Positions 1 through 64,000 of a stretch of 64,000 bases of DNA are shown here, piece by piece; the stretch's first letter is position 1; each line of letters starts with the position of its first letter. The translations under genes and the position numbers were made by a program. The notes under the pieces are model-generated. The model did no database searches. It saw nothing but the letters and a program-made list of their open reading frames with translations, and was not told where the DNA came from. This DNA comes from Alphaproteobacteria bacterium. Lineage in GTDB: Bacteria; Pseudomonadota; Alphaproteobacteria; Rs-D84. Location of the stretch: positions 1,612 to 65,611 of the forward strand of contig JAFZXK010000009.1 of NCBI GenBank assembly GCA_017616785.1, read 5' to 3'.

Positions 1-94
1 GCTGCTAACATCTTGTCACACTGAAGCAAAAACGGATAGTCACCCGTCGCGGCACGCCGCGCCGCGGTCGTAACGGACTTTCACTAACCGCTTT

Positions 95-1153
95 CTAAAA
101 CACATACTTGAATTCGGCACCGCCGTTCCAGCCGCTGCGTGCGCCATCGTGGCGGCCAAGGTTTATGTTCAATGTGAACCCGTCAAAGTTCTGCGCTAAA
201 ACTATACCATATTCAAAATAATCCTTTGTTTCCAATTTTGGAATCTTGACATAGTTTACCTTGGACCGACCGCCGTTTTCAAAATTCATGATATAACCGA
301 CATGCGCCCCAACCGAAAGGCCATCACCAACATCACCGAAAATATCAAGTGCCGGCGTCAATTCAAAGAAACCAAAATCTTCGTTCGCGATATTATCGCC
401 ACCCGCCGCAACATAATTCGCGGAATTTACCCATGTATATCCCGCGCGCAGTGCCGGACGAAAGAATACATCGCCATCAAAACTGTATGTATATGCGGCA
501 TTGGCCATAATTCCGGCATAGAAATTATTGAAATCATCGCCATAAATCACAGATGTCATATCGTTCACCGCAAGGCCAAAATCCGCCATAGCCGAAAGTT
601 CCAAATCACCGAATTTCTTGCCGAACGACGCACCAACAAATGCGCCGTCCGAGTCTAAATCCATCGCACCGTTCTTTGTGTGCGCGCCCGAATATCCACC
701 AAAGAATTCGACCCTTGTCGCATTAAATTCGTTGCCGTATGCGACAAAAGCCAAATCAGATGTGCTTTTTGCGTGCGGATTTGATTTGAATTTTACATTA
801 TCAGAAAAATGTTGCCACCCTATGCGAAAATGTTCATCGTTTGCCGCATCGCCGCCACTGCGTCCCGTTACCAATGGCAAAACGCCAGTATCGTCACCAA
901 ATTCACCATAATAAAGCATTTCGCCATACGCATCCGGGTCATCATTGTTGGTGTTTGTTTCCACAACGGTTTTCTGGGGCACAGCCGGGGTAATTGATGT
1001 TGCCTTGCCCATTGGTGTAAAGACACGATTTGCAATTTCATGCTGGGCCGCGGCAATATTGTGCGCGGAAACAGAATTGGCATACAAACCGAAATCCGCC
1101 GAATGTGCGACAGAAGTTATCAAAATTCCAATCAATGCATATTGTGCTTTCAT
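95..1153 (-). CDS. outer-membrane beta-barrel protein (porin / autotransporter beta-domain-like)
   Basis: 352-aa ORF with an N-terminal Sec signal (MKAQYALIGILITSVAHSA), an alternating beta-strand pattern, and an aromatic C-terminal signature ...AEFKYVF typical of BAM substrates. Confidence 0.6.
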   Translation of the reverse strand: MKAQYALIGILITSVAHSADFGLYANSVSAHNIAAAQHEIANRVFTPMGKATSITPAVPQKTVVETNTNNDDPDAYGEMLYYGEFGDDTGVLPLVTGRSGGDAANDEHFRIGWQHFSDNVKFKSNPHAKSTSDLAFVAYGNEFNATRVEFFGGYSGAHTKNGAMDLDSDGAFVGASFGKKFGDLELSAMADFGLAVNDMTSVIYGDDFNNFYAGIMANAAYTYSFDGDVFFRPALRAGYTWVNSANYVAAGGDNIANEDFGFFELTPALDIFGDVGDGLSVGAHVGYIMNFENGGRSKVNYVKIPKLETKDYFEYGIVLAQNFDGFTLNINLGRHDGARSGWNGGAEFKYVF

Positions 1154-1248
1154 AATCTCTCTCCCTTGTTTCTTTATATTATACCACTAAATTCGCCATA
1201 AAAAAGTTTTTATTGTGGCAAGCAAAAAATTTTTTTAATATAGCGTTT

Positions 1249-1809
1249 ATGAAAAACGAATTAAAGATTGATAAACCGATTGTAATGGTCGGCCTGATGG
1301 GGGCCGGAAAGACGAGTATTGGGCGCGCATTGGCGCATCATTTGGGCGTGCCGTTTGTCGATTCGGACAAAGAAATCGAACGCGCCGCCGGGTGCAGTGT
1401 CGTTGATATATTCGCAATGTATGGCGAAAAAGAATTTCGGCGTGTGGAACAACGCGTGGTGTGCCGTCTTTTAGATTCTGAACCGCGGGTAAAGGTTTTA
1501 TCCACCGGCGAAGGGGCCTTTATCACGCCCGAAATTCGCGAAAAAGTTTTGAATGACGCAATCAGTATTTGGTTAAAAGCGGACCTTGATTTACTGGTAA
1601 AACGAACACAGTTTCGTAACACGCGACCGCAACTTTTGCACACAGATAGTAAAAAAATCCTTGCCCAATTGATTGCAGAGCGGTATAACACATATGCAAT
1701 GGCAAACATAACCGTGGAAACTTTTGACGAAAATTTGCGCAAAACGCTTGGAACGGTTTTGGACGCGTTGCATGAACACATCAACCAAAAGGAAAATAAA
1801 AATGAGTAG
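1249..1809 (+). CDS. aroK: shikimate kinase
   Basis: P-loop GLMGAGKTSIGRALA followed by VPFVDSD and EFR motifs. The ATG at 1249 is preferred over the upstream TTG at 1213. Confidence 0.9.
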   Translation: MKNELKIDKPIVMVGLMGAGKTSIGRALAHHLGVPFVDSDKEIERAAGCSVVDIFAMYGEKEFRRVEQRVVCRLLDSEPRVKVLSTGEGAFITPEIREKVLNDAISIWLKADLDLLVKRTQFRNTRPQLLHTDSKKILAQLIAERYNTYAMANITVETFDENLRKTLGTVLDALHEHINQKENKNE

Positions 1810-2323
1810 TTTTTTAAAGGAATTTCGTAATTTTGCAGAACGCGGTAATGCAATCGATATGGCCATCGGTATCATCGTTGGTTCTGTTATGACTGCGGTG
1901 GTCAATTCGTTGGTCGCCGATGTTATTATGCCACCGATTGGGCTGTTGATTGGTGGCGTTGATTTTTCACAATGGTTCTTTGTGCTTTCGGGTGGCGCGG
2001 GTCAAAGTTTCAACACGATTGCCGAAGCCCAGGCCGCCGGTGCAACAACACTGAATTTGGGTGTGTTTTTGAATACGGTAATCAGCTTTATTATAACTAT
2101 GTTCGCGGCGTTTTTAATTGTGCGTACCGTCAACAAGATGAAAAGCAAAAAGGCCGTTACAACGCGTGCATGTCCGTATTGCAAGCAAACGGTTGATATA
2201 ACCGCTACAAAATGCCCTCATTGCTGTTCGGCATTGGAACCCGAAGAAATCAAACCCGCCGAAGAAAGCGACATGGCAAAAGGGTTAAAGAAATTAAAGA
2301 AAATTGTAAAGATAAAGAAATAA
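1802..2323 (+). CDS. mscL: large-conductance mechanosensitive channel MscL with a C-terminal CxxC...CxxC tail
   Basis: MSSFLKEFRNFAERGNAIDMAIGIIVG... is the canonical MscL N-terminus/TM1. The ATG at 1802 overlaps the aroK stop. The extra C-terminus reads CPYCKQTVDITATKCPHCCS. Confidence 0.9.
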   Translation: MSSFLKEFRNFAERGNAIDMAIGIIVGSVMTAVVNSLVADVIMPPIGLLIGGVDFSQWFFVLSGGAGQSFNTIAEAQAAGATTLNLGVFLNTVISFIITMFAAFLIVRTVNKMKSKKAVTTRACPYCKQTVDITATKCPHCCSALEPEEIKPAEESDMAKGLKKLKKIVKIKK

Positions 2324-2328
2324 GAATT

Positions 2329-2353
2329 CACCGCCCGTTTGGGCGGTGTTTTT
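2329..2353 (+). terminator. rho-independent terminator after mscL
   Basis: Hairpin CACCGCCC-GTTT-GGGCGGTG followed by TTTTT. Confidence 0.7.
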
Positions 2354-2882
2354 ACTTGGTTTTATTTTGTTCCGAATAATTTATATTTTGCGTTAGTAAT
2401 AAACGTTTTTTGATTTTATCCAACTGGTCTATCGTTTCTTGGATTTCATTGTTTTTAATTGCCTTGTCATCCGCATGCATCAATTCTGTTAGATAAAATT
2501 GAAGGTCATATACACTGTCGTTGATTATTTTTTCAAATGGGTTTTCAAATTTTTTTCCGTCTAATTTGGCCCGCACCGCATTGGATAAAGCAACATAATC
2601 TTTATCAAGACCGAACAAACGTTTTGTAACACGAATCGTTTTATAAGACGTTGTGCCTAGTTTTGTGAACACCGATTCTTCGCTATAACCTTTAATAAAC
2701 TGTTGACTGCGCGACACACTTGTATGTTCAAGTTTATATGGCCCAAATGTATAAATGGTTGTGAAATCATGGTCGTATCCATGCGCATGATTAAAATCAC
2801 CGGCGTATATCTGACCATCAGGATATGACACCACAACAGGATATTTTTGCAGCGCAGCATACATACTAATAAGTTGTTCCAT
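2352..2882 (-). CDS. hypothetical protein
   Basis: 176-aa ORF in an AT-rich patch with no motif I recognise. Confidence 0.5.
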   Translation of the reverse strand: MEQLISMYAALQKYPVVVSYPDGQIYAGDFNHAHGYDHDFTTIYTFGPYKLEHTSVSRSQQFIKGYSEESVFTKLGTTSYKTIRVTKRLFGLDKDYVALSNAVRAKLDGKKFENPFEKIINDSVYDLQFYLTELMHADDKAIKNNEIQETIDQLDKIKKRLLLTQNINYSEQNKTK

Positions 2883-2989
2883 AATGTGTCCTTTTTATTT
2901 GACTTATTTACATTATGTATCATTTTTGGCTGATGTAAAGAAAAATCTTGAAAACGGGATATTTTAATGTTAAACTGCCTTTCGCACAT

Positions 2990-3067
2990 GGCGGATGTAG
3001 CTCAGCTGGTTAGAGCGTCGGTTTGTGGTACCGAATGTCGCCGGTTCGAATCCGGTCATCCGCCCCA
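2990..3067 (+). tRNA. tRNA-His (GTG)
   Basis: Full cloverleaf. The anticodon loop TTGTGGT gives GUG. An extra G-1 pairs with C73, and CCA is encoded. Confidence 0.95.
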
Positions 3068-3080
3068 TTAAAAATTAAAT

Positions 3081-3104
3081 GCGCCACGGGCGCGTTTTAT
3101 TTTT
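3081..3104 (+). terminator. rho-independent terminator after tRNA-His
   Basis: Hairpin GCGCC-ACG-GGCGC followed by GTTTTATTTTT. Confidence 0.6.
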
Positions 3105-3335
3105 AATGTACCGGCGGTTCGGATGAGAACCGCAGGTTCGACGCGATAGCCGGTTTTGCAAACGGAGTGTGGCGAAACCGTTGCGTGCGGAAAGGGGCCC
3201 ATCTCGCCAAAGGCGGATGGGAATATACAATCCGGTCATCACACTTCGTTAAAACTTCGTGTGATAAATCCGTCTTCGCTTCACTACGTCGAGACCGGTC
3301 CGCCCCATCCGTCTTTGCTGTTGGCAAAGCCGCGA
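3105..3335. other. GC-rich structured intergenic segment made of scrambled tRNA-His fragments (decayed att repeats or an unknown ncRNA)
   Basis: Contains GGCGG-TTC-GGATG, GGTTCGA, GGCGGATG, AATCCGGTCATC (12/12 identity to the tRNA T-arm/acceptor), AATCCGTCTTCGC and CCGGTCCGCCCCAT. Several strong local hairpins are present, along with 5'/3' long-range complementarity. Confidence 0.3.
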
Positions 3336-3407
3336 TTTGTATTTGACTTTTATATATTGTGTGCTACATTGCGAACATAACAACCTACTAAGAAACAAGG
3401 CAAAAAG

Positions 3408-3914
3408 ATGCCAGACATACCAGATACAGAATATATTACGGTAAAAGCAGACGGAGTTTTTGTTGGTGGCAAACCTGCTACACATTACCGTGGTGTGAAA
3501 ATAGGTTATCGCAAATCTATAAATATAAATTTTCAGGATATTTTAAAGAAATACCCAAACATTCAAGAAATGCGTTTCTTAACATCGGAAACAGGCGGAG
3601 TGTATCACACAAATGGAAATCCCGTTGCAGAAAACGGTTCGAATGCATGGGCTTGTGTGAAGTTTGATGATGGTTATGTGTCGCCTTAGACTCTTATTTT
3701 TGAACATTATCCTTATGATTTTTTTGTGAGTCATGAAATATGCCGGAAATTACGTCTTATGGCTGATGAATATTGTTTTCTGAAACCAGTATTGGGACGC
3801 TATCAGGATGTGACATTCAGAATAAGTCTACAAAACATGGATGGGAAATCGTTCGAGTTGAATGGTTATAGGATTACGATCGAAAAGATTTCAGAACGAC
3901 AAAAAGGCAAATAA
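3408..3914 (+). pseudogene. hypothetical ORF interrupted by a single in-frame TAG (3687-3689)
   Basis: ORFs 3408-3689 and 3726-3914 are in the same frame. The 12 codons between them contain no stop. Confidence 0.4.
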
Positions 3915-3918
3915 AATC

Positions 3919-3939
3919 CCGGTCGTTTGACCGGTTTTT
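3919..3939 (+). terminator. rho-independent terminator
   Basis: Hairpin CCGGTC-GTTT-GACCGG followed by TTTTT. Confidence 0.6.
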
Positions 3940-3985
3940 CTTTTCCCTTGCCTTGGGGTTGGGAAATCGTGTATTTTTATAATGT

Positions 3986-6037
3986 ATGAAAAAAGAGTTG
4001 TTTGATTTTCTGACGACGGACCTGCAATTTATTCGCGGGGTTGGGCCGGTTTTGGCGGCACGGTTCTTTGATTTGCTGGGGAATCGGCGGATTTTGGATT
4101 TTTTGTTACATATACCCGTCTATGTCAAGGAACGCGGTGTAATCGACAGTGTTGCAACCGCAATGCCCGGCGAAATTGTCACGACCATGGTGCGGGTGAA
4201 ATCCCATAAAATTGCGCGCAATTTCGGTCGGCGGCGCGCGCCTACGCGTATTACCTGTGTTGATAAAGTTGGGCAAACGGTTGTTATTCAATTCTTTAAT
4301 TCAAATTTTTTGGATTATTGGCTGAAAAAATTGCCGATTGGCGAATGGCGCATGATAAGTGGCAAATTGGAACAAACATCAACGCCGACAATCAATCACC
4401 CTGAATTTATCGAAGAAGTGCAAAACGCCGATAAAATTCCAAAGATTCAGGCAATTTATCGTTCCGGCGAAGGGATAACACAGAAAACCTTTACAAATAT
4501 CCGCGACCAGATTTTTGCGGCATTGCCAGACAAACTCATTGGTGAAGATGAACATTTGGTGGAATTTTTTGATGCGTTGCGCAATGCGCATTATGCACAA
4601 AGCAACGATGAATTGCAATCTATGTCTGATACGATTGTAAAATTGGCGTATTTCGAATTATTGGCGCACCAGGTTGCAATCGCCGCAAACCGCCGCACGC
4701 GTAAGGACGAACGGCATCGGCGAACGCCACGCGCAAAAAAATATGATTTGTTGCCGCGCTTCTATGAATCACTGCCGTTCAATTTGACGGGCGCGCAAAA
4801 ACGCGCGGTCGATGAAATTGCGCACGATATGTCCAGCGATTTTCCGATGATGCGCCTTGTCCAGGGGGATGTCGGTTGCGGGAAAACAATGGTTGCAATG
4901 GCAGCAACGGTTATGATGGCGGAATTTGGTGCACAAACGGCGTTGCTTGCGCCAACCGATACATTGGCCGCACAACATTATGCGAAACTTAAACCGCTGT
5001 GTGAAAAACTTGGTTTAGTGTGCGATATTTTAACCGGACGCGACAAGGGCGCGGCGCGGCGCGAAAAGTTGATTTCGCTGCGTTCGGGGCGGACACGGTT
5101 GGTTGTTGGAACGCACGCACTTTTTTCCGACGATGTGGAATATAAAGATTTGGGGCTTGTGATAATTGATGAACAACATCGCTTTGGTGTCGCGCAACGC
5201 GAAGCATTACGCGCAAAGGGAAACAATCCGGATGTGTTGGCGCTTTCCGCAACGCCGATACCGCGAACTTTGTCAATGACGATTTACGGCGATATGGATG
5301 TTTCGATTATAAATGAAAAGCCCGCGGGGCGCATGCCGATAAAGACAACCAAGTTACCAATTTCGCGCATCGATGCATTGATAGACCGATTACGGGTCCA
5401 AGTAGTTAGTGGCGCAAAAGTTTTCTGGATTTGTCCGTTGGTTGTGGAATCCGAAGAATCCGACGCAACCGCCGCACAACATCGATACGAAGAATTAAAA
5501 AAAGTTTTCACATGTGTTGGTTTGGTGCATGGGCAAATGTCCAAGGATGAACGCGACAAAGTTATGGCGGAATTTGCGCGGCCGGGTTCGGATATAAAAA
5601 TTCTTGTTGCGACGACGGTAATCGAAGTTGGAATCGATGTTCCCGATGCGACAATAATTGTAATTGAAAACGCGGAACGATTTGGACTTGCGGCGTTGCA
5701 CCAATTGCGTGGGCGTGTTGGGCGCGGGGCGGCACAATCGTTTTGTATTTTGCTTTATGGCGATAATGTTTCGCCCGATGGAATCAAACGTTTGGACGTG
5801 CTGACCGAAACGAATGATGGCTTTGCAATTGCGGAACAAGATTTGATGATGCGTGGCGTCGGCGAATTACTTGGCACGCGGCAATCGGGATGGATAAATT
5901 ATCACTTTGTTGATTATCGTGGCCACAGGGATTTGTTCAAATTGGCCGCGCGTGCGGCGTCTGATATGGTTAGGGTCGAACCGTGGGTGAATGATTTAAT
6001 GTTTATATTTGATAGAACATTAAAGATAGGTGTCTAA
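3986..6037 (+). CDS. recG: ATP-dependent DNA helicase RecG
   Basis: 683 aa with Walker A GDVGCGKT, DEQH(RFGV) and QLRGRVGRG helicase motifs, plus an N-terminal wedge region. Confidence 0.95.
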   Translation: MKKELFDFLTTDLQFIRGVGPVLAARFFDLLGNRRILDFLLHIPVYVKERGVIDSVATAMPGEIVTTMVRVKSHKIARNFGRRRAPTRITCVDKVGQTVVIQFFNSNFLDYWLKKLPIGEWRMISGKLEQTSTPTINHPEFIEEVQNADKIPKIQAIYRSGEGITQKTFTNIRDQIFAALPDKLIGEDEHLVEFFDALRNAHYAQSNDELQSMSDTIVKLAYFELLAHQVAIAANRRTRKDERHRRTPRAKKYDLLPRFYESLPFNLTGAQKRAVDEIAHDMSSDFPMMRLVQGDVGCGKTMVAMAATVMMAEFGAQTALLAPTDTLAAQHYAKLKPLCEKLGLVCDILTGRDKGAARREKLISLRSGRTRLVVGTHALFSDDVEYKDLGLVIIDEQHRFGVAQREALRAKGNNPDVLALSATPIPRTLSMTIYGDMDVSIINEKPAGRMPIKTTKLPISRIDALIDRLRVQVVSGAKVFWICPLVVESEESDATAAQHRYEELKKVFTCVGLVHGQMSKDERDKVMAEFARPGSDIKILVATTVIEVGIDVPDATIIVIENAERFGLAALHQLRGRVGRGAAQSFCILLYGDNVSPDGIKRLDVLTETNDGFAIAEQDLMMRGVGELLGTRQSGWINYHFVDYRGHRDLFKLAARAASDMVRVEPWVNDLMFIFDRTLKIGV

Positions 6038-7344
6038 TGAAAAAAATCTTTGCGATAATTTTTGCGATTTTGTTTGCAATGCCGGCGCGCGCAGAATCAC
6101 TTATTAATGATACCGAGGTCGAAGCGGTATTGTCCGAACTTGTTACGCCACTTGCCATCGCGGCAAAGATTTCGCCAACTCGGATGCACATTTACCTTGT
6201 TGATGATGACGGTTTTAATGCGTTTGTCATTGGTGGCGAAGATATTTATATCTATACCGGACTTCTTAAACGCGTAACAACGCCGAATGCTTTGCGCGCG
6301 GTTGTTGCGCATGAATTGGGGCATACGCTTGGTGGGCACATGGCGCAACTTTCGGCGCAAATGGAAACAGAAATGCGGCGCGCAATGATTATTCAGGCGT
6401 TGGGTGTTGGGCTGATGGTGCTTGGTGGGAACCCATCACTTGGTGCGGGGGTTATGGCGGGTGCGACCGGAATTGCGCGACAATCGTTGATGTCTTTTTC
6501 GCGCGACGAAGAACGCGTTGCCGATGATTTAGGTTTTAACCTTATGATGGATGCCGGATATAACCCAAACGGGTTTATTGAAATTTTTACCCAGATGAAC
6601 GAAATGACATCGCCAATTGAATCCCGCGTGAATAAAAATTCTATCAATCACCCCGTAACCGCAGAACGGTTGAAAAATGTCCGTGAAAAATTGGCGGATA
6701 AAAAAATCAAAGATAAAAAATTCAAAAATGACGACGCGGCAATGATTGAAAAATATAACCTGGTGCGTGCAAAATTGGTTGGGTATTTGGATGATTACAC
6801 GCGAATTAAAACCCTTTATCCGTATTCTGATAAATCAGATGCGGCGATTTATGCGCGTGCGATTGCGAACATGCGCGGCGGGAACTTGGCGGGCGCGGCA
6901 ACGGGCACACGAACACTGATTGCGCGGCAACCAAAGAATCCATATTTTTATGAATTGCTTGGCGATATTGAATATCAATTTGGGCATTATGATGACAGCA
7001 TTAGCGCATATGAACACGCGATAAATTTGCGAAAAAATTCGCCACAAATTGAAACCGCGCTTGCGTTGGTGTTGTCTGAACGCGGAACGGATGCAGACCG
7101 TGCGCATGCGATTGAACTTTGTCGGCATACAATTTTGGTGGAACCAAAGCCGCTTGCATACTGGGTTTTGGCACGTGCGTTTGGTGACGAAGATGGCCGT
7201 GCCGATTGGGCGATGGCGGAATTTTATACTATGCAGAAACAACCCCAAAAGGCCAAGGAATACGCACGGCGCGCAAAAACAAAACTGCCACACGATGCGC
7301 CGGAATATATAAAGTCCGATGACATTTTGAATCAGAAAAAATGA
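6037..7344 (+). CDS. periplasmic M48 metalloprotease with C-terminal TPR region (BepA/YfgC-like)
   Basis: Signal peptide, HELGHTLGGH zinc motif, and TPR-like C-terminal half. Confidence 0.8.
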   Translation: MKKIFAIIFAILFAMPARAESLINDTEVEAVLSELVTPLAIAAKISPTRMHIYLVDDDGFNAFVIGGEDIYIYTGLLKRVTTPNALRAVVAHELGHTLGGHMAQLSAQMETEMRRAMIIQALGVGLMVLGGNPSLGAGVMAGATGIARQSLMSFSRDEERVADDLGFNLMMDAGYNPNGFIEIFTQMNEMTSPIESRVNKNSINHPVTAERLKNVREKLADKKIKDKKFKNDDAAMIEKYNLVRAKLVGYLDDYTRIKTLYPYSDKSDAAIYARAIANMRGGNLAGAATGTRTLIARQPKNPYFYELLGDIEYQFGHYDDSISAYEHAINLRKNSPQIETALALVLSERGTDADRAHAIELCRHTILVEPKPLAYWVLARAFGDEDGRADWAMAEFYTMQKQPQKAKEYARRAKTKLPHDAPEYIKSDDILNQKK

Positions 7345-7347
7345 TTT

Positions 7348-8064
7348 TTATTCCAAAACTTTCTTTTGCAATTCGATAAGTTTCTTTGCGGCGTTCCCCG
7401 CCATATCCATGATTTCACCAAGTTGCGATTTATCGAACGGATGTTGTTCGCCGGTGGATTGCACTTCGATAAATCGACCATCTTCGGCAACAACAAAATT
7501 CGCATCCATTTCGGCATTGCAATCTTCGGCATAATCTAAATCTAAAATCAATTCATTGTTCCAAAGACCCGCACTGACCGCCGCAATATGTTCACGAATT
7601 GGGTTTTCAGACAAATGTTCATTTTCCATCATCCATCGTACCGCCAAACTTAGCGCGACAAACGCGCCCGTTATCGCGGCACAACGCGTTCCGCCGTCCG
7701 CCTGAATCACATCGCAATCAATATAGATTGTGTTTTTGCCAAGCGTTTCCATATCAACAACACTGCGCAGGGCGCGCCCAATCATACGGGAAATTTCCAT
7801 ACTGCGTTTATCGTTCATCAATGATTCGCGCGATTTACGCGTATCTGTGGCGCGCGGCAACATTGAATAGTCCGCCGTTACCCAACCACCAGTTTTATGT
7901 TGCATACGTTTCCATGTCGGCTGATTAAAATCAACCGACGCAGTGCAAATAACATGTGTTCCACCAATTTTTATCAAACATGAACCTTCGGCCCATTTGT
8001 TTATTGCGGTTTCCATTGAAACCGGGCGCATTTGATTCGGCTTTCGCAAAGATGGACGCAACAT
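7348..8064 (-). CDS. rph: ribonuclease PH
   Basis: 238 aa with RPSLRKPNQMRPVS..., GGTRCAAITGA and other RNase PH family blocks. Confidence 0.95.
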   Translation of the reverse strand: MLRPSLRKPNQMRPVSMETAINKWAEGSCLIKIGGTHVICTASVDFNQPTWKRMQHKTGGWVTADYSMLPRATDTRKSRESLMNDKRSMEISRMIGRALRSVVDMETLGKNTIYIDCDVIQADGGTRCAAITGAFVALSLAVRWMMENEHLSENPIREHIAAVSAGLWNNELILDLDYAEDCNAEMDANFVVAEDGRFIEVQSTGEQHPFDKSQLGEIMDMAGNAAKKLIELQKKVLE

Positions 8065-8204
8065 TTTTTATCCTTTGGTAATTCATCAATGTGGAAAGTA
8101 TATTAAATTGTTTCCGGATTGCAATTTTTTTTTTACAAACAAAAAACACCCAACCGCGCGGGTTGGGCGTTTAACAACATAACAAACAAGGAAGGAAAAA
8201 TAAA

Positions 8205-8531
8205 TTATCCGTTGCAGCGACCGCAACCAGGGTTGCGAATCACACGGCGTTCTGAATACACACCCGCCGGTTCGTAAACAGTAACAGGACGATAGACCTG
8301 ATAATGATCAACGACTTCGGTATGTGTCTTCACGCGAACCGGTTGCGCACAAGAATTGCAAGTATATGCAACCGTGGCACGTGGCGCCGGTTCCGCATAG
8401 TTCACAGTATTCGTATTATAACGAACATGATTTGTGTATGTTTCGGTTTCGCTGTATACGCCACCATCAGATGCAAATGCACATGTGGCAACAAACGCGC
8501 CGAATAAACCAGTCAAAATTGTTTTTTTCAT
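8205..8531 (-). CDS. small secreted protein, unknown function
   Basis: 108 aa with signal peptide MKKTILTGLFGAFVATCAFA and Cys pairs (CNSC, CGRC). Confidence 0.5.
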   Translation of the reverse strand: MKKTILTGLFGAFVATCAFASDGGVYSETETYTNHVRYNTNTVNYAEPAPRATVAYTCNSCAQPVRVKTHTEVVDHYQVYRPVTVYEPAGVYSERRVIRNPGCGRCNG

Positions 8532-8736
8532 TTGTGTCCCTTTTGGTTATTCTGTGGAATTATAGGACACAAAATTCGGTTGTCAAGTATTTTGTGAAAT
8601 TTTTTTCTAACCTTCACTTTTCTCATAGATAGGGTGTACATAGGTATTTGTTCGTATTGTGAACGGGGCGCGGACGCGGTATAATAGTACTGTCTTGATA
8701 AAAGACATCCATCAACAACAATTATGGGAGAAAACA

Positions 8737-8940
8737 ATGAAAGGATTAACTGATTACATACTTGCACCGTTGACATTTATCGGCGCATTAAACTGGGGCT
8801 TGGTCGGCATATTCGGCTTTGATTTGGTCGCGTGGCTGTTCGGACCCGCCACATTGGTCAGCAATATCGTCTATGCCATCATCGGCATTGCCGCGGTAAT
8901 TTGGCTGATATTGATGTTTGTGGAAAAGCCGATAAAATAA
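8737..8940 (+). CDS. DUF378-family small membrane protein
   Basis: IGALNWGLVGIFGFDLV motif. The ATG at 8737 is preceded by GGGAG. Confidence 0.7.
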   Translation: MKGLTDYILAPLTFIGALNWGLVGIFGFDLVAWLFGPATLVSNIVYAIIGIAAVIWLILMFVEKPIK

Positions 8941-9009
8941 AACGAACTTTTTGCACCGAACCTTTCCCCCGTCGGCACAAATCGTATAACCGGCGGGGAT
9001 TTTTATTAT

Positions 9010-12787
<3,778 letters not shown>

Positions 12788-12864
12788 TCAGAAAAATAAT
12801 ACAATTGGAAAAAGTTATTAAAATATGATACAATATGAATACAATCATAAAAAAGGAGAGAGAA

Positions 12865-13254
12865 ATGGCAATGATTTATTGTCGTGATTGCGGGTATAAA
12901 CATTCCGATAGGGCCAAGGCATGCCCAAAGTGCGGACGCGTTGTTTTTGACGCGGACAAATCCGTGGTTATCTATCTGATTTTGTTGTGGTTGTTTGGTG
13001 TGTTCGGCGCGCACAGGTTTTATGCCGGCAAAACCGGTACGGGGCTTGCGATTTTAATTATGTTCTTGTTCGGTTTATTTTCGTTCCCGATTTTGGCCGC
13101 GTTTGCGAGTGCCGGGGCGGATGTGGGGGTGATGCTGTTTATGGGATTGGGGTTGATTGCGTTCTTTGCGGCATGCATTTGGGTGTTTGTCGATTTCATT
13201 GCCGCGCTCTGCAATATACGACATCCGGAGAAAATATTCGCAAACAAAAAGTAA
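12865..13254 (+). CDS. zinc-ribbon + TM2 domain membrane protein
   Basis: CRDCGY...CPKCG followed by the TM2 signature GVFGAHRFYAGK. A strong AGGAGA RBS precedes the ATG at 12865. Confidence 0.75.
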   Translation: MAMIYCRDCGYKHSDRAKACPKCGRVVFDADKSVVIYLILLWLFGVFGAHRFYAGKTGTGLAILIMFLFGLFSFPILAAFASAGADVGVMLFMGLGLIAFFAACIWVFVDFIAALCNIRHPEKIFANKK

Positions 13255-13258
13255 TCTA

Positions 13259-13290
13259 AAACCCGCAAACGCGGGTTTTGTTTTTTACTG
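13259..13290. terminator. bidirectional rho-independent terminator (TM2 gene / fabI)
   Basis: AAAACCCGC-AAAC-GCGGGTTTTGTTTTTT lies between convergent genes. Confidence 0.7.
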
Positions 13291-14097
13291 ATTATCCAGT
13301 GCCTTTAATAAAGTATCTTTCAAATCGTTTGGCATCATGCCGGTGGTGGAATATCCACAATCTACATGGTGGATTTCACCCGTAACACCCGACGACAGGT
13401 CGGACAGCAAATACAATGCCGCGCCCGACACATCGTCCAATGTCATATTACGGCGCAATGGCGTTTGCCACGCGTTCAGGCGCAACAATGACTTCATCCC
13501 ACCAACACCACTGGATGCAAGGGTTAAAATCGGTCCGGCACTAATCGCGTTGATACGAATTTTATCGCCCCCAAGGTCGGCCGCCAAATACCGCACCGAT
13601 GAATCCAGTGCGGACTTTGCAACACCCATAACGTTATAATTCGGTACGGACTTTTCGCCACCAAAGTATGTCAGTGTTACAATTGACCCGCCATTTGTCA
13701 TCAGTTTCGATGCACGACGCGTTAAATCAACAAGCGAATAAACGGAAATATCCATTGTGTTTTTGAAATTTTCGCGCGTTGTATCGACATAGCGCCCCAT
13801 CAATTCGTTTTTATCGGAAAACGCAATCGCGTGCAACATACCGTCAATGTGCCCCCATTCGCGTTCAATATTTGCGAACAAAGAATCCATTTGTTCATCG
13901 TTTTGCACATTGCATTCTTGGACAAATTTTGCGCCGATTGATTCAGCCAAAGGCCGCACACGCTTTTCCAACGCCGGCATAGCATACGGCATTGCGATTT
14001 CCGCACCGTTTTCATGTGCGCGACGCGCGATTGCCCACGCCATAGACCAATCGTTCGCGACACCGGTGATAAGAATTTTTTTACCTTTTAATAACAT
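13285..14097 (-). CDS. fabI: enoyl-ACP reductase FabI
   Basis: MLLKGKKILITGVAN..., with SDR Y/K motifs. The start at 14097 is chosen over the long ORF extension to 14247. Confidence 0.9.
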   Translation of the reverse strand: MLLKGKKILITGVANDWSMAWAIARRAHENGAEIAMPYAMPALEKRVRPLAESIGAKFVQECNVQNDEQMDSLFANIEREWGHIDGMLHAIAFSDKNELMGRYVDTTRENFKNTMDISVYSLVDLTRRASKLMTNGGSIVTLTYFGGEKSVPNYNVMGVAKSALDSSVRYLAADLGGDKIRINAISAGPILTLASSGVGGMKSLLRLNAWQTPLRRNMTLDDVSGAALYLLSDLSSGVTGEIHHVDCGYSTTGMMPNDLKDTLLKALDNQ

Positions 14098-14153
14098 ATC
14101 TTTTTCCTTTTGTTGTTTACGTGGCGGATTGTAGCACCATCGCACGCAATAGG

Positions 14154-14197
14154 CAACAGAAAAGTGGATAGTGTTAGTGGGTAGTGTTAGTGAATAG
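14154..14197 (+). repeat. TTAGTG hexamer/heptamer array (family member R1)
   Basis: CAACAGAAAAGTGGATAGTGTTAGTGGGTAGTGTTAGTGAATAGC. The first 26 nt are identical to 14706-14731. Confidence 0.8.
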
Positions 14198-14220
14198 CAA
14201 AACGGCGCATTGCGCCGTTT
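14197..14220 (-). terminator. rho-independent terminator after rpsU
   Basis: Hairpin AACGGCGCA/TGCGCCGTT followed by TTTTG on the minus strand. Confidence 0.55.
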
Positions 14221-14246
14221 CACTAACAACTTACACAAAACCAACA

Positions 14247-14453
14247 TTAGAATCCAAAGACCATACGTTGTTTCGATTGACGTTTCTTTTCGTTACGAAC
14301 GGCCTCTTCTTTCAGACGTTTGCGCTTTGTTGTCGGCTTTTCATAACGTTGACGTTCCTTCATTTCGCGATACAGTCCCTCTTTTTGCGATTTGCGTTTT
14401 GCAACACGCAATGCCTGTTCGACGTTGTTATCACGAACCAAAACTTTTACCAT
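14247..14453 (-). CDS. rpsU: 30S ribosomal protein S21
   Basis: 68 aa: [40 protein letters not shown]... Confidence 0.95.
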
Positions 14454-14586
14454 AAACTATTCACCCCCTTTGGCGATGTTCGATGTTTATTATCTGGAAT
14501 AATGCCCGTCTTCGTTTGCGTTGCAAACTCCGGCGAGACACTCAATTTTCTTAATCGTGCGCTTTGCGCGCAATAACGAAAATTGG

Positions 14587-14663
14587 TGGTGGAGCTGATG
14601 GGACTCAAACCCACGACCTCCTGAATGCAAATCAGGCGCTCTAATCAACTGAGCTACAACCCC
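14587..14663 (-). tRNA. tRNA-Ala (TGC)
   Basis: GGGGTTGTAGCTCAG...; anticodon loop TTTGCAT; G3:U70 identity pair; CCA encoded. Confidence 0.95.
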
Positions 14664-14705
14664 AAAACTTAGCCCGCATATTTTATGCACTTTTATAGCA
14701 AAAGT

Positions 14706-14747
14706 CAACAGAAAAGTGGATAGTGTTAGTGCAGGTGGTTAGTGACC
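14706..14747 (+). repeat. TTAGTG hexamer/heptamer array (R2)
   Basis: CAACAGAAAAGTGGATAGTGTTAGTGCAGGTGGTTAGTGACC. Confidence 0.8.
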
Positions 14748-14955
14748 GTGTTCGTTGTTACATAATCAATGTTTTTTTGGCACAAAATAAAAATTTCTTT
14801 ACATTTATAAAAATACCGTGCATAATGGCAAAGAAGTGCGTACGATTTGCAAAAAATCTTTATTGTGATGGTGCGACCATAAATGAATTTACGGGCGCAC
14901 CTTTCGCGGTGCCCCGTTCTTTTTAACCAAAAAGGAAAAGTTAGAGGCGTCTAAA

Positions 14956-16548
14956 ATGTCAACAAACAACATAGATTACAGTCAAGTGAACACGTGGCCA
15001 TTTCAAGAGGCGCGCAAAATTTTGGAACACATTGGTAACAAGGTTCCAGAAAAGGGCTATGTTTTATTTGAAACAGGGTATGGTCCATCTGGGTTGCCAC
15101 ATATCGGAACTTTTGGTGAAGTTGCACGTACAAGTATGGTTCGTTGGGCTTTTTCAAAAATATCTGATATCCCTACGCGGTTAATTGCTTTTTCCGACGA
15201 TATGGACGGATTACGCAAAGTTCCATCCAATATTCCAAACCAACATGAAACTGAAAATTATATTGGATGCCCACTAACAAGTGTTCCCGATCCTTTTGGA
15301 AAATATAAAAGTTTTGCAGATCACAATAATGCCATGTTATGTGAATTTTTGGATCGATACGGTTTTGAGTATGAATTCAGAAGCTCCACAGAAATGTATA
15401 AATCTGGGGCGTTCAATGATGCTTTGAAAAAAGTGTTAAAAAATTATGATAAAATTATGGAAATTATGTTGCCATCACTGCGCGAAGAAAGACAAAAAAC
15501 ATACAGTCCTATTATGCCGATTTCCCCGTCAACTGGCCATGTATTACAGGTTCCTGTATCGGTGATAGATGCAGATGCCGGAATTATCGCTTTTGAAGAT
15601 GAAGACGGAACACATGTTGAACAATCTGTATTAAATGGTATGGCGAAATTACAATGGAAGGCCGATTGGGCTATGCGGTGGCTAGCATTGGATGTTGATT
15701 ATGAAATGTGCGGTATGGATTTGACCGATTCATACAAATTGTCTGGACAAATTGTAAAGGTTCTTGGTGGACATATACCAGACAACCTTATATACCAATT
15801 ATTCGTTGATGAGCAGGGGCAAAAGATTTCCAAGACCAAAGGTAATGGTATTAGTATTGAGCAATGGTTGACCTATGCTAATCCCGAAAGTTTAGCATTG
15901 TTTATGTACACAAAACCCACAACCAGTAAACGGTTATATTTTGACGTTATTCCGCGCAATGTTGATGAATATTATCAATATTTGAATGCCTATGATAAAC
16001 AAGATGACCTAGCAAAGATGTCTAATCCAGTGGTTTATATACATCGCGATAAAGGCGTGCCAAGTGGTCGTATGCCAATATCTTATAACTTGTTGTTGAA
16101 TTTAGCCAGTGCCGCGAACACGGAACGTTTACAAGATATGTGGGGATATATAACCGCATATAATCCGAATTTTAGTCCAGAAAAAAATCCGGATTTAAAT
16201 CTGATGGCAAAATGTGCGGTGCAATACTATCATGATTTTGTTAAACCAAACAAACATTATCGTTTGCCAACAGATCAGGAAAAGATAGTTTTGAAAGATT
16301 TATCAGATGGTTTAACGCAATTCATCGGTAAAACAGGCATAGAAAAAGATATGGAAACGTATTGCTATGATATCGGGAAAAAGTACTATGGCACCGAAAA
16401 ATTGCGCGATTTCTTTGGAATGTTTTACAATGTGTTGTTGGGACAAGAAACAGGCCCCAGATTGCCAAATTTCATAATGATTTATGGCATAGGTAAAACC
16501 CAAGAAATGATAAATAAAGTTTTGAATTCAAATGTATCAACCGAATAA
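14956..16548 (+). CDS. lysS: lysyl-tRNA synthetase, class I
   Basis: 530 aa with HIGH-type motif (PHIGTFGE) and KMSKS-type motif (KISKTKGNG). The length and architecture are those of class I LysRS, not class II. Confidence 0.9.
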   Translation: MSTNNIDYSQVNTWPFQEARKILEHIGNKVPEKGYVLFETGYGPSGLPHIGTFGEVARTSMVRWAFSKISDIPTRLIAFSDDMDGLRKVPSNIPNQHETENYIGCPLTSVPDPFGKYKSFADHNNAMLCEFLDRYGFEYEFRSSTEMYKSGAFNDALKKVLKNYDKIMEIMLPSLREERQKTYSPIMPISPSTGHVLQVPVSVIDADAGIIAFEDEDGTHVEQSVLNGMAKLQWKADWAMRWLALDVDYEMCGMDLTDSYKLSGQIVKVLGGHIPDNLIYQLFVDEQGQKISKTKGNGISIEQWLTYANPESLALFMYTKPTTSKRLYFDVIPRNVDEYYQYLNAYDKQDDLAKMSNPVVYIHRDKGVPSGRMPISYNLLLNLASAANTERLQDMWGYITAYNPNFSPEKNPDLNLMAKCAVQYYHDFVKPNKHYRLPTDQEKIVLKDLSDGLTQFIGKTGIEKDMETYCYDIGKKYYGTEKLRDFFGMFYNVLLGQETGPRLPNFIMIYGIGKTQEMINKVLNSNVSTE

Positions 16549-16596
16549 AAAAGGAATAGATAATTTTATTCCCGATTATGAAATAACGGTGAAAGT

Positions 16597-17997
16597 ATGG
16601 TAAAGAACCCCGTCCCAGATGTTGATATTTTGACCGCCGACCATGATCGGCACAATATTGAATTTATCACAAAGTCATGTAACGATGGTCGAATAAACGA
16701 TGAAACGGCGGACTATATGCGACGGCTATATTCTGATGGTATGGCGTGTTATCGCGATGTGTTTCATGTTTTGGGTAAATGCTTTGGCTCGCCGAAAACG
16801 GCCGTTACGGAATATGACCCAGCAACAGATTTATCGGTCAACAAACCGATAAAAATTGTTGATATAAATCCGCTTTGTTCATATCTGGTCAATCATCGTT
16901 TGGATGCGGACCCGATGCGGAATCAGTTTTTTACTTGTCGCGCATCGCATAAAATTGATTTGTCGGTGTCGTCGATTGTTACCGTTATTGTTGCCGCCCA
17001 GAAAAATGTTGAACGCGCAATCGAAAAGGTAACGGGTAAATACTATAAGTTCTTTGTTGATGATATTGTGTCGGCGGTAAAAGGTGTGTTTACCGAAATG
17101 GGTAATAATACCGGTATCAAAAAAATCGAAGAAAAAATTCGTAAAAGATTTTCGACGAAATATGTAACCAACGCCGCCGAAGAAGTTTTATCGATACTTG
17201 GGCAAAGCGAAGATGAACTTGTTGTGAAATTGGTGCGCGCACTTGATAAAATCAAAAAACCATATTTGCACCTAAACGATGTATGGCGTGTTAAATGTTT
17301 ATTCGATTTAATCCCCCAGGCGCGAACTTTTATCGAACGGCTGCGTGATGTTATGCCAGAACGTATTATATCGGTCCGCGATAAATTCTATGACATTACG
17401 AATCCGCGCAACTATCGTGATTCCAAGGTGATTTTGAACATCGGTACGCCGGACAAGATTATCCCAATGGAAATTATATGCCAGGTTCGAACTTTTTTTG
17501 AATTTGAACGCAAAACACATGATTACTATGCCGCGTTGCGCGAAAATCCAAATATGAAAAACGCAAAAATTGAAAGCGAAGCCGCCGAACTTATGGAAAG
17601 CGGCATTGAACAATATAATAAAATGATATGTCAATGTTTGGACGACTTGCTTGAACGCGTTGGTTGGAATATTCTTTACAGTCGTGGCAATGATGTTTCA
17701 TTATTCGAAGGTTTCCCGCGCGAATGCAAACTTTATTACCCACACGAAATTGTTGAAAAAATTATGAACAAATTGGATGCCGCGGTTAAAAATGAAATCT
17801 TTGTTGTGAACAATTCTTCATCAAAGTTGGATAAAACACAAGAAATCGCGATATTCCGTTTTATGGCGCGGTTTGTTTTGGTTTCCGCGATGCCGTATAA
17901 TCGTGCCGGGTATCGTGTGTCGGGCGATACACTTGCGGTGCGACTCTTTAACTTTGTGATGAACGAGGTTTCACGTTATTACAGTCCAAAGGCGTAA
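16597..17997 (+). CDS. hypothetical protein with a central divergent RelA/SpoT-like (small alarmone synthetase-like) nucleotidyltransferase core
   Basis: NDVWRVKCLF-(27 aa)-VRDKFYDITNPRNYRDSKVILNI-(8 aa)-PMEIICQVRTFFEFERKTHDYY matches, in order and spacing, the DxxGxR / KDYIxxPKxxGY / EIQIRT...H..Y blocks. The match was made by eye only. Confidence 0.45.
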   Translation: MVKNPVPDVDILTADHDRHNIEFITKSCNDGRINDETADYMRRLYSDGMACYRDVFHVLGKCFGSPKTAVTEYDPATDLSVNKPIKIVDINPLCSYLVNHRLDADPMRNQFFTCRASHKIDLSVSSIVTVIVAAQKNVERAIEKVTGKYYKFFVDDIVSAVKGVFTEMGNNTGIKKIEEKIRKRFSTKYVTNAAEEVLSILGQSEDELVVKLVRALDKIKKPYLHLNDVWRVKCLFDLIPQARTFIERLRDVMPERIISVRDKFYDITNPRNYRDSKVILNIGTPDKIIPMEIICQVRTFFEFERKTHDYYAALRENPNMKNAKIESEAAELMESGIEQYNKMICQCLDDLLERVGWNILYSRGNDVSLFEGFPRECKLYYPHEIVEKIMNKLDAAVKNEIFVVNNSSSKLDKTQEIAIFRFMARFVLVSAMPYNRAGYRVSGDTLAVRLFNFVMNEVSRYYSPKA

Positions 17998-18127
17998 TTA
18001 TATGCGGGGACAAATGTCCTTTTTGGCATATGCGTTATTTTCTTGATTTTACTTTTTCGTTATGACAAAATCAAAATAGATTTAATCGAACGATTGAATC
18101 ATAAACAAGGTAGTAAAGGAAAAAAAG

Positions 18128-18460
18128 ATGCGCCAAGGTAAAGTAAAATGGTATAATGGCAAAAAGTGTTATGGCTTTATTGCGCCGGATACACCGAATG
18201 CGGATGGTAACACGGATGATGTATTCGTTCATTCAAGTTCATTGAAAAATGCGGATTTGCGATATCTAAACGAAGGGGATATTGTTGAATTTGACGAAGA
18301 AGTTCGTAATGGCAAATTGTCGGTCACGACGTTGAAACTTGTTCAACGCGATGAGGAATCCGCCAAAAGGTTTCAGGAACGTCGCGCCGAAAGGCGGCGT
18401 GCACGCGAAGAAAGCAAAAAAGAAGAAAAACATTCTGGGTTTGCTTTCTGGAAGAAATAA
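18128..18460 (+). CDS. cold-shock domain protein with basic C-terminal tail
   Basis: GKVKWYNGKKCYGFI (RNP1-like) and VFVHSS (RNP2-like), then a Lys/Arg/Glu-rich extension. Confidence 0.85.
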   Translation: MRQGKVKWYNGKKCYGFIAPDTPNADGNTDDVFVHSSSLKNADLRYLNEGDIVEFDEEVRNGKLSVTTLKLVQRDEESAKRFQERRAERRRAREESKKEEKHSGFAFWKK

Positions 18461-18465
18461 AAAAA

Positions 18466-18488
18466 TTCCCGCAACCGCGGGAATTTTT
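18466..18488 (+). terminator. rho-independent terminator after csp gene
   Basis: Hairpin TTCCCGC-AACC-GCGGGAA followed by TTTTT. Confidence 0.75.
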
Positions 18489-18590
18489 AGTGTCAGTGTT
18501 AGTGATTAGTGCAAGTAGTTTCTGGAATCAATCATCAATTATAAGATAATTCCAGTACATTACTAATCACTTTCCACTTACACTAAGCAC
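18487..18590. repeat. inverted pair of TTAGTG arrays around a small internal palindrome (R3)
   Basis: Left arm TTAGTGTCAGTGTTAGTGATTAGTGCAAGTAG. The right arm is the reverse-complement type, TACTAATCACTTTCCACTTACACTAAGCAC. An internal CTGGAAT...ATTCCAG palindrome lies between them. Confidence 0.7.
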
Positions 18591-18652
18591 TTTTATTTTG
18601 CTTTTGATATATTATTTGTGTAAAATTAGAATAACCAATAAAGGAGTTTTCT

Positions 18653-19204
18653 ATGTGGACGGCGATCGGTATTGTTGCGGTTTTAATTTTATATTTTATT
18701 GCGGTTTATAATGGTCTAATTGCCCGCCGAAATCAGGTTCGCGAAGCATGGGCGACGATTGATACCCAACTTAAACGGCGTTACGATTTAATTCCAAATT
18801 TGGTTGAAACGGTGCGCGGCGCGGCGGCACATGAAAAAGATACTTTGTCGGCGGTGATTGCGGCGCGCAATACGGCAATGTCCGCACGCGGTGTTGATGA
18901 TAAATCGAACGCGGAAATGGGTTTGTCGGGCGCGCTGAATAAATTGTTCGCATTGGGCGAAGCGTATCCGACACTGCGTGCAAACGAAAATTTTCTTGAA
19001 TTGCAACACGAATTGACCGATACGGAAACGAAAATTCAATCTGCGCGTCAATTTTATAATACTGTGGTCATGGGATTGAATACGCAAATAGGCCAATTCC
19101 CGACGAATATTGTTGCGCGTATGTTTGGAATCACACCCGAAAAATTATTTGAAATTGATGAAGCCGAACGTGCAAATCCGCGCGTTAGTTTCAAACAGGT
19201 GTAA
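18653..19204 (+). CDS. LemA family membrane protein
   Basis: N-terminal TM helix plus LIARRNQVREAWATIDTQLKRRYDLIPNLVE, a LemA signature. Confidence 0.85.
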   Translation: MWTAIGIVAVLILYFIAVYNGLIARRNQVREAWATIDTQLKRRYDLIPNLVETVRGAAAHEKDTLSAVIAARNTAMSARGVDDKSNAEMGLSGALNKLFALGEAYPTLRANENFLELQHELTDTETKIQSARQFYNTVVMGLNTQIGQFPTNIVARMFGITPEKLFEIDEAERANPRVSFKQV

Positions 19205-19206
19205 AT

Positions 19207-20193
19207 ATGCAAATGATAGGGCGATTTGATGCACGCAAAATCTTGCGCAATGTGGGCATGCCGGAAAATTTGTCGGATGCGATTGCGTTGAACTATGTCG
19301 TTCCCGAAAATGTTATAAATTATGCAGTGAAACTCTGGACACACGGTATGCGTGGAGAACAAATTATAACGCTTCTTGAAAATTCAACCGGAACGACGGA
19401 AATATTGGATGTACGCAAATTCTTTCGGGAACTTGGTCCGTTGGCAATGCGCTTTGGCTTTACACCTGGGCAAATCGAAAATGATATTGGTGAATTTGAT
19501 AAAGATATGAATGAATATGCATGCGAATTGATTGGACCACGTAAGCTGCATGATATTTGCCAAAGTCCGTTTATGTTGTTTGAAAACACTGATCAAATGG
19601 TTGATATGTGCGCGGCGGGGCATGGCAAATATTATCGCGCAGGCGTGGAATTTATTGAATGGGCAAAGCGCGGATACGAATCAAATGAAAAAATAACGGC
19701 AATATTGAATCGCTGCATTGATTCAGATGGTATCAACATTAAACGGTTATTGCGGATGACCACCAAGGGGACGGGAAATACGGTTTCACGTACAGACGGC
19801 AACCAAATAAAGCCACACATACGCATGAGTAATATAAATTATGCGCGCGATGTGTATTATTTCTTTTATGAAAATGCGGGGTATATTCGTAAAATTGCGC
19901 GGCAATATACCGATATTGATTTTATATCGGCGTTTTATAATCTTTGTGTCAATTGGCCGGCTTGGTCATGGCCGATTGTATCGGATACAATTAGAATTCC
20001 TGATTATAAGGCGACTTCGCGCGACGGGATAGAAATTGTTATGGGGGCGATTACATCCAGATTGCCAATTGATGCACGGCAAATGATTGTGAATATTGCA
20101 ACACACGCTTTCACAGAAATTGTTCCCGCCGCCGGATATGAATATTCATGGGAACAACTTACACGCAGAATGGACCCAAAACAGCAACGGTAA
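19207..20193 (+). CDS. hypothetical protein (translationally coupled to the LemA gene)
   Basis: 328-aa ORF starting 3 nt after the LemA stop. No recognised motif. Confidence 0.55.
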   Translation: MQMIGRFDARKILRNVGMPENLSDAIALNYVVPENVINYAVKLWTHGMRGEQIITLLENSTGTTEILDVRKFFRELGPLAMRFGFTPGQIENDIGEFDKDMNEYACELIGPRKLHDICQSPFMLFENTDQMVDMCAAGHGKYYRAGVEFIEWAKRGYESNEKITAILNRCIDSDGINIKRLLRMTTKGTGNTVSRTDGNQIKPHIRMSNINYARDVYYFFYENAGYIRKIARQYTDIDFISAFYNLCVNWPAWSWPIVSDTIRIPDYKATSRDGIEIVMGAITSRLPIDARQMIVNIATHAFTEIVPAAGYEYSWEQLTRRMDPKQQR

Positions 20194-20238
20194 AAAATAT
20201 GCCGCCCAATCGGACGGCTTATTTTTCAGATATTCTTT

Positions 20239-20643
20239 TTAATCATCGTCACGTTCACGGTGTTCGCGCATTTTTTTATGCATTGACTTTTTCACCGAAT
20301 CAAATTCAATACTTGTAATACAGCCATTCATATCAGTATCGGCAAACATCAATTCATGTTGCATTTTTGGACATTTTATCGAATCCATAACCAGGCAACC
20401 GTTTTCGAATTTCGGCTGTATCCTTGGCATATGGCGATGACCGCGGCAACATGTGATTTTCGCAACCGCAAAGCCCAAGATGAACACAATCAACAACACA
20501 ATAAACTTTTTGAATTTTCCGCAGTGGCAACCGCACCCACATGAAGTGCCGCATTGACATTCGTGCATTTCCGGTGCCCGAACGGTCGCCATGTGTGGCG
20601 CCGCGCGTTTTGTAGTTTTTTTAACAGATGATTTTTTTTGCAT
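20239..20643 (-). CDS. Cys-rich single-pass membrane protein with an EF-hand-like loop
   Basis: CQCGTSCGCGCHCG cluster, a TM helix, and DTDMNGCITSIEF (DxDxNGxIxxxEF). Confidence 0.5.
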   Translation of the reverse strand: MQKKSSVKKTTKRAAPHMATVRAPEMHECQCGTSCGCGCHCGKFKKFIVLLIVFILGFAVAKITCCRGHRHMPRIQPKFENGCLVMDSIKCPKMQHELMFADTDMNGCITSIEFDSVKKSMHKKMREHRERDDD

Positions 20644-20751
20644 TTTCCTTCCTTTTTGTTTTGCGATTTTATTGTATAGAAATTAAATTTTGATGTCCAG
20701 TAATTTTTATATTTATTATTGACTAGTTTTGCGAAATATAGAGATTGTTGT

Positions 20752-21780
20752 TTATATCGCTGGCCCGGCGGTAAAGTCATCACCACTGGTCGCGGCGTTC
20801 GTAAATAACGTGCCAGACACCGTATCATACATACCAAGGACATTATCAGAAATTCGTTTGCAAGGGATTAAATCTTGTATTATTACACCATCTTTTTCTA
20901 CAGTATGATGGTAAATTTTACCACTTGCTTCGTTTCCTGCTGTGCCACTATTATTACGCGCAAATAAGTAAATCGAGAGGGTATTCGCTGTAAATGTTTC
21001 AGGAGATGGTATCGTCATATTTCTCACTACTGTTCCGTCTATTGTCGCCTTCCAATTATTAGAGTTGTTAGTAGTATAAACTTTGCTAACAAATGTATGT
21101 TTATTTGTATCTTGCGGGACATCAGAAACAACTGTGGCATTAACACTAAACAAATATTGCGATGCATACGACGCTAATGTCCAACGTGGTAATGTACCAG
21201 AACCCATATAACCACATATACATAAAGGTGTTGAAGTTGAATTAACGCTATCAAAACTCGCTACTGTGGTTATTGTATAATCAAATGTTTTAGGTACAAT
21301 CCCCGTATCAATATACTGTGTCCCCGTGGATTGTATGTATTCCAACCGTGTATATCCATCGGGTAATTCACGGGCATACGCCGTTTGGTCGACGATGGTC
21401 CAAAGGTCACATATGCCCGGGTTTGCACATTCCAATTTTGTTGTGTCCGTCGTTGGTAAATTTGTAAATGTGGCGTTTAAGGCCGACGCAGTGATAAGTT
21501 TATCGCCATCCATGGCTGCATTATAACTACTCGCATCACTATACAACCCGCGTTCACCAATTTCGCCATTACCATTCGCGGTATAGGTCATTACTGTTTC
21601 ACCCGCACCACCGTTTGTTTGACCCGCCGCAGGTATCTTTAATTGTTTTGTCGCAACCTGTGTATCAACATATGCCTTGGATGATACGGTTTGAAGGTCC
21701 TCTGGCGTTGGTTCCGCAAACACACCAATAATCGTCATGAACGTACACAATACTGATGTCAATAATACCTTTTTTAGCAT
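20752..21780 (-). CDS. secreted modular protein A2 (shared N-module + variable C-terminal domain)
   Basis: Signal peptide. The N-module ...VSSKAYVDT..KIPAAGQTNGG..GERGLY..DKLITASAL..LPTTDTTKLECAN is shared with three other ORFs. C-terminal blocks YTRLEYIQSTGTQYIDTG...GMYDTVSGTLF...FTAGPAI. Confidence 0.7.
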   Translation of the reverse strand: MLKKVLLTSVLCTFMTIIGVFAEPTPEDLQTVSSKAYVDTQVATKQLKIPAAGQTNGGAGETVMTYTANGNGEIGERGLYSDASSYNAAMDGDKLITASALNATFTNLPTTDTTKLECANPGICDLWTIVDQTAYARELPDGYTRLEYIQSTGTQYIDTGIVPKTFDYTITTVASFDSVNSTSTPLCICGYMGSGTLPRWTLASYASQYLFSVNATVVSDVPQDTNKHTFVSKVYTTNNSNNWKATIDGTVVRNMTIPSPETFTANTLSIYLFARNNSGTAGNEASGKIYHHTVEKDGVIIQDLIPCKRISDNVLGMYDTVSGTLFTNAATSGDDFTAGPAI

Positions 21781-21806
21781 ATTATCTTTCCCCCCGTTTA
21801 CGGTTT

Positions 21807-22244
21807 TTAATCGCCACTGTTATTATTATCTTCATCGCCGTATACCTGTTGATCTTGGACCGTCCATAAACTGCATGTTGGGCTGTTCGCACAGGTCAAT
21901 TTTGATGTGGTCAATGTTGGCAAACTTGATACACTTCCCTTTAATGCGGATGCCGTTACCAATTTATTCGCATCTGTGTTTGCTGTATAAGTGCTTGGGT
22001 TATCGTATATTCCGCGTTCACCAATTGTACCGTTTCCGGTTGTTGTATATGTGACGACCGAAACGCCGGGCGTTCCGCTATTTGTGTTTGCCGCGGGTAT
22101 TTTGGCCTGTCTGGTTTCAACAGATGTATCAACATATGCCTTGGATGACACGGTTTTACGGTCCGTTGCCGTCGTTTCCGCGTATGCAATTCCGCCCATA
22201 AACACGCATAATGCAAATGCACATAATTTCCCAGAAATTCGCAT
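21807..22244 (-). CDS. secreted short protein A1 (N-module only, Asn/Asp-rich tail)
   Basis: Signal peptide and the same N-module as A2/B1/B2. GGGGAG RBS. It is the first gene downstream of switch A. Confidence 0.7.
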   Translation of the reverse strand: MRISGKLCAFALCVFMGGIAYAETTATDRKTVSSKAYVDTSVETRQAKIPAANTNSGTPGVSVVTYTTTGNGTIGERGIYDNPSTYTANTDANKLVTASALKGSVSSLPTLTTSKLTCANSPTCSLWTVQDQQVYGDEDNNNSGD

Positions 22245-22303
22245 GGTTCTCCCCTTTTTTCCTATGATTTACTGGCATACAAATCCGCTATTAAAAGTGT
22301 ATC

Positions 22304-22322
22304 AAAAACCAAGGTTTTTTTT
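22304..22322 (+). repeat. hix-like recombination site A-left (core AA at 22311-22312)
   Basis: GTATCAAAAACC-AA-GGTTTTTTTT. The gene-proximal half TATCAAAAACC resembles the Hin hix half-site. Confidence 0.75.
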
Positions 22323-22417
22323 ACACCACCACGGCGAAAAGTGCGAAATTTGTAATCTATTGTTTTTACTATGAAAAAAATTTTTGATTTTTTGAAAAAA
22401 GTGGTTGACTAAAAACC
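22313..22417 (+). promoter_or_regulatory. invertible cassette A; -35 TTGACT (22405-22410) faces away from operon A and toward the invertase gene
   Basis: The interior is the reverse complement of cassette B (1 mismatch over ~85 nt), while the outer flanks are collinear. Confidence 0.75.
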
Positions 22418-22429
22418 TTGGTTTTTTTT
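22411..22429 (+). repeat. hix-like recombination site A-right (core TT at 22418-22419)
   Basis: AAAAACC-TT-GGTTTTTTTT, inverted relative to A-left. Confidence 0.75.
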
Positions 22430-22538
22430 ATACCACTTAAAAAACGATGAAACCCTTATTATATCTTGCCTGTAACACAGGTGCCGATGTTTTTTCAGAC
22501 GCCTATTTTTAAGTCATTTTACACAAAAGGATAACACA

Positions 22539-23138
22539 ATGATTTATGGATATTGTCGCGTTTCAACCACGCATCAACACGAAGAAAATCAACATTTTGT
22601 CATAGAAAATTTTGCAAAGCAAAACAACATCAATATCGATTCTTGGATTGAAGAAAAAATTTCAAGTGGGCGAAAATTGCAAGACCGCAAGTTGGGCGCG
22701 CTGTTAAACGACCTTCAATCCGGCGACATATTGATTACCACAGAAATATCACGATTGGGGCGCAGTTTACTAGAGGTAATGGGAATTTTGCAAATGTGTC
22801 TTGAACGCGATTGCCAAATATGGACATTAAAAGAAAATTTTCGTTTGGGTACGGACATACAATCAAAAGTATTGGCATTTGCGTTTGGACTTTCTGCGGA
22901 ATTATCGCGTTCTTTGTTGCGCGACCGTGTGCGCGAAAGTTTGGCGCGCCTAAAAGCGGGCGGTAAAAAATTAGGACGTCCAATCGGCGCACAATCAAAG
23001 TTTTTGAAACTTAGTAAAAACAATGAACGAATAAATCTGCTAATAAGCCAGGGGATAAGTAAAAGTAAAATCGCGCGAATTATGCGCGTAAACAAAGTAA
23101 CACTTTACAATTATTTGCGAAACGCCAGTCAAATGTAA
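22539..23138 (+). CDS. small serine recombinase, Hin/Gin/Cin-type DNA invertase
   Basis: 199 aa with MIYGYCRVSTTHQ (catalytic Ser), ISRLGRS, and a C-terminal HTH (KSKIARIMRVNKVTLYNYL). Confidence 0.85.
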   Translation: MIYGYCRVSTTHQHEENQHFVIENFAKQNNINIDSWIEEKISSGRKLQDRKLGALLNDLQSGDILITTEISRLGRSLLEVMGILQMCLERDCQIWTLKENFRLGTDIQSKVLAFAFGLSAELSRSLLRDRVRESLARLKAGGKKLGRPIGAQSKFLKLSKNNERINLLISQGISKSKIARIMRVNKVTLYNYLRNASQM

Positions 23139-23199
23139 AAACCTAGATTTTATTGGCTTTATCGCTTGACATTTATATTATTTTGTCTATACTTTCCGT

Positions 23200-24237
23200 A
23201 TGCAAAATACAGAACTTTCTATTATTATTCCCGCCTATAACGCCCAAGATTATATTGTGCGCTGTGTGGGCAGTATTATTCGGCAAAGGGGCGCAGACCA
23301 GCATGAAATTATCATTGTTGACGATGGTTCAACCGATGACACACCGAAAATCTTGGATGCCGCCGCAGAAATATATAAAAACATTCGCATTATTCATCAA
23401 AAGAACGGTGGCGTTTCGGTTGCGCGCAATGTTGGAATTGCGGCTTCGCACGGAAAATATCTGACCTTTGTCGATGCCGACGATATGGTGGGCTTGGATG
23501 TTGCGGCATTCGATAAATATTTTGATCAAATTTCACGCAAACATATTGGATGTTTGGATACCTTTTATAACCCCATAAGCGTTATCAATCCATCAAAAAA
23601 ATATTTTGGAGATAAATATTTTGTAAATATGTTGCAGGTCGCATACGATACAAAAGCAGATGTTGTTCTTGGGGGTAAAATCGCAATGCATTATGATGAC
23701 CACTGTATGATCCGATACACTTATGATTCAAAAATTGTTCGAGATTCAAATGCTAAAGATGAACTGTTATTTGAGGCGGATGCGCGCGAAAGCGCGAACT
23801 TTGCATTATACAGTCGTCAAATGTTGAATAAACATAACTTGCGATTCTTGGCAAATATGAACTTAGATGAAGATATGTTATTCTGTATGTTGGCGGTATT
23901 ATATGCACCAAAAGTTGCAACTGCTCCTGATGCAACATATTTTTATAATCGTCACATGAATACATTATCCAATATACCCAACAAAAATATTTATAAATTA
24001 AAACACGAAATTGCACAAGTTCAAAGATTTTCCGTTTTATTAAATGAAATTGCAAAAATGCCACAATATATGATCAAGGAAATTTTTGGATACTGGACAC
24101 CCTACTATATTAATGCCGCCGATATCAAAGGTATAGATTGCAATTATTATACTTGTACACAAAAAGATTGTACCAACTGTCCTGTGGCAAAATCTGTTTT
24201 GACACACTGCAAAAAGACCATTGAAAAATCTCTATAA
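23200..24237 (+). CDS. family 2 glycosyltransferase
   Basis: LSIIIPAYNAQDYI...IIIVDDGSTDDT...DADD, the GT-A/GT2 signature. Confidence 0.8.
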   Translation: MQNTELSIIIPAYNAQDYIVRCVGSIIRQRGADQHEIIIVDDGSTDDTPKILDAAAEIYKNIRIIHQKNGGVSVARNVGIAASHGKYLTFVDADDMVGLDVAAFDKYFDQISRKHIGCLDTFYNPISVINPSKKYFGDKYFVNMLQVAYDTKADVVLGGKIAMHYDDHCMIRYTYDSKIVRDSNAKDELLFEADARESANFALYSRQMLNKHNLRFLANMNLDEDMLFCMLAVLYAPKVATAPDATYFYNRHMNTLSNIPNKNIYKLKHEIAQVQRFSVLLNEIAKMPQYMIKEIFGYWTPYYINAADIKGIDCNYYTCTQKDCTNCPVAKSVLTHCKKTIEKSL

Positions 24238-24279
24238 AAAATACCGAACATGCTGGTATGTAAATTTTCTTAACTAAAA

Positions 24280-24301
24280 ATCCCGCATTCGCGGGATTTT
24301 T
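24280..24301 (+). terminator. rho-independent terminator after GT2 gene
   Basis: Hairpin ATCCCGC-ATTC-GCGGGAT followed by TTTT. Confidence 0.7.
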
Positions 24302-24316
24302 ACTAACGAAAATTCA

Positions 24317-24393
24317 TGGTGCGAGCAAAGGGGCTCGAACCCTCGACCTCAACCTTGGCAAGGTTGCGCTCTAGCCAACTGAGCTACGCTCGC
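24317..24393 (-). tRNA. tRNA-Gly (GCC)
   Basis: GCGAGCGTAGCTCAG...; anticodon loop TTGCCAA; CCA encoded. Confidence 0.95.
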
Positions 24394-24454
24394 ATTGCCT
24401 GCACATTTTTACACACAAAAATCCAATTTGCAAGCGAAAAAATAAACCCAATGG

Positions 24455-24474
24455 AAAAGCCCCATTTGGGGCTT
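24455..24474 (-). terminator. rho-independent terminator
   Basis: Hairpin AGCCCC-AAAT-GGGGCT followed by TTTTCC on the minus strand. Confidence 0.6.
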
Positions 24475-24477
24475 TGT

Positions 24478-25452
24478 TTAGAACCACTTCCATGGCTGCA
24501 GCAGTTTTAGCATACTCATCGCTGTACGTTTATCCGCAAACGCATGACCACAACGCGGACATACGATAAACGGTGCGATTGTCGCTTTGTATTTGCCACG
24601 CATAAACATCCAGATATAAAGACCTAGTAACCATGCCGCGATTACAAATCCCCAAATGACATAGCCGAAATACTTGTTCACTGTTTTGATGATCGTCTGA
24701 ACAAAGTCCAAATTAGAATTCACCAATTCACGATAAATTTTGCGCGCGGTTGGCCAAGACGACGGTTCCCACGGGTACACATGTTTCAAATCATATTTCG
24801 TGAACAGCATCGCAACGGCCGAATCCATTTGGCTTTTGATTGCGGCATCGATTACTTTATCAACCTCTAACTGCGTCACTTTGGTCAGTTCTTTTTCAAC
24901 GCCGTCCAGTTTTTCATTTACCATTTTTGCGACATTATCAACCCGATCAACGGCCGCATTTGCTTTATCCACCGCACCGTCCGCGGTATTCAACGCGTTA
25001 TCGACCGCGTCAGTATTGATTCCAAACCGGTTGGCAAGTCCCGTTAGGCCCCGCACACCGGATGTTTGTTCCTTTACCTTTGCGGTTTGTTCTTTGGCTT
25101 TGGATGTTGTGTCGGTTACTTTGTTCACCTGATTTTCAACCATTTTAACCTTGTCAATCGCAATCGCAACGGGCTTTTCAAGATTTATCGCGTTTTTAAT
25201 TCCGTTCAGCATTCGTTCGTATTGTTCCGCGACATTGCGTTGCAAGTCATAGAAAATTGCAACAACGGTTGACTGCTTTATTGAATCAGAATATTTGTTT
25301 TTGACATGCAACGGGAACCACACCACGAACGCAAGCCATATTATCGAAACGATGATAAAGATGCGTTTCGCATGTGTCACCACAGATGTTTTCTTTGCGA
25401 CGGTTTTCGCACCACCGCGGTCGATTACTTCGATTTCTTTTTTCTTTGCCAT
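24478..25452 (-). CDS. membrane protein with long coiled-coil region and C-terminal CxxC
   Basis: 324 aa with an N-terminal TM helix, Ala/Val/Asp/Lys heptad-like repeats, a second TM helix, and FIVCPRCGHAF. Confidence 0.5.
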   Translation of the reverse strand: MAKKKEIEVIDRGGAKTVAKKTSVVTHAKRIFIIVSIIWLAFVVWFPLHVKNKYSDSIKQSTVVAIFYDLQRNVAEQYERMLNGIKNAINLEKPVAIAIDKVKMVENQVNKVTDTTSKAKEQTAKVKEQTSGVRGLTGLANRFGINTDAVDNALNTADGAVDKANAAVDRVDNVAKMVNEKLDGVEKELTKVTQLEVDKVIDAAIKSQMDSAVAMLFTKYDLKHVYPWEPSSWPTARKIYRELVNSNLDFVQTIIKTVNKYFGYVIWGFVIAAWLLGLYIWMFMRGKYKATIAPFIVCPRCGHAFADKRTAMSMLKLLQPWKWF

Positions 25453-25498
25453 GTTGAATCCTTTCGTTTTACGATTGGATTCTTTAACATTTACAAAA

Positions 25499-25538
25499 TA
25501 AAATCAACAGGCAATTTTGCATGCCTGTTGATTTTTTA
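25499..25538 (-). terminator. rho-independent terminator
   Basis: 12-bp stem AATCAACAGGCA/TGCCTGTTGATT with T-rich tracts on both sides. Confidence 0.6.
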
Positions 25539-27464
25539 TTACATGTGTTTTTCTTGGTTAGTGGCAATTATATGCGGAAGTATTTCATCGACATAATCGG
25601 TGTGAATAACACCAGATACTTGTCCGGCTTTATTAAACAACAAAATATTTTTTAAATAACAGGTAATACCATCCGAAACCTGCCCTTTTTGATCCCGCGA
25701 TAAAACAAGAAAGTATGAATCATATCGTGATTCTCGTATCTCATAATGGTCGCATTTGATTGGGGACATTTTTTTAGGATTTAATACCATTATACCATTA
25801 TAATCAACATTGGCACGCATAACTTCTATTTCCATATCTGTGACATCTTTGGAAAATAATTTTGATGGTTCCCATTTAAGATTACCATCCTGCTGCATAT
25901 CTTGCACATCATCCATCAAATAGTCCAAATTATACCCCAAATCTTTCCATGGATATGGGAATTTGTATGTAGTTTCTAATTCATCTTTTGATTTTGTTTT
26001 TTTGTATTTTACACGGGTCTCTGTATAGTCATAATATATGCCTGCATCTTCGTCAACAAAATCATAGGCAACGCCGATATCGCTGTTTATTATTCTTGTG
26101 GTCCCGGGGCTTTTCATATATATTGTTGGGAATTCTATACGACCCATATTACTCCACAACAATCTTGTTTTTAAATCCGTTGGGAATATTGCCGGATCTT
26201 CCGTGACTTCGGGTTCAATTTGTTCCGTTTTTGTGTTCAGGCTTGATATTGTATGAACATTACCACAATATACAAATCGCAAAACGTCAAAATCAGGACG
26301 TTGCGCCCAATATTTTATATGCCCCAGTGTACCGTTCAAATGCATTTGACGGTTTCGAATATAACCTTCATCATCAAAGAAATGAAGAGTTGAGCCAACT
26401 TTATATTTATTAAATTTCTGTATAAATTCTGGGTCCGAAAAATCTGGCATCATGGACCAATGTTGTTTTCCAAATTTACCATTCTTAACCAGTTCTGCGA
26501 TTTCTTGTCCGAAAACATTTAGAAATCTATTATATATTGTCTTGCCATCATGATGTATGGTACGATAGCTAGTTTTGTAGAACTGACAAGAGCGACCACC
26601 CCAACACTCTAACTTTCCAACGCCCCATGCACGCCAAGCCCTAGGACAAGACAACCCTCTGCTTATAACCGGACAATCACTGGGTTCCCACTCTAGTTCT
26701 TCTTTATAAGTATATGTTTCAAAATTCTTTTTATAATCTGGATTCGTTATTTTTTCCTTAATGTGATTGGCATATTTTTTATACTCGGCCGCGTGTTCGC
26801 GTTTATATTTAATGGATTTCTGATTATAACACGCCCCATCATAACACAATGAAACAGGTTGCCATTGTTTGGGTAATGGTTGCCCCGAACCAATAAATTT
26901 TACATTGTAATTAAACAAGTCGGCATCTTCCGTGCCATCATTTTTTCTTTCAACAGCCACCGCCAAATATAATGGATGGCCATTTTCGTCATACATTTTA
27001 TATTGTTCATAGAAAAAACATGACCCCAGTTTTAATGGTTGCTTGGTATCTATTTCGGATATATCGAATGGAATATCTTTGCGAATATCTTGGCTTTCGG
27101 GACGATTATAAAAATACATCCACCATGCACGGTCCTCTTCATTTCCCAAAGTTTCAATTTCTTTTTTGAAGTTGTATAAACTTGTGCCGAGATTATTATT
27201 TTTGTTATTAATTTTATCATAAACGGTACAATATATTTGGAAATTTGAAACACGGTTCAATAAACGGGTCAAAACCTTGGCCTCGTACGCACTGTTCACA
27301 AGGTAAGAACATTTGTGCAGCACGCCAAACCAATTGAACGCAAAATTACATTCATTTCTTCGCGGGTCATCATAATAACAATAACGACCATAATAATCAA
27401 TTTTACCAATTATGGGGCCGTTATAATTCACGGGGTCCCATTCAACAACAAATGCCTTGCTCAT
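25539..27464 (-). CDS. large orphan protein (641 aa), no signal peptide
   Basis: AT-rich and Tyr/Trp/Cys-rich. The ATG at 27464 is preceded by AAGGA. No recognised domain. Confidence 0.55.
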   Translation of the reverse strand: MSKAFVVEWDPVNYNGPIIGKIDYYGRYCYYDDPRRNECNFAFNWFGVLHKCSYLVNSAYEAKVLTRLLNRVSNFQIYCTVYDKINNKNNNLGTSLYNFKKEIETLGNEEDRAWWMYFYNRPESQDIRKDIPFDISEIDTKQPLKLGSCFFYEQYKMYDENGHPLYLAVAVERKNDGTEDADLFNYNVKFIGSGQPLPKQWQPVSLCYDGACYNQKSIKYKREHAAEYKKYANHIKEKITNPDYKKNFETYTYKEELEWEPSDCPVISRGLSCPRAWRAWGVGKLECWGGRSCQFYKTSYRTIHHDGKTIYNRFLNVFGQEIAELVKNGKFGKQHWSMMPDFSDPEFIQKFNKYKVGSTLHFFDDEGYIRNRQMHLNGTLGHIKYWAQRPDFDVLRFVYCGNVHTISSLNTKTEQIEPEVTEDPAIFPTDLKTRLLWSNMGRIEFPTIYMKSPGTTRIINSDIGVAYDFVDEDAGIYYDYTETRVKYKKTKSKDELETTYKFPYPWKDLGYNLDYLMDDVQDMQQDGNLKWEPSKLFSKDVTDMEIEVMRANVDYNGIMVLNPKKMSPIKCDHYEIRESRYDSYFLVLSRDQKGQVSDGITCYLKNILLFNKAGQVSGVIHTDYVDEILPHIIATNQEKHM

Positions 27465-27517
27465 AATCGTGTCCTTTTGCGTGCATAATAGCATAACACT
27501 TTGCTTTGTCCAGTTTT

Positions 27518-28627
27518 TTATGCACCGGTATAATTTTTTATAAACTCTGCCTTAAACTCGGCAAAGCGGCCCTGCTCTATTGATTCGCGGATGCCGCGCA
27601 TCAGGTCTTGATAGAACCAAAGGTTATGCCCGGTAAGCAGGGTTGCACCCAAAATTTCATTGCACTTTATAAGGTGGTGCAAATACGCACGTGAAAGTTT
27701 ACATGCCGGGCAGCCGCATTTGTCATCCAAAGGCGCACTGTCGTCGCGATATTTTGCGTTGCGCATATTCATTGTGCCATGGCGCGTAAATGCCATTGCG
27801 GTACGGCCCGCACGCGTTGGCATAACACAATCGAACATATCAACACCGCGTTCGACCGCGCCCAATATATCAAGTGGTGTTCCAACACCCATTAAATAAC
27901 GCGGTTTGTCCGTCGGCAACATTGGCGCAACCGTCGCAATCATATCAAACATAACACTTTGTGGTTCGCCGACCGCAAGGCCCCCAATTGCATACCCGTC
28001 AAAACCAATTGCCGTAAGGTCCCGTGCAGATTTTTCGCGTAAATCCGTGTAATCCGCACCCTGAACAATGCCGAAAATTCCATATCCGGGGCGGTCAACA
28101 AATGCATCTTTGCTGCGGCGCGCCCAACGCGTAACCATATCAACATTTTTCTCGGCGCGGGCACGCGTTGTCGGCAATTTCAAACACTCGTCCAAAACCA
28201 TCGTAATGTTCGAATCTAGTTTATGTTGAATATGAACGGAATCTTCGGGGCGCAAGAAATGTTTAATTCCGCCGTCAATGTGCGAAGTGAATTCCACGCC
28301 GTCTTCCCGCATCTTTACCAAATTCGAAAGCGACATAACCTGGAACCCGCCACTGTCGGTCAAAATTGGCCCATGCCAACCGCTAAATTTATGCAGGCCG
28401 CCCATTTGTTCCACCAAATCGCCACCGGGGCGCATCATCAAATGATATGTGTTGCCCAAAATAACCTGGGTTCCCGTCGCCGCCACTTGGTCCATGGTCA
28501 GTGCCTTGACCGTTGCGGCCGTTCCAACCGCCATAAACGCGGGCGTTTGAAAAGTTCCATGTGCGGTTTCCACCGCGCCCCGCCGCGCATTTCCATCAGT
28601 TGCTAAAAGACAAAATTTTAGTGACAT
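27518..28627 (-). CDS. tgt: queuine tRNA-ribosyltransferase
   Basis: GTFQTPAFMAVGT, ILTDSGGFQV, and the zinc site CGCPAC...H. Confidence 0.95.
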   Translation of the reverse strand: MSLKFCLLATDGNARRGAVETAHGTFQTPAFMAVGTAATVKALTMDQVAATGTQVILGNTYHLMMRPGGDLVEQMGGLHKFSGWHGPILTDSGGFQVMSLSNLVKMREDGVEFTSHIDGGIKHFLRPEDSVHIQHKLDSNITMVLDECLKLPTTRARAEKNVDMVTRWARRSKDAFVDRPGYGIFGIVQGADYTDLREKSARDLTAIGFDGYAIGGLAVGEPQSVMFDMIATVAPMLPTDKPRYLMGVGTPLDILGAVERGVDMFDCVMPTRAGRTAMAFTRHGTMNMRNAKYRDDSAPLDDKCGCPACKLSRAYLHHLIKCNEILGATLLTGHNLWFYQDLMRGIRESIEQGRFAEFKAEFIKNYTGA

Positions 28628-28632
28628 GTTAA

Positions 28633-29064
28633 TTATCTCCCTTCGTCTGCTTTGTCGTACCATAACTCTCTGACAAATTGATCCAAATTACTTGTATATT
28701 CTCTTCGGACTGTCATTTCCCTCTCTTCTAACCATAGAAGTGCTTGGGTCCAATCGCCTGAATCTTGGCTATCATGTATTCCTTTCATGTGCGCCGTAAA
28801 AACCTCTATATATTTTCGTACACCGTCCGGACACTGTGGGTCAGACAAAAATTTTGACAAAAAAACGCCTACAACTCCAATATCTAGGTGATTTTTGACA
28901 GCGGCACCCCATAATTTATGTGTTTTTATTTTTGTTCTTATATAATTATTGTCTTTATCATCAAACCATACACCGAAATGAGCCGCATATCCAAATGGTG
29001 TCCCGGCATATAAATTTTTCTGTGTTCTGTCTTGAGCTAGTGTGACATTTTTTGCATTAATCAT
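28633..29064 (-). CDS. hypothetical protein wedged between queA and tgt
   Basis: 143-aa AT-rich ORF whose start overlaps the queA stop by 8 nt. Confidence 0.5.
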   Translation of the reverse strand: MINAKNVTLAQDRTQKNLYAGTPFGYAAHFGVWFDDKDNNYIRTKIKTHKLWGAAVKNHLDIGVVGVFLSKFLSDPQCPDGVRKYIEVFTAHMKGIHDSQDSGDWTQALLWLEEREMTVRREYTSNLDQFVRELWYDKADEGR

Positions 29065-30841
29065 ATGACGAATCCTTTCTAAACAATAAACAACAATCGC
29101 CGTAACTGAAAAAGCGGTATTTTTCGGCGACGGCGTGGGCGTATGCGGCTTTCATCTGCTCAAGTCCACTAAATGCCGACACCAACATAAAGAGTGTGCT
29201 TTTGGGCAAATGAAAATTCGTTAGCAGTACATCGACCGCGCGGAACTTGTAACCTGGGGTGATGAAAATATCCGTCGTTCCACAAAACGGCATGATACGT
29301 GGGGCGACACCCCGGCGGGTTTCACCCGCCACCCCTCTAGCCACCAGAGGGGAATTTTGGGCATCATCACAATACGAATTATGTTCTGTTGTAACTGTGT
29401 TGTCATATTCAGGTGCGATAAGTGAAGCGACACCCCGGCGGGTTTCACCCGCCACCCCTCTAGCCAGAGGGGAACTGAGTGTCGATGTTGCCGCCGCCAC
29501 CTCCGACAGAGGGGAATTTTTGGCATCTTCGGAATGCTTTGTTTGAAAACCAAAGCAAGTTCCCCTCTGGCTAGAGGGGTGGCACGAAGTGCCGGGGTGT
29601 CGCGATATCATATCGACAACGTTTGATACATCTTTCAAAATATCCGCGGCGGAAATATGCAATGTTGTAAGCCCCAAAGAAACCAAAAAATTTTCGCGTT
29701 TTTCGTCGTATGCACCTTTGATATCATGTGATGATTTATCGTCTATTTCAATTACCAGACCGGTTTTAGGACAGAAAAAATCAACAATATAATTACCGAT
29801 TACTGTTTGACGATTAAAATTTAATCCGTTAATTTTTTTACCGCTTATTGCACGCCACAATAACGCTTCGGGTAAACTGCCCGCTTTACGCAGGTCGCGC
29901 GCGCGTTGTTTTAGGTTTTGATTTGCTGGTAATGTTTTATAATCGACACCCCGGCGGGTTCCACCCGCCACCCCTCTGGCCAGAGGGGAACTTGCGGCGG
30001 ATTCAAGGGCGCGCAAGGATGTTGTGCCAACGGCGATTACCCGCGTGGCATTGTTGATTATGTCCGCTTGGTCGGGCGTGATACAGAACCATTCACTATG
30101 CATTTTATGTTCAGACAAATTTTCGGTCTTGACCGGCATCCAAGTTCCCGCGCCAACGTGCAAAGTTATCTTTACAATTTGTGCGCCGCGATTTTCAATT
30201 TCGTTCATCAATTCATCGGTAAAGTGCAACCCCGCCGTCGGCGCCGCCATTGACCCCAACGGATCGGCATAGACCGTTTGATAACGCGTGCTGTCGGCAA
30301 CTTCGGCTTCGCGCTTCATATACGGCGGCAGTGGCATTTTGCCCACGCGATTCAATACATCAAAAACATTATCGCAATTAAAGCACAACAACAGGCCGCT
30401 TTCGCTGTCTTTCTTTTTGACGGTTATCGTTGTTCCGTCCGTCATCGTCAATGTGTCGCCGACCTTTATTTTGTTAAATTTACGGCACAACCCCCACCAA
30501 GTTTTATCATCGACCGCGGTGTGCAATGTGATTTCGTGCGCGACACCCCGGCGGGTTTCACACGCCACCCCTCTAGCCAGAGGGGAACTTTTTATTGCGT
30601 CAAACCGCGCCGGAATAACGCGCGAATTGTTAAAGACAACAACATCACCGGGCTGCAAATAATCCAAAAAATCCCGAATATGTTTATCGGAAAGTGCGAC
30701 ACCCCGGTGGGTTTCACCCACCACCCCTCTGGCCAGAGGGGAATTTACAACCAACATGCGGGATGCGTCGCGGCGTTCCAATGGGTGCGATGCGATTAGT
30801 TCCGGCGGTAATTCAAAATCAAAATCTGATGTGTGCAGCAT
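29057..30841 (-). CDS. queA: S-adenosylmethionine:tRNA ribosyltransferase-isomerase QueA carrying in-frame palindromic-element and DUF559 insertions
   Basis: QueA blocks are present in order: FDFELPPELIASHP, FNNSRVIPAR, MPLPPY, YQTVYA, APTAGLHF, LHVGAGT, VIAVGTTS, TNFHLPKSTL, YRFFSYGD. The ORF is 594 aa, versus about 340-360 aa for typical QueA. Confidence 0.85.
   Translation of the reverse strand: MLHTSDFDFELPPELIASHPLERRDASRMLVVNSPLARGVVGETHRGVALSDKHIRDFLDYLQPGDVVVFNNSRVIPARFDAIKSSPLARGVACETRRGVAHEITLHTAVDDKTWWGLCRKFNKIKVGDTLTMTDGTTITVKKKDSESGLLLCFNCDNVFDVLNRVGKMPLPPYMKREAEVADSTRYQTVYADPLGSMAAPTAGLHFTDELMNEIENRGAQIVKITLHVGAGTWMPVKTENLSEHKMHSEWFCITPDQADIINNATRVIAVGTTSLRALESAASSPLARGVAGGTRRGVDYKTLPANQNLKQRARDLRKAGSLPEALLWRAISGKKINGLNFNRQTVIGNYIVDFFCPKTGLVIEIDDKSSHDIKGAYDEKRENFLVSLGLTTLHISAADILKDVSNVVDMISRHPGTSCHPSSQRGTCFGFQTKHSEDAKNSPLSEVAAATSTLSSPLARGVAGETRRGVASLIAPEYDNTVTTEHNSYCDDAQNSPLVARGVAGETRRGVAPRIMPFCGTTDIFITPGYKFRAVDVLLTNFHLPKSTLFMLVSAFSGLEQMKAAYAHAVAEKYRFFSYGDCCLLFRKDSSYD
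29304..29358 (+). repeat. palindromic element copy 1 (in queA)
   Basis: GCGACACCCCGGCGGGTTTCACCCGCCACCCCTCTAGCCACCAGAGGGGAATTT. Confidence 0.85.
29427..29476 (+). repeat. palindromic element copy 2
   Basis: GCGACACCCCGGCGGGTTTCACCCGCCACCCCTCTAGCCAGAGGGGAACT. Confidence 0.85.
29496..29521 (+). repeat. partial/degenerate element copy
   Basis: GCCACCTCCGACAGAGGGGAATTTTT. Only the second-hairpin half is retained. Confidence 0.6.
29558..29603 (-). repeat. palindromic element copy 3 (inverted orientation)
   Basis: AAGTTCCCCTCTGGCTAGAGGGGTGGCACGAAGTGCCGGGGTGTCGC is the reverse complement of the consensus, with a variant first hairpin. Confidence 0.85.
29943..29993 (+). repeat. palindromic element copy 4
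   Basis: TCGACACCCCGGCGGGTTCCACCCGCCACCCCTCTGGCCAGAGGGGAACTT. Confidence 0.85.
30539..30592 (+). repeat. palindromic element copy 5
   Basis: GCGCGACACCCCGGCGGGTTTCACACGCCACCCCTCTAGCCAGAGGGGAACTTT. Confidence 0.85.
30706..30746 (+). repeat. palindromic element copy 6
   Basis: GCGACACCCCGGTGGGTTTCACCCACCACCCCTCTGGCCAGAGGGGAATTT. The first hairpin carries compensatory changes. Confidence 0.85.
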
Positions 30842-31735
30842 TTATTTCTTAAACTCTAAACCTTGGTCGGTGTAGTTTTCGGCGGTATTTTCCCAATCGG
30901 GTTCAACGCGTACAAACAGGTGAAGTCGCGCATTTACGCCCCATTGATCTTGGATATCATGACGCGCCGCCGTCCCAATTTTCTTCAGTTGCGCACCGCC
31001 CCGACCGATAACAATCTTTTTATGCGCATCATTTGCAACAACAATTTTTTGATAAATATCCAAAACACCCGCGTCATCAACATCCACGCGTTCCGTTACA
31101 ACGTTTATGTGATACGGTAATTCTTGGTGAACAAATCGATAAACCTTTTCGCGCGTCAATTCCGCAAGGTATAAATTATCCGGCACATCGGTTGCGTCCG
31201 CCGCGTCAAACAAATATGGCGATTCCGGCATAACGGTTGCCATCGACGCCAGCATTTCGGCGACACCATCGTTTTTCATGGCGGAAATCATAAAGATTTC
31301 ACGAAAATCGGCCATTTCGTTTAGTTCCGCCGCGATGGGCAATAAATCGCTTTTCTTTACCGCGTCCGTTTTATTTAACGCAACAAACAGGTTTTTATGT
31401 TCACGAATTTTTTCAACTATCCCGCGTACCGTATCGGTAATTCCATGTGTTGCGTCAATAATCAGCAAAACCGCGTCCGCGTCGACAAGTGCCGTCATCG
31501 CCGCGGAAACCATTGCGCGGTCAAGCCGACGCGCCGCGCGAAAAATTCCCGGTGTATCAACGAATATCAACTGACGCGCGCCAACCATTTTTATCGCACG
31601 CAGGTTCGTTCGCGTGGTTTGAACCTTATGCGAAACGATTGATACCTTGCGCCCCATGATTTGATTCAACAGGGTGCTTTTGCCGGCATTTGTTGGCCCA
31701 ACAATGGCGATAAAACCAGAATATGTCTTGCTCAT
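30842..31735 (-). CDS. era: GTPase Era
   Basis: SGFIAIVGPTNAGKSTLLN (G1), DTPG (G3), NKTD (G4), and a C-terminal KH domain. The start at 31735 (MSKTYSGF) is preferred over 31756. Confidence 0.95.
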   Translation of the reverse strand: MSKTYSGFIAIVGPTNAGKSTLLNQIMGRKVSIVSHKVQTTRTNLRAIKMVGARQLIFVDTPGIFRAARRLDRAMVSAAMTALVDADAVLLIIDATHGITDTVRGIVEKIREHKNLFVALNKTDAVKKSDLLPIAAELNEMADFREIFMISAMKNDGVAEMLASMATVMPESPYLFDAADATDVPDNLYLAELTREKVYRFVHQELPYHINVVTERVDVDDAGVLDIYQKIVVANDAHKKIVIGRGGAQLKKIGTAARHDIQDQWGVNARLHLFVRVEPDWENTAENYTDQGLEFKK

Positions 31736-31820
31736 ACCACTAACCATAGCACACATATTTCAAAAGTGAATAAAAAAATCCCCATCTTGCGACGGGGATT
31801 CGGAGGTACACACAAACTTT

Positions 31821-32717
31821 TTAGATGCTGTCGGCATTTATCCAGCGGCCATTCTTTAACAGACCCGGCGCCATACCTTCGCTGTTACGCAACGCATCAA
31901 TCACACGACGCGCACCCGCGGCATCAAGATTCACTATACGAACCTTGTACATATCGCCTTCTTTGACGACAATTGCATCGCCATAGTTGCGCATTTTTTG
32001 CAATAATGTATTCGCACTGTCTTCGGCATAGAAAGCCGCAACTTGGACACTGTAATCGCCAGACGCAACCGGTGCCGGTGTCACAGTTGCCGTTTCCACG
32101 GTTGTTTCCTGTTTCGCGACCGGTTCTTGGACCACCGTCGCCCCCGCGGTTTTGCCAACCGTTGCGGTTTTTACCAGCATTGTTTGTTCCGGCATAACCT
32201 GAACCTGGACCTTGGATTGGTTGGTTATACCAAGTTTTTCCGCCGCCGCCGCAGACAGATCCATAATACGCGTGTTCACGAATGGCCCACGATTGTTTAT
32301 ACGAACAACAACCGATTCACCATTTTCTAAATTTGTAACCTTGGCAATAGTGGGAAGCGGCAAAGTTTTACTTGTCGCCAACATTTGGTTCATGTTGTAT
32401 GTTTCACCGTTGCTTGTTTTCGTGCCGTTCAATTCAGTTGGAATTATGCCGGCCATGCCAACCTGGTTATAAGTAAAATCTTCGGCCGGAATGTATTGAA
32501 TATCTTCGACCTTGTACGCATTACCAACATAGTAGCGCGGTGCCGCCGCAAGCAAATAAGAATTATCTGTTTCCGGTGCCGTCGTGGTTTTTGTTTCTGT
32601 TGTTAATGTTTCTTCGCCGATGCCATCAGAACCGTAATCTGTTCCACTTGTTTGGGACAAATCCGCACACCCCGCGACCAGTGCAGTTAAAACCGCCAAA
32701 GATACCAATTTCTTCAT
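31821..32717 (-). CDS. rlpA: septal ring lytic transglycosylase RlpA family lipoprotein (DPBB + SPOR)
   Basis: Lipobox LVAGC. DPBB block ATSKTLPLPTIAKVTNLENGESVVVRINNRGPF. C-terminal SPOR-like YSVQVAAF... Confidence 0.85.
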   Translation of the reverse strand: MKKLVSLAVLTALVAGCADLSQTSGTDYGSDGIGEETLTTETKTTTAPETDNSYLLAAAPRYYVGNAYKVEDIQYIPAEDFTYNQVGMAGIIPTELNGTKTSNGETYNMNQMLATSKTLPLPTIAKVTNLENGESVVVRINNRGPFVNTRIMDLSAAAAEKLGITNQSKVQVQVMPEQTMLVKTATVGKTAGATVVQEPVAKQETTVETATVTPAPVASGDYSVQVAAFYAEDSANTLLQKMRNYGDAIVVKEGDMYKVRIVNLDAAGARRVIDALRNSEGMAPGLLKNGRWINADSI

Positions 32718-32791
32718 TGATTACTCCTTACATTTTACATTCTTTATGACGGTATTATACCATATAAAAAAGGTGGTTTCAACTTTTTATT

Positions 32792-34276
32792 TTATATTTT
32801 ACGATTTATCAAAAATGCGATTGGCATATAGACAATTCCATAGGCCGCGATTGCAATAAACAATGCAAAAATACTGTGTATCGGCACAAACCATAATCCA
32901 AATCCCAATGCGCCCGCAAGCAGTCCAAACACGCAAATTGCACGAACCGTTCGACCATCAATCTTGCTAAGCCCGCGGCGACGACATGCGCGCGCAAGCA
33001 GGTAATTTTTCACATAACCACTGACCACCACGCCGATTGGTATCGCCAAATAACCCACAAACCAAAACAGTCCCAAATATATCGCCGACGCAATGCCAAG
33101 CGATACAATACTTGTCTTGACCGGTGTTTTGACATCTTGGGACGCATAGAGGGTTTTACTGAAAATCTGGCTGACCAGCATGGCAGGCAAAACAAAAACC
33201 TGAATCATTATTGCGACCGCGACCGCGTGTGTGGAATGCGACGTCCATGCGCCGTATTCAAACAAGTATTTAATTATCGGTTCCGCCAAAACAAACAACC
33301 CCGCAACGCATGGCATAATAAGCATCATTGATTGGCGCATCGAAGAATTCTGTTGAATATGAACACTGCGCATATTTTTTTCGGCCAACGCATTTGATAT
33401 TGACGACATTAAAACCGTTCCAACCGCAAGGCCAATCATTGCGAACGGCAATTGAACAATTCTATCGGAATAATACAGCCATGACACCGCGCCACTTTCA
33501 AAACTTGCCACCAAAGTTCCAATGATAATCGTTATCTGATAAAATCCATTGCCAATAATACTGACACCGAAACGTTTGAACATTGTCTTTATTGCCGGTG
33601 TCCATCGTGGAATTACAAGGCGCAAACCAAAATGTTTTCGCCGTATTCGCGACATTAGGACCAAGCACTGAATTATCCCGGACAAAACGACCGTTCCCGC
33701 CATTATGTATAGAACGGTATCCGATGCGCCAATGTACATCGAAAACAATAGTGCGCCAATCAACATAATGTTTAATAAAACCGGCATAAACGCCGCAAGC
33801 ATAAATTGCGAAAAAGCGTTCAATACCGCGCTTAAAAACGCCGCCGCGCAAATGAATATTACATAGAAAAACATTATGCGCGATATGACGACCGTCAATT
33901 CCATCTTGCCCGGCACATCTGCAAACCCAGGTGCCAAAATCCACACAACCAATGGCATAAAGATTTCAAAAACCACGGTTATGCCAAGCAGCACGACCAT
34001 CAACCAAGAAAAAACATTTTTTGCAAATGGTTCATCGTGCTTTGAATCCGCATACATTGGAATAAAAATTGCGGAAAGCGCGCCTTCGCCCAATAAATCA
34101 CGAAATAAATTCGGCAACTTGAACGCGGCAAGAAAAATATCGGACAACCGCCCCGCCCCCAAAACACGCGCAATCAGCATATCGCGAACGAATCCGAATA
34201 TGCGACTTATTCCCGTCATAAGACCAACGCCGAAAATATGTTTGCCAAGTTTCATAGTTTGGATTATACTAAACAC
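32792..34276 (-). CDS. murJ: lipid II flippase MurJ
   Basis: SRIFGFVRDMLIARVLGAG..SDIFLAAFKLPNLFR and a polytopic membrane profile. The true start may be an internal Met. Confidence 0.9.
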   Translation of the reverse strand: MFSIIQTMKLGKHIFGVGLMTGISRIFGFVRDMLIARVLGAGRLSDIFLAAFKLPNLFRDLLGEGALSAIFIPMYADSKHDEPFAKNVFSWLMVVLLGITVVFEIFMPLVVWILAPGFADVPGKMELTVVISRIMFFYVIFICAAAFLSAVLNAFSQFMLAAFMPVLLNIMLIGALLFSMYIGASDTVLYIMAGTVVLSGIIQCLVLMSRIRRKHFGLRLVIPRWTPAIKTMFKRFGVSIIGNGFYQITIIIGTLVASFESGAVSWLYYSDRIVQLPFAMIGLAVGTVLMSSISNALAEKNMRSVHIQQNSSMRQSMMLIMPCVAGLFVLAEPIIKYLFEYGAWTSHSTHAVAVAIMIQVFVLPAMLVSQIFSKTLYASQDVKTPVKTSIVSLGIASAIYLGLFWFVGYLAIPIGVVVSGYVKNYLLARACRRRGLSKIDGRTVRAICVFGLLAGALGFGLWFVPIHSIFALFIAIAAYGIVYMPIAFLINRKI

Positions 34277-34309
34277 GAATAACCAAAATCAAGACAGGAA
34301 TAAACAGAA

Positions 34310-35041
34310 ATGAGAAAATTATTTTTACCGCTTTTATTGGGCGCAATTGTTGCCGGGTGCAGTGGTGATGCCGATAAAATTATTACAAATAAATCGCTTG
34401 CCGAATTGTATGACGACGCATACGGCGAATTTGAAAAAAAAGATTATGACGATGCCGCCGAAAAATTTATGGTGGTGGAAACCCAATACCCGGCAAGTCC
34501 GTGGTCGGCGGACGCGTTGATTATGGCGGCATATTCGCAATACTTGGACGACGATTTTGCCGGTGCAATTCTTACCGCCGACCGGTTTATGCGGTTTCAC
34601 CCGGGGCATAAGGATGTTCCGTATGTGCTTTACCTGCGCGGGATGTGCTATTATCGCCAGGTAAGCGATGTTCGCCGAGAACCAGGTATGTCGGTGTATG
34701 CCCTGCAACAATTTCAGCAAATTGTTGACCGTTTTCCGCGTTCGCCCTATGCCGAAAACGCAAAAAATAAAATCAATATCCTAAAAAACTATATCGCGGG
34801 CAAGGTTATGTATTCCGCACGCAACGATATGCACAAAGAAAATTGGGCAAGTGCGATTACAAAATTTCAATCGGTTATTACCGATGCGCCGGAAACCGTT
34901 ATGCCCGAAGAAGCAATGTATCGTTTGACCGAGGCATATACCGCAATCGGCCTGACCGAGCAAGCCGATGGTTACGCCGAAATGTTGAAATTGAATTTTC
35001 CGGATGGCCGGTGGGCGAAAAAGTTAAAGGATAAAGAGTAA
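34310..35041 (+). CDS. bamD: outer membrane protein assembly factor BamD
   Basis: Lipobox IVAGC, TPR-like repeats, and FPxSPYA motifs typical of BamD/YfiO. Confidence 0.85.
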   Translation: MRKLFLPLLLGAIVAGCSGDADKIITNKSLAELYDDAYGEFEKKDYDDAAEKFMVVETQYPASPWSADALIMAAYSQYLDDDFAGAILTADRFMRFHPGHKDVPYVLYLRGMCYYRQVSDVRREPGMSVYALQQFQQIVDRFPRSPYAENAKNKINILKNYIAGKVMYSARNDMHKENWASAITKFQSVITDAPETVMPEEAMYRLTEAYTAIGLTEQADGYAEMLKLNFPDGRWAKKLKDKE

Positions 35042-35042
35042 T

Positions 35043-35414
35043 ATGCGAAACCTTACTGACCGAGATATTTCTGATATGATTGGCGCAGATTTTTCACCAG
35101 ACAATGATGATGTGCGCCGGCGTGTGCGAACCGAATTGCACCTGTCAACGCGGATACCAAAACCGATAAATGTGCCGGAAAGTGCGACACTTGATTTGCA
35201 TATGAAAACAATCGAACAATCGTGGAATGAAATTATGGAACTTGCAACATCGGGCGTGAAAAACGCAAAAATCATCACGGGCGCAAGTGGAATATTGCGT
35301 ATCAAATTCCAAGAATGGGTACGCGACAGTTTGCTTTCGCCATACATCGTGTCATGCACGCCAATAAATAACGGAAGTTTTGCGGTCAAATTCCGCAGGT
35401 TAAATAATGACTAG
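35043..35414 (+). CDS. Smr domain protein
   Basis: LDLHM...A...IITGASG... resembles the Smr LDLHG/IIHGKG pattern. It starts 2 nt after bamD. Confidence 0.65.
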   Translation: MRNLTDRDISDMIGADFSPDNDDVRRRVRTELHLSTRIPKPINVPESATLDLHMKTIEQSWNEIMELATSGVKNAKIITGASGILRIKFQEWVRDSLLSPYIVSCTPINNGSFAVKFRRLNND

Positions 35415-36286
35415 TGACACATTTTGTGCCCGGGTTCGATAAAATTTTTAGGATTTACAGAGTAACCGTTTTTCTTTACTGCATAATGCAGGTGTGGCCC
35501 GGTGGTTGCGCCGGTATTTCCGGTTTTACCGATAAGACAACCGGCGGAAACTTGTTGGCCCCGGCTTACGGAAACCTGATTCAGGTGACAATAGTTTGTT
35601 GAATATCCGTTCGCGTGACTGATGCTAAGTCCGCGACCGCAGCGCGTTCCACCCGTATAAATCGCCGTTACCGTTCCCGCCGCGGGCGCATAAATCGGCG
35701 TTCCGATTGCCGCACGCAGGTCAATCGCGTAATGCACCCCTGTGCGACCATTTATGTTACGCCGAATTCCATAGCCCGATGTTATACACGATATGAACCC
35801 AAGTGGACTGCGATACGGAATTGCGTGATTTTCAAATGAGCTATTGCGCACCGCGCATTCGGCGTTCGCGACAAAGTCGCCACCCTGTATTGAATTGTCA
35901 TCCGGGAAAGGAATTTCCCAATCGTCTTCGTCATAGTATTCTTCGTCATCGTCCACGTATTCCGGTGCGGTAATTGTGCCGTCATCGTTTTCGGTATAAT
36001 TGTAATTCTCAACTAAGTCCTTTTTGACCATCGCATTTATGCGTTCCATCGCCGAAAGTTCATCTTCCAGATTCATTTGAACATACGAACACCCGGAAAT
36101 GCACTTTCCGTTTTCATCATATTCGCTTTCATATGGTTCATATCCGGCGGCATTTAGTGCCATACGGTCAACAAAAGAAAGGTCGGCCGCAACCTTTGGA
36201 AAGGTTACCGGTTCCAAAAATCCCGCGTAAAGCGCGGACGAAAACAAGCCCGAGATTATAAAAGAGCAGAATATTTTTCCCTTCAT
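35411..36286 (-). CDS. M23 family metallopeptidase
   Basis: HYAIDLRAAIGTPIYAPAAGTV ... GNTGATTGPHLHYAV; signal peptide. Confidence 0.85.
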   Translation of the reverse strand: MKGKIFCSFIISGLFSSALYAGFLEPVTFPKVAADLSFVDRMALNAAGYEPYESEYDENGKCISGCSYVQMNLEDELSAMERINAMVKKDLVENYNYTENDDGTITAPEYVDDDEEYYDEDDWEIPFPDDNSIQGGDFVANAECAVRNSSFENHAIPYRSPLGFISCITSGYGIRRNINGRTGVHYAIDLRAAIGTPIYAPAAGTVTAIYTGGTRCGRGLSISHANGYSTNYCHLNQVSVSRGQQVSAGCLIGKTGNTGATTGPHLHYAVKKNGYSVNPKNFIEPGHKMCH

Positions 36287-36364
36287 TGTATTAACATTTT
36301 ATCACATTTGCGGGGAAAAATAAATCTGTTGAATCCAATAATTTTTTTTAATAGCATTTTTATT

Positions 36365-37300
36365 ATGAAAAAAGTCAAAACTGTTTATGACCATATACGC
36401 GCGAATAATATCAAGACCGCGATTTTGGTTGTTTTGTTTCCGATCATATTTATCGCACTGGTTTTCCTTGGTGTTTGGTGCGTGCAACCATTAAATGACG
36501 CGATAAACACGACAACGATGGTCGCGATTCCGACAATTGTTGCGTGTGTTATTTGGATGCTGGTATCGTGGGCGTTTGGTGATTCAATGATGCTGAATAT
36601 GGCGGGCGCGAAACAGATAAATGACACCGACCCCGATTATCGCTATGTTTATAAATCGGTCGAAAATATTGCGTTGGCCGCCGGATTGCCCACACCGCGG
36701 GTTTATGTTATCGAAGATACTGGACTCAACGCATTTGCAACTGGGCGCGGCCCGCGCGACGCAACGGTTGCATTGACGCGCGGAATTATACAGAAATTGG
36801 ATAGGTTAGAACTGGAGGGTGTAATCGCGCACGAAATGTCGCACATTGGAAATCGTGATATACGGCTTAGTATGTTTATTATTACGGGCATCGGTGTTAC
36901 GGTCTTTATTGCGGATATGTTGGCACGCAATATGATGTATGTGCGTTCCGACGATAGTGAAAAGAATAATGGCGCGGCGGTTATAATGATGGTGTGGTTG
37001 GCGTTCACTATTTTCAATTTCGCAATTTCGCCAATTTTGCGTATGGCAATTTCACGCCGTCGTGAGTATGCGGCGGACGCGTGCGGTGCACAAATAACAC
37101 GAAACCCGCGGGCGTTGGCGGATGCACTGCGCAAGATTTCGGAAAATTCGGTTATAAAGAAACTGGACGGACAAAAGACGATTGCAACAATATGTATAGC
37201 AAACCCAATGCGGGCGCGCGCATTTATGTCCGAAATTTTTGCAACCCACCCGCCGATTAAAGAACGCATCCGGCGGTTGGAAGAAATGCAATCTTTTTAA
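36365..37300 (+). CDS. htpX: protease HtpX (M48)
   Basis: HEMSHIGNRD zinc motif, four TM segments, and C-terminal ATHPPIKERI. Confidence 0.9.
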   Translation: MKKVKTVYDHIRANNIKTAILVVLFPIIFIALVFLGVWCVQPLNDAINTTTMVAIPTIVACVIWMLVSWAFGDSMMLNMAGAKQINDTDPDYRYVYKSVENIALAAGLPTPRVYVIEDTGLNAFATGRGPRDATVALTRGIIQKLDRLELEGVIAHEMSHIGNRDIRLSMFIITGIGVTVFIADMLARNMMYVRSDDSEKNNGAAVIMMVWLAFTIFNFAISPILRMAISRRREYAADACGAQITRNPRALADALRKISENSVIKKLDGQKTIATICIANPMRARAFMSEIFATHPPIKERIRRLEEMQSF

Positions 37301-37307
37301 TATTCTT

Positions 37308-38333
37308 CTATTGTTGTTCTTGGGGAATGTAGACATTTATTGCAGGTCCAGCGGTAAATTCACCGGTACCGATGTTAAGTTTAAATGTGTCACTAACTGT
37401 ATCATACATACCAACACTGTTTCCGGACTTTGCTGGCACACCGTTAAAGACAAGCACGTTATCTAAATAAATTTGAAATTTATAAACCTTCATTTTTGCA
37501 GGAGAGTAGTCAGCAGTATATCCAGTAAATAACATTATGTTTTTGTCTCGTCCTATATCATCTTCCATATACGTGTAGGGTGCTTCATAAACACCTTCAT
37601 CAAAAAGCAAACTAATGTTTGCATCCGATGGTGTTAGACCAGCATCAAACGTCACCACATGTCGATTTGTGTCAAAAGGGATTCTTATCTGGCTACTTGA
37701 CGAAACTGTTCCGCCCATAGAAATCCTAAATTGATTTGAATATAACCATATGGTTCCAGTTCGTCTGCCGCCCATTCCACCCCAAAGTCCAGAGACGGTG
37801 TAATCTTTCATTTTAAAATCAGCAATATATCTTACATGTTCACTTGTTCTGTATTTTATACCCGTATTAATATATTGTGTACCCGTGGATTCAATATATT
37901 CCAACTGTGTGTATCCCGCGGGCAAAATGCTATACGCACTTTGGTCGACGATGGTCCAAAGGGTGCAATCTTGATTCGCACATTCCAATTTTGTTGTGTC
38001 CGTCGTTGGTAAATTTGTAAATGTGGCGTTTAAGGCCGATGCAGTTATAAGTTTATCACCATCTGTGTTGGGGTTATAACTACTCGCATCACTATATAAC
38101 CCGCGTTCACCAATTTCACCATTACCATTCACGGTATACGTCATTACTGTTTCACCCGAACCACCGTTTGTTTGACCCGCCGCGGGTATCTTTACCTGTT
38201 TTGTTGCAACCGCTGTGTCAACATATGCCTTGGATGATGCGGTTTTAAGGTCCTCTGCCGTTGGTTCCGCAACCGCACCAAAAATCGTCATTACCGTGCC
38301 CAATATCGATGTTAGCAATACCCTTTTAAACAT
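37308..38333 (-). CDS. secreted modular protein B2 (paralog of A2)
   Basis: Same signal peptide and N-module as A2. YTQLEYIESTGTQYINTG. Divergent C-terminal domain ending GMYDTVSDTF...FTAGPAI. Confidence 0.7.
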   Translation of the reverse strand: MFKRVLLTSILGTVMTIFGAVAEPTAEDLKTASSKAYVDTAVATKQVKIPAAGQTNGGSGETVMTYTVNGNGEIGERGLYSDASSYNPNTDGDKLITASALNATFTNLPTTDTTKLECANQDCTLWTIVDQSAYSILPAGYTQLEYIESTGTQYINTGIKYRTSEHVRYIADFKMKDYTVSGLWGGMGGRRTGTIWLYSNQFRISMGGTVSSSSQIRIPFDTNRHVVTFDAGLTPSDANISLLFDEGVYEAPYTYMEDDIGRDKNIMLFTGYTADYSPAKMKVYKFQIYLDNVLVFNGVPAKSGNSVGMYDTVSDTFKLNIGTGEFTAGPAINVYIPQEQQ

Positions 38334-38368
38334 GCTACCTTTCCCCCCGTTTCCGTTACTTTGAAATC

Positions 38369-38830
38369 TTAATCATTGTTATTATTGTTACTATTATTGT
38401 TGTTACTGTTGTTATTCTCGTCACCGTATACCTGTTGATCTTGGACCGTCCATAAACTGCATGTTGGGCTGTTCGCACAGGTCAATTTTGATGTGGTCAA
38501 TGTTGGCAAACTTGATATACTTCCCTTTAATGCGGATGCCGTTACCAATTTATTCGCATCTGTGTTTGCGGTATAATCGCTTGGGTTATCGTATATTCCG
38601 CGTTCACCGATTGTCCCGTTTCCGGTTGTTGTATATGTGACGACCGCCGTCCCAAGTGTGCCGGAATTAGTGCCAGCCGCGGGTATTTTGGCCTGCCTGG
38701 TTTCAACCGATGTATCCACATACGCTTTGGACGATACGGTTTTGCGGTCTGTTGCCGTCGTTTCCGCACATGCGATTCCACACACAAACACGCATGTTAT
38801 AAATACAAATAAATTCCTAACGATTCGCAT
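38369..38830 (-). CDS. secreted short protein B1 (paralog of A1, poly-Asn tail)
   Basis: The ATG at 38830 is preceded by GGAGGA. The gene is near-identical to A1 over long DNA runs. Confidence 0.7.
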   Translation of the reverse strand: MRIVRNLFVFITCVFVCGIACAETTATDRKTVSSKAYVDTSVETRQAKIPAAGTNSGTLGTAVVTYTTTGNGTIGERGIYDNPSDYTANTDANKLVTASALKGSISSLPTLTTSKLTCANSPTCSLWTVQDQQVYGDENNNSNNNNSNNNNND

Positions 38831-38891
38831 GGTTTCCTCCCCTTTCTTCCTTTGATTTATCTGCATACAAATCCGTTGTTAAAAGTGTATC

Positions 38892-38905
38892 AAAAACCAA
38901 GGTTT
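38892..38905 (+). repeat. hix-like recombination site B-left (core AA at 38899-38900)
   Basis: GTATCAAAAACC-AA-GGTTT. Confidence 0.75.
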
Positions 38906-39005
38906 AAAATCAACCACTTTTTTCAAAAAATCAAAAAATTTTTTCATAGTAAAAACAATAGATTACAAATTTCGCACTTTTCGCCGTGGTGGTGTAAAAA
39001 AAACC
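38901..39005 (-). promoter_or_regulatory. invertible cassette B; -35 TTGATT (38908-38913, minus strand) faces operon B and pairs with fixed TGnTACACT (38884-38892)
   Basis: Minus strand reads TTGATT-18 nt-TACACT with TG at -15/-14. The RBS and B1 start lie ~55 nt downstream. Confidence 0.65.
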
Positions 39006-39016
39006 TTGGTTTTTTT
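38996..39016 (+). repeat. hix-like recombination site B-right (core TT at 39006-39007)
   Basis: AAAAAAAACC-TT-GGTTTTTTT. Confidence 0.75.
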
Positions 39017-39032
39017 ATACCACCCCTAAACA

Positions 39033-39057
39033 CAAAAAAACCGCAGATTTATGCGGT
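39033..39057 (-). terminator. rho-independent terminator after the HAD gene, insulating switch B
   Basis: Minus strand reads CCGCA-TAAATC-TGCGG followed by TTTTTTT. Confidence 0.65.
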
Positions 39058-39065
39058 ATTGACGC

Positions 39066-39097
39066 TGCTAACACTAACCACTTACACTAACACTTCC
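39066..39097 (-). repeat. TTAGTG array (R4, reverse orientation)
   Basis: Plus strand is GCTAACACTAACCACTTACACTAACACTTCC. GCTGCTAACA is also found at window positions 1-10. Confidence 0.75.
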
Positions 39098-39689
39098 TTG
39101 GCATTCCTGTTTTCGGATTTATCCATATTTGCTCATCGGCAATGTTCATCATTGGTAAATCAGATTTACTGTCCGAATATGCACGCACGACATGCGGAAT
39201 AAATTTATGCGCCACCGCCCATTCGTCCATCGCAATAACTTTGTTATTTCCCCAACAAAGGAAATCATATCTCCACGGTTTCATCGCATCCATTTTTGAA
39301 CAAATCACCGCATCAAACGGTAAATCGCGCACAAGTTTATTCACTAAATAATCCGGCGATGCAGAAATCAATAAAACTTTATTTCCGCGCGCACGTTCAT
39401 ACTCAATCCTTTCGGCGACCCAGCCAAACCGATTACGAATATGTTCACGAACAAATCTCGGAACAAATTTCTTTACCATATCGGCGGTTATAAACCGGCG
39501 TATATTTTTCCGCCACCAAAGTCCGCCACGATTAAACAACCGTGCAACAAAGCACACACCAATCAACGGCAAAAACAGCCAAGGCCGCAAACTGTGCCGA
39601 AAACAATAACGTCCAAAAGACATATTCGAATCAGGCCAAGACAGCGTTCCATCAAAATCAAACAAAACAACATTAACCGGTTTTAACAT
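39087..39689 (-). CDS. HAD-superfamily hydrolase (subfamily IB-like)
   Basis: VVLFDFDGTLS motif I; SASP motif II-like; DSKSD motif. Confidence 0.7.
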   Translation of the reverse strand: MLKPVNVVLFDFDGTLSWPDSNMSFGRYCFRHSLRPWLFLPLIGVCFVARLFNRGGLWWRKNIRRFITADMVKKFVPRFVREHIRNRFGWVAERIEYERARGNKVLLISASPDYLVNKLVRDLPFDAVICSKMDAMKPWRYDFLCWGNNKVIAMDEWAVAHKFIPHVVRAYSDSKSDLPMMNIADEQIWINPKTGMPRKC

Positions 39690-39792
39690 AATATTCCCCT
39701 ATTTGCGGCATTATATCAGCCCGAAAAATTATTTGCAAACAAATATAGAATACTGTATATTCCGATTGTCAACTTAACTAAAAGGAAAAGGA

Positions 39793-40782
39793 ATGAAAGC
39801 ATATTTAGATATTTGTAACCATATCCTAGAAACAGGAAAATGGTCCGAAAATCGCACAGGAGAAAAAGTAATCCGTGTCGCCGCAGGCGAAATATTTGTT
39901 CACGATATGGATATGGGATTTCCGTTAATAACAACAAAAAAAATGGGACTTACAAACATTGCAACAGAACTTGAATTTTTTATAAAAGGGATTACCGATA
40001 AAAGGTGGTTGCAAGACCGTGGCTGTAACATATGGAACAAATGGGCCAGTAAACCCAAATGGGAACCGGTATATAATTTAACAATCAAAGAATTTCCCGA
40101 AACCTTTGGACGTGAACCAACAGAAGGAGAAAAGAAAGAAATCGAGAACAGATGCATAGACAACGAACGTGATTTAGGACCCGTATACGGTTTTCAATGG
40201 CGGCATTTTGGTGGTGAGTATCAATTTGACACGGCGCACATAGCAAAAGACCCAACAGACAATTTTAATCATGAAAAACCAGGATTTGACCAAATCGCTG
40301 ATATTTTGCGGGTTCTTAGGTTACCAACTGATATTCGTGTTAAAGATGACAAAGCGCGCCGTATGGTCGTATCTGCTTGGAACCCATTGGAAGAATCAAA
40401 AATGGGATTACCTCCATGTCATTTTGCCTACAACTTATTACTTGATAATGACCGGTTAAACCTTACATGGACACAACGTTCATGCGATATGTTCCTTGGC
40501 GTGCCATATAACATTGCATCGTATGCGTTGTTGCTTATGCTCTATGCCAAAGAGGCCGGATTAAAACCAGGAATCCTTAAAGGTGAATTACACGATGCGC
40601 ATATTTATGAAAATCACATTCCACAAATGCGCGAACAAATTAAGCGCACGCCTTATCAATTACCAACCGTTGAAATACCTGATGAAAATTGGAAAGGTAT
40701 GCTTGCATGGAATGCGGCAAATGGATTCAAATTACAAAATTATAAACATCACGATAAATTGTATGGCGCAGTTGCGCGTTAA
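39793..40782 (+). CDS. thyA: thymidylate synthase (long form)
   Basis: NRTG, FPLITTKK, PPCH active-site Cys, QRSCDMFLGVPYNIASY. Confidence 0.95.
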   Translation: MKAYLDICNHILETGKWSENRTGEKVIRVAAGEIFVHDMDMGFPLITTKKMGLTNIATELEFFIKGITDKRWLQDRGCNIWNKWASKPKWEPVYNLTIKEFPETFGREPTEGEKKEIENRCIDNERDLGPVYGFQWRHFGGEYQFDTAHIAKDPTDNFNHEKPGFDQIADILRVLRLPTDIRVKDDKARRMVVSAWNPLEESKMGLPPCHFAYNLLLDNDRLNLTWTQRSCDMFLGVPYNIASYALLLMLYAKEAGLKPGILKGELHDAHIYENHIPQMREQIKRTPYQLPTVEIPDENWKGMLAWNAANGFKLQNYKHHDKLYGAVAR

Positions 40783-40785
40783 AAG

Positions 40786-40810
40786 ACGGGGCAAAACGCC
40801 CCGTTTTTTA
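40786..40810. terminator. bidirectional rho-independent terminator (thyA / NADAR gene)
   Basis: Hairpin ACGGGGC-AAAAC-GCCCCGT followed by TTTTTT, with an A-run upstream. Confidence 0.7.
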
Positions 40811-40820
40811 TTTGCTCTTT

Positions 40821-41279
40821 CTATTTTGAAAGTTCCGCACGAATTCGCATTAAAACTTTTCCTATACGATTTTCACCACTGCCTTCACCAAAACCACATT
40901 TATAACACACCGGACAAGATTTGATTAGAATCGCATCACCTGTGTTCTTTAACATTTCCGCCGCATCGGGATTTTGCGCAAACTTTGCACGCAAACCGCA
41001 CTCCATAATAATATATTTTCGTTGGTCAAAATTTTTCCTGCGTCCATCTCTATATTCAGGTTCCTTTGTTAAAAGTCGTGCTGCATCGGGGTCATCTTGA
41101 TTCAAAATAATACGAAAACGTGGATCCTGTACATAAAATTTCATTGCCTGGTAATAATGTTCCACCGTTGGAAAAGTAAAATTTTTACCATCCACGGACA
41201 TCTTTATTGGAAACGCCGCCAATGGACTTAAGAACCAATAGTCACCTTCGGGCTTACAAAATCTAATTTCTTTTACCAT
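40821..41279 (-). CDS. NADAR (YbiA/DUF1768) family protein
   Basis: FLSPLAAFP...FPTVEHYYQAMKF... pattern. Its start codon abuts the RND pump stop codon. Confidence 0.7.
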   Translation of the reverse strand: MVKEIRFCKPEGDYWFLSPLAAFPIKMSVDGKNFTFPTVEHYYQAMKFYVQDPRFRIILNQDDPDAARLLTKEPEYRDGRRKNFDQRKYIIMECGLRAKFAQNPDAAEMLKNTGDAILIKSCPVCYKCGFGEGSGENRIGKVLMRIRAELSK

Positions 41280-41280
41280 T

Positions 41281-44200
41281 TTACTTTTTTCCTTTTAATC
41301 TTTGGCGCAATCTTTCCATCGCAAAGAACAACGCCGGTGTTAGTGTAAATGTCCAAATAAGCGATGCCAACATACCACCAATCATAACCGCCGCCATCGC
41401 ACGCTTCATACCGTCGGCACTCCACAGTTGCGGCAACATACCCGCCATAACCGCAATAGATGTCATAAGCACCATATTCTTTTTATTATTCAGTTCTGTC
41501 CACAACGCAAGTTTTATATTTTCGCCTTTGCTAATTTTATTTATCGTTGGTTCCAACACCAAAATATTATTGTTCACAACCAAGCCAACCAACATAACAA
41601 ACGCAAGCATCGCACCAACATTTGTCGATGCACCCGATAAAAACAGCAATATAAACACGCCGGCGAAACTTGTAATAATAGATGTCGCAATGGTAAGCGG
41701 GTGAATCAAAGAATTCAAAATCGCGGCCAATAACATAAAGGTTAAAACAGTTGCCAACAAAAACGCAGTTCCGATTTCGCCCGTCGTTTCACTTTGGATT
41801 TCCGCCATACCGCCAAAAGAATATCCATAGCCCTGTTTCCAATCCATTTTATTCAGTTCAGAAACTATTTTTGATTGCACGGGTCCACTTGTTGACTTTC
41901 CAATATTGATATCGATTTCTGTAATACGACTTTTATCCAAACGGTAAATATTTGGTGTCGCTGGTTCGGTCTTTATCGTTCCAATTTGCGACAACGCAAC
42001 CATACCCTTTTGCGAATTCACAAGGACATTTTCAAACATTTTTTGATTCTTGAACGGCCGCGCAAATTCCAACACGATTGGATATTCTTCACCGTTTTCT
42101 TTGTATTTGTAAGTATCATTTCCATAAAGCGCCGTTCGCAGTGCCGCCCCAGCATACGAATTCTTTATTCCCCAAAAATCCATTTGCTCTGGGTCCGGAA
42201 TAAATCTTGTTTCATTGCCTGGCACTTGTTGTGCAAAGACCGCGGTTTGAACTTCGGGTATATTATTTATCGCATTTAATGCACGCACAGCATATTCTTG
42301 ACGCAGCGTATCATCATCACCATGTATATTCAAAACAATATCAGACGAAATTGATGATGACACGCCTTCGCCTGCACGAATTTGAATTTCCGCATCTGGG
42401 ATTTTCGAAAGTTCCGGTAAAATTTGACGCGCGATTTCTTTATCGCTGTGCCGACGCCGACCTTTATCAACCAATTTAATTTTGACCGCAATATTTTGTA
42501 ATCCGCGTTCACCAATTTTAACCGATGACGATTTTACTTCAGAAAAGTCGGATAAAACTTTTTCAATATCACGCGCAATGGATTGAGATTTTTCGTATGT
42601 CGCACCCATCGGCGCACGCGCGGTAATATTTATTTCGTTTGCATCTGTTGACGGACTAAACTCATTTCCCGTAAAGCGCATCAGCATCGCACTTGCCACC
42701 AAAGTAAGAACCGCAAACAATATCACGCGTCCCGAATGTTTATATTGATATGCAAACCACTTTTGCATGAGCGATTTTTTATTCATATTTATCGAAATAT
42801 GCCGTTCTTTGGTTATGCGCAAAATCTTTGCAATCATCATCGGCGTTAGTGTGAACGAAAACACCAACGATAGCAAAGTTAAATACACAACCGTCATACC
42901 AAACTGTGTCATAAATTTACCGGCAATTCCGCCCATAAACGCCAGCGGTAAAAACACAACAACATTTGTTCCGACACCGGCCAATACGGACACAGCAACT
43001 TTTTTTGTTCCGTCAATTGCGGCATTTTCCGCCGATTTTCCATTTCGCATTTCTTGCAACGCCGATTCTATCAAGATAATCGCATTCGACACCAATGTCC
43101 CCAGTGCCGACGAATACGCCAACAATGTCATAACATTTATCGTGAAACCACTTGCATTAACAAAGAAGAGTCCCGCAATCAACGACGCCGGAATCACGAC
43201 GCCCGCAACAATGGTTGAACGCCAATTTCGCGTGAATGCCAGCAATACCAAAATAGTAAATATAACACCGATTAAAATTCCAACTATGGTTCCCGATGTT
43301 TCGTTTGAAATGACAATCGAAGAATCAGAAATTATCTCCATCTTGGCACCAGGAAACCGCGCGTTCAGGTCGGCATTAAATTCAGGCAACTTTTTGTTCA
43401 ACGCGCGTGCAACCTTTATCGCATTACCATCGGACGCCTTTACAACCGACGCAATAACAACATCTGAACCATTAAACCGCGCACCTGTGTCAATATCACG
43501 CGCCGAATCAGTAACAGTCGCGACGTCGGAAAGTTTGAACCTTTGCCCTTCGGCGGTCGTTATATGCAAATTTTTAATTGCATCCACAGATTCAAATTCA
43601 CCGATAAAACGGACATTGGATGAATCGGCACCAACCTCTATCTTTCCACCCGGCACATTTATATTATTCGCCCCCATCGCCGACACAACATCCATAATCG
43701 TTATACCGTATGCCGCCATAGTTTCCGGATTTAGCGCAACGCGAATCGCGCGTTTTTCACCACCAAACACCGACACACTTGCGACACCATTAATTGATGT
43801 AATTTTATTGGCAAGTGTATTATCGGCATATTCTTGTAAGTCACGCAACGACGAACCATAAAGCACGATATCGACAACCGATGTCTGTAACGGATTTAAC
43901 TTTTCAATAACGGGCTGTTTCAAATCAGACGGAAATTCCGAAGCAAGTGCATCAATCTTTGATTTAACTTCGCTTGCCTTGTCATTAACATTGACGCCCA
44001 AATTAAATTCCGCCATCACATAGCCACCGTTTTCAAACGCCTGGGATGTAATTTTTTTAAGTTCCGGAACTTGGGAAATTGCGTCTTCGGCTTTCTTTAT
44101 AACCTGCGATTCAATTTCCACAGGCGCCGCCCCCGGATAAACAAAGGTCGCGGTAACCATCGGAAAATCAAGCGCCGGCGTGCGTTCCACATTCATTTTT

Positions 44201-44283
44201 GGAAACGCGACAATTCCCAACACAACCCACAGCAACACAAACATAACTGTGGTAACCGGCCTTTTTACAAAAAACTTTAACAT
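41281..44283 (-). CDS. RND efflux transporter permease (AcrB family)
   Basis: 1000 aa with a 12-TM pattern and two large periplasmic loops. The N-terminus is MLKFFVKRPVTTVMFVLL. Confidence 0.9.
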   Translation of the reverse strand: MLKFFVKRPVTTVMFVLLWVVLGIVAFPKMNVERTPALDFPMVTATFVYPGAAPVEIESQVIKKAEDAISQVPELKKITSQAFENGGYVMAEFNLGVNVNDKASEVKSKIDALASEFPSDLKQPVIEKLNPLQTSVVDIVLYGSSLRDLQEYADNTLANKITSINGVASVSVFGGEKRAIRVALNPETMAAYGITIMDVVSAMGANNINVPGGKIEVGADSSNVRFIGEFESVDAIKNLHITTAEGQRFKLSDVATVTDSARDIDTGARFNGSDVVIASVVKASDGNAIKVARALNKKLPEFNADLNARFPGAKMEIISDSSIVISNETSGTIVGILIGVIFTILVLLAFTRNWRSTIVAGVVIPASLIAGLFFVNASGFTINVMTLLAYSSALGTLVSNAIILIESALQEMRNGKSAENAAIDGTKKVAVSVLAGVGTNVVVFLPLAFMGGIAGKFMTQFGMTVVYLTLLSLVFSFTLTPMMIAKILRITKERHISINMNKKSLMQKWFAYQYKHSGRVILFAVLTLVASAMLMRFTGNEFSPSTDANEINITARAPMGATYEKSQSIARDIEKVLSDFSEVKSSSVKIGERGLQNIAVKIKLVDKGRRRHSDKEIARQILPELSKIPDAEIQIRAGEGVSSSISSDIVLNIHGDDDTLRQEYAVRALNAINNIPEVQTAVFAQQVPGNETRFIPDPEQMDFWGIKNSYAGAALRTALYGNDTYKYKENGEEYPIVLEFARPFKNQKMFENVLVNSQKGMVALSQIGTIKTEPATPNIYRLDKSRITEIDINIGKSTSGPVQSKIVSELNKMDWKQGYGYSFGGMAEIQSETTGEIGTAFLLATVLTFMLLAAILNSLIHPLTIATSIITSFAGVFILLFLSGASTNVGAMLAFVMLVGLVVNNNILVLEPTINKISKGENIKLALWTELNNKKNMVLMTSIAVMAGMLPQLWSADGMKRAMAAVMIGGMLASLIWTFTLTPALFFAMERLRQRLKGKK

Positions 44284-44298
44284 ATCCGCACCCCGCCT

Positions 44299-44901
44299 TT
44301 ATTTGCTTTGAATATTTATTTTTTGTCCGGAAACAACCTTGGACAGGACGATAATATCGCCATCTTTGATATCACCCGTAACACAAGAAAAATCTGAATC
44401 ACCCGCATTTACATTAACCGGAACGGCGGCCACAACACCCGATTCTGCACGCATAATTACACCTTCGCGCACCGCATATGTCGGAACAAAAAAACCGTTG
44501 CATTCTGCCTCGGCAAACGCAACACCATCATCAACATTTTTTGTTTTAACGATATACATACCGGTATCTAAATCTAAACTATTTGCAACATAGACAATTT
44601 CACCATCGCCAACTTTCTGTCCGACTTTTAGGCCGCGCCGATGCCCCGCCGAAACATACGCGCGATTATTTTCAACCGAAAGAGGCGTTTTTATAATACC
44701 CGTTTTCTGTTCCGCAACAATTGTTTCAACAACGATTCCTTTTTGTTCTGCATCACGCACCGGATTAAAAACATCCATACGCGATTCAATCGCAACCATA
44801 ACAAAACGATATATAAACCAAAGTATCAATACGCCTAAAACCGCCGTATAGACGTTTTTCTTTACCTTTTTATCATTAAATTTTTTGCCAAATATTTTCA
44901 T
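44299..44901 (-). CDS. short membrane-anchored periplasmic adaptor-like protein
   Basis: 200 aa with an N-terminal TM helix and beta-rich remainder. It sits in the adaptor slot between the TolC and RND genes but is about half the usual length. Confidence 0.45.
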   Translation of the reverse strand: MKIFGKKFNDKKVKKNVYTAVLGVLILWFIYRFVMVAIESRMDVFNPVRDAEQKGIVVETIVAEQKTGIIKTPLSVENNRAYVSAGHRRGLKVGQKVGDGEIVYVANSLDLDTGMYIVKTKNVDDGVAFAEAECNGFFVPTYAVREGVIMRAESGVVAAVPVNVNAGDSDFSCVTGDIKDGDIIVLSKVVSGQKINIQSK

Positions 44902-44903
44902 AT

Positions 44904-46223
44904 TTATTCACCCAATTTTTTTATCGATTCCGCCGACATTAAAATTTTATATTTTGCATTAAGAAGCGCCATATCTAATTGATAAAGTCCATTGGATACA
45001 TCCGCCAATTCCACCGCCGATGTTTGTCCGGCCGCAAATCTATCGCGTGAAAATCCATATGCCTTGGCCGCCAAATTTCGCGCATTGACAAGACCTTTTA
45101 GATTATCGCGCAAATGATTGTATTGCTTTATCGCATTTGTATATTTTTCCGAAGTAATCTTTTTAGATTTTTCAAAATCTTGACGCGCCGCTTCGGCGTT
45201 CATCACATCAACTGTGGCATTCGCCCGATTGACACCACCACTAAAAATCGGAACTTTCAACGCCAACCCCAAATATGCCGATTGCGTTGCATCACTGTTA
45301 AACATAGTTTTGAAATCTTTATCCATTGTCACATAGTTATAAGAACCGACCGCCGCAAGTGTTGGATATCCATTGGCGCGTTGTGCCGATGCCTTGGATT
45401 CATACATTTTTACTTGCTGGTCTAAAACCTGCCATTCCGGTGTATTGCCAAGTTTTTTATTTCCCATTTCCGGGAAATTTTCCGGGAATTCATCGGTCAA
45501 ATTTAACGGTTCATCAATATCAATTCCTGCCAAAATTTTTAGCATTCTGTGCGCCGTATCACGATTAAATTCGGCATCAGACAAATTGATTTCTTTTGTT
45601 GCAATATCCGATTCAATTTTAACCAAGTTGCCGCGATTCGCGCGCCCTGCCCCGGTCAGTTTCTTTTTTGCCGACACCGCGTCATTCAAATTTTTCCGTG
45701 CAATTTCGACAATTTCATCGGTCATTTTTGCGGTCCAATACAAATCCACCGCGGCATAGCGCACTTCGCGCAAAACCATTTCTTTGCTATATTCACTCAT
45801 TTTTATGGCATTCCGCACACTGTCAACCGCATTACCAATTTTTCCAAAAGTATAAATCGGCTGTGTTACCGTAACACCCGCCATAAAAATATTGTCCGGC
45901 ACATCTATATTTTCCACCCCGGCCAATTGCGGCACCAATCCACCAAGTTCCGGTGGCAACTTAACATTGAACGAATCAAATGGCTTTTCCACATTGATTA
46001 AATTCATATACGATGCCGAACCTTCGATATTAAACCACCGATTCGAATTTGCCACATCCAATGACGCCTGGGCTTTTTTTACATTGGCATCGGCCTTTTT
46101 CAAATCGTGTGATTCGGCGGTAATTTTTTGCACCGCATCATTCAAAGATAAATCCATCGCAAAACCGTCTATACGGCAAAATCCGGCGTATAGCGCAAAA
46201 AGACACCCCAAAAATTTACGCAT
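44904..46223 (-). CDS. TolC family outer membrane efflux protein
   Basis: 439 aa with a signal peptide and two tandem coiled-coil/beta repeat halves. Confidence 0.85.
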   Translation of the reverse strand: MRKFLGCLFALYAGFCRIDGFAMDLSLNDAVQKITAESHDLKKADANVKKAQASLDVANSNRWFNIEGSASYMNLINVEKPFDSFNVKLPPELGGLVPQLAGVENIDVPDNIFMAGVTVTQPIYTFGKIGNAVDSVRNAIKMSEYSKEMVLREVRYAAVDLYWTAKMTDEIVEIARKNLNDAVSAKKKLTGAGRANRGNLVKIESDIATKEINLSDAEFNRDTAHRMLKILAGIDIDEPLNLTDEFPENFPEMGNKKLGNTPEWQVLDQQVKMYESKASAQRANGYPTLAAVGSYNYVTMDKDFKTMFNSDATQSAYLGLALKVPIFSGGVNRANATVDVMNAEAARQDFEKSKKITSEKYTNAIKQYNHLRDNLKGLVNARNLAAKAYGFSRDRFAAGQTSAVELADVSNGLYQLDMALLNAKYKILMSAESIKKLGE

Positions 46224-46665
46224 TTTTATTCTCCATTTTCGAAAGAATTTCGTTCATAGTTTTAAAAGAACGAATCAATTCTTCTTCATCTTTCTTGTCA
46301 ATATCTTTGAACATTTCACAAATTGCGTTATGTAACATTTCGATAATTTGACCGGCAACCTGGGCCCCGCGTTCACTAACCGAATACCAAGTATTCCGGC
46401 GGTCATCTTCATCAACCGCCCGCACAACCAAACCATCGTGTTCCATTTTACGAAACGCCGTACATAAATTCGGCGCCGGCACAAATTCGCGCGCCGCCAA
46501 ATCTTTCAACCGCACCCGTCCCCCAAGGTACAGACGAATCAACAACTGCATCTGGGTCCGGGAATAATCGTTAAAAGACATCTGACTACGGTTTATGCGT
46601 TCAGACAACTTCGCGAACGACAATATATTTTTCCACATTAACGAAGCCAATTCTTTATGCGCCAT
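46216..46665 (-). CDS. MarR family transcriptional regulator
   Basis: Winged-HTH pattern ...TQMQLLIRLYLGGRVRLKDLAAREFVPAPNLCTAFRKMEHDGLVVR..DEDDRR. It is the first gene of the efflux operon. Confidence 0.85.
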   Translation of the reverse strand: MAHKELASLMWKNILSFAKLSERINRSQMSFNDYSRTQMQLLIRLYLGGRVRLKDLAAREFVPAPNLCTAFRKMEHDGLVVRAVDEDDRRNTWYSVSERGAQVAGQIIEMLHNAICEMFKDIDKKDEEELIRSFKTMNEILSKMENKNA

Positions 46666-46756
46666 ATTTGCCCCCTATACTTTATTAAAATCGACAATTA
46701 TTATAATTTTTAACAATTAAAAATCAAGTCCTAAAACAACAAAAATTATTTTATTA

Positions 46757-46784
46757 TTGCAAAAAGGCGAAAAACTACTATAAT
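46757..46784 (+). promoter_or_regulatory. sigma70-type promoter for tRNA-Gln
   Basis: TTGCAA-16 nt-TATAAT ends about 12 nt upstream of the tRNA 5' end. Confidence 0.55.
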
Positions 46785-46796
46785 CCACACTGTTTT

Positions 46797-46870
46797 TGGG
46801 GTGTCGTCTAATGGTAGGACAAGAGATTTTGGTTCTCTTTATCATGGTTCGAATCCGTGCGCCCCAACCA
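46797..46870 (+). tRNA. tRNA-Gln (TTG)
   Basis: TGGGGTGTCGTCTAATGG...; U1:A72; anticodon loop TTTTGGT; CCA encoded. Confidence 0.95.
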
Positions 46871-47112
46871 CATTAAACAGATTTTGAACAAGAGCAAAAA
46901 TTCTCATATTTTCCAATAGTTTCACGAGTTCGAAAGTTAAAATTCGATTTTTTGTCTTCTCAAACACACTTTCGAACTACTTATAAATCGCTAAAAACAT
47001 TCGAACCGACAACAATCTTATAAAACTAATAAAAATCTGCTCTAACAGGTCTTTTTATTCAAAATGGTTGTGGGGTGCTGGCAAAACGAAATACAATTTC
47101 ACAATACAAACA

Positions 47113-48849
47113 TCACTTTCTTCTTTGTGGTAGCCAAGATTCTTTTATATCAAGAGTCTTTGACAAACTTAATATATCTGTTATTGCTTGCTTAAATTTT
47201 TGCTTGTTAAAAAAACGACGCATGCATTCAGGCATATATTTTGTTTTTCTTAATTTCGATATACACAATTCTCTAAAGGACTTGTTATTTGAAAAACAAC
47301 AGTTTCCCAATTCTTCTAATTCTGGAGCATTTAATTTTTCGATATTTTTACTATGTCTAAAACAACCATTCCCCATTTTCTTTAATTTTGGCACATCTAT
47401 TTCCTTTATCTCTTCCGTACATTCAAAGCAATCGTCACCCATATCTGTTAATTTTGCCGCAAATAGTTTCTCAAAAATTCTATTTTTGCAAAAACATGCA
47501 TTACCCATAACTTTTAATTTCTGTGCTTGTAGCTCCTTTAGCCCGCTATTATGCATAAAGCAATTATTTTCCATTTTTTCTAATTCCGGTATATTTAACA
47601 CTGTGAGAATTTCATTTTCAGCAAAACACCCCATTTCCATTAACTTTAATCTTTGAGCGTCCAATCTCATCAAACATTTATTTCCAATAAAACAACTGCT
47701 CCCCATATTTGTTAATTCTGGTATCCATAATTTTTCGAGCATCTCAGCATTTCTAAAACACGCGTACTTCATTATACGCAACTTTGGAGCATATAATTCT
47801 CTTAACACATGATTAAAAGCCAAAAATCTTGGGGCAAGAATCTCCGCTTTATACAAATGCAAACTTGTTATACATCCTTTTTTGACCCTACACAATTCCC
47901 CTACATCTCTGTTTTCATTTATTAAATTTACTATTGTCTCACCAGTTTCAATATCCTTCTTTATTTGTATTTTATTGTTTGATATTTCGTTTTGTAATAC
48001 TTCTGGTTCATCTCTGATCAATACACTGTCTTTAACTACACTTCTTATACTTCCGTTCCGAACATCTAAAACAACCCAATCTAACATTATCTCATAACTT
48101 GTTTTCAAAGGTGTTATTTCAGAACCAGTAAAATAATATTTTTCATCAAAGTATACATTATCTATTTCATAATTAAACCTACATAATTGACCATTTATTA
48201 ACCGATAATTATCCGGCATCTTTGCTTCAGATGTCATAAAATTAACACTAAACTTACTCTGCAACGATGCCGTTAACCCAGATATTATATTATCAGGATT
48301 ATTATTAAATGTTGCATCTGGATTATTAATCGTATGATTATATCTATTTTTTATTGATATAAAACCACCAGTTTTAGCAATTTGTATAGATATAACAGAC
48401 GTTCCGTATTTATCTTCTCTCTGTGGATTTCTGCTACGTTTTATATTTTTAACATCTTTTTTTACTGCATGAATAATATAATATTGTTTATATCTATCCG
48501 GATCTTTAAAAGTACATAACTCTTCATTTGGTGCAAAATACTTTTTTATACTATTTTGTTGTTTCAACGTTTGCACATAAAAAGCATCATAACCAGCATC
48601 AGACAATAGTTCTATGGGATCTTTATTTACTTTTGGTTTTGCTCGTACTTTTTGCGCTTTTGTACGTATCTCTCTTAACACACTGATTAAATTATGCGCA
48701 TCTTTTGGATCTTTACCCGCATACTTTAATATATATTCCAAATTTGGTACATCTAGCAAAACATTTTCACGTAATATTTTTGCAAAATCTTCACCATTTT
48801 GTTTTTTTATGTTTTTATACATTTTTTCCGTATCTATAACTATAGACAT
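47113..48849 (-). CDS. BspA-type leucine-rich-repeat protein with unknown N-terminal domain
   Basis: The C-terminal ~230 aa form about 10 repeats of ~23 aa (xLxxLxxPxLxxMGxxCFxxxxx). Very AT-rich. The ATG at 48849 is preceded by GAGGA. Confidence 0.75.
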   Translation of the reverse strand: MSIVIDTEKMYKNIKKQNGEDFAKILRENVLLDVPNLEYILKYAGKDPKDAHNLISVLREIRTKAQKVRAKPKVNKDPIELLSDAGYDAFYVQTLKQQNSIKKYFAPNEELCTFKDPDRYKQYYIIHAVKKDVKNIKRSRNPQREDKYGTSVISIQIAKTGGFISIKNRYNHTINNPDATFNNNPDNIISGLTASLQSKFSVNFMTSEAKMPDNYRLINGQLCRFNYEIDNVYFDEKYYFTGSEITPLKTSYEIMLDWVVLDVRNGSIRSVVKDSVLIRDEPEVLQNEISNNKIQIKKDIETGETIVNLINENRDVGELCRVKKGCITSLHLYKAEILAPRFLAFNHVLRELYAPKLRIMKYACFRNAEMLEKLWIPELTNMGSSCFIGNKCLMRLDAQRLKLMEMGCFAENEILTVLNIPELEKMENNCFMHNSGLKELQAQKLKVMGNACFCKNRIFEKLFAAKLTDMGDDCFECTEEIKEIDVPKLKKMGNGCFRHSKNIEKLNAPELEELGNCCFSNNKSFRELCISKLRKTKYMPECMRRFFNKQKFKQAITDILSLSKTLDIKESWLPQRRK

Positions 48850-48967
48850 TTTTATCCTCACTTTATACGCAAACTATAACACAAAACAGCATATCTTTCA
48901 AACTCGCGTTTCGCCCACACACCACAACCACACTTCGCGTCTGCGACGCTTCGTGTGGCAGGCCTTA

Positions 48968-49870
48968 TCAATAATAAATATCAATTGGCACGTTGTGGCC
49001 CTTGCAGAAATTTATAAAGAAATCAACAAACGCACGCACTTTCGGTGATTCGGCGATTTCCGTCCTGCACATACACTGTGTTTCCATTTCATATTCAAAA
49101 TCCAGATTATCTAAACAAACAAGGTTTTCACTGCTTTCATGAAACCACGACGGAAAAACCGTAATACCATCACCATCGTTCACCAACCTATATATCAACG
49201 CCAACGAATCGGATATAGTATTTAGGTGCTTTGCTCGTTTTATAATACTTTGGCATTCAGGCAAATTCATATAGCGGTAAACCATACACAAATCATGAGT
49301 TTCTAATAAATCATTTATATTTTGTGGGGCGCCATGCGTGGCCAGATATTTCTTGCTGGTATAAAACTTTAAGTGCGTTTTGAATTTGAACAAGACAGTT
49401 CCGTGAATATTTGGATGCAACTTTGGTTTAATAATCAGAACATCCATCTCTGATATATCCGGTTCCTTGCGCATCAGTAATTCCAAACGAAGTTTTGGAT
49501 ACTTTGCATAGAATTCGGACAAATCTTTCATAATAAAACTGCCAAACAAACCTTCTTCGGTCCACACAGACATAGCCCCAGACAAAGAATCTATATCCAA
49601 AAAATTTTCCGAGATTTTATTAAGCAATTCTTCTATGGCGCATATATCACTATATATAATCTGGGCGGAATTTGTTGGCAAACTTCCATCAAAACCGCGG
49701 TTGATAAGTTTAGTATCAAATCTATCTTCTAAATCCTTGATCAACTGGGACATATTAGAATTTTTTATACCGTTTTCGTTGGCGGCAATTTGAATACTAC
49801 CCTTATCAACAACCTCTCTCAGTGCAAGTAATTCTTTCAATAAAATAAGTTTTGTTTTTAATGTCGACAT
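48968..49870 (-). CDS. LysR family transcriptional regulator
   Basis: N-terminal wHTH (LLALREVVDKGSIQIAANENGIKNSNMSQLIKDLEDRF) plus a substrate-binding-like C-terminus. Confidence 0.8.
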   Translation of the reverse strand: MSTLKTKLILLKELLALREVVDKGSIQIAANENGIKNSNMSQLIKDLEDRFDTKLINRGFDGSLPTNSAQIIYSDICAIEELLNKISENFLDIDSLSGAMSVWTEEGLFGSFIMKDLSEFYAKYPKLRLELLMRKEPDISEMDVLIIKPKLHPNIHGTVLFKFKTHLKFYTSKKYLATHGAPQNINDLLETHDLCMVYRYMNLPECQSIIKRAKHLNTISDSLALIYRLVNDGDGITVFPSWFHESSENLVCLDNLDFEYEMETQCMCRTEIAESPKVRAFVDFFINFCKGHNVPIDIYY

Positions 49871-49913
49871 ACCTTTATATTATACAGATAAAACACTTTG
49901 TAAACAAAAATAT

Positions 49914-50141
49914 TTAATCGCGAATACATTTTACAAATTCTTCCAATGTTTTTCCAGTGGAATTCAATATTTTTGCGATACTGCCTGTGGACGGCCATCT
50001 TGGCTGACCATATTTCGACCAACGTTTGCTCTTGTTAAATGTTGTCGCATCCAACCCAGAAAATTTTGCCAGCCCCGAACAGGACATATTGTGTTGAAAC
50101 GCGAATTTATCGATTGCTTGCCATATATCTTGATGTGTCAT
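49914..50141 (-). CDS. small HTH (XRE/repressor N-terminal-like) protein
   Basis: IWQAIDKFAFQHNMSCSGLAKFSGLDATTFNKSKR pattern. Confidence 0.55.
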   Translation of the reverse strand: MTHQDIWQAIDKFAFQHNMSCSGLAKFSGLDATTFNKSKRWSKYGQPRWPSTGSIAKILNSTGKTLEEFVKCIRD

Positions 50142-50445
50142 ATTGAACTCCTTTTTTCTGTTTTGCACATAGACATTATATATATTCCTGGGAAATTTGT
50201 TTTATCCCGTTTTTGTGTATCGGGTTTATAAAAAGGGTAAATCATAGGAAACAAAATCACGCAACCCATTGTAAATCCGGAAAAAAATAGGTATAAAAAG
50301 ACAAGTATAAAAAAGTAAAACATTCCTATTTTTGCATATATTACCAAATGGTATCAGTGCGCATACATCACAAAAAAATCAATTTTTTTATTGATAAAAA
50401 CCCGCAATTCTGCGGGTGTTATCTAAAATCATTATATTTCTTGCT

Positions 50446-50739
50446 TTAATACGCCATATTCGACAAACCGTAATACAAATACACACTAAGCAAGATTGTG
50501 CAAACAACGGCAATTATTGCAAAAGCATTTTTACGCGACGGTGCCATCGCACGTATTATAAAGAACTCTACAATTGTCGTCAATGTGTACGGCAATACCA
50601 TTATGGTCCACCAACTTGCACCGACACCAAAAACCTTATAATACGCATACGGGACAAAGAACCAAACCACAACCCATACAGGCACCAATAAAATCCAACG
50701 AATTATATCAAAAACATTTGTATTTGCATCTGACGACAT
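50446..50739 (-). CDS. small membrane protein
   Basis: 97 aa with three hydrophobic helices. Confidence 0.45.
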   Translation of the reverse strand: MSSDANTNVFDIIRWILLVPVWVVVWFFVPYAYYKVFGVGASWWTIMVLPYTLTTIVEFFIIRAMAPSRKNAFAIIAVVCTILLSVYLYYGLSNMAY

Positions 50740-50817
50740 ATAAAACTCCTTTTTTTACAAAAGAATTATATCATAAAACATGCCATTTTTCAATTTTCAT
50801 ATGAACGAAGTAAAATT

Positions 50818-51708
50818 CTAGAAATTTCGCATTTCACCCTGTTCATTCCAACCTTCAATTTGTTCAATAGCATTCAGAAATTCACCCCACTCATATTCAT
50901 CAAGTTCGGACAATTTTTTATCAACATCCACACCCAATTTTTCTAAATCTCTTATATATTTTGGTGTATTATTTTCAAAACTCGGCGCATACAATGGTAT
51001 CGCTTCTCTTGGGGTTTTGTTTTGATATTTCTTGGCGTTTTCCAAAAGAAAACGAATCGCGAACCTGCCTTTTTCATAACTATCAAATGCCGCATACTTT
51101 CCACCCGGTTTCGTATCTATTAAAACACACTTATACGGACTATCACGTAAAGCCCCCGGATTAAAAAATCTCCACGCAATACTCCCCCCCCTGCGTGTAA
51201 ATCCGCCTATACCAGATTTGCTCGTATACTCAATATGCATTTGTGAACCATCAACTTTTTTAATTGAATACTCGCAATCTTTTTCACCAATTTCAGTAGT
51301 CACCAATCCTTTAGCAAAATCCAAACATTTAAGTTTACGTTTCAATTGCAACATAAGTATTGTATCAAAATCTTTTGGTTTTAAATCTTGAAAGGCCACA
51401 TCACATACATGATTTACGCCACTTATTGATACAAATCCGCCAGTTTTCGATAACATATCATTATATGCATCTATTACATTTTTTAACACAGTGACATCAT
51501 CCAATTCACTTATAGAAATACTTGAATATTCTGAAACCATATTTGCAAAATTTCTTTCAATTACAATGCGCGCAACTTCGGGTTCAACGTATATTAACCG
51601 ATCATCTCCGCCTTCACATAATGCTACACACGGCAATAAACACCACAAACACACAATTGATGCCACAAAAAAAGACCAAAAACTTTTCACCTTAGCGCCT
51701 CCGAACAT
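50818..51708 (-). CDS. secreted hypothetical protein
   Basis: 296 aa with a signal peptide. C-terminal block SIAWRFFNPGALR...YAPSFENNTPKYI. Confidence 0.55.
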   Translation of the reverse strand: MFGGAKVKSFWSFFVASIVCLWCLLPCVALCEGGDDRLIYVEPEVARIVIERNFANMVSEYSSISISELDDVTVLKNVIDAYNDMLSKTGGFVSISGVNHVCDVAFQDLKPKDFDTILMLQLKRKLKCLDFAKGLVTTEIGEKDCEYSIKKVDGSQMHIEYTSKSGIGGFTRRGGSIAWRFFNPGALRDSPYKCVLIDTKPGGKYAAFDSYEKGRFAIRFLLENAKKYQNKTPREAIPLYAPSFENNTPKYIRDLEKLGVDVDKKLSELDEYEWGEFLNAIEQIEGWNEQGEMRNF

Positions 51709-52658
51709 TTTTCTGTAACATCAACAAAATCTTTTATCACCTTTATCTGTGTTGCATTAAATATCGTTGCTGTGGCACTTGCCAAAGTACCACCAACAGC
51801 AAGCACATTTGCCGCGACATTTAAATTTTTTTCTTTTTGCCTACCTTGGTTACTATCATCTTTTCTAACTTTATCCGAATTCGCCAACACGCTTGTTATC
51901 ACACCAACAACGCCTGTTCCGGTTCCAACCGCCGAAGAAACCATGCCACCTTTGGCAAGGTTATTTATCCTTGCTATATTATCTGCATCAACATATTCAA
52001 GACCTTGGCATACAGACTCTATATTTATTGCTTCTGCGACATCGATACCATCTATTCTTGCTTGCGCAATTGCCCTACGCAGATTTTGTAAAGATACTTT
52101 GCAATTCTGTATTTGTTCCGACAAACTTATATCAACTTTATTTTTCCCACTAAGCACAACACCTGCAATATTCGTTGCAGTATTGCCAGCCATCAATCCC
52201 GTTCTCCAATTTCCAAGTTTTTTGCTCTTTTGATCAAGCGCACGTATTTGTTCAATTTGTTCATTTGAATCGTTATCAAGGGTACTATTTACTACAAATT
52301 CCGCATTATTTTCAGAACTTTCTTGAAAAATTTTTAACCATTCTTCCGAATCCAATGTTTCTACATCACCTGATGCTCCATAAGACAAATTTTCCAACAA
52401 CTTGTATTTTTCTTCAATCAACACATCAGTTTTTGACTTAACAATTCCAACAACTGTTGCACCAATTCCCATTGCGGTTCCGGCCCCCGCAACCGCAGTA
52501 CTTATACCGGCCTTGACCTTCATATCTTGTAAATAACCATCTATGCCAACACAATTGTTATATGTTGCACGTAATGCGCTTTCCACATCCAATACCGCCG
52601 CGTTCGCAACAGCACAACACAATATTCCGATCGCAAAAAAGATAAATGGTTTATACAT
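51687..52658 (-). CDS. secreted protein with four Gly/Ala-zipper hydrophobic segments
   Basis: Signal peptide. AGISTAVAGAGTAMGIGATVVGIV, GLMAGNTATNIAGVVLSG, GMVSSAVGTGTGVVGVITSVL, AANVLAVGGTLASATATIF. Confidence 0.55.
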   Translation of the reverse strand: MYKPFIFFAIGILCCAVANAAVLDVESALRATYNNCVGIDGYLQDMKVKAGISTAVAGAGTAMGIGATVVGIVKSKTDVLIEEKYKLLENLSYGASGDVETLDSEEWLKIFQESSENNAEFVVNSTLDNDSNEQIEQIRALDQKSKKLGNWRTGLMAGNTATNIAGVVLSGKNKVDISLSEQIQNCKVSLQNLRRAIAQARIDGIDVAEAINIESVCQGLEYVDADNIARINNLAKGGMVSSAVGTGTGVVGVITSVLANSDKVRKDDSNQGRQKEKNLNVAANVLAVGGTLASATATIFNATQIKVIKDFVDVTEKCSEALR

Positions 52659-52719
52659 TCTTTACAGAAAGTAATTATACCACAAAATTATATAAAATCC
52701 CACCTATTACCCACGATAT

Positions 52720-53430
52720 TTAATATTTTCTTAATGGTTCATGACATTCGCCATCGCCTTCCTTTGGACAGCACGCAAAATTCAGATGTTCAACCTGCTT
52801 AAATGTTTCGCCGGCACAGCATCCATATTGATTCGGTTTTGTGCCATCATCACACAAACCACCTGCACGATTTGCATCTATCTGCGCTTGGCGTGCAGCG
52901 GCGGCCGCGGCCTCTTCGGCCGCGATTTCTTCAGGTGTCTTTTCCGGCACCGGCGGTTCAGTTGAAATTTCTATATTCGGAACTTCAACATCCATTACCG
53001 GATTCACATTTCTATAATTGTGTACCGGACGCCGCGCCGCACGTGGTGCACACTGATTGCGTTGCCGCGACAACATATATTCCAAATCGGCTTTCAATTC
53101 CGGATAAGATTTTACATCTGCACGCAACTCATCAACACGCGTATTTATTTCATCACAAGACAACCGGTCGGCAACCGCGCGTGGCGCTGGAACTTCGGCC
53201 GCCGCATCATCCGATGTTTCCGATTCGATTGCGATTTCCACTTGTTCTGGTTCAACAATTTCAACACTGTCAAACATTTCTTCATCAATCAAATCTTCAA
53301 CATCATCAAATACTGCGGCTTCTTCGTATTCAAAGTCCAACGCATCATAAACATCATCCTCTGCACACACCAGTGACACCGCACATATAGCCCACAAAGC
53401 CGCAACTATTCCGATTATCTTAACCTGCAT
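52720..53430 (-). CDS. secreted acidic protein with Cys-rich C-terminus
   Basis: Signal peptide, Asp/Glu-rich N-terminal half, and C-terminal CDDGTKPNQYGCCAG...ACCPKEGDGEC. Confidence 0.5.
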   Translation of the reverse strand: MQVKIIGIVAALWAICAVSLVCAEDDVYDALDFEYEEAAVFDDVEDLIDEEMFDSVEIVEPEQVEIAIESETSDDAAAEVPAPRAVADRLSCDEINTRVDELRADVKSYPELKADLEYMLSRQRNQCAPRAARRPVHNYRNVNPVMDVEVPNIEISTEPPVPEKTPEEIAAEEAAAAAARQAQIDANRAGGLCDDGTKPNQYGCCAGETFKQVEHLNFACCPKEGDGECHEPLRKY

Positions 53431-53445
53431 AGCGAATTCCTTTGT

Positions 53446-54246
53446 TTATTCTTCTATGACCTTTTGAAGTTCCATTATGAAATCGATTCCGGGGTCTAAC
53501 ATCTTTTCAATTTTATTCAGGTAACGCCGTGCTTCGTTTTGCATCTGTAACTTTTTATATGTATTGATTGTGGACCGAACTTCACGCGGATTCACATCAC
53601 TTGCATTTATGCGCACACCATCCGCAATTTGCAATTCATCCAACGCGTTTTTGCGATACAGTTCAACATTTTCTTCGCATCCATCTTCGGCAAGTTTCGA
53701 ATATACTTCGGCATTATTCAAATGGCATTCCGAAACATACTGATTCGTATCGCATCCCGAAATAATACGACGACTCAATGCGCTTTCAATTTCACGACAT
53801 GGCCGTTCCACCGATTCGTTGTTTTTCTTTTGAATACCCGTCAAAGCATCCATATATATCCGTTCATTTGACGCCATTTCTGAAAAGTAATCACGATTTT
53901 CTACACAGCCCGTATTAAACAAACGTTTATAAATCAACATATTACTTTGATGCGCATTAAAAGCCCCGGGATGCGTATCATCTATATTTCTTGCAAGCCG
54001 AGTTTTCAAAACTTTTTCGTTTATTTGACATGGGGTCTGTGGTTCCGGGTCAACGATTTCGACAACTTTTTCTTCTTCCTTTACTTCGCCCTTTACGGCG
54101 GAATCCGTCGCATTCACGATTTTATGACCAACCGGCGAAAGCCCCGTCATAACCCCACACCCAAATATACCAGCCAATAAAACCCACGCCCATATTTTCT
54201 GTTTGCGTGAACAGATATAGCAATTTTCACAATTTGTGTTTTTCAT
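53446..54246 (-). CDS. membrane-anchored hypothetical protein
   Basis: 266 aa with an N-terminal CxxC cluster plus a TM helix and repeated Cys-containing helical units. Confidence 0.5.
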   Translation of the reverse strand: MKNTNCENCYICSRKQKIWAWVLLAGIFGCGVMTGLSPVGHKIVNATDSAVKGEVKEEEKVVEIVDPEPQTPCQINEKVLKTRLARNIDDTHPGAFNAHQSNMLIYKRLFNTGCVENRDYFSEMASNERIYMDALTGIQKKNNESVERPCREIESALSRRIISGCDTNQYVSECHLNNAEVYSKLAEDGCEENVELYRKNALDELQIADGVRINASDVNPREVRSTINTYKKLQMQNEARRYLNKIEKMLDPGIDFIMELQKVIEE

Positions 54247-54278
54247 TTTTCTTCTCTCCTTTTTTTGTTTAATTTTTT

Positions 54279-54989
54279 TTATTTAACTGTTCCGTTTTTG
54301 ATGGTTATGCGTCGGTCGGCACGATTGGCCAATGACATATCATGCGTAACGAACAACATCGCCATTTTATTTTTTCGCACCAAACTAAGCAACAATTCAA
54401 AAACCGCAATTGCATGATTTGGATCTAAACTGCCCGTTGGTTCATCGGCAAGCAATATATCCGGATTATTCGCAAGTGCCCGCGCCACCGCGGTCCGTTG
54501 CTGTTCCCCACCGGACATTTGTCCCGGCAAATGTGATGCACGATGCGCAACATTTGCGTTCTTTAACAAATCCATCGCACGCCGCGCCGCCAAATCAGAA
54601 TCAACACCATTTGCCAACATCGGCAACATAACATTTTCAAGTGCCGTAAAATCTGACAACAAATTATGCCGCTGATACACAAACCCCATTTTCCGCCGAC
54701 GAATCATCGTCCGCATTTCATCACTCATTTTATGTATCGGTGTCCCAGACACAATAATACTGCCCCCCGATGGTTTGTCTAATAAACCAACACATTGCAA
54801 CAGTGTTGATTTTCCCGACCCCGACGGTCCAACCAACGCAACAATTTCACCACGATGCAAATCAAACCCACCGCCGGTCAAAATATGCAATGGTTGCCCA
54901 CCCTCGATAAAGGTCTTTTTTATATCACGCACCGACAGGACGACTTCGCCCTTTTTCACCTTCGATAAAGAATTCAATATCGACGCCAT
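54279..54989 (-). CDS. lolD: lipoprotein-releasing ABC transporter ATP-binding protein LolD
   Basis: Walker A GPSGSGKST, signature SGGEQQR, Walker B LLADEPTG. Confidence 0.9.
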   Translation of the reverse strand: MASILNSLSKVKKGEVVLSVRDIKKTFIEGGQPLHILTGGGFDLHRGEIVALVGPSGSGKSTLLQCVGLLDKPSGGSIIVSGTPIHKMSDEMRTMIRRRKMGFVYQRHNLLSDFTALENVMLPMLANGVDSDLAARRAMDLLKNANVAHRASHLPGQMSGGEQQRTAVARALANNPDILLADEPTGSLDPNHAIAVFELLLSLVRKNKMAMLFVTHDMSLANRADRRITIKNGTVK

Positions 54990-55005
54990 TTATAAAATTT
55001 CCCCA

Positions 55006-56259
55006 CTATTCATTCCGTAAAACCTCTACTGGGTCGGTGTTTGCCGCTTTCCATGCCGGATAAATTGTGGCCAAGAACGCAAGCGCAATCGCAATCAGCG
55101 CTATTCCCACCACAGCCGAAAATTCCACACGCGACGGCAATTCCGACAAATAATATAACTCCGCCGGAAACAGGTCATGCCCCGTTATCCACTGAAAGAA
55201 TCGCCGTATCGGTTCGATGTAAATCGCAACAATAACCCCAAGTAATGTTCCAAACACCGCACCAATAACACCAATGCTTGTTCCCGACAAAATAAATATA
55301 CGCATCATCGAACGCCGCGAAACCCCAAACGTCCGCAACACCGCGATATCTTTGGATTTGTCCTTTACCAACATCACCAGTGATGAAACTATATTAAACG
55401 CTGCAACAATAACAATCAACATTAAAATTAAAAACATAACATTAGATTCAACTTGCAATGCGCCAACAAATCCACGATTCAAATCACGCCAATCACGAAC
55501 GATGTAACCATCAGGCAAAACATCAATCAACGCGTCACGCACCGCGTCTGTATCATCGGCATCGCGCAAGAACAAATCGATATGCGTAACCGCATCGCCA
55601 AGGTTCAGATATTTCTGTGCGGTAACCAGTGGCATAAATATATATCCCGAATCATATTCATACATACCCATAAAGAACGAAGTTTGCACCGGATACGACA
55701 TAACGCGCGGCATTGTTCCAAACGGTGTCGGCGTTGCATTATCGGCGGAAACAAGTGAAACACTTTCACCCATATGCACGCCCAAATTCCGTGAAAGCGT
55801 TGAACCAATTATAAGTTCCCCATCACGAATGTCCGCCAAATCGCGACCATACATACGCACCCCGCTGTTGGTTTTCGTCATCAAATCATCCATACGAATA
55901 CCGCGCACCATCGCCCCAGAATTTTTACCATTTGCGGTAACCATAACCTGACCTTCGGCGATTGGAACAACGGCGGAAACGGCCCGCGCGATATTTTTAT
56001 TTTCCATCATTTTTTCGGCCAAGAAATCATAGTCCGCAATTGCGCCATCTTGGTGATACACAACGACATGACCGTTCATACCAACAATCCGCGCAAGCAA
56101 TGTATCATGAAAACCGCCCATCACAGACATCACGACAATAAGCGTTGCAACACCCAACATAATTCCAACAAGTGATACCCACGACACAACCGAACCAAAC
56201 CCGCGACGCTTTGCGGCCAAATATCTAAATGCAATTTTTCGTTCCAACTTTGTAAACAT
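55006..56259 (-). CDS. lolE: lipoprotein-releasing ABC transporter permease (LolC/LolE family)
   Basis: MFTKLERKIAFRYLAAKRR..., FtsX-type 4-TM topology with a large periplasmic loop. Confidence 0.85.
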   Translation of the reverse strand: MFTKLERKIAFRYLAAKRRGFGSVVSWVSLVGIMLGVATLIVVMSVMGGFHDTLLARIVGMNGHVVVYHQDGAIADYDFLAEKMMENKNIARAVSAVVPIAEGQVMVTANGKNSGAMVRGIRMDDLMTKTNSGVRMYGRDLADIRDGELIIGSTLSRNLGVHMGESVSLVSADNATPTPFGTMPRVMSYPVQTSFFMGMYEYDSGYIFMPLVTAQKYLNLGDAVTHIDLFLRDADDTDAVRDALIDVLPDGYIVRDWRDLNRGFVGALQVESNVMFLILMLIVIVAAFNIVSSLVMLVKDKSKDIAVLRTFGVSRRSMMRIFILSGTSIGVIGAVFGTLLGVIVAIYIEPIRRFFQWITGHDLFPAELYYLSELPSRVEFSAVVGIALIAIALAFLATIYPAWKAANTDPVEVLRNE

Positions 56260-56261
56260 TT

Positions 56262-57605
56262 TTATTCCTTTAACCAATCGCGCAACGCATCACCAACCAA
56301 TGGCGAATCGTCCGGAACATCCGCCGGGTTCACAATAGAAACAATTCGCGGCGACATAAATATAACCAATTCCGCAAACGGGCTTATCAATGTTTCCGGT
56401 GTTGTTACAAACGAATGCGTCGGGATACCGATTATTACATAGTTATCACCGACACTGGACGGAATTGTGAACGAAGAAAGTTCCCCGTTACTTGTGCGCA
56501 AAACAATTTTTGCATCGATTTTATCTTTGCCACCAAAATCACCATACTTTGCGGTTGCACCGACAATCAAGTCCGTTTCCAACCTTTCTTCTTTTCCGCA
56601 TTGTCCAATATCAAAACGCGATTGCCAACCATCAGGCACAACAAAATGTCCCTGGGAAATCAAGACAACGTTTGCCTGTTGCGCCAAAAATTCTTGAAGT
56701 GTTTTGGTATTCACCTCTGGCCCAACAACCAAAGTCCGCCCAACGACACCCGGTATCGACATCTTTATATTCTTTTCACCGAACGCCGGCAACATATTCA
56801 TCCAAATAATTGGATTATCAGTGCGCGGGTAAACACGATACACATCCATATCCCACGCCATCACATATTTTTTTGATGCGATATCAGAAATTATACGTGC
56901 GACTTCGCGTTCGGTTTGATAGTTTCCTTCGAACACCAATGTATTGTCGGCCCAATCAACGATAACATTGCGCACATCCGCACCATGCATAGCGTCCAAA
57001 ATCGCCATTACAATATCTTCATTTTTTGGCATTTTAATAAGCCATTTTCCATGACTAAACAATTTTAATTCGCCAAGTTTTTCATCGTACGAATAATACG
57101 CACGCCCAAGATGAGTAATCAAATCGACCGCATCGGCAAGATTTCCACCAACAATAGCCCCAGATATTCTTTCAAAAATTTGTTCTTGTTCAATAACCGC
57201 GATATCCGTCCCCGCCAACAATTTATCCAAAGTATCACGCACACTTTGCTTTCTAAAATCATAATTCGACACAGTTAGTTCCGGCAACGGGTCCCCAACA
57301 TTCAAACGAACGATTTCAATCTTTTCATCCGGCACAACCGACACAACCGATTGCGCATCCCAATCAACCGTACACCGCCGCGGCAATTCAACTGAAAAAC
57401 GCCGCGCCGTATCGGTGGTAAGCGCCGCCTTTTTGGGAAAAATCGGTACCGAATTATCATCTATGACCAAATTATCAACAACCTGAATTGTATTGTATTC
57501 AACAAATTCGATATCATCCGGCTGTGCAACCTCCATACATCCGGCAAGCCCGATTGTGGCAAAAATCCAAATAAAGTATTTTAATTTTTTCATCTTTAAC
57601 CCCAT
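56262..57605 (-). CDS. lipoprotein, unknown function
   Basis: Lipobox GLAGC. 447 aa. Its stop overlaps the lolE region. Confidence 0.55.
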   Translation of the reverse strand: MGLKMKKLKYFIWIFATIGLAGCMEVAQPDDIEFVEYNTIQVVDNLVIDDNSVPIFPKKAALTTDTARRFSVELPRRCTVDWDAQSVVSVVPDEKIEIVRLNVGDPLPELTVSNYDFRKQSVRDTLDKLLAGTDIAVIEQEQIFERISGAIVGGNLADAVDLITHLGRAYYSYDEKLGELKLFSHGKWLIKMPKNEDIVMAILDAMHGADVRNVIVDWADNTLVFEGNYQTEREVARIISDIASKKYVMAWDMDVYRVYPRTDNPIIWMNMLPAFGEKNIKMSIPGVVGRTLVVGPEVNTKTLQEFLAQQANVVLISQGHFVVPDGWQSRFDIGQCGKEERLETDLIVGATAKYGDFGGKDKIDAKIVLRTSNGELSSFTIPSSVGDNYVIIGIPTHSFVTTPETLISPFAELVIFMSPRIVSIVNPADVPDDSPLVGDALRDWLKE

Positions 57606-57606
57606 G

Positions 57607-57930
57607 TTATATATTCATCGCCCGTTCAAATTCTTCGAGTGACATTTCGTATATCGGTTTCTGCGAAGCCGTTACCCACTCTTTAACACCGGCAAGTTGT
57701 TTTTTGAATCTGTTGATAACAGAAACGACATCCGGCGCGACATCTTTTTTTGATTTTAGCAAACGTTCACCATATTCCACAACAAATTCTAATACATCGG
57801 CGGCAAAGAAACGTCCGACATATTTTTCCATTGGAATTCCGCCCTTGTTCACACATATCGCAGACATGGTCTTTGCCATCTGATTATAAAAATTTGCCAA
57901 CTTTATAAAGTTCTGAACGGTAACTGCCAT
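57607..57930 (-). CDS. hypothetical protein
   Basis: 107-aa ORF that heads the long minus-strand cluster. Confidence 0.5.
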   Translation of the reverse strand: MAVTVQNFIKLANFYNQMAKTMSAICVNKGGIPMEKYVGRFFAADVLEFVVEYGERLLKSKKDVAPDVVSVINRFKKQLAGVKEWVTASQKPIYEMSLEEFERAMNI

Positions 57931-58006
57931 CTCTTTTCTCCCGATATAGTTTTACACATTATAAAAACTATTGCCACAAAAACGCAATTAAATTATAATG
58001 TAAAAT

Positions 58007-58387
58007 ATGAAAATATTAAAAGTGATTTTATTACTTGGTTTATGTGCCTGTGCATCCCCGAACGGGGGCAGTATTGATGACGCAACAATCCTAAATTGGG
58101 AAAATGAATCGGTTACAATGGAACAATTTGTTCGCGACCACAAGGCGTGTTTGGGAATAACCAAGCCGTCATATCTGCCGCGTTCACGGATTGCAAAGTT
58201 ACTTTCACCAAACCAAACCGTACGTATGCCCGATTGGGACGGACTTTGGGTAACATTCCAATCAAACGAGTATCGCGATGTGGGCCAACGGGCATTGCTG
58301 TCGGTTCCGCGCAACACAACATCGCGTTCGGTCGGTTCATACCGTAAATGTATGTTCCGTCGCGGTTATTTACTCCGCGCAACTTAA
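58007..58387 (+). CDS. lipoprotein, unknown function
   Basis: Lipobox LGLCAC; 126 aa. Confidence 0.55.
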   Translation: MKILKVILLLGLCACASPNGGSIDDATILNWENESVTMEQFVRDHKACLGITKPSYLPRSRIAKLLSPNQTVRMPDWDGLWVTFQSNEYRDVGQRALLSVPRNTTSRSVGSYRKCMFRRGYLLRAT

Positions 58388-58421
58388 AACTTACACTAAC
58401 CACTAACACTTACCACTAAAA
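58388..58421 (-). repeat. TTAGTG array (R5, reverse orientation)
   Basis: Plus strand AACTTACACTAACCACTAACACTTACCACTAAAA is the reverse complement of TTTTAGTGGTAAGTGTTAGTGGTTAGTGTAAGTT. Confidence 0.8.
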
Positions 58422-58439
58422 TGTGATATAATAGCCACC

Positions 58440-59120
58440 ATGAAACGGAATATTTGGTTTTGGCTATATTTCATAGTCGCAATTTTACTGGCAATTTATT
58501 TCGCCACACGTATAGTTATGACCTTTATCGGCTATGGCCCAACGGCAATGGTGCGCAACATATCCGTATCTGCGGATACAAATGATAAAGACCTTACCCC
58601 CATTATTGCGGCCGCGGGGATTGCACCTGGCACACATACACATGCAATAAAACTTGAACTGGTGAACGCACGCATTGCACAAACACCTGGTGTCCGGGAA
58701 TCTGCGGTGCGACGGTTGGCGAACGGAAACTTGGCCATCAAAGTAAACCTTTACCGCGCGGTTGCCGGATGGACCGACGGCACATATTACTATCCCATTT
58801 CGGCGGACGGAACAATAGTAAAAAATCCGTCTGAAACACGGGGCAATGGAACTGTTCTGTTTCGCGGGAATGTTCCAAACGAAATTGGCGAAATTACCAA
58901 GGCGGCAACCAATCTTATCGGCAATCTTGATTATTTAGAATGGATTGATGACCGCCGGTGGAATTTAATAACAACAGGCGGAATTACGATTATGTTACCT
59001 GAAAACGACCCTGTCGCGGCGATTGGAAACATTGTCGTATTGGACCAGAAATATAATATTTTATCCAAGGCGATAAAAGTCATAGATATGCGTGACGACA
59101 CAAGAATTTTGGTTAGGTAA
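58440..59120 (+). CDS. ftsQ: cell division protein FtsQ
   Basis: N-terminal TM helix, then POTRA-like (VRNISVS...) and FtsQ beta domain. It lies directly upstream of ftsA. Confidence 0.8.
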   Translation: MKRNIWFWLYFIVAILLAIYFATRIVMTFIGYGPTAMVRNISVSADTNDKDLTPIIAAAGIAPGTHTHAIKLELVNARIAQTPGVRESAVRRLANGNLAIKVNLYRAVAGWTDGTYYYPISADGTIVKNPSETRGNGTVLFRGNVPNEIGEITKAATNLIGNLDYLEWIDDRRWNLITTGGITIMLPENDPVAAIGNIVVLDQKYNILSKAIKVIDMRDDTRILVR

Positions 59121-59123
59121 AAA

Positions 59124-60914
59124 ATGCGAATGATTGATTCTTGTTTTTTGTGTCTTGATATCGGCACATGCGGTGTCCGCGGAATTGCGCACCGCATAAG
59201 GAACGCGATGATTGATAAATCCGCATATTATTCGGTTGATGATTTTGATACTGTATTGGCACTAAAATCTGTGGCGGACGAACTTGAACAACAAATGGGA
59301 ACACATTTTGATACTGCATACATAACTGGAAATTTTGGAACCGCATTTTTCAACATATCAACCAAAGAAACAAAATGGGCAAACGAACATAAAATCACAC
59401 CGTCCGATGTGAAATCTCAAATTGCACAAATTGATGCGCCCGATGATTTTTACCCAATGCACATAATACCGTTGCGATACGACACACCAAACGCAAGAAA
59501 TATTTTAACACCGATTGGACAAAATGATACAAAACTTACTTCAACAATTTCTGCACTTTTTTTTGAAAAAGACCGTATGCAAAAATTGCTAAGTTTATTG
59601 CGCCAATCGCACATACAACCGTCGGCCTTTTACGCACCGCAATTTCTTGAATCAAATGTTTTGCGTAAAAAGAAAACAAATGTAATGTTCGTCGATTTTG
59701 GTGCCGAACACACAACCGCATCAATTTGGACGGACCGCGGCCCGGTTTGGTACGACGGGCATTTTATTGGTGGCACTGATTTAACATCGGAAATATCAAC
59801 AAAACTTGATATACCTTTTGCCGAAGCCGAAAGGATAAAACGCAATGTTGCAAACCTTTATTCAAATGAAATGGCACGATTCAGCCCGGCCGACAGCGCA
59901 TACGCATTTTCTTGCGCCGATGTAAATGAAATTGTTGTTCCGTTTTTCTATAACCTTGTTGAACAAATAAAAAACGATTCGGCAAGGTACATTGAAAAAT
60001 ATCAGCCAACCGAAATAATCATAACCGGCGGTGGCGCACGGTTAAACGGAATTGTTGAATTGCTATCGCAAACATTTGAAATTCCAATAACACAAACAGG
60101 CCCCGACACAAATGTTCGCGCACTTGCAAAATACATATGGGAATCGGCACGCCCATATCGTCGCGCATACATTGCACGCCTTAGACGGTGGCAACGAATC
60201 ACAAATAAAATTTTCGGTGTTTTGAACCATCGCAAACCGAAACAGAAAAAACGCCAAACCATTGTTCCGATTATGCCAAGCACGCTTTGCTTTGATATGT
60301 CGCGACCGGAAACATATACAATGTTCCGCGCCGGCGGAATATCGGCAATACATGTTGATATTATGGACGGATTGTATGTTGATAAAATCACCGGCGGTAT
60401 CGAAGAGTTACGAAAAATTCGTGCAAATTGGGCGGGACATTTACATGTTCATTTAATGACCGACGCACCATCGGCATGGGCAACCGACGCAATCAACGCG
60501 GGCGCGGATACGGTTATACTTTCAACAAACACCGTCGGATTGCGACGTGCGGTTCAAATTGTGAAACACGCCGGCAAACGCGTTGGCATCGCATTAAACC
60601 CCGAATCTTCGGTATCATTGTTAAAAACTATTTTGCGCGATATCGATGAAATTATGGTTATGGGTGTACCACCCGGCGCCGCGGGTCAAAAGTTTAATAT
60701 GAATGTGTTAAATAAAATATCAGTCCTTGCGGGAACACGCAAAAAGTACGGACTTCGATTTGTAATATCTGTCGATGGCGGAATCAACGACGAAACCGCG
60801 CGCCTTTGTTGGGGTGCCGGTGCGGACGCACTGGTCAGTGGTTCATACCTTGCGCACGCACCCGACTTTCCACTTGCGGTAATGTCATTATTGCCATCGG
60901 CGAAAAGTATTTAA
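59124..60914 (+). CDS. FtsA fused in frame to ribulose-phosphate 3-epimerase
   Basis: N-terminal ~365 aa: LDIGTCGVRG, FVDFGAEHTT, GGTDLTSEIS, IIITGGGARL, and an amphipathic RRWQRITNKIFGVL. C-terminal ~215 aa: PSTLCFDM...IHVDIMDG...HLMT...LNP...MGVPPGAAGQKF...SVDGG. Confidence 0.8.
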   Translation: MRMIDSCFLCLDIGTCGVRGIAHRIRNAMIDKSAYYSVDDFDTVLALKSVADELEQQMGTHFDTAYITGNFGTAFFNISTKETKWANEHKITPSDVKSQIAQIDAPDDFYPMHIIPLRYDTPNARNILTPIGQNDTKLTSTISALFFEKDRMQKLLSLLRQSHIQPSAFYAPQFLESNVLRKKKTNVMFVDFGAEHTTASIWTDRGPVWYDGHFIGGTDLTSEISTKLDIPFAEAERIKRNVANLYSNEMARFSPADSAYAFSCADVNEIVVPFFYNLVEQIKNDSARYIEKYQPTEIIITGGGARLNGIVELLSQTFEIPITQTGPDTNVRALAKYIWESARPYRRAYIARLRRWQRITNKIFGVLNHRKPKQKKRQTIVPIMPSTLCFDMSRPETYTMFRAGGISAIHVDIMDGLYVDKITGGIEELRKIRANWAGHLHVHLMTDAPSAWATDAINAGADTVILSTNTVGLRRAVQIVKHAGKRVGIALNPESSVSLLKTILRDIDEIMVMGVPPGAAGQKFNMNVLNKISVLAGTRKKYGLRFVISVDGGINDETARLCWGAGADALVSGSYLAHAPDFPLAVMSLLPSAKSI

Positions 60915-61324
60915 TCTGCGACTTCTATTTTTCGCCCGTCTTGAAATTCGGTTATATATATATGAACTGTATCGGACGGCAAAAAATCTTTTGCAATATC
61001 GGGCCATTCAATAAGTGTAATATCATTTTGCACCGCGTGCAAAAGTCCGATTTCCACCAATTCCGAAACATCCGATACACGATATAAATCAAAGTGCGAC
61101 AATCTATCTTTGCCATTTTCATACGATTGAACAATTGTAAATGTTGGACTTGGCACAACGGTATCAGCCCCGCAAAGCGTTTGAATTATTGTTCGTGCAA
61201 TTTCTGATTTTCCAACCCCCAAATCACCATGCAGCGCAATCGTTACCGGTGCGTGCAAAGTTTTGGAAAAATCCGCCGCCCATCCTCGTGTTTCATTTAT
61301 ATCTTTTGTAATATATGTTTTCAT
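60911..61324 (-). CDS. tsaE: tRNA t6A biosynthesis ATPase TsaE
   Basis: ALHGDLGVGKSEIARTII P-loop and HFDLYR motif. Confidence 0.9.
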   Translation of the reverse strand: MKTYITKDINETRGWAADFSKTLHAPVTIALHGDLGVGKSEIARTIIQTLCGADTVVPSPTFTIVQSYENGKDRLSHFDLYRVSDVSELVEIGLLHAVQNDITLIEWPDIAKDFLPSDTVHIYITEFQDGRKIEVAD

Positions 61325-61327
61325 ATT

Positions 61328-63316
61328 TTACTCCAACAATAATAAGTCGTCTTCCATTTTTCGAATTGTGTCACGAATTTCCGCCGCCGTTTCAAAGTCC
61401 AAATTTTCCGCCGCATCGCGCATTTTTTTATTTAACTTCTTTATTTCTTTACGCAAAGTTTCGGCATCGAACACACCATCCTTGGTATAAACGAAACGAC
61501 GCTTTTTATCGGTCTTTTCTTTTACATCGGTAACTTCATCAAACACCGCCTTGGATACAGTTTTTGGTATAATCCCATGTTCTACATTATACAACATTTG
61601 TTTTTCACGCCGTCTGTTGGTTTCATCCAACGCCGCCCGCATAGATTCGGTTATAACATCCGCATACAATATCACACGGCCATTTGCATTTCGTGCCGCG
61701 CGCCCTATGGTTTGTATCAGCGACCGTGTCGAACGCAAGAAACCTTCTTTGTCCGCATCCATAATTGCAACCAATTCACATTCGGGAACATCCAAACCTT
61801 CACGCAACAAATTTATTCCGACCAATACATCAAACTTTCCCATACGCAAATCACGCAGCAATTCTATGCGTTCCAATGTTTCAATATCACTGTGCAGGTA
61901 TCGCGCCCGAACACCGTTTTCAACAAAATAGTCGGTCAATTGTTCCGCCATTTTTTTCGTAAGTGTTGTTACCAGTACGCGTCCCTTTATCGATTTTACT
62001 TCACCGAGCAAATCATCAACCTGATTTTTTATCGGCCGCACAATACATTCGGGGTCAAGCAAACCTGTGGGGCGTATCACCTGCTCTGCCACGATTCCGC
62101 CGGCCTGTTTCATTTCCCATTCGGCGGGCGTTGCCGAAACAAAAATTGTTTGTGGTCGCATTGAATCCCATTCATCAAAAGTAAGCGGTCGATTATCAAC
62201 ACACGACGGCAAACGAAAACCATATTGTGCAAGGGTTTCTTTGCGTGCCCTATCACCCCGCGACATTGCGGCGATTTGCGGAACGGTAACATGGCTTTCA
62301 TCAATAAACAGAATCGCCTCGCGCGGCAAATATTCAAACAGTGTCGGTGGCGGTTGCCCCGGCGCACGCCCAGATAAATACCGCGAATAGTTTTCAATTC
62401 CGCGACAGGTTCCGGTCGATTCCATCATTTCTATATCCATATTGACGCGTTCGCGCAGACGCTGTTCTTCGACATATTTCATATTGTCATGAAAGTATTT
62501 CAATCGTTCATTCAAATCTGCGCGTATATTCCCAATCGCCTGTAAAATCGACGGCATAGGCGTTGCATAGTGCGTATTTGGATAAACCACAATTCTATCA
62601 ATCTTTCGCAACTTTGCACCGGTCAAAACATCAAATTCCCAAAATTCTTCGATTTCATCACCCCAAAAAGAAACCTTCCACCCAATGTCTTGACTATGTG
62701 ATGGGAATATATCAAGTGTATCACCGCGGACTCGAAAATCTCCACGTTCAAATGCAATATCATTTCTTTTATATTGTATATCAACCAATTCGCGCATCAC
62801 TTCCGATTGTCCTATAATATCACCAACATGCAACACGACCTTCATTTCCGAATATTGTTCCGGCGTCCCAAGGCCATATATCGATGACACAGACGACACA
62901 ACAATAACATCGCGTTCTTCTAACATTGCGCGCGTTGCGCTGTGCCGCATACGGTCCAATTGGTCGTTTATCGATGCGTCTTTATCAATGTATGTATCGG
63001 TTGTCGGCAAATACGCCTCTGGCTGATAATAATCATAATACGACACAAAATATTCAACATGATTATGCGGAAAAAAAGATTTCATTTCTGTGAACAACTG
63101 GGCCGCAAGAATCTTATTCGGCGCCATAAGTAACGCCGGCCGCCCAAGTTCGGCAATAACATTTGCCATGGTAAAAGTTTTTCCCGACCCCGTTACACCA
63201 AGCAAAACCTGGGACCGGCGACCATCATTAATACCAGCAACCAAATCAGCAATGGCCGATGGTTGGTCACCCATCGGTTTGTAATTACTTTCAAGATTAA
63301 AAATTTTTTTGTTCAC
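61328..63316 (-). CDS. uvrB: excinuclease ABC subunit B
   Basis: GVTGSGKTFTMA, DESH, helicase motifs, and a C-terminal UVR domain (AAENLDFETAAEIRD). Confidence 0.95.
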   Translation of the reverse strand: MNKKIFNLESNYKPMGDQPSAIADLVAGINDGRRSQVLLGVTGSGKTFTMANVIAELGRPALLMAPNKILAAQLFTEMKSFFPHNHVEYFVSYYDYYQPEAYLPTTDTYIDKDASINDQLDRMRHSATRAMLEERDVIVVSSVSSIYGLGTPEQYSEMKVVLHVGDIIGQSEVMRELVDIQYKRNDIAFERGDFRVRGDTLDIFPSHSQDIGWKVSFWGDEIEEFWEFDVLTGAKLRKIDRIVVYPNTHYATPMPSILQAIGNIRADLNERLKYFHDNMKYVEEQRLRERVNMDIEMMESTGTCRGIENYSRYLSGRAPGQPPPTLFEYLPREAILFIDESHVTVPQIAAMSRGDRARKETLAQYGFRLPSCVDNRPLTFDEWDSMRPQTIFVSATPAEWEMKQAGGIVAEQVIRPTGLLDPECIVRPIKNQVDDLLGEVKSIKGRVLVTTLTKKMAEQLTDYFVENGVRARYLHSDIETLERIELLRDLRMGKFDVLVGINLLREGLDVPECELVAIMDADKEGFLRSTRSLIQTIGRAARNANGRVILYADVITESMRAALDETNRRREKQMLYNVEHGIIPKTVSKAVFDEVTDVKEKTDKKRRFVYTKDGVFDAETLRKEIKKLNKKMRDAAENLDFETAAEIRDTIRKMEDDLLLLE

Positions 63317-63364
63317 AGACCTAAGTATAATAAATTATAATGAAAAAACAAGAGGACCGAGAGA

Positions 63365-64000
63365 ATGCCACACAAACCACACCACAAACATATATTTTTC
63401 TGGACGATTTTAATAATCATTGCCGTTATCTTTGCGACCTTGTTAGTTGTGCCGACGTTTATGACATTGAACAGTGTTCGCGGACGACTTGAAACCGCAA
63501 TTGCGACGCAAACAGGCATGGATGTCGAAATAAATGGCGATGTAACATTCGGTATCGTCGGAAAGACAACTATTCTTGCAAACGATGTTGCAACACCATT
63601 TGGAAACATCAGTGAAATTTCTGTCCAAATACCTTTCCGCGACCTGTTCGATATTCAAAACGCAACACTTACGGGAACGATGCTAATATCTGGCGCACAA
63701 ATCAAAATCGATTCACTTGCGCCATTTATGCAAAATTATAACATTGCGGTCAAAGATTCAACTATAAACTTTATGGGCAAAAATTATCATGTGATAAACG
63801 GCGTTTTTCATGACGGAACATTTAACGGCCTTGTTCGCACCGGACAACACAAATACAACATAGAATTTCATGGCGACAAATTTACAATCACAAACAAAAA
63901 TGTCGAATTAAAAATTGTTGGTGAACTTTATCCGTCTGGCGGCGCATTTGGAACACTTTCAATTGAAACAGACAAAATAAATGCATGGTTTGAATTTTCT
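63365..64000 (+). CDS. AsmA-like membrane-anchored protein (5' partial; runs off the window)
   Basis: My own translation from the ATG at 63365 (GAGGA RBS): MPHKPHHKHIFFWTILIIIAVIFATLLVVPTFMTLNSVRGRLETAIATQTGMDVEINGDV... It stays open to the window end. This ORF is not in the supplied track because it has no stop. Confidence 0.5.
   Translation, partial: MPHKPHHKHIFFWTILIIIAVIFATLLVVPTFMTLNSVRGRLETAIATQTGMDVEINGDVTFGIVGKTTILANDVATPFGNISEISVQIPFRDLFDIQNATLTGTMLISGAQIKIDSLAPFMQNYNIAVKDSTINFMGKNYHVINGVFHDGTFNGLVRTGQHKYNIEFHGDKFTITNKNVELKIVGELYPSGGAFGTLSIETDKINAWFEFS

Follow-up and report, generated by a model that had tools for sequence, protein, structure and literature searches.

Whether a short DNA cassette that lies at two places in opposite orientations is a switch that can be flipped in place, which enzyme might flip it, and what its orientation would mean for the neighboring genes are the questions raised by this locus. 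It is part of a stretch of 64,000 nucleotides of alphaproteobacterial DNA, referred to here as the window. An original prediction for this DNA proposed conservative site-specific inversion between hix-like repeats. We now consider it quite probable that the cassette is an inverton flipped by the adjacent Mpi/Hin-like recombinase, with a promoter split by the crossover site, and that it acts as an ON/OFF switch for an operon of secreted proteins.

The cassette, its crossover sites and the adjacent recombinase

The sequence AAACCWWGGTTT was found four times in the 64-kb window (at 22306, 22413, 38894 and 39001), compared to an expectation of 0.04 from shuffling. These matches mark two loci. At locus A, the central dinucleotides of the sites are AA at 22311-22312 and TT at 22418-22419, and at locus B they are AA at 38899-38900 and TT at 39006-39007; the cores are 107 bp apart at both loci, exactly as predicted. 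The gene-side crossover site of locus A is a hix-like sequence of 26 bp, GTATCAAAAACC AA GGTTTTTTTTAC, at 22299-22324, and the far-side site, TGACTAAAAACC TT GGTTTTTTTTAT, is at 22406-22431. The corresponding sites of locus B are located at 38887-38912 and 38994-39019. The invertible segment between the cores is 105 bp long. In locus A (22313-22417), its end with the -35-like sequence described below points toward the recombinase gene, and in locus B (38901-39005) the same end points toward a minus-strand operon. The locus B segment is found inverted in another contig, L012.

When the two 105-bp interiors were compared directly, 56 mismatches were counted, versus only 4 after one of them had been reverse-complemented, which confirms that the cassette is present twice in opposite orientations. 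One of the four mismatches is in the middle of the cassette and three lie beside its TTGAC end, in agreement with the predicted single substitution plus two or three changes next to the site. The outer flanks, which had been described as collinear, are identical over the 20 nt beside the core on the gene side and mostly alike across the 100 nt compared. On the far side, the likeness is limited to ~16 nt, GGTTTTTTT(T)ATACCAC, in which the T run differs by 1 nt, and the sequences diverge beyond. With four sites and 4 mismatches in 105 positions after reverse-complementing, the cassette has the form of an inverton, that is, of a short segment between inverted repeats. No ORF is present inside the 107-bp segment, which, at 107 bp from core to core, is not the coding segment of ~1 kb or more that is typical of Din/Hin systems.

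In a table of Din-family sites, hixL is given as TTCTTGAAAACC AA GGTTTTTGATAA (PMC3241671). The center of the window sites, AAACC-AA-GGTTT, is exactly that of hixL in this table, and the half-site TATCAAAAACC is equal to the conserved hix half-site TTATCAAAAACC at 11 of 12 bases. Like the sites of Din/Hin systems, those of the window are thus 26-bp dyads with a 2-bp core and an AAACC AA GGTTT center. The predicted resemblance to the hix half-site is therefore real, but it does not extend to the polarity of the core: read on the strand of the half-site, the next two bases are TT in hix and AA in the window. The outer positions of the window sites also depart from the Din consensus, TTC---/---GAA.

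The gene for the recombinase (22539-23138, plus strand) begins 120 bp from cassette A and encodes a protein of 199 aa. In a profile search, the protein matched the Resolvase domain (PF00239, 2e-30) and HTH_7 (1e-4, slightly under the cut-off of that profile), which is the N-terminal catalytic domain and C-terminal HTH arrangement of the small serine recombinases of Din/Hin systems. The best curated family was NF009949, "master DNA invertase Mpi family" (E = 4.9e-77, residues 1-196 of 203), with a score of 258.2 bits, which falls below the curated cut-off of 272 and leaves the protein outside the family as defined. It appears to be a close relative of Mpi that lies just beyond the equivalog boundary. 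Among proteins of solved structure, its best relative is the Gin invertase (8e-11 for a full-length alignment). Thus, the likening of the system to Hin holds for the resemblance of the sites, but the profile score places the enzyme nearer to the Mpi family of Bacteroides than to Hin. Across the best 120 relatives by score, identity to the window recombinase was 74-97%, and many of these relatives are in Alphaproteobacteria MAGs. In four other contigs, a recombinase of 71-84% identity adjoins a cassette. A candidate cognate recombinase gene is therefore present next to the cassette, and this arrangement is kept in relatives. We infer that the adjacent recombinase is the enzyme acting on these sites, where it would cut and rejoin the DNA at the central AA/TT of two 26-bp hix-like sites 107 bp apart.

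A putative split promoter and the genes it would control

The window cassettes belong to a family that is found in other genomes. A scan of contigs from one genome per species for the pattern AAACCAAGGTTT-N80-110-AAACCTTGGTTT yielded 57 matching stretches in species-representative genomes, nearly all of them in Alphaproteobacteria MAGs of rumen or gut origin, Ca. Enterousia spp. among them, and a second pattern matched 91 stretches in metagenome contigs. The distance from site to site was exactly 119 bp in 103 of 113 distinct cassettes, and core-to-core distances of 96, 106, 110 and 111 bp were found in divergent lineages.

When the cassettes were aligned in one orientation, one end was nearly invariant and the opposite end was variable. 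The conserved end consists of an A/T-rich block followed by GTGTTGAC(T)nnAAACC-TT-GGTTT, or, in another rendering, ...GAAAAAAAGTGTTGACTnnAAACC-TT-GGTTT, and it reads as a putative UP-like element plus a -35 sequence abutting the crossover site. In cassette A, the -35-like hexamer is TTGACT (22405-22410, plus strand), which follows an A/T-rich UP-like block at ~22371-22402; the conservation of this end was seen in 103 distinct 119-bp cassettes. A candidate extended -10 sequence, TGATACACT, has a fixed position beyond the cassette, on its gene side at locus A (22296-22304, minus strand), and inversion would place it 18 nt from TTGACT. At locus B, the two halves are already joined in a putative split promoter (38884-38913, minus strand), which is composed of TTGATT (38913-38908), an 18-nt spacer containing the core, and TGaTACACT (-10 at 38889-38884).

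The presence of an outside -10-like hexamer was associated with the presence of a gene. TAnnnT occurred 16-18 nt from the -35 sequence in 79 of 102 flanks that bear a gene, as compared to 7 of 91 flanks without one (Fisher P 1.7e-24, a value that is inflated since the paralogues and orthologues counted are not independent). On gene flanks, the outside hexamer takes the form TACACT where the spacing is 18 nt and TACGCT where it is 17 nt, and in many cases TG comes before it. On the far-side flank, a TACACT-type motif is found at 20-nt spacing, which is 2 nt farther away, or the last base of the hexamer is C, G or A rather than T. Two divergent relatives, L027 and L161, each of which adjoins a recombinase of 71-72% identity, show a similar arrangement. 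Inverted, L027 would read TTGAAT-17-TGtTATAAT, then AAGGAG and ATG, and L161 would read TTGATT-17-TGcTACAAT. Thus, it appears that the promoter is split by the crossover site, with the site lying in the spacer. Transcription would then depend on the orientation of the cassette, which would supply no more than the upstream part of a promoter of the sigma-70 type, namely the UP-like A/T block and the -35 sequence (TTGACT/TTGATT) abutting one site, to a chromosomal -10 sequence (TGnTACACT) that is fixed just beyond the gene-side site.

In the ON state, the -35 and -10 sequences would be 17-18 nt apart, with the crossover site as the spacer, and a two-gene operon of secreted lectin-fold proteins would be transcribed; in the OFF state, the -35 sequence would point to a flank without a usable -10 sequence, and an upstream terminator would stop read-through. 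For the minus-strand operons, locus B reads as ON, and locus A reads as OFF because its TTGACT at 22405-22410 faces the recombinase gene. A predicted intrinsic terminator of the upstream HAD gene (39040-39057, minus strand) is directed at cassette B and would shield the switched operon of locus B against read-through. Intrinsic terminators directed at the cassette were predicted in 52 of 112 far-side flanks, compared to 1 of 89 gene-side flanks.

It is also conceivable, if rather improbable, that the inversion is real and its regulatory effect is a different one, in which the cassette contains a complete internal promoter or an orientation-dependent terminator or roadblock, and the outside TACACT is part only of the recombinase site. 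Consistent with this, a simple consensus promoter scan omitted the junction promoter of locus B, which matches at 8 of 12 positions versus a threshold of 9, and AGTGT-type motifs are found in all four half-sites. TACACT is also present in other half-sites, and the motif may thus be due in part to binding by the recombinase and not to a -10 function. In addition, cassette positions 40-97 form a long conserved block without a proven role. However, no internal -35/-10 pair was evident when either strand was read (the promoter scans covered each locus in its present orientation), and the best-conserved end of the cassette is the one in which the -35 sequence abuts the site. TAnnnT at 16-18 nt also follows the presence of a gene, and far-side flanks have it shifted by 2 nt or missing its final T. 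Finally, the outside sequences of L027 and L161, TGnTATAAT and TGnTACAAT, are near-perfect, and neither of the two cassettes has a matching internal element. For these reasons we favor a promoter that is split across the crossover site. In a text search of the literature, the coverage of which is incomplete and gives no proof of novelty, no description was found of an inverton with its -35 sequence inside and its -10 sequence outside.

The genes that would be switched encode secreted proteins. At locus A, the first gene (21807-22244, minus strand) encodes a protein of 145 aa with a signal peptide and a TVSSKAYVDT motif, and the second (20752-21780, minus strand) encodes a protein of 342 aa with an N-terminal module of the same type and a C-terminal jelly roll like those of ConA, LamG and CBM40. 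Locus B encodes secreted paralogues of these proteins, which are 153 aa (38369-38830, minus strand) and 341 aa (37308-38333, minus strand) in length. In most ORFs on flanks bearing a -10 sequence, a signal peptide likewise precedes a conserved (T/S)SKxYVD...KQxKIpA module, and the C-terminal part varies. The 342-aa protein had 1750 homologues at E <= 0.001, and neither a Pfam domain nor a functional name was found. An AlphaFold model based on 34 sequences was confident for the C-terminal domain (about residues 140-342, pLDDT mostly >90), the modeled fold of which matches LamG, ConA-like and CBM40 lectin domains; the model of the N-terminal module was not confident. The cassette beside the recombinase gene in related lineages is directed at genes for YadA-anchor proteins, which are trimeric autotransporter adhesins. 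Together, the signal peptides, the lectin-like fold and the YadA anchors suggest that the switches control surface or secreted binding proteins.

Other possible regulatory features were less evident. Cassette A was considered as a promoter for the recombinase gene in the OFF state and rejected: no TAnnnT at a usable spacing was present on that side in the window, L027 or L152, the promoter scan of locus A returned nothing to connect the -35 sequence of the cassette with the recombinase gene, and a terminator-like hairpin (22467-22483) lies between the cassette and the gene. A hairpin in the 5' UTR of locus B was not significant (z = -1.6), and an Rfam scan of the entire window found four tRNAs only, none of them in the cassettes. 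The original prediction mentioned neither a promoter split across the crossover site nor a large multi-locus family.

Orientation of the cassette at single loci

The original prediction viewed the window as an inversion captured in two states. The window itself contains two loci and not one locus twice, so this part of the claim does not stand for the window; flips at one and the same locus do occur among other assemblies. The same loci were sought in public assemblies by matching neighboring genes by exact protein sequence. Exact look-ups of the locus B proteins gave no record, and locus B was traced via the neighboring HAD gene. Its window orientation was also found in three contigs, L009-L011. 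In L012, the HAD-side flank of locus B is identical at 150 of 150 positions, yet it adjoins the other cassette end, and the locus B-specific SNPs are kept.

A second locus gave a similar result. The recombinase P0173, which is 84% identical to that of the window, is present on many contigs, and the cassette adjacent to its gene is in one orientation in L172 and L181 and in the opposite orientation in L175, L176 and L178. Between L172 and L175, the flanks are identical at 299 of 300 and 298 of 300 positions, the interior is the reverse complement with 2 mismatches in 109 positions, and the switch from one sequence to the other begins at most 4-5 bp from the core. Scans of genomes and metagenomes revealed further same-locus pairs in opposite states (L088/L143, L021/L127 and L122/L160). 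Thus, across assemblies, single loci are found in both orientations. Contigs from several samples break exactly at cassette A: L008 stops within the left core, and each of L003-L006 starts in or beside the cassette. These results support conservative site-specific inversion between the hix-like sites, presumably by the adjacent recombinase, as the best reading.

Same-locus opposite states are also what makes three other accounts of the cassettes insufficient. First, the two states might be frozen paralogues, that is, old and fixed inversions of a duplicated regulatory region in which switching has ended. It is true that the two states in the window belong to separate loci and that a given locus is mostly in one state across assemblies (A in L001-L003, B in L009-L011). 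Nevertheless, both states occur with near-identical flanks, as in locus B versus L012 and in L172/L181 versus L175/L176/L178, the interiors are 96-98% identical between states, and conservation is strong for the sites, for their spacing and for the adjacent recombinase. We therefore regard frozen paralogues as very unlikely.

Second, the cassette might be a MITE that was inserted in either orientation and is not switched by a recombinase. The Correia elements of Neisseria provide a precedent; they are about 100-150 bp long and contain an IHF site, and their ends consist of inverted repeats and carry parts of promoters (PMC2649163). The cassettes resemble them in having up to 23 copies per genome, a length of ~119 bp, terminal inverted repeats, an IHF-like motif in the middle and part of a promoter at one end. 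Correia elements differ in being MITEs, mobile or relic, whose locations are unrelated and which no recombinase flips in place. In contrast, wherever the neighboring gene can be read, the cassette is upstream of a single gene family, and the flanks beyond its repeats are homologous, which indicates that whole units were duplicated and argues against insertion. Moreover, the orientation flips in place with the flanks intact, as opposed to being fixed at unrelated sites, and the terminal repeats are crossover sites of the serine-invertase type with a cognate recombinase gene alongside. A MITE is thus an extremely unlikely explanation.

Third, the chance that assemblers mis-joined a repeated cassette, at which contigs do frequently break, is practically negligible, since dozens of independent assemblies, produced by different assemblers, show the same architecture, locus B-specific SNPs persist across the L012 junction, and the palindromic core of 12 bp is far below the k-mers used.

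In the assemblies, cassettes are mostly OFF, with 0-2 ON per genome, which is the expected pattern of a phase-variable family. The window contains 2 cassettes with sites of this one type, whereas RUG14636 and RUG13256 contain 23 and 13. The 23 cassettes of RUG14636 are on contigs totaling ~1 Mb, almost all of them are 119 bp from site to site, each precedes a gene for a secreted protein of one family where that gene can be read, and 21 are OFF and 2 ON; the 13 cassettes of RUG13256 are all OFF. RUG774 has 7 cassettes. Many such cassettes across a genome are probably served by one enzyme, which would result in combinatorial phase variation of one family of surface proteins. On the other hand, no recombinase gene was found within the 8-kb stretches retrieved from RUG14636, RUG13256 and RUG774, and for those three genomes the proposal of one enzyme for many sites is tentative.

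The short segment and comparison with known inversion systems

A segment of 107 bp had been predicted to be unusually short. This is correct relative to Hin, Gin and Cin, but not for invertible promoters in general, because more than 75% of 10,983 catalogued invertons are shorter than 300 bp (PMC11602134); size by itself is therefore not exceptional. Hin itself can flip a segment of 200 bp (PMC2427008), suggesting that a small loop is feasible with the aid of a bending protein.

A candidate site for such a protein is present in the middle of the cassette. At cassette positions 48-64, the conserved sequence is TAA-N4-TTG(A/T)T-TTTAC, with a variable N4, which on the other strand is the IHF consensus, WATCAANNNNTTR. 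This element deviates by a few bp at most from the point halfway between the cores. It is located at 22353-22369 in locus A, where it reads TAA-N4-TTGTT-TTTAC, and at 38949-38965 in locus B; each of the two window cassettes has one mismatch to the IHF consensus, which in locus A is read on the minus strand. An exact consensus was found at positions 48-64 in 64 of 113 distinct cassettes and at any position in 82 of 113, compared to a mean of 2.4 shuffled cassettes with any IHF match. By eye, there was no exact match in the L027, L161, P0131 and P0173 lineages. These genomes carry genes for IHF-alpha-like and HU-like proteins, whereas a search of the window and of about 160 retrieved loci revealed no homologue of Fis. 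In 103 cassettes, A-tracts and AA/TT periodicity gave no clean 10.5-bp signal, and we accordingly make no claim of intrinsic curvature. We tentatively suggest that an IHF-type protein might bend the 107-bp segment at its midpoint, enabling the two sites to synapse, although the balance of our expectation is somewhat against it. Alternatively, the mid-cassette block might serve as a binding site for the recombinase or for a transcription factor.

The closest functional parallel is found in Bacteroides fragilis, where Mpi inverts 13 regions (PMC4747536) and one serine invertase thus operates many dispersed promoter switches for surface structures (PMC4747536; PMC10403206). Similar to the Mpi system, the one described here would combine a small serine recombinase with short, dispersed, promoter-bearing segments that control surface structures. 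In contrast to Mpi invertons, it is found in alphaproteobacterial hosts and not in Bacteroidales, its sites are of the hix type (AAACC-AA-GGTTT), its segment is 107 bp long, its promoter seems to be split with the -10 sequence outside, and its targets are secreted proteins or adhesins rather than polysaccharide operons. With Hin, Gin, Cin and Pin it shares a serine invertase of ~190-200 aa with a C-terminal HTH, 26-bp sites and a 2-bp AA core. The ~1 kb of DNA that Hin inverts includes the gene for Hin itself, an entire promoter and an enhancer of 65 bp that is bound by Fis (PMC3798978). Unlike that system, the present one has a segment of 107 bp, a recombinase gene outside of it and many target loci. 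The 107-bp segment, the outside recombinase gene and the lack of evidence for a Fis enhancer together indicate that this is not a classical Din system.

Two systems with tyrosine recombinases are also comparable. In the mpl genes (P35 family) of Mycoplasma penetrans, each of many lipoprotein genes has its own invertible promoter of ~135 bp bounded by short inverted repeats. These inversions lead to combinatorial surface variation, are carried out by a tyrosine recombinase and have the promoter within the segment. Inversion of fimS involves IHF (PMC11868660). If the proposed IHF bend holds, the present cassette would be similar to fimS of E. coli in having an invertible promoter with a bending protein within or beside a short segment. 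fimS differs in using the tyrosine recombinases FimB and FimE, in its length of 314 bp, in having the entire promoter inside and in being a single locus.

By these comparisons, the features that look distinctive are the tightly fixed length of ~107 bp, the location of the crossover site in a promoter spacer with an outside -10 sequence, and the density of switches per genome. They might define an ultra-compact class of serine-invertase systems, in which a split promoter with the site in its spacer is combined with IHF in place of Fis and its enhancer on segments of 96-111 bp, and in which one enzyme serves at least 20 switches in a genome of ~1 Mb and thereby sets the entire repertoire of a family of secreted lectin-fold proteins and adhesins; we regard the existence of such a class as doubtful. 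The findings would extend phase variation of the Mpi/Hin type to uncultured rumen and gut Alphaproteobacteria related to Ca. Enterousia, with apparent control of a large family of secreted lectin-fold proteins and of trimeric-autotransporter adhesins, which are likely determinants of interactions with hosts or phages. They also raise the question of how a serine invertase would synapse sites that are ~10 helical turns apart, and whether a crossover site in the spacer provides a tighter OFF state than is attained by inverting a whole promoter. If true, synthetic biology would also gain a useful part, namely a switch of 119 bp that works in many copies with a single enzyme and is nearly silent when OFF.

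The density of switches in RUG14636 is one per ~40 kb. B. fragilis has about 30 invertons in about 5 Mb, and by these figures the density in RUG14636 is several-fold higher.

Targets of recombinase-adjacent cassettes in related lineages

In the lineages represented by loci L162-L181, whose recombinases are 84-87% identical to the 199-aa serine recombinase of the window, the recombinase-adjacent cassette faces a 400-660-aa YadA_anchor protein, the gene for which ends approximately 300 bp upstream of the recombinase. This protein is a trimeric autotransporter adhesin. The target in these lineages differs from the small TSKxYVD proteins that are switched in the window. In L162-L171, the cassette (at about 1263-1390, upstream of the recombinase) carries an additional degenerate site-like sequence, AAACCCCTTGGTTT, immediately inside the left crossover site, and the same cassette orientation was found in 10 of the 10 contigs sampled.

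Possible exchange of flanks between cassettes

Two short contigs, L100 (cassette end 1042) and L123 (cassette end 1691), contain cassettes with matching flank types on both sides. In one member of this pair both flanks are gene-type, and in the other both are far-type. If recombination had occurred between sites of two cassettes, causing a large inter-locus inversion, this reciprocal outcome would be expected. Alternatively, these cassettes might represent bidirectional arrangements of natural origin.

Sequences and proteins surrounding cassettes A and B

The interval separating cassette A from the start of the recombinase gene holds a terminator-like hairpin, TGCCTGTAACACAGGTG, with a T-rich tail after it (22467-22483, plus strand). 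This hairpin could halt transcripts that exit cassette A in the OFF orientation. On the minus strand, the switched operons have their 5' UTRs at 22245-22295 (locus A) and 38831-38883 (locus B). A conserved block, CGGATTTGTATGC...AAATCAAAGG, is common to the 5' UTRs of switched operons at many loci and in many species; a small hairpin predicted in this UTR was without statistical significance.

The 153-aa protein of locus B has a C-terminal poly-Asn/Ser tail, NNNSNNNNSNNNNND, encoded at 38369-38410 (minus strand), in a tract that could be slippage-prone. Its 145-aa paralogue at locus A lacks this tail and ends in NNNSGD. Directly downstream of the locus A operon, a 134-aa ORF (20239-20643, minus strand) encodes a product that is predicted to have a membrane segment and that includes a stretch rich in Cys, CQCGTSCGCGCHCG. 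A Pfam search with this ORF yielded no match; the same ORF also neighbours the locus in L001, L007 and L008.

IHF-like and HU-like genes, and short inverted-core pairs elsewhere

An IHF-alpha-like gene (3509-3781; 44% identity to E. coli IhfA across 91 aa) was found in L053, from a related MAG, separated by ~150 bp from the cassette at 3930-4048, and HU-like genes are present in L048 and L133. Pairs of the cores found in the window family, AAACCAAGGTTT and AAACCTTGGTTT, were also observed at a spacing of 116-127 bp in an Atopobiaceae MAG (L036, 279-394), Clostridiales UMGS902 (L060, 3262-3381) and a Methylococcaceae MAG (L067, 4-130). Their inverted repeats are longer than and unrelated to those of the family, and their interiors differ as well. 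These pairs may bound short invertons that are independent of the family and served by Hin-type invertases of other phyla.

Follow-up and report, generated by a model that had tools for sequence, protein, structure and literature searches.

We consider it likely that the 64-kb stretch of DNA analysed here (the window) carries a multi-locus phase-variation system, in which one invertase related to Mpi would act on two gix/hix-like switches, A and B, each forming a split promoter in front of an operon for presumed adhesins. The two switches lie 16,588 bp apart, in agreement with the 16.6 kb given in an earlier reading of the letters by themselves (hereafter the sequence-only reading), and the invertase gene adjoins switch A (Table 1).

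The product of this gene has the layout of a small serine recombinase, as had already been recognised: the Pfam Resolvase profile matches residues 2-143 (E = 2e-30), and the motifs YCRVSTTHQ, with the nucleophilic Ser9, and ISRLGRS are both present. The HTH_7 match (E = 1e-4) reaches 22.8 bits, slightly below the 23.8-bit cutoff, and the C-terminal region can be aligned with the helix-turn-helix of Gin and Hin. When the protein is aligned with Gin, whose sequence was checked against phage Mu, and with Hin and gamma-delta resolvase, the catalytic residues R7, S9, D63, R72 and R75 are invariant; the conserved Asp67 of gamma-delta resolvase is replaced by Ser, the same change being found in the invertase of phage B124-14. 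The top match in the PDB is Gin (E = 8e-11). No other recombinase could be detected in the 64 kb, as the sequence-only reading had held: Pfam searches covered the called genes at about 12.5-33 kb, with domains taken from a metagenome contig that carries an identical invertase, and the remaining large ORFs. Six-frame tblastn with recombinase sequences gave nothing further, which is a weak test, the Hin query having missed even the window invertase. The window as a whole is ordinary chromosome of 42% G+C, with genes for DNA ligase, LysRS, Tgt, QueA, Era, MurJ, ThyA, an RND pump, UvrB and others.

Table 1. Positions of the invertase, the switches and the target operons in the 64-kb window
Feature	Position	Strand	Description
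Target operon A	20752-22244	-	145-aa secreted protein (21807-22244) and 342-aa secreted protein (20752-21780)
Switch A	22297-22433		Cores 22311-12 (AA) and 22418-19 (TT); inverted, 107 bp core to core
Switch A left crossover site	22297-22326		GTGTATCAAAAACC-AA-GGTTTTTTTTACAC
Switch A invertible segment	22313-22417		105 bp between cores
Switch A right crossover site	22404-22433		GTTGACTAAAAACC-TT-GGTTTTTTTTATAC
Invertase promoter and leader (putative)	22436-22538	+	-35 TTAAAA (22437-22442), -10 TATATC (22460-22465)
Small serine DNA invertase, Mpi-like	22539-23138	+	199 aa; Ser9 nucleophile; putative C-terminal HTH
Target operon B, paralogue of operon A	37308-38830	-	153-aa protein (38369-38830, start MRIVRNL) and 341-aa protein (37308-38333)
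Switch B	38885-39021		Cores 38899-900 (AA) and 39006-07 (TT); 107 bp core to core; no adjacent recombinase gene
Intrinsic terminator of converging HAD-hydrolase gene	39040-39064	-	Shields switch B from read-through

Four sites of the gix/hix type, AAAACC-AA/TT-GGTTTT, pair into the two switches. The design that the sequence-only reading had seen in all four (A-tract, ACC, two bases, GGT, T-tract) is enriched well beyond chance: allowing at most one mismatch, the pattern AAAACCNNGGTTTT occurs six times in the window against 0.57 expected, and none of 100 shuffles reached six. The two further matches, at 23138 and 33969, have one mismatch each and are partnerless, consistent with chance; the first of them (23138-23151), considered as a fifth site, is not conserved past the stop codon in relatives and is probably a chance match or a relic. 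The inverted AA and TT cores fit the 2-bp staggered cut of a serine recombinase. From the last base of the A-right core (22419) to the invertase ATG (22539), the distance is 119 bp, close to the 110 bp or so estimated earlier. Between the 14-bp site cores, the two switches have 93-bp interiors, and that of A is the reverse complement of that of B at 90 of the 93 positions (97%). With such similarity in the opposite orientation, A and B are copies of one cassette in opposite states, which gave the earliest direct indication of flipping.

A collection-wide search was made with the inner half-site plus -35 as the query, AAARTGGTTGAYTWWWAACCTWGG; the pattern is strict, so all switch counts given below are lower bounds. 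All 38 matches come from alphaproteobacterial MAGs of Candidatus Enterousia/Rs-D84, recovered from ruminant and horse gut metagenomes. Enterousia is a genus of the order Rs-D84, whose members have genomes of about 0.75-1.0 Mb and a reduced metabolism (PMC12306168). The window itself stems from a gut alphaproteobacterium of the Enterousia group.

The switch looks like a split promoter, with the -35 and an A-tract in the invertible segment and the -10 in the fixed flank on the side of the target gene. When 42 distinct switches were aligned, both crossover sites were conserved, beyond the features forced by the search pattern, and so were two elements of the segment: TGAAAAAARTGG, immediately upstream of TTGAYT, which resembles the proximal subsite of an UP element, and a central block, ATTGTTTTTA, placed midway between the cores (22359-22368 in the window, with the midpoint at 22365). 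The -35 shares bases with the inner half-site, and the -10 falls beyond the segment. The flank rule, under which a -10 is any hexamer that has A at -11 and T at -7 and is spaced 16-18 bp from the -35, was applied to 50 distinct switches: such a hexamer occurs in 42 of 48 flanks facing a target gene and in 8 of 52 other flanks, all eight being contig-end cases in which the gene is out of view. The hexamer itself varies by lineage (TACACT, TACCAT, TATACT, TATAAT, TAGAAT), a pattern that points to functional selection and not to shared ancestry alone.

In the window, the segment of A directs its -35 TTGACT (22405-22410, plus strand) and the UP-like GAAAAAAGTG (22394-22403) at the invertase, and the outer half of A-left overlaps a fixed -10 TACACT (22296-22301, minus strand). 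In B, the -35 TTGATT (38908-38913, minus strand) stands opposite a fixed -10 TACACT (38884-38889, minus strand). By the flank rule, B would be ON and A, with its operon for the 145-aa and 342-aa proteins, OFF. In the ON orientation, the -35 and UP-like A-tract of the segment would be joined to the flanking -10 TACACT to give a complete promoter; in the OFF orientation, the -35 would be placed against a flank without the essential T at -7. A sigma-70 scan made no call on the ON promoter of B, TTGATT-18-TACACT scoring 8 of 12 at a threshold of 9. Elsewhere in the window, the canonical TTGACA-16-TATACT at 23166-23193 indicates that the organism uses sigma-70-type promoters. One switch among the relatives (L080) lies between two divergent genes of the target family and has a -10 on both flanks; it may act as a two-way toggle, and rare exchange of cassettes may occur.

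It is unlikely that A drives the invertase when in the OFF orientation, as the junctions formed on that side (TATACC, TAGACC, TTGAAC) lack the T at -7 and a terminator-like hairpin precedes the ATG. The gene has a putative promoter of its own, the -35 of which abuts the outer half-site, followed by a hairpin with a T-run (22467-22495), of which 22467-22483 was flagged as terminator-like by a terminator scan, and then by a ribosome-binding site. In every lineage, the invertase-side outer half-site is followed by ACCAC-TTGACA/TTGAAA-N17-TATATC, the -35 of the window invertase (TTAAAA) being weaker than the TTGACA/TTGAAA of its relatives. The relatives keep the hairpin (dG -9 to -16 kcal/mol, sequences folded singly) and its stretch of some seven T, which lie 26-37 nt from the ATG, with stems that differ in sequence between lineages; RNAalifold gave no consensus structure for the invertase leaders, on an alignment that is gap-filled. 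The arrangement looks like a promoter overlapped by the binding site of the invertase itself and followed by an attenuator. Together, the overlap with the binding site and the terminator-like hairpin would keep the invertase scarce.

Switch B is found in both orientations: the window and contigs L019-L021 carry one, and contig L022, from another sample, carries the other. In L022, the B-specific flank with the HAD gene is joined to the opposite end of the segment, the variant TTGATTTTAAACC typical of B is present, and the flanks are identical to those in the window and L019-L021. Among relatives, two loci with the same invertase protein and near-identical flanks (L010 and L012) have the segment inverted relative to each other, and the same holds for L071 and L073. 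Several assemblies are interrupted at the sites or close to them (L005, L009, L023, L070, L079); L023 ends at the B site, and L005 and L009 flank A in one sample. The alternative orientation of A was not seen in four assemblies, and there was no evidence of an inversion between A and B among the contigs examined. At the level of sequence data, both B and the invertase-adjacent switch of relatives demonstrably invert in natural populations.

We next consider which enzyme flips B. Among the genomes found by the search, JAZLAT01 has at least nine switches, JAGHVG01 at least five, JAKSTC01 at least four, CADCKW01 and CAMVAR01 at least three each, and JAZURV01 and JAZRLA01 at least two each; in all others one switch was found. 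An invertase adjoins exactly one of these switches in JAZLAT01, JAKSTC01, CADCKW01 and JAZRLA01, and none in JAGHVG01, CAMVAR01 and JAZURV01. Overall, tblastn with the window invertase placed an invertase beside 13 of the 38 switch loci, never at more than one locus per genome, and detected no paralogue beside the other 25. At one further locus (L046), the invertase is probably cut off at the end of the stretch examined. The nearest invertases are 75-97% identical to that of the window. Going by the switch loci, there would be one invertase per genome.

We weigh two assignments in the following: First, the invertase may serve A only, with B being flipped by a recombinase encoded outside the window, for example a paralogous invertase. 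The window is 64 kb of a genome of about 0.9 Mb, the inner half-site of B-left deviates from that of A at two positions, and in Bacteroides several master invertases coexist (PMC4747536). Against this assignment, the sites and segments of A and B are 97% identical, and the 38 loci of relatives show at most one invertase-adjacent switch per genome with no paralogue at the rest; we regard it as unlikely. Second, the invertase beside A may serve both switches, as the sequence-only reading had proposed. The near-identical sites, the flipping of B with no neighbouring recombinase and the counts in relatives support this proposal without proving it, and the window invertase probably flips B too.

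The family to which this enzyme belongs was judged differently for the protein and for its sites. The NCBIfam model NF009949 ("master DNA invertase Mpi family serine-type recombinase") matches it with E = 4.9e-77, the alignment running end to end (model positions 1-196 of 203); the score of 258.2 bits is a near miss of the curated equivalog cutoff of 272. Identity to Hin and Gin is 26-31% (28% to Gin and 26% to Hin in the alignment, 31% by BLASTP against Gin of Mu), short of the closeness expected within the Hin/Gin/Cin/Pin subfamily, whose members are about 60-70% identical among themselves. Relative to Hin and Gin, it also carries six extra residues inserted after residue 27 and an HTH linker about 7 residues longer, and the invertase of Bacteroides phage B124-14 is 48% identical to it. 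It is most aptly described as Mpi-like or as belonging to a sister group. The label "Hin/Gin-type" given by the sequence-only reading therefore holds for the crossover sites, which share the inverted arrangement and 2-bp core of the sites at the annotated boundaries of the G segment of phage Mu (AAACC-TC-GGTTT and AAACC-GA-GGTTT, the gix sites), and does not hold for the protein. The same reading had offered Mpi as an analogy; considering the end-to-end match to the Mpi model, the parallel is probably one of homology. For the next-closest invertases, those of phage B124-14 and MT836935 (48-53% identical), a search ahead of the gene gave no comparable switch, and matches to the site pattern nearby lie only within or just beyond the invertase gene.

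A classical system of the Hin/Gin type, in which an enzyme of the Hin/Gin/Cin/Pin group would work with a Fis-like protein bound to an enhancer in cis, is somewhat less probable still than an outside recombinase. The gix/hix-like sites and the top structural match to Gin speak for it, but the low identity to Hin and Gin and the strong match to the Mpi model speak against it, as do the switches without an invertase, which lie at least tens of kilobases from the invertase gene and have each its own conserved interior. Nor did a search of 684 kb of clade DNA turn up a Fis homologue, which is a weak negative; to our knowledge, Fis is essentially confined to gamma- and beta-proteobacteria. The sequence-only reading had been unable to identify a Fis-bound enhancer, and we recognised none either. 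Since no Fis homologue was found and a 107-bp segment is too small for the classical enhancer arrangement, this worry is probably moot.

The repeats could also be read as small mobile elements bounded by terminal inverted repeats, as traces of old rearrangements or as products of RecA-mediated inversion, which we regard as very improbable. A length of about 137 bp, terminal inverted repeats and many copies per genome would suit a mobile element. Against this reading, the same locus is found both ways between identical flanks in different samples; each copy keeps the same short distance to the secreted-protein gene that it precedes, with the -10 towards that gene; each lineage has the invertase gene linked to one of its copies; and repeats of 14-17 bp are short for RecA.

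With one Mpi-like invertase acting on both switches as the preferred reading, the synapsis of such closely spaced sites requires explanation. The invertible segments listed in the literature consulted measure 154-314 bp (PMC5903667); the 107-bp segment is shorter, and about 80 bp would be left to loop between the bound sites. Helically phased A-tracts were considered as the cause of bending and set aside, there being no excess power at 10-10.5 bp; a peak of A-tract power lies near 9 bp, in sequences that are mutually related. From core to core, the switches cover a continuous range of 106 to 111 bp, others measuring 121 and 130-136 bp, so that a fixed helical phase is not conserved. The central block ATTGTTTTTA would be the place where a bending protein has to act. 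In one lineage (L037), a gene for an IHF-alpha-like protein lies 84 bp downstream of the invertase, which is suggestive at most.

The geometry of the loop would matter for the choice of partner as well. About 40% of the distinct switches examined have a palindromic TA core; with no asymmetry in the core, inversion must be imposed by the geometry of the loop. Because A and B have much the same sites, the enzyme must also normally avoid pairing one with the other; an exchange of A-left with B-left would cost the cell 16.6 kb of essential genes. We propose that the invertase would bind paired, inverted gix/hix-like sites 107 bp apart and, cutting at the 2-bp core, flip the DNA between them, and that inversion would proceed with neither Fis nor an enhancer, aided by a bending factor at the central block. 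Taken as a whole, this describes a minimal enhancer-free switch: a segment of 107-111 bp looped by the bending factor, a -35/UP half-promoter cut from its -10 by a recombination site, one Mpi-like enzyme driving at least nine switches as well as occasional toggles such as that of L080, and a choice of partners about 107 bp apart that comes from loop geometry instead of a Fis invertasome. We put this full model forward tentatively, rating its chances at somewhat below even.

The genes under control encode secreted proteins, with signal peptides visible in the translations; the 153-aa gene was also called on contigs L019-L020. The 145-aa and 342-aa proteins have in common an N-terminal "SSKAYVD" domain, and they belong, together with the 153-aa and 341-aa pair, to a family of 891 homologues, none of which has a Pfam domain. 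The N-terminal 140 or so residues of this family are conserved, with the motif SSKAYVD...KIPAA, and the remainder is variable. The AF2 model of the 342-aa protein reaches high confidence (pLDDT >90) only over residues 140-341, which are predicted to form a LamG/concanavalin-like jellyroll; its fold matches include sialic-acid-binding CBM40, laminin-G, pentraxin and viral lectin-like tail proteins. Going by this predicted fold, a role as adhesins or lectins is plausible for the larger target proteins. The switch beside the invertase faces, in relatives, a gene for a trimeric autotransporter adhesin (YadA_anchor), and most switches with no adjacent invertase face the secreted family that lacks Pfam domains. 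In JAZRLA01, the closest reference genome (invertase 91% identical), the invertase faces the autotransporter gene, and the orthologue of the 145-aa gene lies at a switch with no adjacent invertase. The window is atypical in this respect, as its invertase-adjacent switch faces the secreted LamG-type family and not an autotransporter.

If our reading is true, the "master invertase" strategy, so far a matter of Bacteroides, extends to uncultured, genome-reduced Alphaproteobacteria of the gut. It points to a variable surface made of trimeric autotransporters alongside a large, so far uncharacterised family of LamG lectins, offering a lead to how these bacteria attach to host or partner cells. It also raises the question of how a serine invertase synapses sites 107 bp apart, apparently without Fis. 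A split-promoter switch of about 137 bp is very compact and is potentially useful as a genetic part. The Enterousia genome paper (PMC12306168) mentions neither invertase nor recombinase, phase variation or adhesin, and a literature search found no paper for the site sequence or for the Mpi repeat consensus.

Several known systems resemble this one in part. The beta recombinase and Sin are serine recombinases aided by bending proteins of the HU/Hbsu type between closely spaced sites; they are a possible mechanistic parallel and a lead only. They are mainly resolvases with accessory recombinase-binding sites. The fimS element of E. coli holds a whole promoter inside its segment. Together with the Cdi/RecV elements of Clostridioides difficile, fimS, acted on by FimB and FimE, resembles our switches as a short invertible promoter element that turns surface structures ON or OFF; the recombinases are tyrosine recombinases and the segments measure 154-314 bp, and RecV, too, serves several sites (PMC5903667). 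In Mycoplasma penetrans, most of the 38 surface lipoprotein genes of the mpl (P35) family are believed to switch independently of each other, each by a small invertible promoter next to it (PMC2268961, citing Horino 2003). This is likewise a reduced-genome, host-associated bacterium, with different repeats and of a different phylum. The recombinase candidates there, MYPE2900 and MYPE8180, are tyrosine recombinases.

Hin, Gin, Cin and Pin (of Salmonella hin, phages Mu and P1, and e14) share with the window the domain layout of the enzyme, the order of A-tract, ACC, 2-bp core, GGT and T-tract in the sites, and a recombinase gene that adjoins the switch. They differ in their segments of 1-4 kb and, as described above, in the sequence of the enzyme; the classical systems depend on an enhancer bound by Fis and work on a single local segment. 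In the case of Mpi, the multiple promoter invertase, the consensus of the repeats is ARACGTWCGT, with a span of about 170-230 bp. The Mpi enzyme of Bacteroides fragilis flips 13 dispersed regions, seven of which are promoters of capsular polysaccharide loci (PMC4747536). In both systems, one small serine invertase would govern many switches of surface structures, and the model of the Mpi family is matched end to end, with the score under its cutoff (258 against 272 bits). The host here is a genome-reduced alphaproteobacterium and not a Bacteroidete, the sites are of the gix/hix type AAACC-NN-GGTTT around a 107-bp segment with half a promoter, and the targets are adhesin-like proteins in place of capsule loci. 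What is novel relative to Mpi is the phylum, the very small genome, the gix/hix sites, the tiny segment, the split promoter and the adhesin-like targets, as judged from these comparisons; the logic of the system is already known.

The layout of the invertase leader, as far as can be read from its sequence, looks like one of autoregulation combined with attenuation. In the window, in L010 (a contig of a relative or another sample, as are all L-numbered loci) and at other invertase loci, a conserved promoter, TTGACA/TTGAAA-N17-TATATC, abuts the outer half-site. It is followed on its 3' side by a hairpin and a T7 run, 26-37 nt upstream of the ATG; the sequence of the hairpin stems is not the same between lineages.

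Both crossover sites carry a palindromic TA core (AACC-TA-GGTT) in many lineages (L013-15, L024-26, L030, L033, L036-38, L045-46, L050, L063, L065, L068-71, L073-74 and L076). Because this core is palindromic at both sites, its asymmetry cannot dictate inversion over deletion in these lineages. A further site-like sequence overlaps the stop codon of the invertase gene, at a position where relatives often have a terminator hairpin. It is not conserved in the relatives compared, and we consider it probably a chance match or a relic.

Features discussed in the text, with their locations
Feature	Location	Strand	Remarks
Invertase leader	window 22436-22538; L010 about 9930-9975; other invertase loci		conserved promoter and hairpin
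Site-like AAAACCTAGATTTT	window 23138-23151		1 mismatch, TA core
Single switch between two divergent SSKAYVD-family genes	L080 (ena:ERZ27298330:k141_299559) 1-1358		
Central block ATTGTTTTTA	window 22359-22368 (switch A); 38950-38959 (switch B)	opposite in switch B	alignment of 42 switches
QueA (queuosine synthesis), 594 aa	window 29057-30841	-	Pfam domains
596-aa single ORF	window 59124-60914	+	FtsA-like and ribulose-phosphate 3-epimerase domains (Pfam scan)
Autotransporter beta-domain protein	window 95-1153	-	surface-protein candidate
BspA-type leucine-rich-repeat protein	window 47113-48861	-	surface-protein candidate
IHF-alpha-like gene	L037 (JAKSTC010000003.1) 3444-3710		42% identical to E. 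coli IhfA

In L080, a target-type half-site and a -10 lie on both flanks of the switch; judged from this layout, it is a two-way toggle, not an ON/OFF switch, and the arrangement suggests past exchange between cassettes. The content of operon B differs between strains (L019/L020 2876-4169 versus window 37308-38333): its 153-aa gene is identical in the window and in these other samples, whereas on the 3' side the window has a 341-aa gene and then an M48 peptidase gene, and L019/L020 have 291-aa and 121-aa genes and then RmuC. Neither of the two further surface-protein candidates in the window has a recognisable switch upstream.

A DUF559 endonuclease-like domain lies between the two halves of the Queuosine_synth domain of the window's QueA and may be a domain insertion. 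The 596-aa ORF is the result of a fusion or else consists of a pair of genes without an intervening stop codon.

The conserved ATTGTTTTTA block sits at the midpoint of the segment that inverts and could be bound by a bending or accessory protein; its sequence shows no match to the IHF consensus. HU/IHF-like genes lie within 1-2 kb of the invertase-less switches in L041 and L058, and in one lineage (L037) the gene resembling E. coli IhfA lies 84 bp 3' of the invertase.

Follow-up and report, generated by a model that had tools for sequence, protein, structure and literature searches.

In the stretch of DNA analysed here (the window, 64,000 nt in length), the queA gene is, to judge from its sequence, probably functional and the residence of a small selfish DNA cassette. 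This cassette consists of a DUF559 domain that possesses neither a start nor a stop codon of its own and is bracketed by hairpin-forming inverted repeats; together with its solo derivatives it is, in our judgement, probably a selfish element tolerated in surface loops of the encoded enzyme. The first-pass annotation had seen a bare 50-bp element colonising one gene. This picture is not supported: the 29943 and 29555 copies form the inverted ends of the DUF559 cassette, and it had escaped that annotation that the third 'insertion' (29297-29989) is about 231 codons long and contains a full DUF559 domain.

Host gene, cassette and repeats

The queA/DUF559 chimera (29057..30841, minus strand, as are all features below) forms one open frame of 594 codons. 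The Pfam profile Queuosine_synth (PF02547) matches the 594-aa product in two stretches (E = 2e-112), and the structure 1yy3 from the PDB matches it with E = 7.9e-75, residues 7-284 of the product corresponding to 10-269 of the chain and residues 520-586 to 279-345. By family profile and solved structure we assign the product to QueA (S-adenosylmethionine:tRNA ribosyltransferase-isomerase). Strong purifying selection acts on QueA and DUF559 alike (dN/dS 0.02-0.19): the QueA core, compared over eight species, shows values of 0.02-0.14 and long runs of invariant residues, the C-terminal segment (aa 516-594; 29057..29296), which matches 1yy3 residues 279-345, shows 0.00-0.17, and DUF559 shows 0.03-0.19. 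The gene tgt (27518..28663; Pfam TGT, E = 2.5e-153), whose product takes the step preceding QueA in queuosine synthesis, is adjacent and intact. Together with the low dN/dS of the core, this lends indirect support to a putative conversion of preQ1-tRNA to epoxyqueuosine-tRNA by the chimera.

The cassette (29555..29995) measures 441 nt and comprises a left hairpin repeat, DUF559 and an inverted right repeat; its outer 29 nt (29555-29583 versus 29967-29995) are 97% complementary. DUF559 (PF04480; aa 309-413; 29603..29917), a Vsr-like PD-(D/E)xK nuclease domain, is recognised by Pfam with E = 4.1e-25 and a score of 88.2 bits against a gathering cut-off of 20.6, and matches PDB 3hrl at the sequence level with E = 4.4e-14. 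The same structure comes first in a Foldseek search with the domain model (pLDDT 88; E = 1.6e-6, TM 0.67/0.80), followed by 3r3p, the catalytic domain of I-Bth0305I (E = 2.9e-4, TM 0.61/0.69), and the match to Vsr itself (1vsr) has E = 0.08. The residues D54, E65, D67 and H72, which are invariant in our alignment of the family (A2), are kept in the domain within queA. We accordingly place it, by profile and predicted fold, in the DUF559/Vsr-like group of PD-(D/E)xK nucleases. Since the domain lacks its own start codon and its protein sequence is under selection, it is presumably translated within QueA, and since the frame is open through both repeats, the cassette can be read as part of that protein. 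The queA product carries no Pfam domain other than DUF559 and Queuosine_synth, in particular no Hint/intein and no transposase domain, and an Rfam scan of 28500-31500 with E up to 1 returned no intron and only a chance match to CrcZ (13.8 bits).

The repeats themselves were largely as first described. Our search confirmed a double-hairpin element of ~50 nt that is present inside the open frame six times in full and once as a half copy, with insertion points after MLVVN, ARFDAIK and LESAA (sites 1, 2 and 3), and the copies in the common orientation (F) read SPLARGV(A/V)GETRRGV, as had been noted. Of the positions given earlier, 30706 marks where hairpin 1 begins within the copy at 30696-30746, and not where that copy itself begins. 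This solo element at site 1 (30696..30746, F) reads NSPLARGVVGETHRGVA after MLVV and does bear the compensated stem GGTGGG/CCCACC; this variant also occurs in the loci L016 and L010, where it trails a cassette at site 1, and in the close relative L062 site 1 is empty and reads MLVVEGEKITDKH. The solo element at site 2 (30540..30590, F) has one stem mismatch and reads SSPLARGVACETRRGVA after ARFDAIK; L062, L036 and L016 have no insertion at this site and read ARFDADGHEITLH there, and DUF559 was seen there in none of ~120 homologues.

Five further copies lie at site 3. The left terminal repeat of the cassette (29943..29995, F) reads SSPLARGVAGGTRRGV after LESAA, with pLDDT below 50 for aa 285-298, and the right one (29555..29607, inverted, R) reads RHPGTSCHPSSQRGT and has a variant of hairpin 1 that still pairs (GGCAC-GAA-GTGCC). 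Downstream of the cassette follow a degenerate half copy that retains a remnant of hairpin 2 (29491..29516; 73% to the reference copy), a trailing solo element that served as the reference copy (29427..29478, F) and a last trailing element (29304..29358, F), in which an insertion of 3 nt in the loop of hairpin 2 keeps the frame. The outer flank of the half copy recurs next to the 29304 copy (86%), which points to a probable local duplication. The junction between the 29304 copy and QueA's C-terminal part is GTGTCGCC/CCACG, and the lone solo copy of L062 has an identical right junction.

A chance origin of the repeats is excluded, because the 42-nt consensus with at most 3 mismatches has 4 matches in the window against 0 in 100 shuffles, and the sub-patterns of hairpin 1 and hairpin 2 occur at 5 places each, where none would be expected, and all of these lie between 29304 and 30746. 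The claim that no copy lies elsewhere in the window is borne out by nhmmer, whose 6 matches all fall within queA. On either strand every copy folds into a pair of hairpins (DNA free energy -11.8 to -16.1 kcal/mol, z -2.9 to -4.8), and the element contains a stop in one frame of three on each strand, yet queA stays open. From outside to inside its layout is AAGTT, CCCCTCT-loop-AGAGGGG, TG, a variable hairpin and GGGGTGTCG. The variable hairpin (hairpin 1) is represented by 44 distinct sequences with at least 14 different stems, and its mean perfect stem is 4.9 bp, compared to 2.7 in shuffles; outside hairpin 1, only 2 of 32 positions of the right terminal repeat vary among eight species in which synonymous sites are saturated. 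The repeats are constrained at the DNA level.

The insertion points, which the first-pass annotation had proposed to compare with QueA structures, turn out to be loops in both the 1yy3 alignment and our model. They fall between the predicted elements E27-33 and E49-54, E79-84 and E101-109, and H273-284 and E538-542. The whole-protein model is only moderate (mean pLDDT 62), and in it the segments encoded by the repeats stay below 50, in contrast to 83-94 for DUF559.

The cassette in related queA genes

The hosts, which belong to Ca. Enterousia in the order Rs-D84, are metagenome-assembled genomes of gut Alphaproteobacteria. The cassette is borne by more than 100 of the clade's QueA clusters, at two sites only (1 and 3); the eight orthologous loci all carry it at site 1, at site 3 or at both, and some queA genes thus possess two cassettes. 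The cassette has moved from loop to loop: a neighbour-joining tree of 82 embedded DUF559 domains needs at least 12 switches of site. In L036 (cassette at site 3) compared to L032 (site 1), dN and dS of DUF559 (0.031/0.493) equal those of the QueA core (0.030/0.513). Such a long co-divergence of cassette and queA also fits a domesticated domain.

The cassette is also present or absent between near-identical strains. L062, a relative with 93-97% identity, possesses at site 3 just one solo repeat, between the same two junctions, and lacks insertions at sites 1 and 2, and the close relatives P0120, P0136 and P0150 have a conserved QueA without a cassette. At sites 1 and 2 a few loop codons are replaced between the window and L062, not simply added, and there is no clean duplication; from these replaced codons neither a target-site duplication nor a clean junction can be defined in the comparison of filled and empty sites. 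Two possible traces of mobility were considered and set aside. The stretch of queA between sites 1 and 2, which is 82% identical to L062 and more diverged than its neighbours, could be read as a sign of co-conversion by homing; but blocks with 100% and 81-93% identity alternate throughout the 4.8-kb region, so that the divergence is not specific evidence of it. The 'empty' site 1 of L036 may preserve the trace of a former cassette (EPSGTGGKLSIS; GGGGGAAAACT), which is suggestive but too degenerate to rely on.

The accumulation of copies in queA had been called striking. The array is real, but in related genomes the element is not confined to queA: a search with it finds copies in queA and in other places as well (in assembly CALABO, 15 matches at 6 loci, with only 3 of the matches inside queA), and solo copies are dispersed, mostly outside long ORFs. 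The pile-up in queA arises because the cassette has lived in this gene across the whole clade. Some solo copies in related genomes lie in other long frames, which belong to no Pfam family apart from three sub-threshold matches to Flg_new; we do not count them as in-frame insertions in conserved genes, because they lack a Pfam family and in most of them the element is situated at or near the 5' end. Several genomes with many solo copies have no cassette in the fetched loci. Close relatives of this DUF559 occur, in the fetched loci of related genomes, only in queA, which is odd for a freely transposing element.

The cassette beyond queA and its possible nature

DUF559 is a large family (47,192 clusters at 50% identity), and the pairing of the domain with hairpins extends far beyond one genus. 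In 68 diverse metagenomic DUF559 loci, the motif TTCCCC-N5-14-GGGGTG is present upstream in 50 and CACCCC-N5-14-GGGGAA downstream in 51, with both sides occupied in 43; in swapped orientation the motifs are found 8 and 8 times, and the background is 0.046 per kb. The frame is open across the repeats in most of these loci. About a quarter of them lie in frame inside other genes, namely those for HsdR, HsdS, methylases, Type IIG/ISP enzymes, fumarase, Mur ligases, iPGM and a class-V aminotransferase, and the hairpin-bracketed cassette also occurs in intergenic DNA of other phyla. A plasmid collection yielded distant DUF559 relatives only (31-40% identity); those of pAQ6 of PCC 7002 and of N. gonorrhoeae have no TTCCCC...GGGGTG and lie between direct copies of other repeats. 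Open-access papers and bioRxiv preprints that mention DUF559 or COG2852 do not present it as a mobile or repeat-flanked element, and in this literature the cassette class appears undescribed.

These data bear on two other interpretations of queA. On the one hand, the 50-bp element might be non-autonomous and, like an RPE or a MITE, spread alone or with the help of an enzyme encoded elsewhere, with DUF559 as a trapped passenger. The dispersed solo copies of related genomes, the existence of tandem solo arrays and the fact that site 2 is solo-only in all homologues seen would suit this possibility. A chance passenger is nevertheless unlikely, because 43 of 68 unrelated loci show the oriented pairing of hairpins and DUF559, which also recurs across bacterial classes, and there are, moreover, cassette lineages with different repeat types that co-vary on both sides.

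On the other hand, DUF559 may have been captured once and become a useful part of QueA, for example as a nucleic-acid-binding or tRNA-handling module, with the repeats as linkers and all mobility in the past. We regard this as slightly less probable still. It agrees with the equal purifying selection and matched divergence of DUF559 and QueA, with the more than 100 QueA clusters of this clade that possess the cassette and with its restriction, among the loci fetched from related genomes, to queA. It does not, however, account readily for the 12 or more switches between two loops and the genes with two cassettes, for the cassette-free close relatives that keep a conserved QueA, or for cassettes in unrelated enzymes and intergenic DNA of other phyla. 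Furthermore, conservation of the terminal repeats extends to their nucleotide sequence and its synonymous positions, which goes beyond the need of a linker.

That queA is a decaying pseudogene or a misassembled repeat array, the two eventualities named in the first-pass annotation, is very improbable: repeats are notorious for causing misassembly, and an enzyme of 340 codons with 250 more inside it looks suspicious, but the frame stays open for 594 codons despite the stop in one frame of three per element strand, the core evolves with dN/dS of 0.02-0.14, the same architecture recurs in more than 100 clusters from many samples, and the array is not an assembly artefact because an independent metagenome assembly of another sample (L063) contains the same 1785-nt gene with a difference of 1 nt.

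If queA hosts a selfish cassette, as we prefer to read it, the ribosome would read the cassette through as part of QueA, the translated repeats would form disordered linkers rich in Pro, Gly, Ser and Arg, and the nuclease would fold as an extra domain on a surface loop of the enzyme. Some solo copies may have arisen by recombination between directly repeated copies, with loss of the nuclease and the inverted repeat; others may have inserted alone in a MITE-like manner, and the remaining copies may be local duplications. Altogether the copies would mark two or three permissive loops that serve as repeated landing sites. We infer that DUF559 drives the mobility: it would recognise the hairpin repeats and cut or nick them, so that the cassette might be copied into solo repeats already in place (homing by repair), cassette and solo copies might be transposed, or both might happen. 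By analogy, DUF559 might stand to its repeats as the RAYT transposase does to REP sequences. Hairpin cutting is put forward purely by inference, since we know of no biochemical activity for any DUF559 protein. More tentatively, we suggest that the cassettes could represent a distinct, undescribed and widespread mobile class that persists within essential and other genes because an unspliced loop domain remains in the mature host protein; DUF559 would be its homing nuclease or transposase, specific for hairpins, and would set the solo copies in motion as well.

Were this true, it would provide the first function for DUF559, a large nuclease-like family without a known role, and many 'multidomain' DUF559 architectures in databases would be parasitic insertions. 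Proteins such as QueA, HsdR, HsdS, methylase, fumarase, Mur ligase and iPGM 'with DUF559' are probably insertion hosts and not designed fusions. Beside introns and inteins, a selfish nuclease would have a third way to reside inside conserved genes: it would be translated along with the host protein, which would tolerate it as a surface domain, and the terminal repeats would double as flexible linkers. The natural insertion points and linkers might then be used as a catalogue of permissive sites for domain insertion.

Comparison with known mobile elements

The RPE-like behaviour proposed earlier stands in so far as the repeats lie in frame, in loops of a conserved and constrained gene, and with compensated stems. 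Membership in an RPE family does not: RPE-1 to RPE-10, as far as they are described in the summary of them, are elements of ~100-150 bp that are Rickettsia-specific and enzyme-free (Ogata et al. 2000, via PMC10969869). Both systems have palindromic repeats that are translated in conserved genes of reduced alphaproteobacterial genomes where the fold tolerates them, and in queA this type of insertion at permissive places is seen in three loops with the frame kept. However, the present element has ~50 bp and two hairpins, forms the inverted ends of a nuclease cassette and belongs to a family that extends beyond one genus; going by the descriptions of RPEs, it is set apart from them in size, host and associated enzyme.

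The similarity to REP/RAYT systems concerns dispersed short hairpin repeats and a single-copy, vertically inherited enzyme that lies between inverted copies and is under purifying selection. REP/REPIN and RAYT systems were reportedly treated by Nunvar in 2010 and by Bertels and Rainey in 2011. RAYTs are extragenic transposases of the HUH/Y1 IS200/IS605 type. In the window, inverted repeats likewise flank an enzyme, but this is a Vsr-like PD-(D/E)xK nuclease without its own start or stop codon, in frame in a host gene, and Pfam recognises no Y1 HUH transposase in it. The cassette would thus join RPE-type in-frame repeats to systems of repeat plus enzyme of the REP/RAYT type, which are usually treated apart, and this junction hints at where the missing enzyme of orphan repeats may lie.

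An insert of this kind also resembles an intein, as it is a nuclease-bearing selfish insertion in a conserved enzyme that is translated with its host. Inteins possess Hint blocks, an N-terminal Cys or Ser and a C-terminal His-Asn followed by Cys, Ser or Thr. In contrast, the queA product has no Pfam match to Hint or another splicing domain and no nucleophile at the junctions LESAA/SSPL... and ...RRGVA/PRIM (S...A/P), and the insert presumably stays in the mature QueA.

With I-Bth0305I, its second-best structural match, DUF559 shares the nuclease superfamily and the Vsr-like catalytic fold (Foldseek, 3r3p), and both are selfish genes in conserved genes. Vsr-like EDxHD homing endonucleases of this type and 'fractured gene' endonucleases are separate ORFs with their own start codons (PMC3239194, PMC2677866). 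They reside in group I introns or between the halves of split inteins and bear additional DNA-binding domains, whereas queA has no intron, intein or separate ORF but hairpin terminal repeats and a core of only ~110 aa.

Compared to MITEs and small TIR transposons, the cassette has no known transposase family, and its coding frame spans the repeats. It does share with them solo non-coding derivatives, presence/absence polymorphism and terminal inverted repeats, here with arms of 29 nt. In L059, a free-standing relative, the same inverted repeats are situated inside the ORF, with start and stop outside, and their arms of 23 nt are 100% complementary; the identical 23-mer occurs in a DUF559 gene of Ghiorsea (Zetaproteobacteria).

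An in-frame nuclease cassette in queA

In the window, queA forms a single long frame of 594 codons on the minus strand (29057..30841), with era (30842..31756) as one neighbour and tgt (27518..28663) on the other side, beyond a 143-aa ORF (28633-29064, minus strand) that overlaps the queA stop by 8 nt and has no Pfam family; at the same position the close relative L062 has a 152-aa ORF with no recorded family. A repeat search found five full direct copies of the 50-nt unit at 29304, 29427, 29943, 30540 and 30696 (84-100% identity), a half copy at 29491 and one copy in inverted orientation (29555-29607). Matches to a 42-nt consensus with up to three mismatches (four, versus none in shuffles), to two hairpin sub-patterns (five places each, versus zero expected) and to a profile (six) all fall within 29304-30748, and none of these searches found the element elsewhere in the 64-kb window. 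Whichever strand is folded, every copy is predicted to form a pair of hairpins (DNA free energy -11.8 to -16.1 kcal/mol, z-score -2.9 to -4.8).

The first-pass annotation had read these copies as translated palindromes inserted after MLVVN, ARFDAIK and LESAA (sites 1, 2 and 3 in what follows). Its peptide readings and its three insertion points are correct; the position 30706, taken as the start of a copy, is that of a hairpin, the copy itself beginning at 30696. What it overlooked lies within the third insertion: Pfam splits the Queuosine_synth match of the queA product in two parts and also detects a complete DUF559 domain (aa 309-413, window 29603-29917; PF04480, E = 4.1e-25). This domain is precisely bracketed by the copy at 29943 and the inverted one at 29555, the outer 29 nt of which are 97% complementary. 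Because DUF559 is bounded by complementary inverted copies, the third "insertion" is a 441-nt cassette (29555-29995) of left repeat, DUF559 and inverted right repeat, followed by a half copy and two further direct copies. With neither a start nor a stop codon of its own, it can be translated only as a segment of QueA.

In sequence, the domain can be aligned to 3hrl, a DUF559 structure from Neisseria (E = 4.4e-14), and it retains the family-invariant D54, E65, D67 and H72 (domain numbering). Its structural model (pLDDT 88) likewise has 3hrl as best match, followed by homing endonuclease I-Bth0305I (catalytic domain, 3r3p, E = 2.9e-4, TM 0.61/0.69) and, more weakly, by Vsr. In a whole-protein model with a mean pLDDT of only 62, the DUF559 part reaches 83-94, the repeat-coded segments (aa 37-46, 285-298 and 420-530) stay below 50, and the three insertion points lie between secondary-structure elements. 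The G+C content is 36% in the DUF559 coding part (29600-29799), about 47-53% in the flanking queA core and 50-57% in the repeat-rich stretches; the low DUF559 value persists despite long co-divergence with the host gene.

DUF559 cassettes in other genes and phyla

A metagenome scan with a DUF559 alignment yielded 80 diverse loci (43-61% identity), and at 46 of 72 loci the two 190-nt flanks have in common an inverted repeat that is exact over 12 nt or more (mean 7.3, maximum 10-15 in shuffled flanks), nearly always AATTCCCCTCC-N4-GGAGGGGTG-hairpin-GGGGTGGT. As strict motifs, TTCCCC-N5-14-GGGGTG is present upstream of DUF559 at 50 of 68 loci and CACCCC-N5-14-GGGGAA downstream at 51; in the swapped orientation each of the two occurs 8 times, with a background of 0.046 per kb per strand. 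The DUF559 frame is open through the left repeat at 32 of 56 loci and through the right repeat at 43 of 57. DUF559 lies inside a long protein at about 20 of the 80 metagenome loci and in 37 of the best 150 representatives of a family of 47,192 clusters at 50% identity (E up to 0.001). The in-frame hosts are QueA, Type I HsdR (where DUF559 separates the nuclease from the motor domain), HsdS, N6/N4 methylases, Type IIG and ISP enzymes, class II fumarase (Lyase_1 split at profile position 97/98), Mur ligases, cofactor-independent phosphoglycerate mutase and a class-V aminotransferase, and in all of them hairpin-coded peptides flank DUF559 on both sides. The same oriented architecture recurs in many genes and phyla. 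Dispersed solo copies, and a site 2 that holds solos only, would fit a bare RPE-like element to which DUF559 is a passenger; however, both oriented motifs flank DUF559, one on each side, at 43 of 68 unrelated loci, and we consider this explanation unlikely.

Free-standing DUF559 relatives are present in other Alphaproteobacteria MAGs. One of them (L056:3001-3513) lies between uvrB (ends 3004) and tsaE (starts 3515), with overlapping stop and start codons, and seems to borrow the translational coupling of the operon rather than to sit within a gene. At another locus (L059), the same inverted repeats (23 nt, 100% complementary) lie inside the ORF, with start and stop codons outside them. A DUF559 gene between nadC and birA of Ghiorsea (Zetaproteobacteria) has the exact 23-mer CCACCCCTCTRGCCAGAGGGGAA at its 5' end and a related copy at its 3' end. 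In a Ghiorsea sp. MAG (L004:4150-4990), the DUF559 ORF overlaps the birA start and has on either side, in direct rather than inverted orientation, a copy of a composite of the double-hairpin element and a second hairpin family (TTCCCCTTCAAGTTTGAAGGGGTGGCAGCCAGAGGCTGACGGGGTAG), the latter also duplicated upstream.

A Type I HsdR on metagenome contig SDBV01006722.1 (L071:1496-5335) carries an in-frame DUF559 cassette at aa 345-446 and, directly after it, a GIY-YIG nuclease domain at aa 481-550, both in the HSDR_N-SWI2/SNF2 linker: two different homing-type nucleases nested in one loop. DUF559 cassettes seem able to stack, since the protein P0160 (377 aa) has three DUF559 stretches in tandem and P0161 (1214 aa), a Type IIG-like enzyme, has two. 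The TTCCCC...GGGGTG motif is absent at two more distant DUF559 genes of cultured organisms, on plasmid pAQ6 of Picosynechococcus PCC 7002 (L144) and at the locus of the 3hrl-type protein of Neisseria gonorrhoeae (L145). Both have direct copies of other repeat families on either side, hairpin-rich in PCC 7002, and the association of DUF559 with repeats may extend beyond a single repeat type. Both organisms would be tractable for experiments.

Relocation and constraint among queA loci

Species-representative genomes, a set from which the window's own genome is absent, were scanned with the 23-mer CCACCCCTCTRGCCAGAGGGGAA, which gave 55 loci, nearly all in Candidatus Enterousia and other uncultured gut or rumen Alphaproteobacteria (genomes of the order Rs-D84 group measure about 0.75-1.0 Mb; PMC12306168). 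Seven of them contain the orthologous tgt-queA-era region at 80-86% identity to the window. In these and the window (8 of 8) queA is open with an in-frame cassette, the location of which differs: site 1 (after MLVV) in L016, L032, L043 and L010, site 3 in the window, L036 and L030, and both in L001, while each site is found empty in one or another locus. In a full-protein search, QueA with an internal DUF559 (480-728 aa) fell into more than 100 distinct 90%-identity clusters, and close QueA relatives without it measure 338-360 aa. Mapped on the cassette-free P0120, every DUF559 lies either at about 30-38 or at about 251-271, and in several proteins there is one at each; among the homologues mapped, short solo inserts also occur at about 69-72, where DUF559 is never present.

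Pairwise dN/dS, with synonymous sites near saturation, is 0.02-0.14 for the QueA core, 0.00-0.17 for its C-terminal segment and 0.03-0.19 for DUF559. Within the same species pair, DUF559 divergence parallels that of QueA (0.086/0.919 and 0.090/0.918 for window versus L036; 0.031/0.493 and 0.030/0.513 for L036 versus L032), and despite this match the cassette of L036 occupies site 3 and that of L032 site 1. For 82 embedded DUF559 domains, a neighbour-joining tree requires at least 12 site changes (shuffled labels: mean 22.9, minimum 17), and all three main lineages of the cassette, each marked by flank peptides of its own that co-vary, are present at both sites. Our data reveal that queA is a constrained gene with an in-frame nuclease cassette bearing hairpin terminal repeats, and that this cassette is kept as protein, relocates, and is gained and lost between close relatives.

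In 83 repeat copies, defined by conserved anchors, hairpin 1 (the part that the anchors enclose) occurs in 44 sequence versions, nearly every one a perfect palindrome; together they form at least 14 different stems (mean 4.9 bp versus 2.7 in shuffles). Outside hairpin 1, only 2 of 32 anchor nucleotides of the right repeat vary among eight species, over which the synonymous sites of neighbouring codons are saturated. Such near-invariance beside saturation points to selection for the nucleotide sequence and its structure, or to copies that homogenise one another, and not to selection on the coded peptide.

The long co-divergence of cassette and queA could mean that DUF559 and its repeat-coded linkers have been domesticated as part of QueA, but site switching, cassette-free relatives, unrelated host genes and the conservation of the repeats as nucleotides make this quite improbable. 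A queA pseudogene is contradicted by the low QueA dN/dS and the many QueA clusters with DUF559, and the repeat array is not a misassembly, because L063, an independent assembly from another sample, carries the same gene with a difference of 1 nt.

Known systems and a possible homing route

Like RPEs, the copies in queA are in-frame, translated palindromes, but the element is not a member of the RPE family. Like REP/RAYT, the enzyme is flanked by its own repeats, but it is not a Y1 transposase. Inteins and homing endonucleases are likewise selfish nucleases within conserved genes, whereas here there is no intron, intein or separate ORF. The cassette system lacks a defining feature of each, and in the open-access and preprint literature we found neither DUF559 nor COG2852 described as mobile or as flanked by repeats. 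Taken together, this makes it a variant on known kinds, with a substantial chance that the DUF559 cassette merits treatment as a class of its own.

We infer that DUF559 acts on the hairpin repeats. The arrangement of direct repeat, DUF559, inverted repeat and direct repeat suggests a straightforward way of homing: if a resident solo direct copy were broken, it would be repaired from a cassette-bearing copy, the two flanking direct copies serving as homology arms, and reverse recombination would restore the solo. A repeat once in a permissive loop could become a landing pad for later cassettes, which would bring different cassette lineages repeatedly into the same two loops and pile up repeats there, hence in queA. 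Alternatively, the cassette might transpose through its hairpin ends; a target-site duplication was looked for and not found.

L062, 93-97% identical to the window, has sites 1 and 2 empty and one solo repeat at site 3, with the left junction (GCCGCA|AGTTCCCC) of the window's first copy and the right junction (GTGTCGCC|CCACG) of its last. This state would match the outcome of recombination between direct copies around a cassette, or the target on which a cassette lands. Co-conversion is not separable here from a general recombination mosaic: between window 29944-34848 and L062:1-4808, blocks of 100% identity alternate with blocks of 81-93% over 4.8 kb (murJ, a SPOR-domain gene, era and queA), a sign that homologous recombination is frequent in this gut population. 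In L036, the "empty" site 1 (L036:3155-3190) reads EPSGTGGKLSIS (…CCCAGCGGGACCGGGGGAAAACT…), similar to the outer end of a right terminal repeat (HPSTGGEL / GGAGGGGAACT), and may be the footprint of a lost cassette.

Follow-up and report, generated by a model that had tools for sequence, protein, structure and literature searches.

The queA gene (S-adenosylmethionine:tRNA ribosyltransferase-isomerase) in the 64,000-nucleotide stretch of DNA analysed here, referred to as the window, raises the question of how a nuclease domain came to lie within it, in frame and between inverted copies of a short palindromic element, which we call E. The original prediction described this module as a candidate autonomous parent of E, with MITE-like derivatives nearby. 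In our reading, the feature is probably a single copy of a selfish nuclease cassette that has hairpin ends and is both site-specific and in frame.

A nuclease module between hairpin elements in queA

About 335 of the 594 residues of QueA belong to the host enzyme, and the remainder consists of insertions (Table 1). The host part matches PDB entries 1YY3, 1VKY and 1WDI, and the Pfam match to PF02547 (Queuosine_synth; E=2e-112) is split into two stretches by the nuclease module. The gene is flanked by era (30842-31756) on one side and by a 143-aa ORF followed by tgt on the other. Since an identical QueA protein is encoded in two independent ENA metagenome assemblies, the arrangement is no assembly accident.

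Table 1. Coordinates of queA, the nuclease module and the copies of element E in the window.
Feature	Position	Strand	Remarks
queA (S-adenosylmethionine:tRNA ribosyltransferase-isomerase)	29057..30841	-	intact 594-aa ORF
Solo E at site 1	30697..30743	+	in frame after QueA residue 32
Solo E	30541..30587	+	in frame after QueA residue 83; net gain 51 nt
Cassette left (N-terminal side) end, E copy	29944..29990	+	coding strand SSPLARGVAGGTRRGV; two hairpins
DUF559 module (Vsr / I-Bth0305I-like PD-(D/E)XK)	29606..29944	-	QueA residues 300-412; 339 nt; 113 codons
Cassette right (C-terminal side) end, inverted E copy	29560..29602	-	(S)RHPGTSCHPSSQRGT
Conserved junction (TCFGFQ...) and decayed E copy (~29480-29518)	29475..29559	-	in the composite at both queA sites
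E copy identical to consensus	29428..29474	+	closes the composite; direct repeat of the left end
Further E copy	29305..29355	+	3-nt insertion in first loop; adjoins host QueA restart PRIMPFCGTTD

The geometry of the original prediction held up well. The inverted copies that flank the module lie within 1-3 nt of their predicted positions, and the segment between them measures 339 nt (113 codons) and continues the QueA frame at either end, the ORF being open throughout its 594 codons. The window cassette gene has neither a start nor a stop codon of its own, and DUF559 is the sole Pfam domain in the E-bounded unit. The AF2 model of the full-length protein is poor (mean pLDDT 55); in it the module folds independently (blocks of 80-95) and residues 421-520, the element and spacer region, are predicted to be disordered. 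An AF2 model of the module reached a pLDDT of 90.

Profile and fold searches bore out the assignment to DUF559, which had been made from a sequence pattern. The module scores 88.2 bits with PF04480 (cut-off 20.6; E=4.1e-25) over profile positions 2-105 of 109. The best solved Foldseek match is 3HRL (E=2e-6; TM 0.69/0.82), which also matches at the sequence level (E=4e-13), followed by 3R3P, the catalytic domain of I-Bth0305I (E=3.5e-4; TM 0.6-0.7); weaker matches than these two are the Vsr structures 1VSR and 1CW0. The prediction was to be given up if catalytic residues were absent, and the putative residues D354, E365, D367 and H372 (D...ExD...H) are all present. Across 97 related modules, no substitution occurs at E66, R45, Q46 or W30, and 96 retain D68, as 96 retain H73. 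The family is large, with 15,252 clusters (50% identity) matching the module. A YcjD equivalent was considered and rejected: the module is related to E. coli YcjD, but its 62.7 bits against the equivalog family PRK09767 fall far under the cut-off of 218. NCBIfam, PADLOC and PHROGs held no informative family, a weak match to DpdF (E=7e-5) aside. Plasmid and phage collections contained no close relatives of the module; the distant ones (≤40% identity) sit mostly on chromids or mislabelled chromosomes, and no spreading vector was found among them.

E is a double-hairpin element of about 47 nt (47-51 nt) that occurs in six full copies and one decayed copy. On the plus strand, its consensus orientation reads CGACACCCC...AGAGGGGAA, with the core at 29944-29990. 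A 42-nt E pattern gives four matches in the window, compared with 0.00 expected from 100 shuffles. All six full copies fold into two adjacent DNA hairpins (z -2.7 to -4.7), the left-end copy with -15.6 kcal/mol (z -3.2). No Rfam family matches E or the region, even at E≤1. Two claims about these repeats stood in part. Solo copies were said to be scattered nearby: further copies do exist, but all of them lie inside queA, and a blastn-short scan found none in the remaining 62 kb of the window, where a loosely defined hairpin motif is absent as well. Inverted repeats do bracket the module, but the right copy is a variant, whose second hairpin reads GGCAC-TTC-GTGCC instead of GGCGGGT-nnn-ACCCGCC, and the identity of the two ends is confined to the CCCCTCT-loop-AGAGGGG hairpin and the CACCCC/GGGGTG blocks.

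Loci from relatives define the unit more closely. A minimal form, E(rev)-DUF559-E(fwd), directly adjoins host codons in L120, L015 and L036, and a composite form, E-DUF559-E'-spacer-E, is present in the window and in L004, L005, L007 and L094. The right end with the same GGCAC-TTC-GTGCC hairpin travels together with the module in L002, L004, L015, L036 and L120, and in alignments between queA loci homology beyond the right end runs on through CTTGYTTYGGTTTYCAAA. An intein was rejected for want of a Hint domain and because the residue following the cassette is not a nucleophile; an intron was likewise rejected, as the reading frame is continuous and no Rfam intron was found.

Occupied and empty insertion sites

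The original prediction had proposed a survey for empty and occupied sites, and among close relatives both kinds of allele exist. No insert is present in 83 of the 120 closest QueA clusters; the cassette sits at site 2, the position of the window module, in 18 and at site 1 in 13, and some queA alleles are occupied at both. Occupancy is scattered over a host-only tree, on which site 2 changed at least 14 times and site 1 at least 10 times, counts that are rough given a neighbour-joining tree of about 300 positions. Site 1 holds a full cassette in L002, L004, L005, L015, L036, L103 and L201 and is naive in L118, L120, L202 and L203, and the residue-83 site is empty in L004, L005, L007, L202 and L203. 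Naive alleles carry no E, their spacers measuring 18 aa at site 2 and 8 aa at site 1.

The closest comparison is that with L202, which shares about 95% DNA identity with the window over 3.1 kb and is naive both at site 1 and at the residue-83 site. Exactly at the position of the 690-nt array (E-cassette-E) of the window, L202 has one solo E with identical outer flanks, that of the copy at 29305..29355 included. This looks like a collapse of the solo-LTR type, or like homing into a pre-existing repeat. Identity between the two loci is mosaic around the insertion sites.

The modules do not sort by site. Host parts are 90-94% identical at the amino acid level; the window module, at site 2, is 88-90% identical to site-1 modules but only 70% identical to the site-2 module of L007. 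L005 (site 1) and L094 (site 2) share the same cassette including the spacer, with a nucleotide identity of 0.89 for the module and 0.91 for the host, and both module lineages are found at both queA sites. Possible deletion remnants at site 1 of L094 and site 2 of L005 are suggestive only. The reuse of one pair of queA sites resembles homing more than transposition.

Hairpins and nuclease across phyla

The association extends well beyond queA. We surveyed 81 related modules from many phyla, drawn from the subfamily of Pfam DUF559 nearest to the window module (motif [GD]NYIVDF[YF]). Flanking inverted repeats scored ≥14 in 50 of 74 modules, compared with 2 of 359 shifted controls (MWU p=1e-29). 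An oriented hairpin motif lies upstream of 45 and downstream of 44 of the 81 modules, in fixed and opposite orientations, against 6 upstream and 8 downstream cases in the wrong orientation and a background of 0.032 and 0.006 per 120 nt. The link between DUF559 and inverted hairpins on which the original prediction depended is thus statistically strong and orientation-specific across phyla, and its statement that DUF559 proteins often carry extensions resembling translated repeats was correct. Twenty-four of the 81 modules are embedded in frame, the host reading frame being free of stops for at least 100 codons to either side; their hosts are HsdR, type ISP/IIG enzymes, HsdS, a DNA methylase and PriA. 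For the modules in QueA and LipA-like proteins one flank is shorter than this, and they were classed as one-side fused. Insert-free HsdR homologues exist that share 95% identity with an occupied allele.

E itself consists of conserved blocks and a hypervariable hairpin, which is nearly always a perfect palindrome and for which we counted at least 38 distinct stems. Comparisons of variable stems gave double changes in four of five pairs and a one-sided change in none; the stem pairs comprise 714 Watson-Crick pairs, 10 G:T pairs and 43 other mismatches. The hairpin constraint on E acts at the DNA level. A reading as RNA structure is less likely, the variable stem showing no G:T enrichment.

These data bear on an alternative in which E is an independent REP- or MITE-like repeat moved by another enzyme, with DUF559 either a passenger captured between E copies or found there because E inserts preferentially beside existing E. 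We judge this unlikely, though it has points in its favour. Among the matches listed, solo E copies far outnumber cassettes, and many stand without DUF559 within 8 kb (L001, L003, L008 and many more); JAAVBR01 is rich in E, and no DUF559 copy was recovered from it among these matches. The two cassette ends, moreover, share just 20-25 nt or so (one hairpin and the GGGGTG block). Against it, the same oriented layout, reverse type upstream and forward type downstream, recurs in many phyla with few wrong-orientation cases, and the right end, with its own hairpin, moves between sites together with the module. The conserved blocks of E are common across phyla together with the nuclease, and no transposase was seen next to any cassette.

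Solo hairpins are best read as collapse products or landing pads of the cassette. At the sampled loci, 29% of them lie inside open frames, compared with 71% of random positions. Most thus lie outside frames, and their spread to new loci is not explained by array collapse alone.

Proposed mobility and comparison with known systems

The cassette we propose would comprise a DUF559 nuclease gene of about 340 nt and two inverted E ends of about 47-51 nt, placed in a surface-loop region of its host gene. It would be translated as part of the host protein, leaving the host gene open, and the nuclease would borrow the expression signals of that gene. The enzyme may nick or cut DNA at or beside E, or at a naive target site. 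A PD-(D/E)XK nuclease has no means of joining DNA by itself, and movement must therefore depend on the repair machinery of the host: host recombination repair would copy the cassette in, giving E-cassette-E arrays, with E copies, pre-existing solo E among them, providing landing pads or arms of homology. Where direct E copies flank an array, recombination between them could later leave a solo E behind. The protein would be made beside its own gene and its action would thus be mostly local, which we propose as the reason why all six window copies lie in queA. We infer the role of DUF559 as the enzyme driving movement, together with its cut target and the repair route, from the comparisons above.

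The nuclease could also be domesticated, or not the driver, serving the host or the repeats, for instance in hairpin or cruciform processing or in Vsr-like repair that would preserve perfect palindromes, while the cassette shifts passively by E-E recombination and horizontal transfer of host genes. The dN/dS of 0.02-0.06 is as low as that of the host gene, and persistently low values typify domesticated genes, a RAYT for example, more than homing endonucleases that cycle through gain and decay. At about 1.0-1.5, the dS that separates the window module from its relatives at site 1 is as large as that of the host gene, and many cassette copies must therefore be old and vertically inherited. The difference between array and solo E, like the relocation of the composite between E-bearing sites, needs only repeat recombination. 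Identity between the window and L202 is mosaic around the sites, and active correction could explain why the variable hairpin stays a Watson-Crick palindrome without G:T excess. Even so, we regard this reading as distinctly unlikely. The minimal cassette occurs at sites whose naive alleles hold no E, so its first arrival cannot have been recombination between resident repeats. Unrelated host genes carry the cassette at single, precise in-frame positions, with insert-free alleles of 95% identity, and the closest characterised structural relative of the module is a homing endonuclease.

An ancient, immobile fusion, in which a QueA variant carries an accessory nuclease domain, would fit the intact reading frame and the conserved module, yet it is hardly credible: the module interrupts the QueA Pfam domain, there are two insertion sites, doubly occupied alleles and scattered occupancy with 83 of 120 clusters insert-free, a distribution that contradicts the immobility in queA named by the original prediction as its own undoing, and the same cassette sits in unrelated proteins.

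The overall behaviour of the selfish cassette is reminiscent of homing endonuclease genes. The Vsr-like 'EDxHD' homing endonucleases (I-Bth0305I, PDB 3R3P) have the same nuclease fold as the module, and, like the cassette, homing endonuclease genes occupy precise sites in conserved genes, are patchy among near-identical alleles and leave the host product readable. Fixed sites with occupied and empty alleles in close relatives were found in both queA and HsdR. However, known homing endonuclease genes reside in self-splicing introns or inteins or are free-standing, whereas the cassette is none of these and is translated inside the host protein. It is also, unlike them, bounded by hairpin repeats that exist as solo copies.

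In this last respect it resembles REP/RAYT systems. Both have a usually single-copy gene between inverted, short, GC-rich hairpin repeats, with many dispersed solo copies; in both, hairpin structure rather than sequence is conserved and the gene is under strong, housekeeping-like purifying selection. The cassette differs in encoding a PD-(D/E)XK nuclease rather than an HUH/Y1 (IS200-like) transposase, in lacking a GTAG/CGTC tag and in having its gene, with part of the repeats, set in frame into the genes of its host.

Repeats inside genes have precedents. Rickettsia palindromic elements (RPE) were reportedly described by Ogata et al. in 2000 as 'selfish DNA in protein-coding genes'. Like E, they are palindromic repeats lying in frame in alphaproteobacterial protein-coding genes and tolerated as extra peptide. 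Whereas RPE measure 100-150 bp, are known only from Rickettsia and are not known to have an associated enzyme, E is about 50 nt long, forms two hairpins, is spread over many phyla and goes together with a nuclease gene; its size of 47-51 nt argues against membership in RPE-1 to RPE-8. Double-hairpin elements of fungal mitochondria are said to have been described by Paquin et al. in 2000. Such elements and the fungal mitochondrial GC clusters are short, GC-rich mobile repeats (PMC4478555). Both they and E are found sometimes in genes and sometimes beside free-standing endonuclease ORFs fused in frame to a neighbour, but the fungal elements are organellar and their endonucleases are of the LAGLIDADG or GIY-YIG type. 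To our knowledge, a conserved 'hairpin-nuclease-hairpin' unit has not been reported from these fungal elements.

The MITE analogy of the original prediction is not supported in the form given. Measured against an autonomous transposon, the coding unit does have terminal inverted repeats, albeit imperfect ones. No target-site duplication was found at any junction examined, a few host codons being replaced instead, and none of the known transposase classes (DDE, HUH, Tyr, Ser or Cas1) is encoded by the cassette. MITEs, as non-autonomous copies, keep both ends of their parent, whereas a solo E corresponds to one cassette end and not to paired terminal inverted repeats. A paper on Thiomargarita MITEs concerns elements other than E.

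We further propose, tentatively and with slightly less than even confidence, that this DUF559 subfamily and its double-hairpin ends form a widespread, unrecognised class of mobile element. Free of introns and inteins, it would invade genes in frame, become an internal domain of its host (QueA, HsdR, HsdS, type ISP/IIG enzymes, DNA methylases, PriA or LipA) and seed solo hairpins; its Vsr-like enzyme would act on DNA hairpins, and many DUF559 'domain architectures' would be insertions rather than fusions. If so, such action on hairpins might account for a variable stem that drifts in sequence and yet keeps its perfect palindrome. Full-text literature searches found no description of such a cassette, no published link of DUF559 to repeats and, in agreement with the original prediction, no paper assigning the family a role in mobility.

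If this holds, DUF559, a very large family whose function is unknown, would gain a biological role. A recurrent annotation oddity in bacteria would also be explained, namely the short GC-rich 'translated palindrome' peptides that occur at the termini of DUF559 proteins and within enzymes unrelated to them. Beside introns and inteins, the cassette would represent a third way for a selfish nuclease gene to reside in an essential or useful gene without destroying it. We know of no mobilising enzyme for bacterial hairpin repeats other than REP/RAYT, and DUF559 would be a candidate for one family of them. Restriction-modification genes are often the hosts, which raises the question of whether cassettes alter or sabotage host defence. 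Among the matches listed, the carriers include cultured bacteria, namely Pedobacter, Pseudanabaena, Nitrosomonas, Weeksella and Cryomorpha, which makes the idea directly testable.

A DUF559 module and a double-hairpin element within queA

The queA frame of the window is intact, and Pfam divides Queuosine_synth (E=2e-112) of the encoded protein into two stretches with DUF559 (PF04480, E=4.1e-25) between them at residues 309-413. Both the DUF559 assignment and the in-frame fusion to QueA on either side, as made in the original prediction, therefore hold. A PDB sequence search matched the 594-aa protein to three QueA structures and to the DUF559 protein 3HRL. The identical protein is encoded on two independent assemblies, which excludes an assembly artefact and, together with the inverted pair of a double-hairpin element (E, ~47-51 nt) enclosing 113 codons, confirms what had first been observed. 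The pair is present, but the second hairpin of its right-hand copy differs. The solo copies had been described as scattered nearby, whereas every one lies within queA itself; no copy occurs in the 64-kb window beyond this gene, even with a loosely defined hairpin motif.

Coordinates of the features discussed, in the window
Feature	Position	Strand or orientation	Detail
Serine recombinase	22539-23138	+	199 aa
143-aa ORF	28633-29064	minus	between queA and tgt
queA	29057-30841	minus	594 aa, intact (ORF scan)
E copy	29305-29355	+
E copy	29428-29474	+
Decayed E copy	about 29480-29518
E copy	29560-29602	inverted	right-hand copy of the pair
DUF559 module	29606-29944		113 codons, enclosed by 29944-29990 / 29560-29602
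E copy	29944-29990	+	one half of the inverted pair
E copy	30541-30587	+
E copy	30697-30743	+
era	30842-31756		one neighbour of queA; on the other side the 143-aa ORF, then tgt
Negative GC skew	38001-58000		strong from about 42 to 58 kb
Low GC	46001-52000

The consensus of E (~47 nt) is CGACACCCCGGCGGGTTTCACCCGCCACCCCTCTAGCCAGAGGGGAA, and folding predicted two adjacent DNA hairpins for each copy in the window. The 352 distinct copies collected from the loci L001-L203 have in common TTCCCCTC-loop-GAGGGG-TG-variable hairpin-GGGGTG. This second hairpin is hypervariable in length as well as sequence, with at least 38 different stems that are nearly always perfect palindromes. In a fixed-length subset, double-sided changes were seen in 4/5 pairs of the variable stem and one-sided changes in none, and the covariation score was matched by 0/500 shuffles. 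The stem shows no wobble preference (714 Watson-Crick pairs, 10 G:T and 43 other mismatches in 152 sequences), which favours a constraint at the DNA rather than the RNA level and suggests that E is a DNA-structure element. A stem that drifts yet stays perfect might be explained by a Vsr-like mismatch nuclease that works on hairpins once they are extruded. At the sampled loci, 29% of solo hairpins lie inside reading frames versus 71% of random positions, and some are placed in frame close to the N-terminus of another protein.

E66 is invariant in 97 modules, D68 and H73 are each kept in 96/97, and R45, Q46 and W30 are likewise invariant; none of these residues belonged to the search pattern. 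The putative catalytic residues of the proposed nuclease are thus conserved on alignment, their counterparts in the window being D354, E365, D367 and H372. In close pairs, dN/dS of the module is 0.02-0.06, as low as the 0.03-0.08 of host QueA, at similar dS. The AF2 model of the module (pLDDT 90) is nearest to 3HRL and next to homing endonuclease I-Bth0305I (catalytic domain), followed by the R2 retrotransposon endonuclease and Vsr. Judging from residues, dN/dS and model, the DUF559 nuclease looks functional. To our knowledge, no activity has been described for any DUF559 protein. In work on Caulobacter VsrA, a candidate role in mismatch repair was considered for a DUF559 protein.

In PADLOC, the module weakly matches DpdF (E=7e-5), a protein of a 7-deazaguanine DNA-modification system. 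We mention this because queA also belongs to the queuosine/7-deazaguanine pathway; the match probably reflects the shared nuclease domain only.

Cassette polymorphism at two queA sites

Among the matches listed, exact and degenerate E patterns identified loci mainly in Candidatus Enterousia and related uncultured gut and rumen alphaproteobacteria, the degenerate pattern also matching a few other phyla. The aligned queA alleles share a composite unit, E(rev)-DUF559-E(fwd)-TCFGFQ spacer-E(rev), in which rev and fwd denote the orientation of E and the spacer is a decayed E. This unit occupies site 1, behind QueA residue 32, in the loci L002, L004, L005, L103 and L201, and site 2, behind residue ~283, in the window, L007, L084 and L094. 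L015:6046-7998 and L036:6158-7999 carry one module at each site, the two being of different lineages. In L120, L015 (site 2) and L036 (site 1), a minimal E(rev)-DUF559-E(fwd) directly adjoins host codons; the originally proposed unit, with the inverted pair as its limits, is therefore a real entity. The database proteins P0203 and P0204 have three DUF559 stretches apiece.

The host parts of QueA share 90-94% amino-acid identity. The window module, at site 2, is 88-90% identical to site-1 modules versus only 70% to the same-site module of L007, and a second module lineage (…DFDRQKI…ASKF…) is likewise found at both sites. L005 (site 1) and L094 (site 2), the closest hosts with a nucleotide identity of 0.91, have the same cassette including the spacer (identity 0.89) despite the different sites.

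Searching with a host-only QueA sequence, we found both empty and occupied sites among close relatives, a polymorphism that the original prediction had singled out. Among the 120 closest clusters (76-94% identity), 83 are insertion-free, the site-1 spacer measuring 8 aa in them and the site-2 spacer 18 aa; the cassette is at site 2 in 18 and at site 1 in 13, and about nine have solo-sized insertions. A rough neighbour-joining tree built from host-only columns disperses the occupied alleles and requires no fewer than 14 changes at site 2 and 10 at site 1. This scattered occupancy excludes a single ancient insertion or an ancient, immobile fusion.

The ENA contig L202 has ~95% DNA identity to the window across 3.1 kb. 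In its queA, site 1 and residue 83 are both naive, and site 2 holds one solo E whose flanks are exactly those of the 690-nt E…E array in the window. Thus, either the array collapsed between direct E repeats, much as solo LTRs arise, or a cassette inserted into a resident E. Nucleotide identity between window queA and L202:3001-4047 varies along the gene: upstream of site 1 it is 95/95, from there to residue 83 it falls to 86%, it returns to 95% until site 2 is reached and is 92% beyond. Though the numbers are small, this mosaic hints at tracts of recombination or co-conversion linked to the insertion sites. At the cassette/E junctions, a few host codons are replaced. No target-site duplication was found at any examined junction. 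Solo copies correspond to a single cassette end and two-ended MITEs are lacking, which does not support the MITE-like derivatives first envisaged.

The 143-aa ORF overlaps the queA stop by 8 nt and has no match in Pfam or NCBIfam. Small ORFs take the same position in L009, L202 (152 aa) and L203 (142 aa). Window and L202 give no blastn alignment at this ORF, though the flanks are 86-95% identical, and the queA-tgt interval looks like a variable gene slot.

Flanking hairpins and host genes across phyla

An exhaustive search with the module yielded 15,252 clusters (50% identity) at E<=1e-3 and 2,201 at E<=1e-10; of the best 150, about 43 reach 300 aa or more, and in most of these the match is internal. 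Many homologues are free-standing proteins of 120-195 aa, whose extra N- or C-terminal residues are translated GC-rich hairpins (for example TTSPCGDSSTGGEL, FPSGGGVARMRRGG, PPRQALPATPPEEGN, SPPLEGCPKGGVV), in agreement with the original prediction, in which DUF559 proteins often bear such extensions. A subfamily profile scan of one genome per species confirmed at least 586 loci, of which the best 80, containing 81 modules, were analysed and span many phyla. The inverted repeat between the 150-nt flanks scores at least 14 in 50/74 modules versus 2/359 shifted controls (p=1e-29). Upstream, 45/81 modules have the motif TCCCCTC…GAGGGGTG no more than 120 nt away, and downstream 44/81 have its complement-orientation form, CACCCCTC…GAGGGGAA, over the same distance, against background rates of 0.032 and 0.006 per 120 nt; the wrong orientation occurs at only 6 (upstream) and 8 (downstream) of 81. 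The suspected association of DUF559 genes with inverted hairpins is thus general in this sample, statistically strong and orientation-specific. NSPPLEGW…, FPSxGGV… and SPLARGV… represent one DNA family translated in different frames.

For 24/81 modules, a long surrounding frame stays open over at least 100 codons in both directions, and these count as embedded; 16 more are fused on one side, and a Pfam domain is frequently split. Scanned hosts of embedded modules are PriA, type I HsdR, type ISP and Eco57I-like enzymes, HsdS and N6/N4 methylase, while LipA-like radical-SAM and QueA cases are either embedded, as in one queA allele, or fused at a single side. Most HsdR homologues of 84-95% identity lack an insert (1066-1079 aa), and a minority have DUF559 at one same linker. 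In P0175, an HsdR of 1257 aa from the same family, a divergent DUF559 occupies another position.

The DUF559 of P0175 is flanked by different repeat-like peptides, PSLNLSQRERS and SFSHSERDVRRTEGD, so other DUF559 subfamilies may have hairpin ends of their own. GIY-YIG (PF01541) also resides in frame in this HsdR family, at a different fixed point after 'RFMAW' (L135:1501-5907; P0097, P0100, P0101, P0144, P0162, P0166, P0172, P0194), and insert-free alleles are ~92-95% identical to its bearers; in-frame residence may thus be more widespread among small nuclease genes. In the HsdR of L135, GIY-YIG occurs together with a DUF559 cassette and numerous solo hairpin peptides.

Proposed mode of spread and relation to known systems

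Our data show that hairpin, nuclease and inverted hairpin form a conserved unit that comes and goes at exact in-frame points of several host genes and that selection, as its sequence conservation indicates, keeps functional. A homing-like mechanism would be the most economical. The nuclease would break DNA at E or at a naive site and the cassette would be copied in through repair, with resident E copies supplying homology; direct E repeats would collapse afterwards to solo copies, and local action of the protein made at its own gene could pile up E in queA. A nuclease by itself cannot join DNA. E may be moved by another enzyme, or the nuclease may be domesticated and the cassette shuffled by recombination alone.

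A homing cassette of this kind would resemble Vsr-like homing endonucleases in fold and site specificity; unlike homing endonucleases, it comes without intron or intein. In REP/RAYT systems, too, inverted hairpin repeats flank a gene and occur dispersed as well, but the cassette has no HUH transposase. In-frame repeats are shared with Rickettsia palindromic elements, and traits of mitochondrial GC clusters are combined in the cassette, which lacks defining features of each of these four systems. The literature searched held no description of a hairpin-bounded DUF559 cassette. It is probably a selfish nuclease gene, with a substantial chance of being a class of its own.

Elsewhere in the window, the serine recombinase (Resolvase family, by a Pfam match on the matching contig) adjoins a glycosyltransferase and several unannotated ORFs, and its surroundings may be a small mobile or variable region. 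GC content is 0.33-0.36 at 46-52 kb versus 0.40-0.48 elsewhere in the window, and the strongly negative GC skew measures -0.2 to -0.3.
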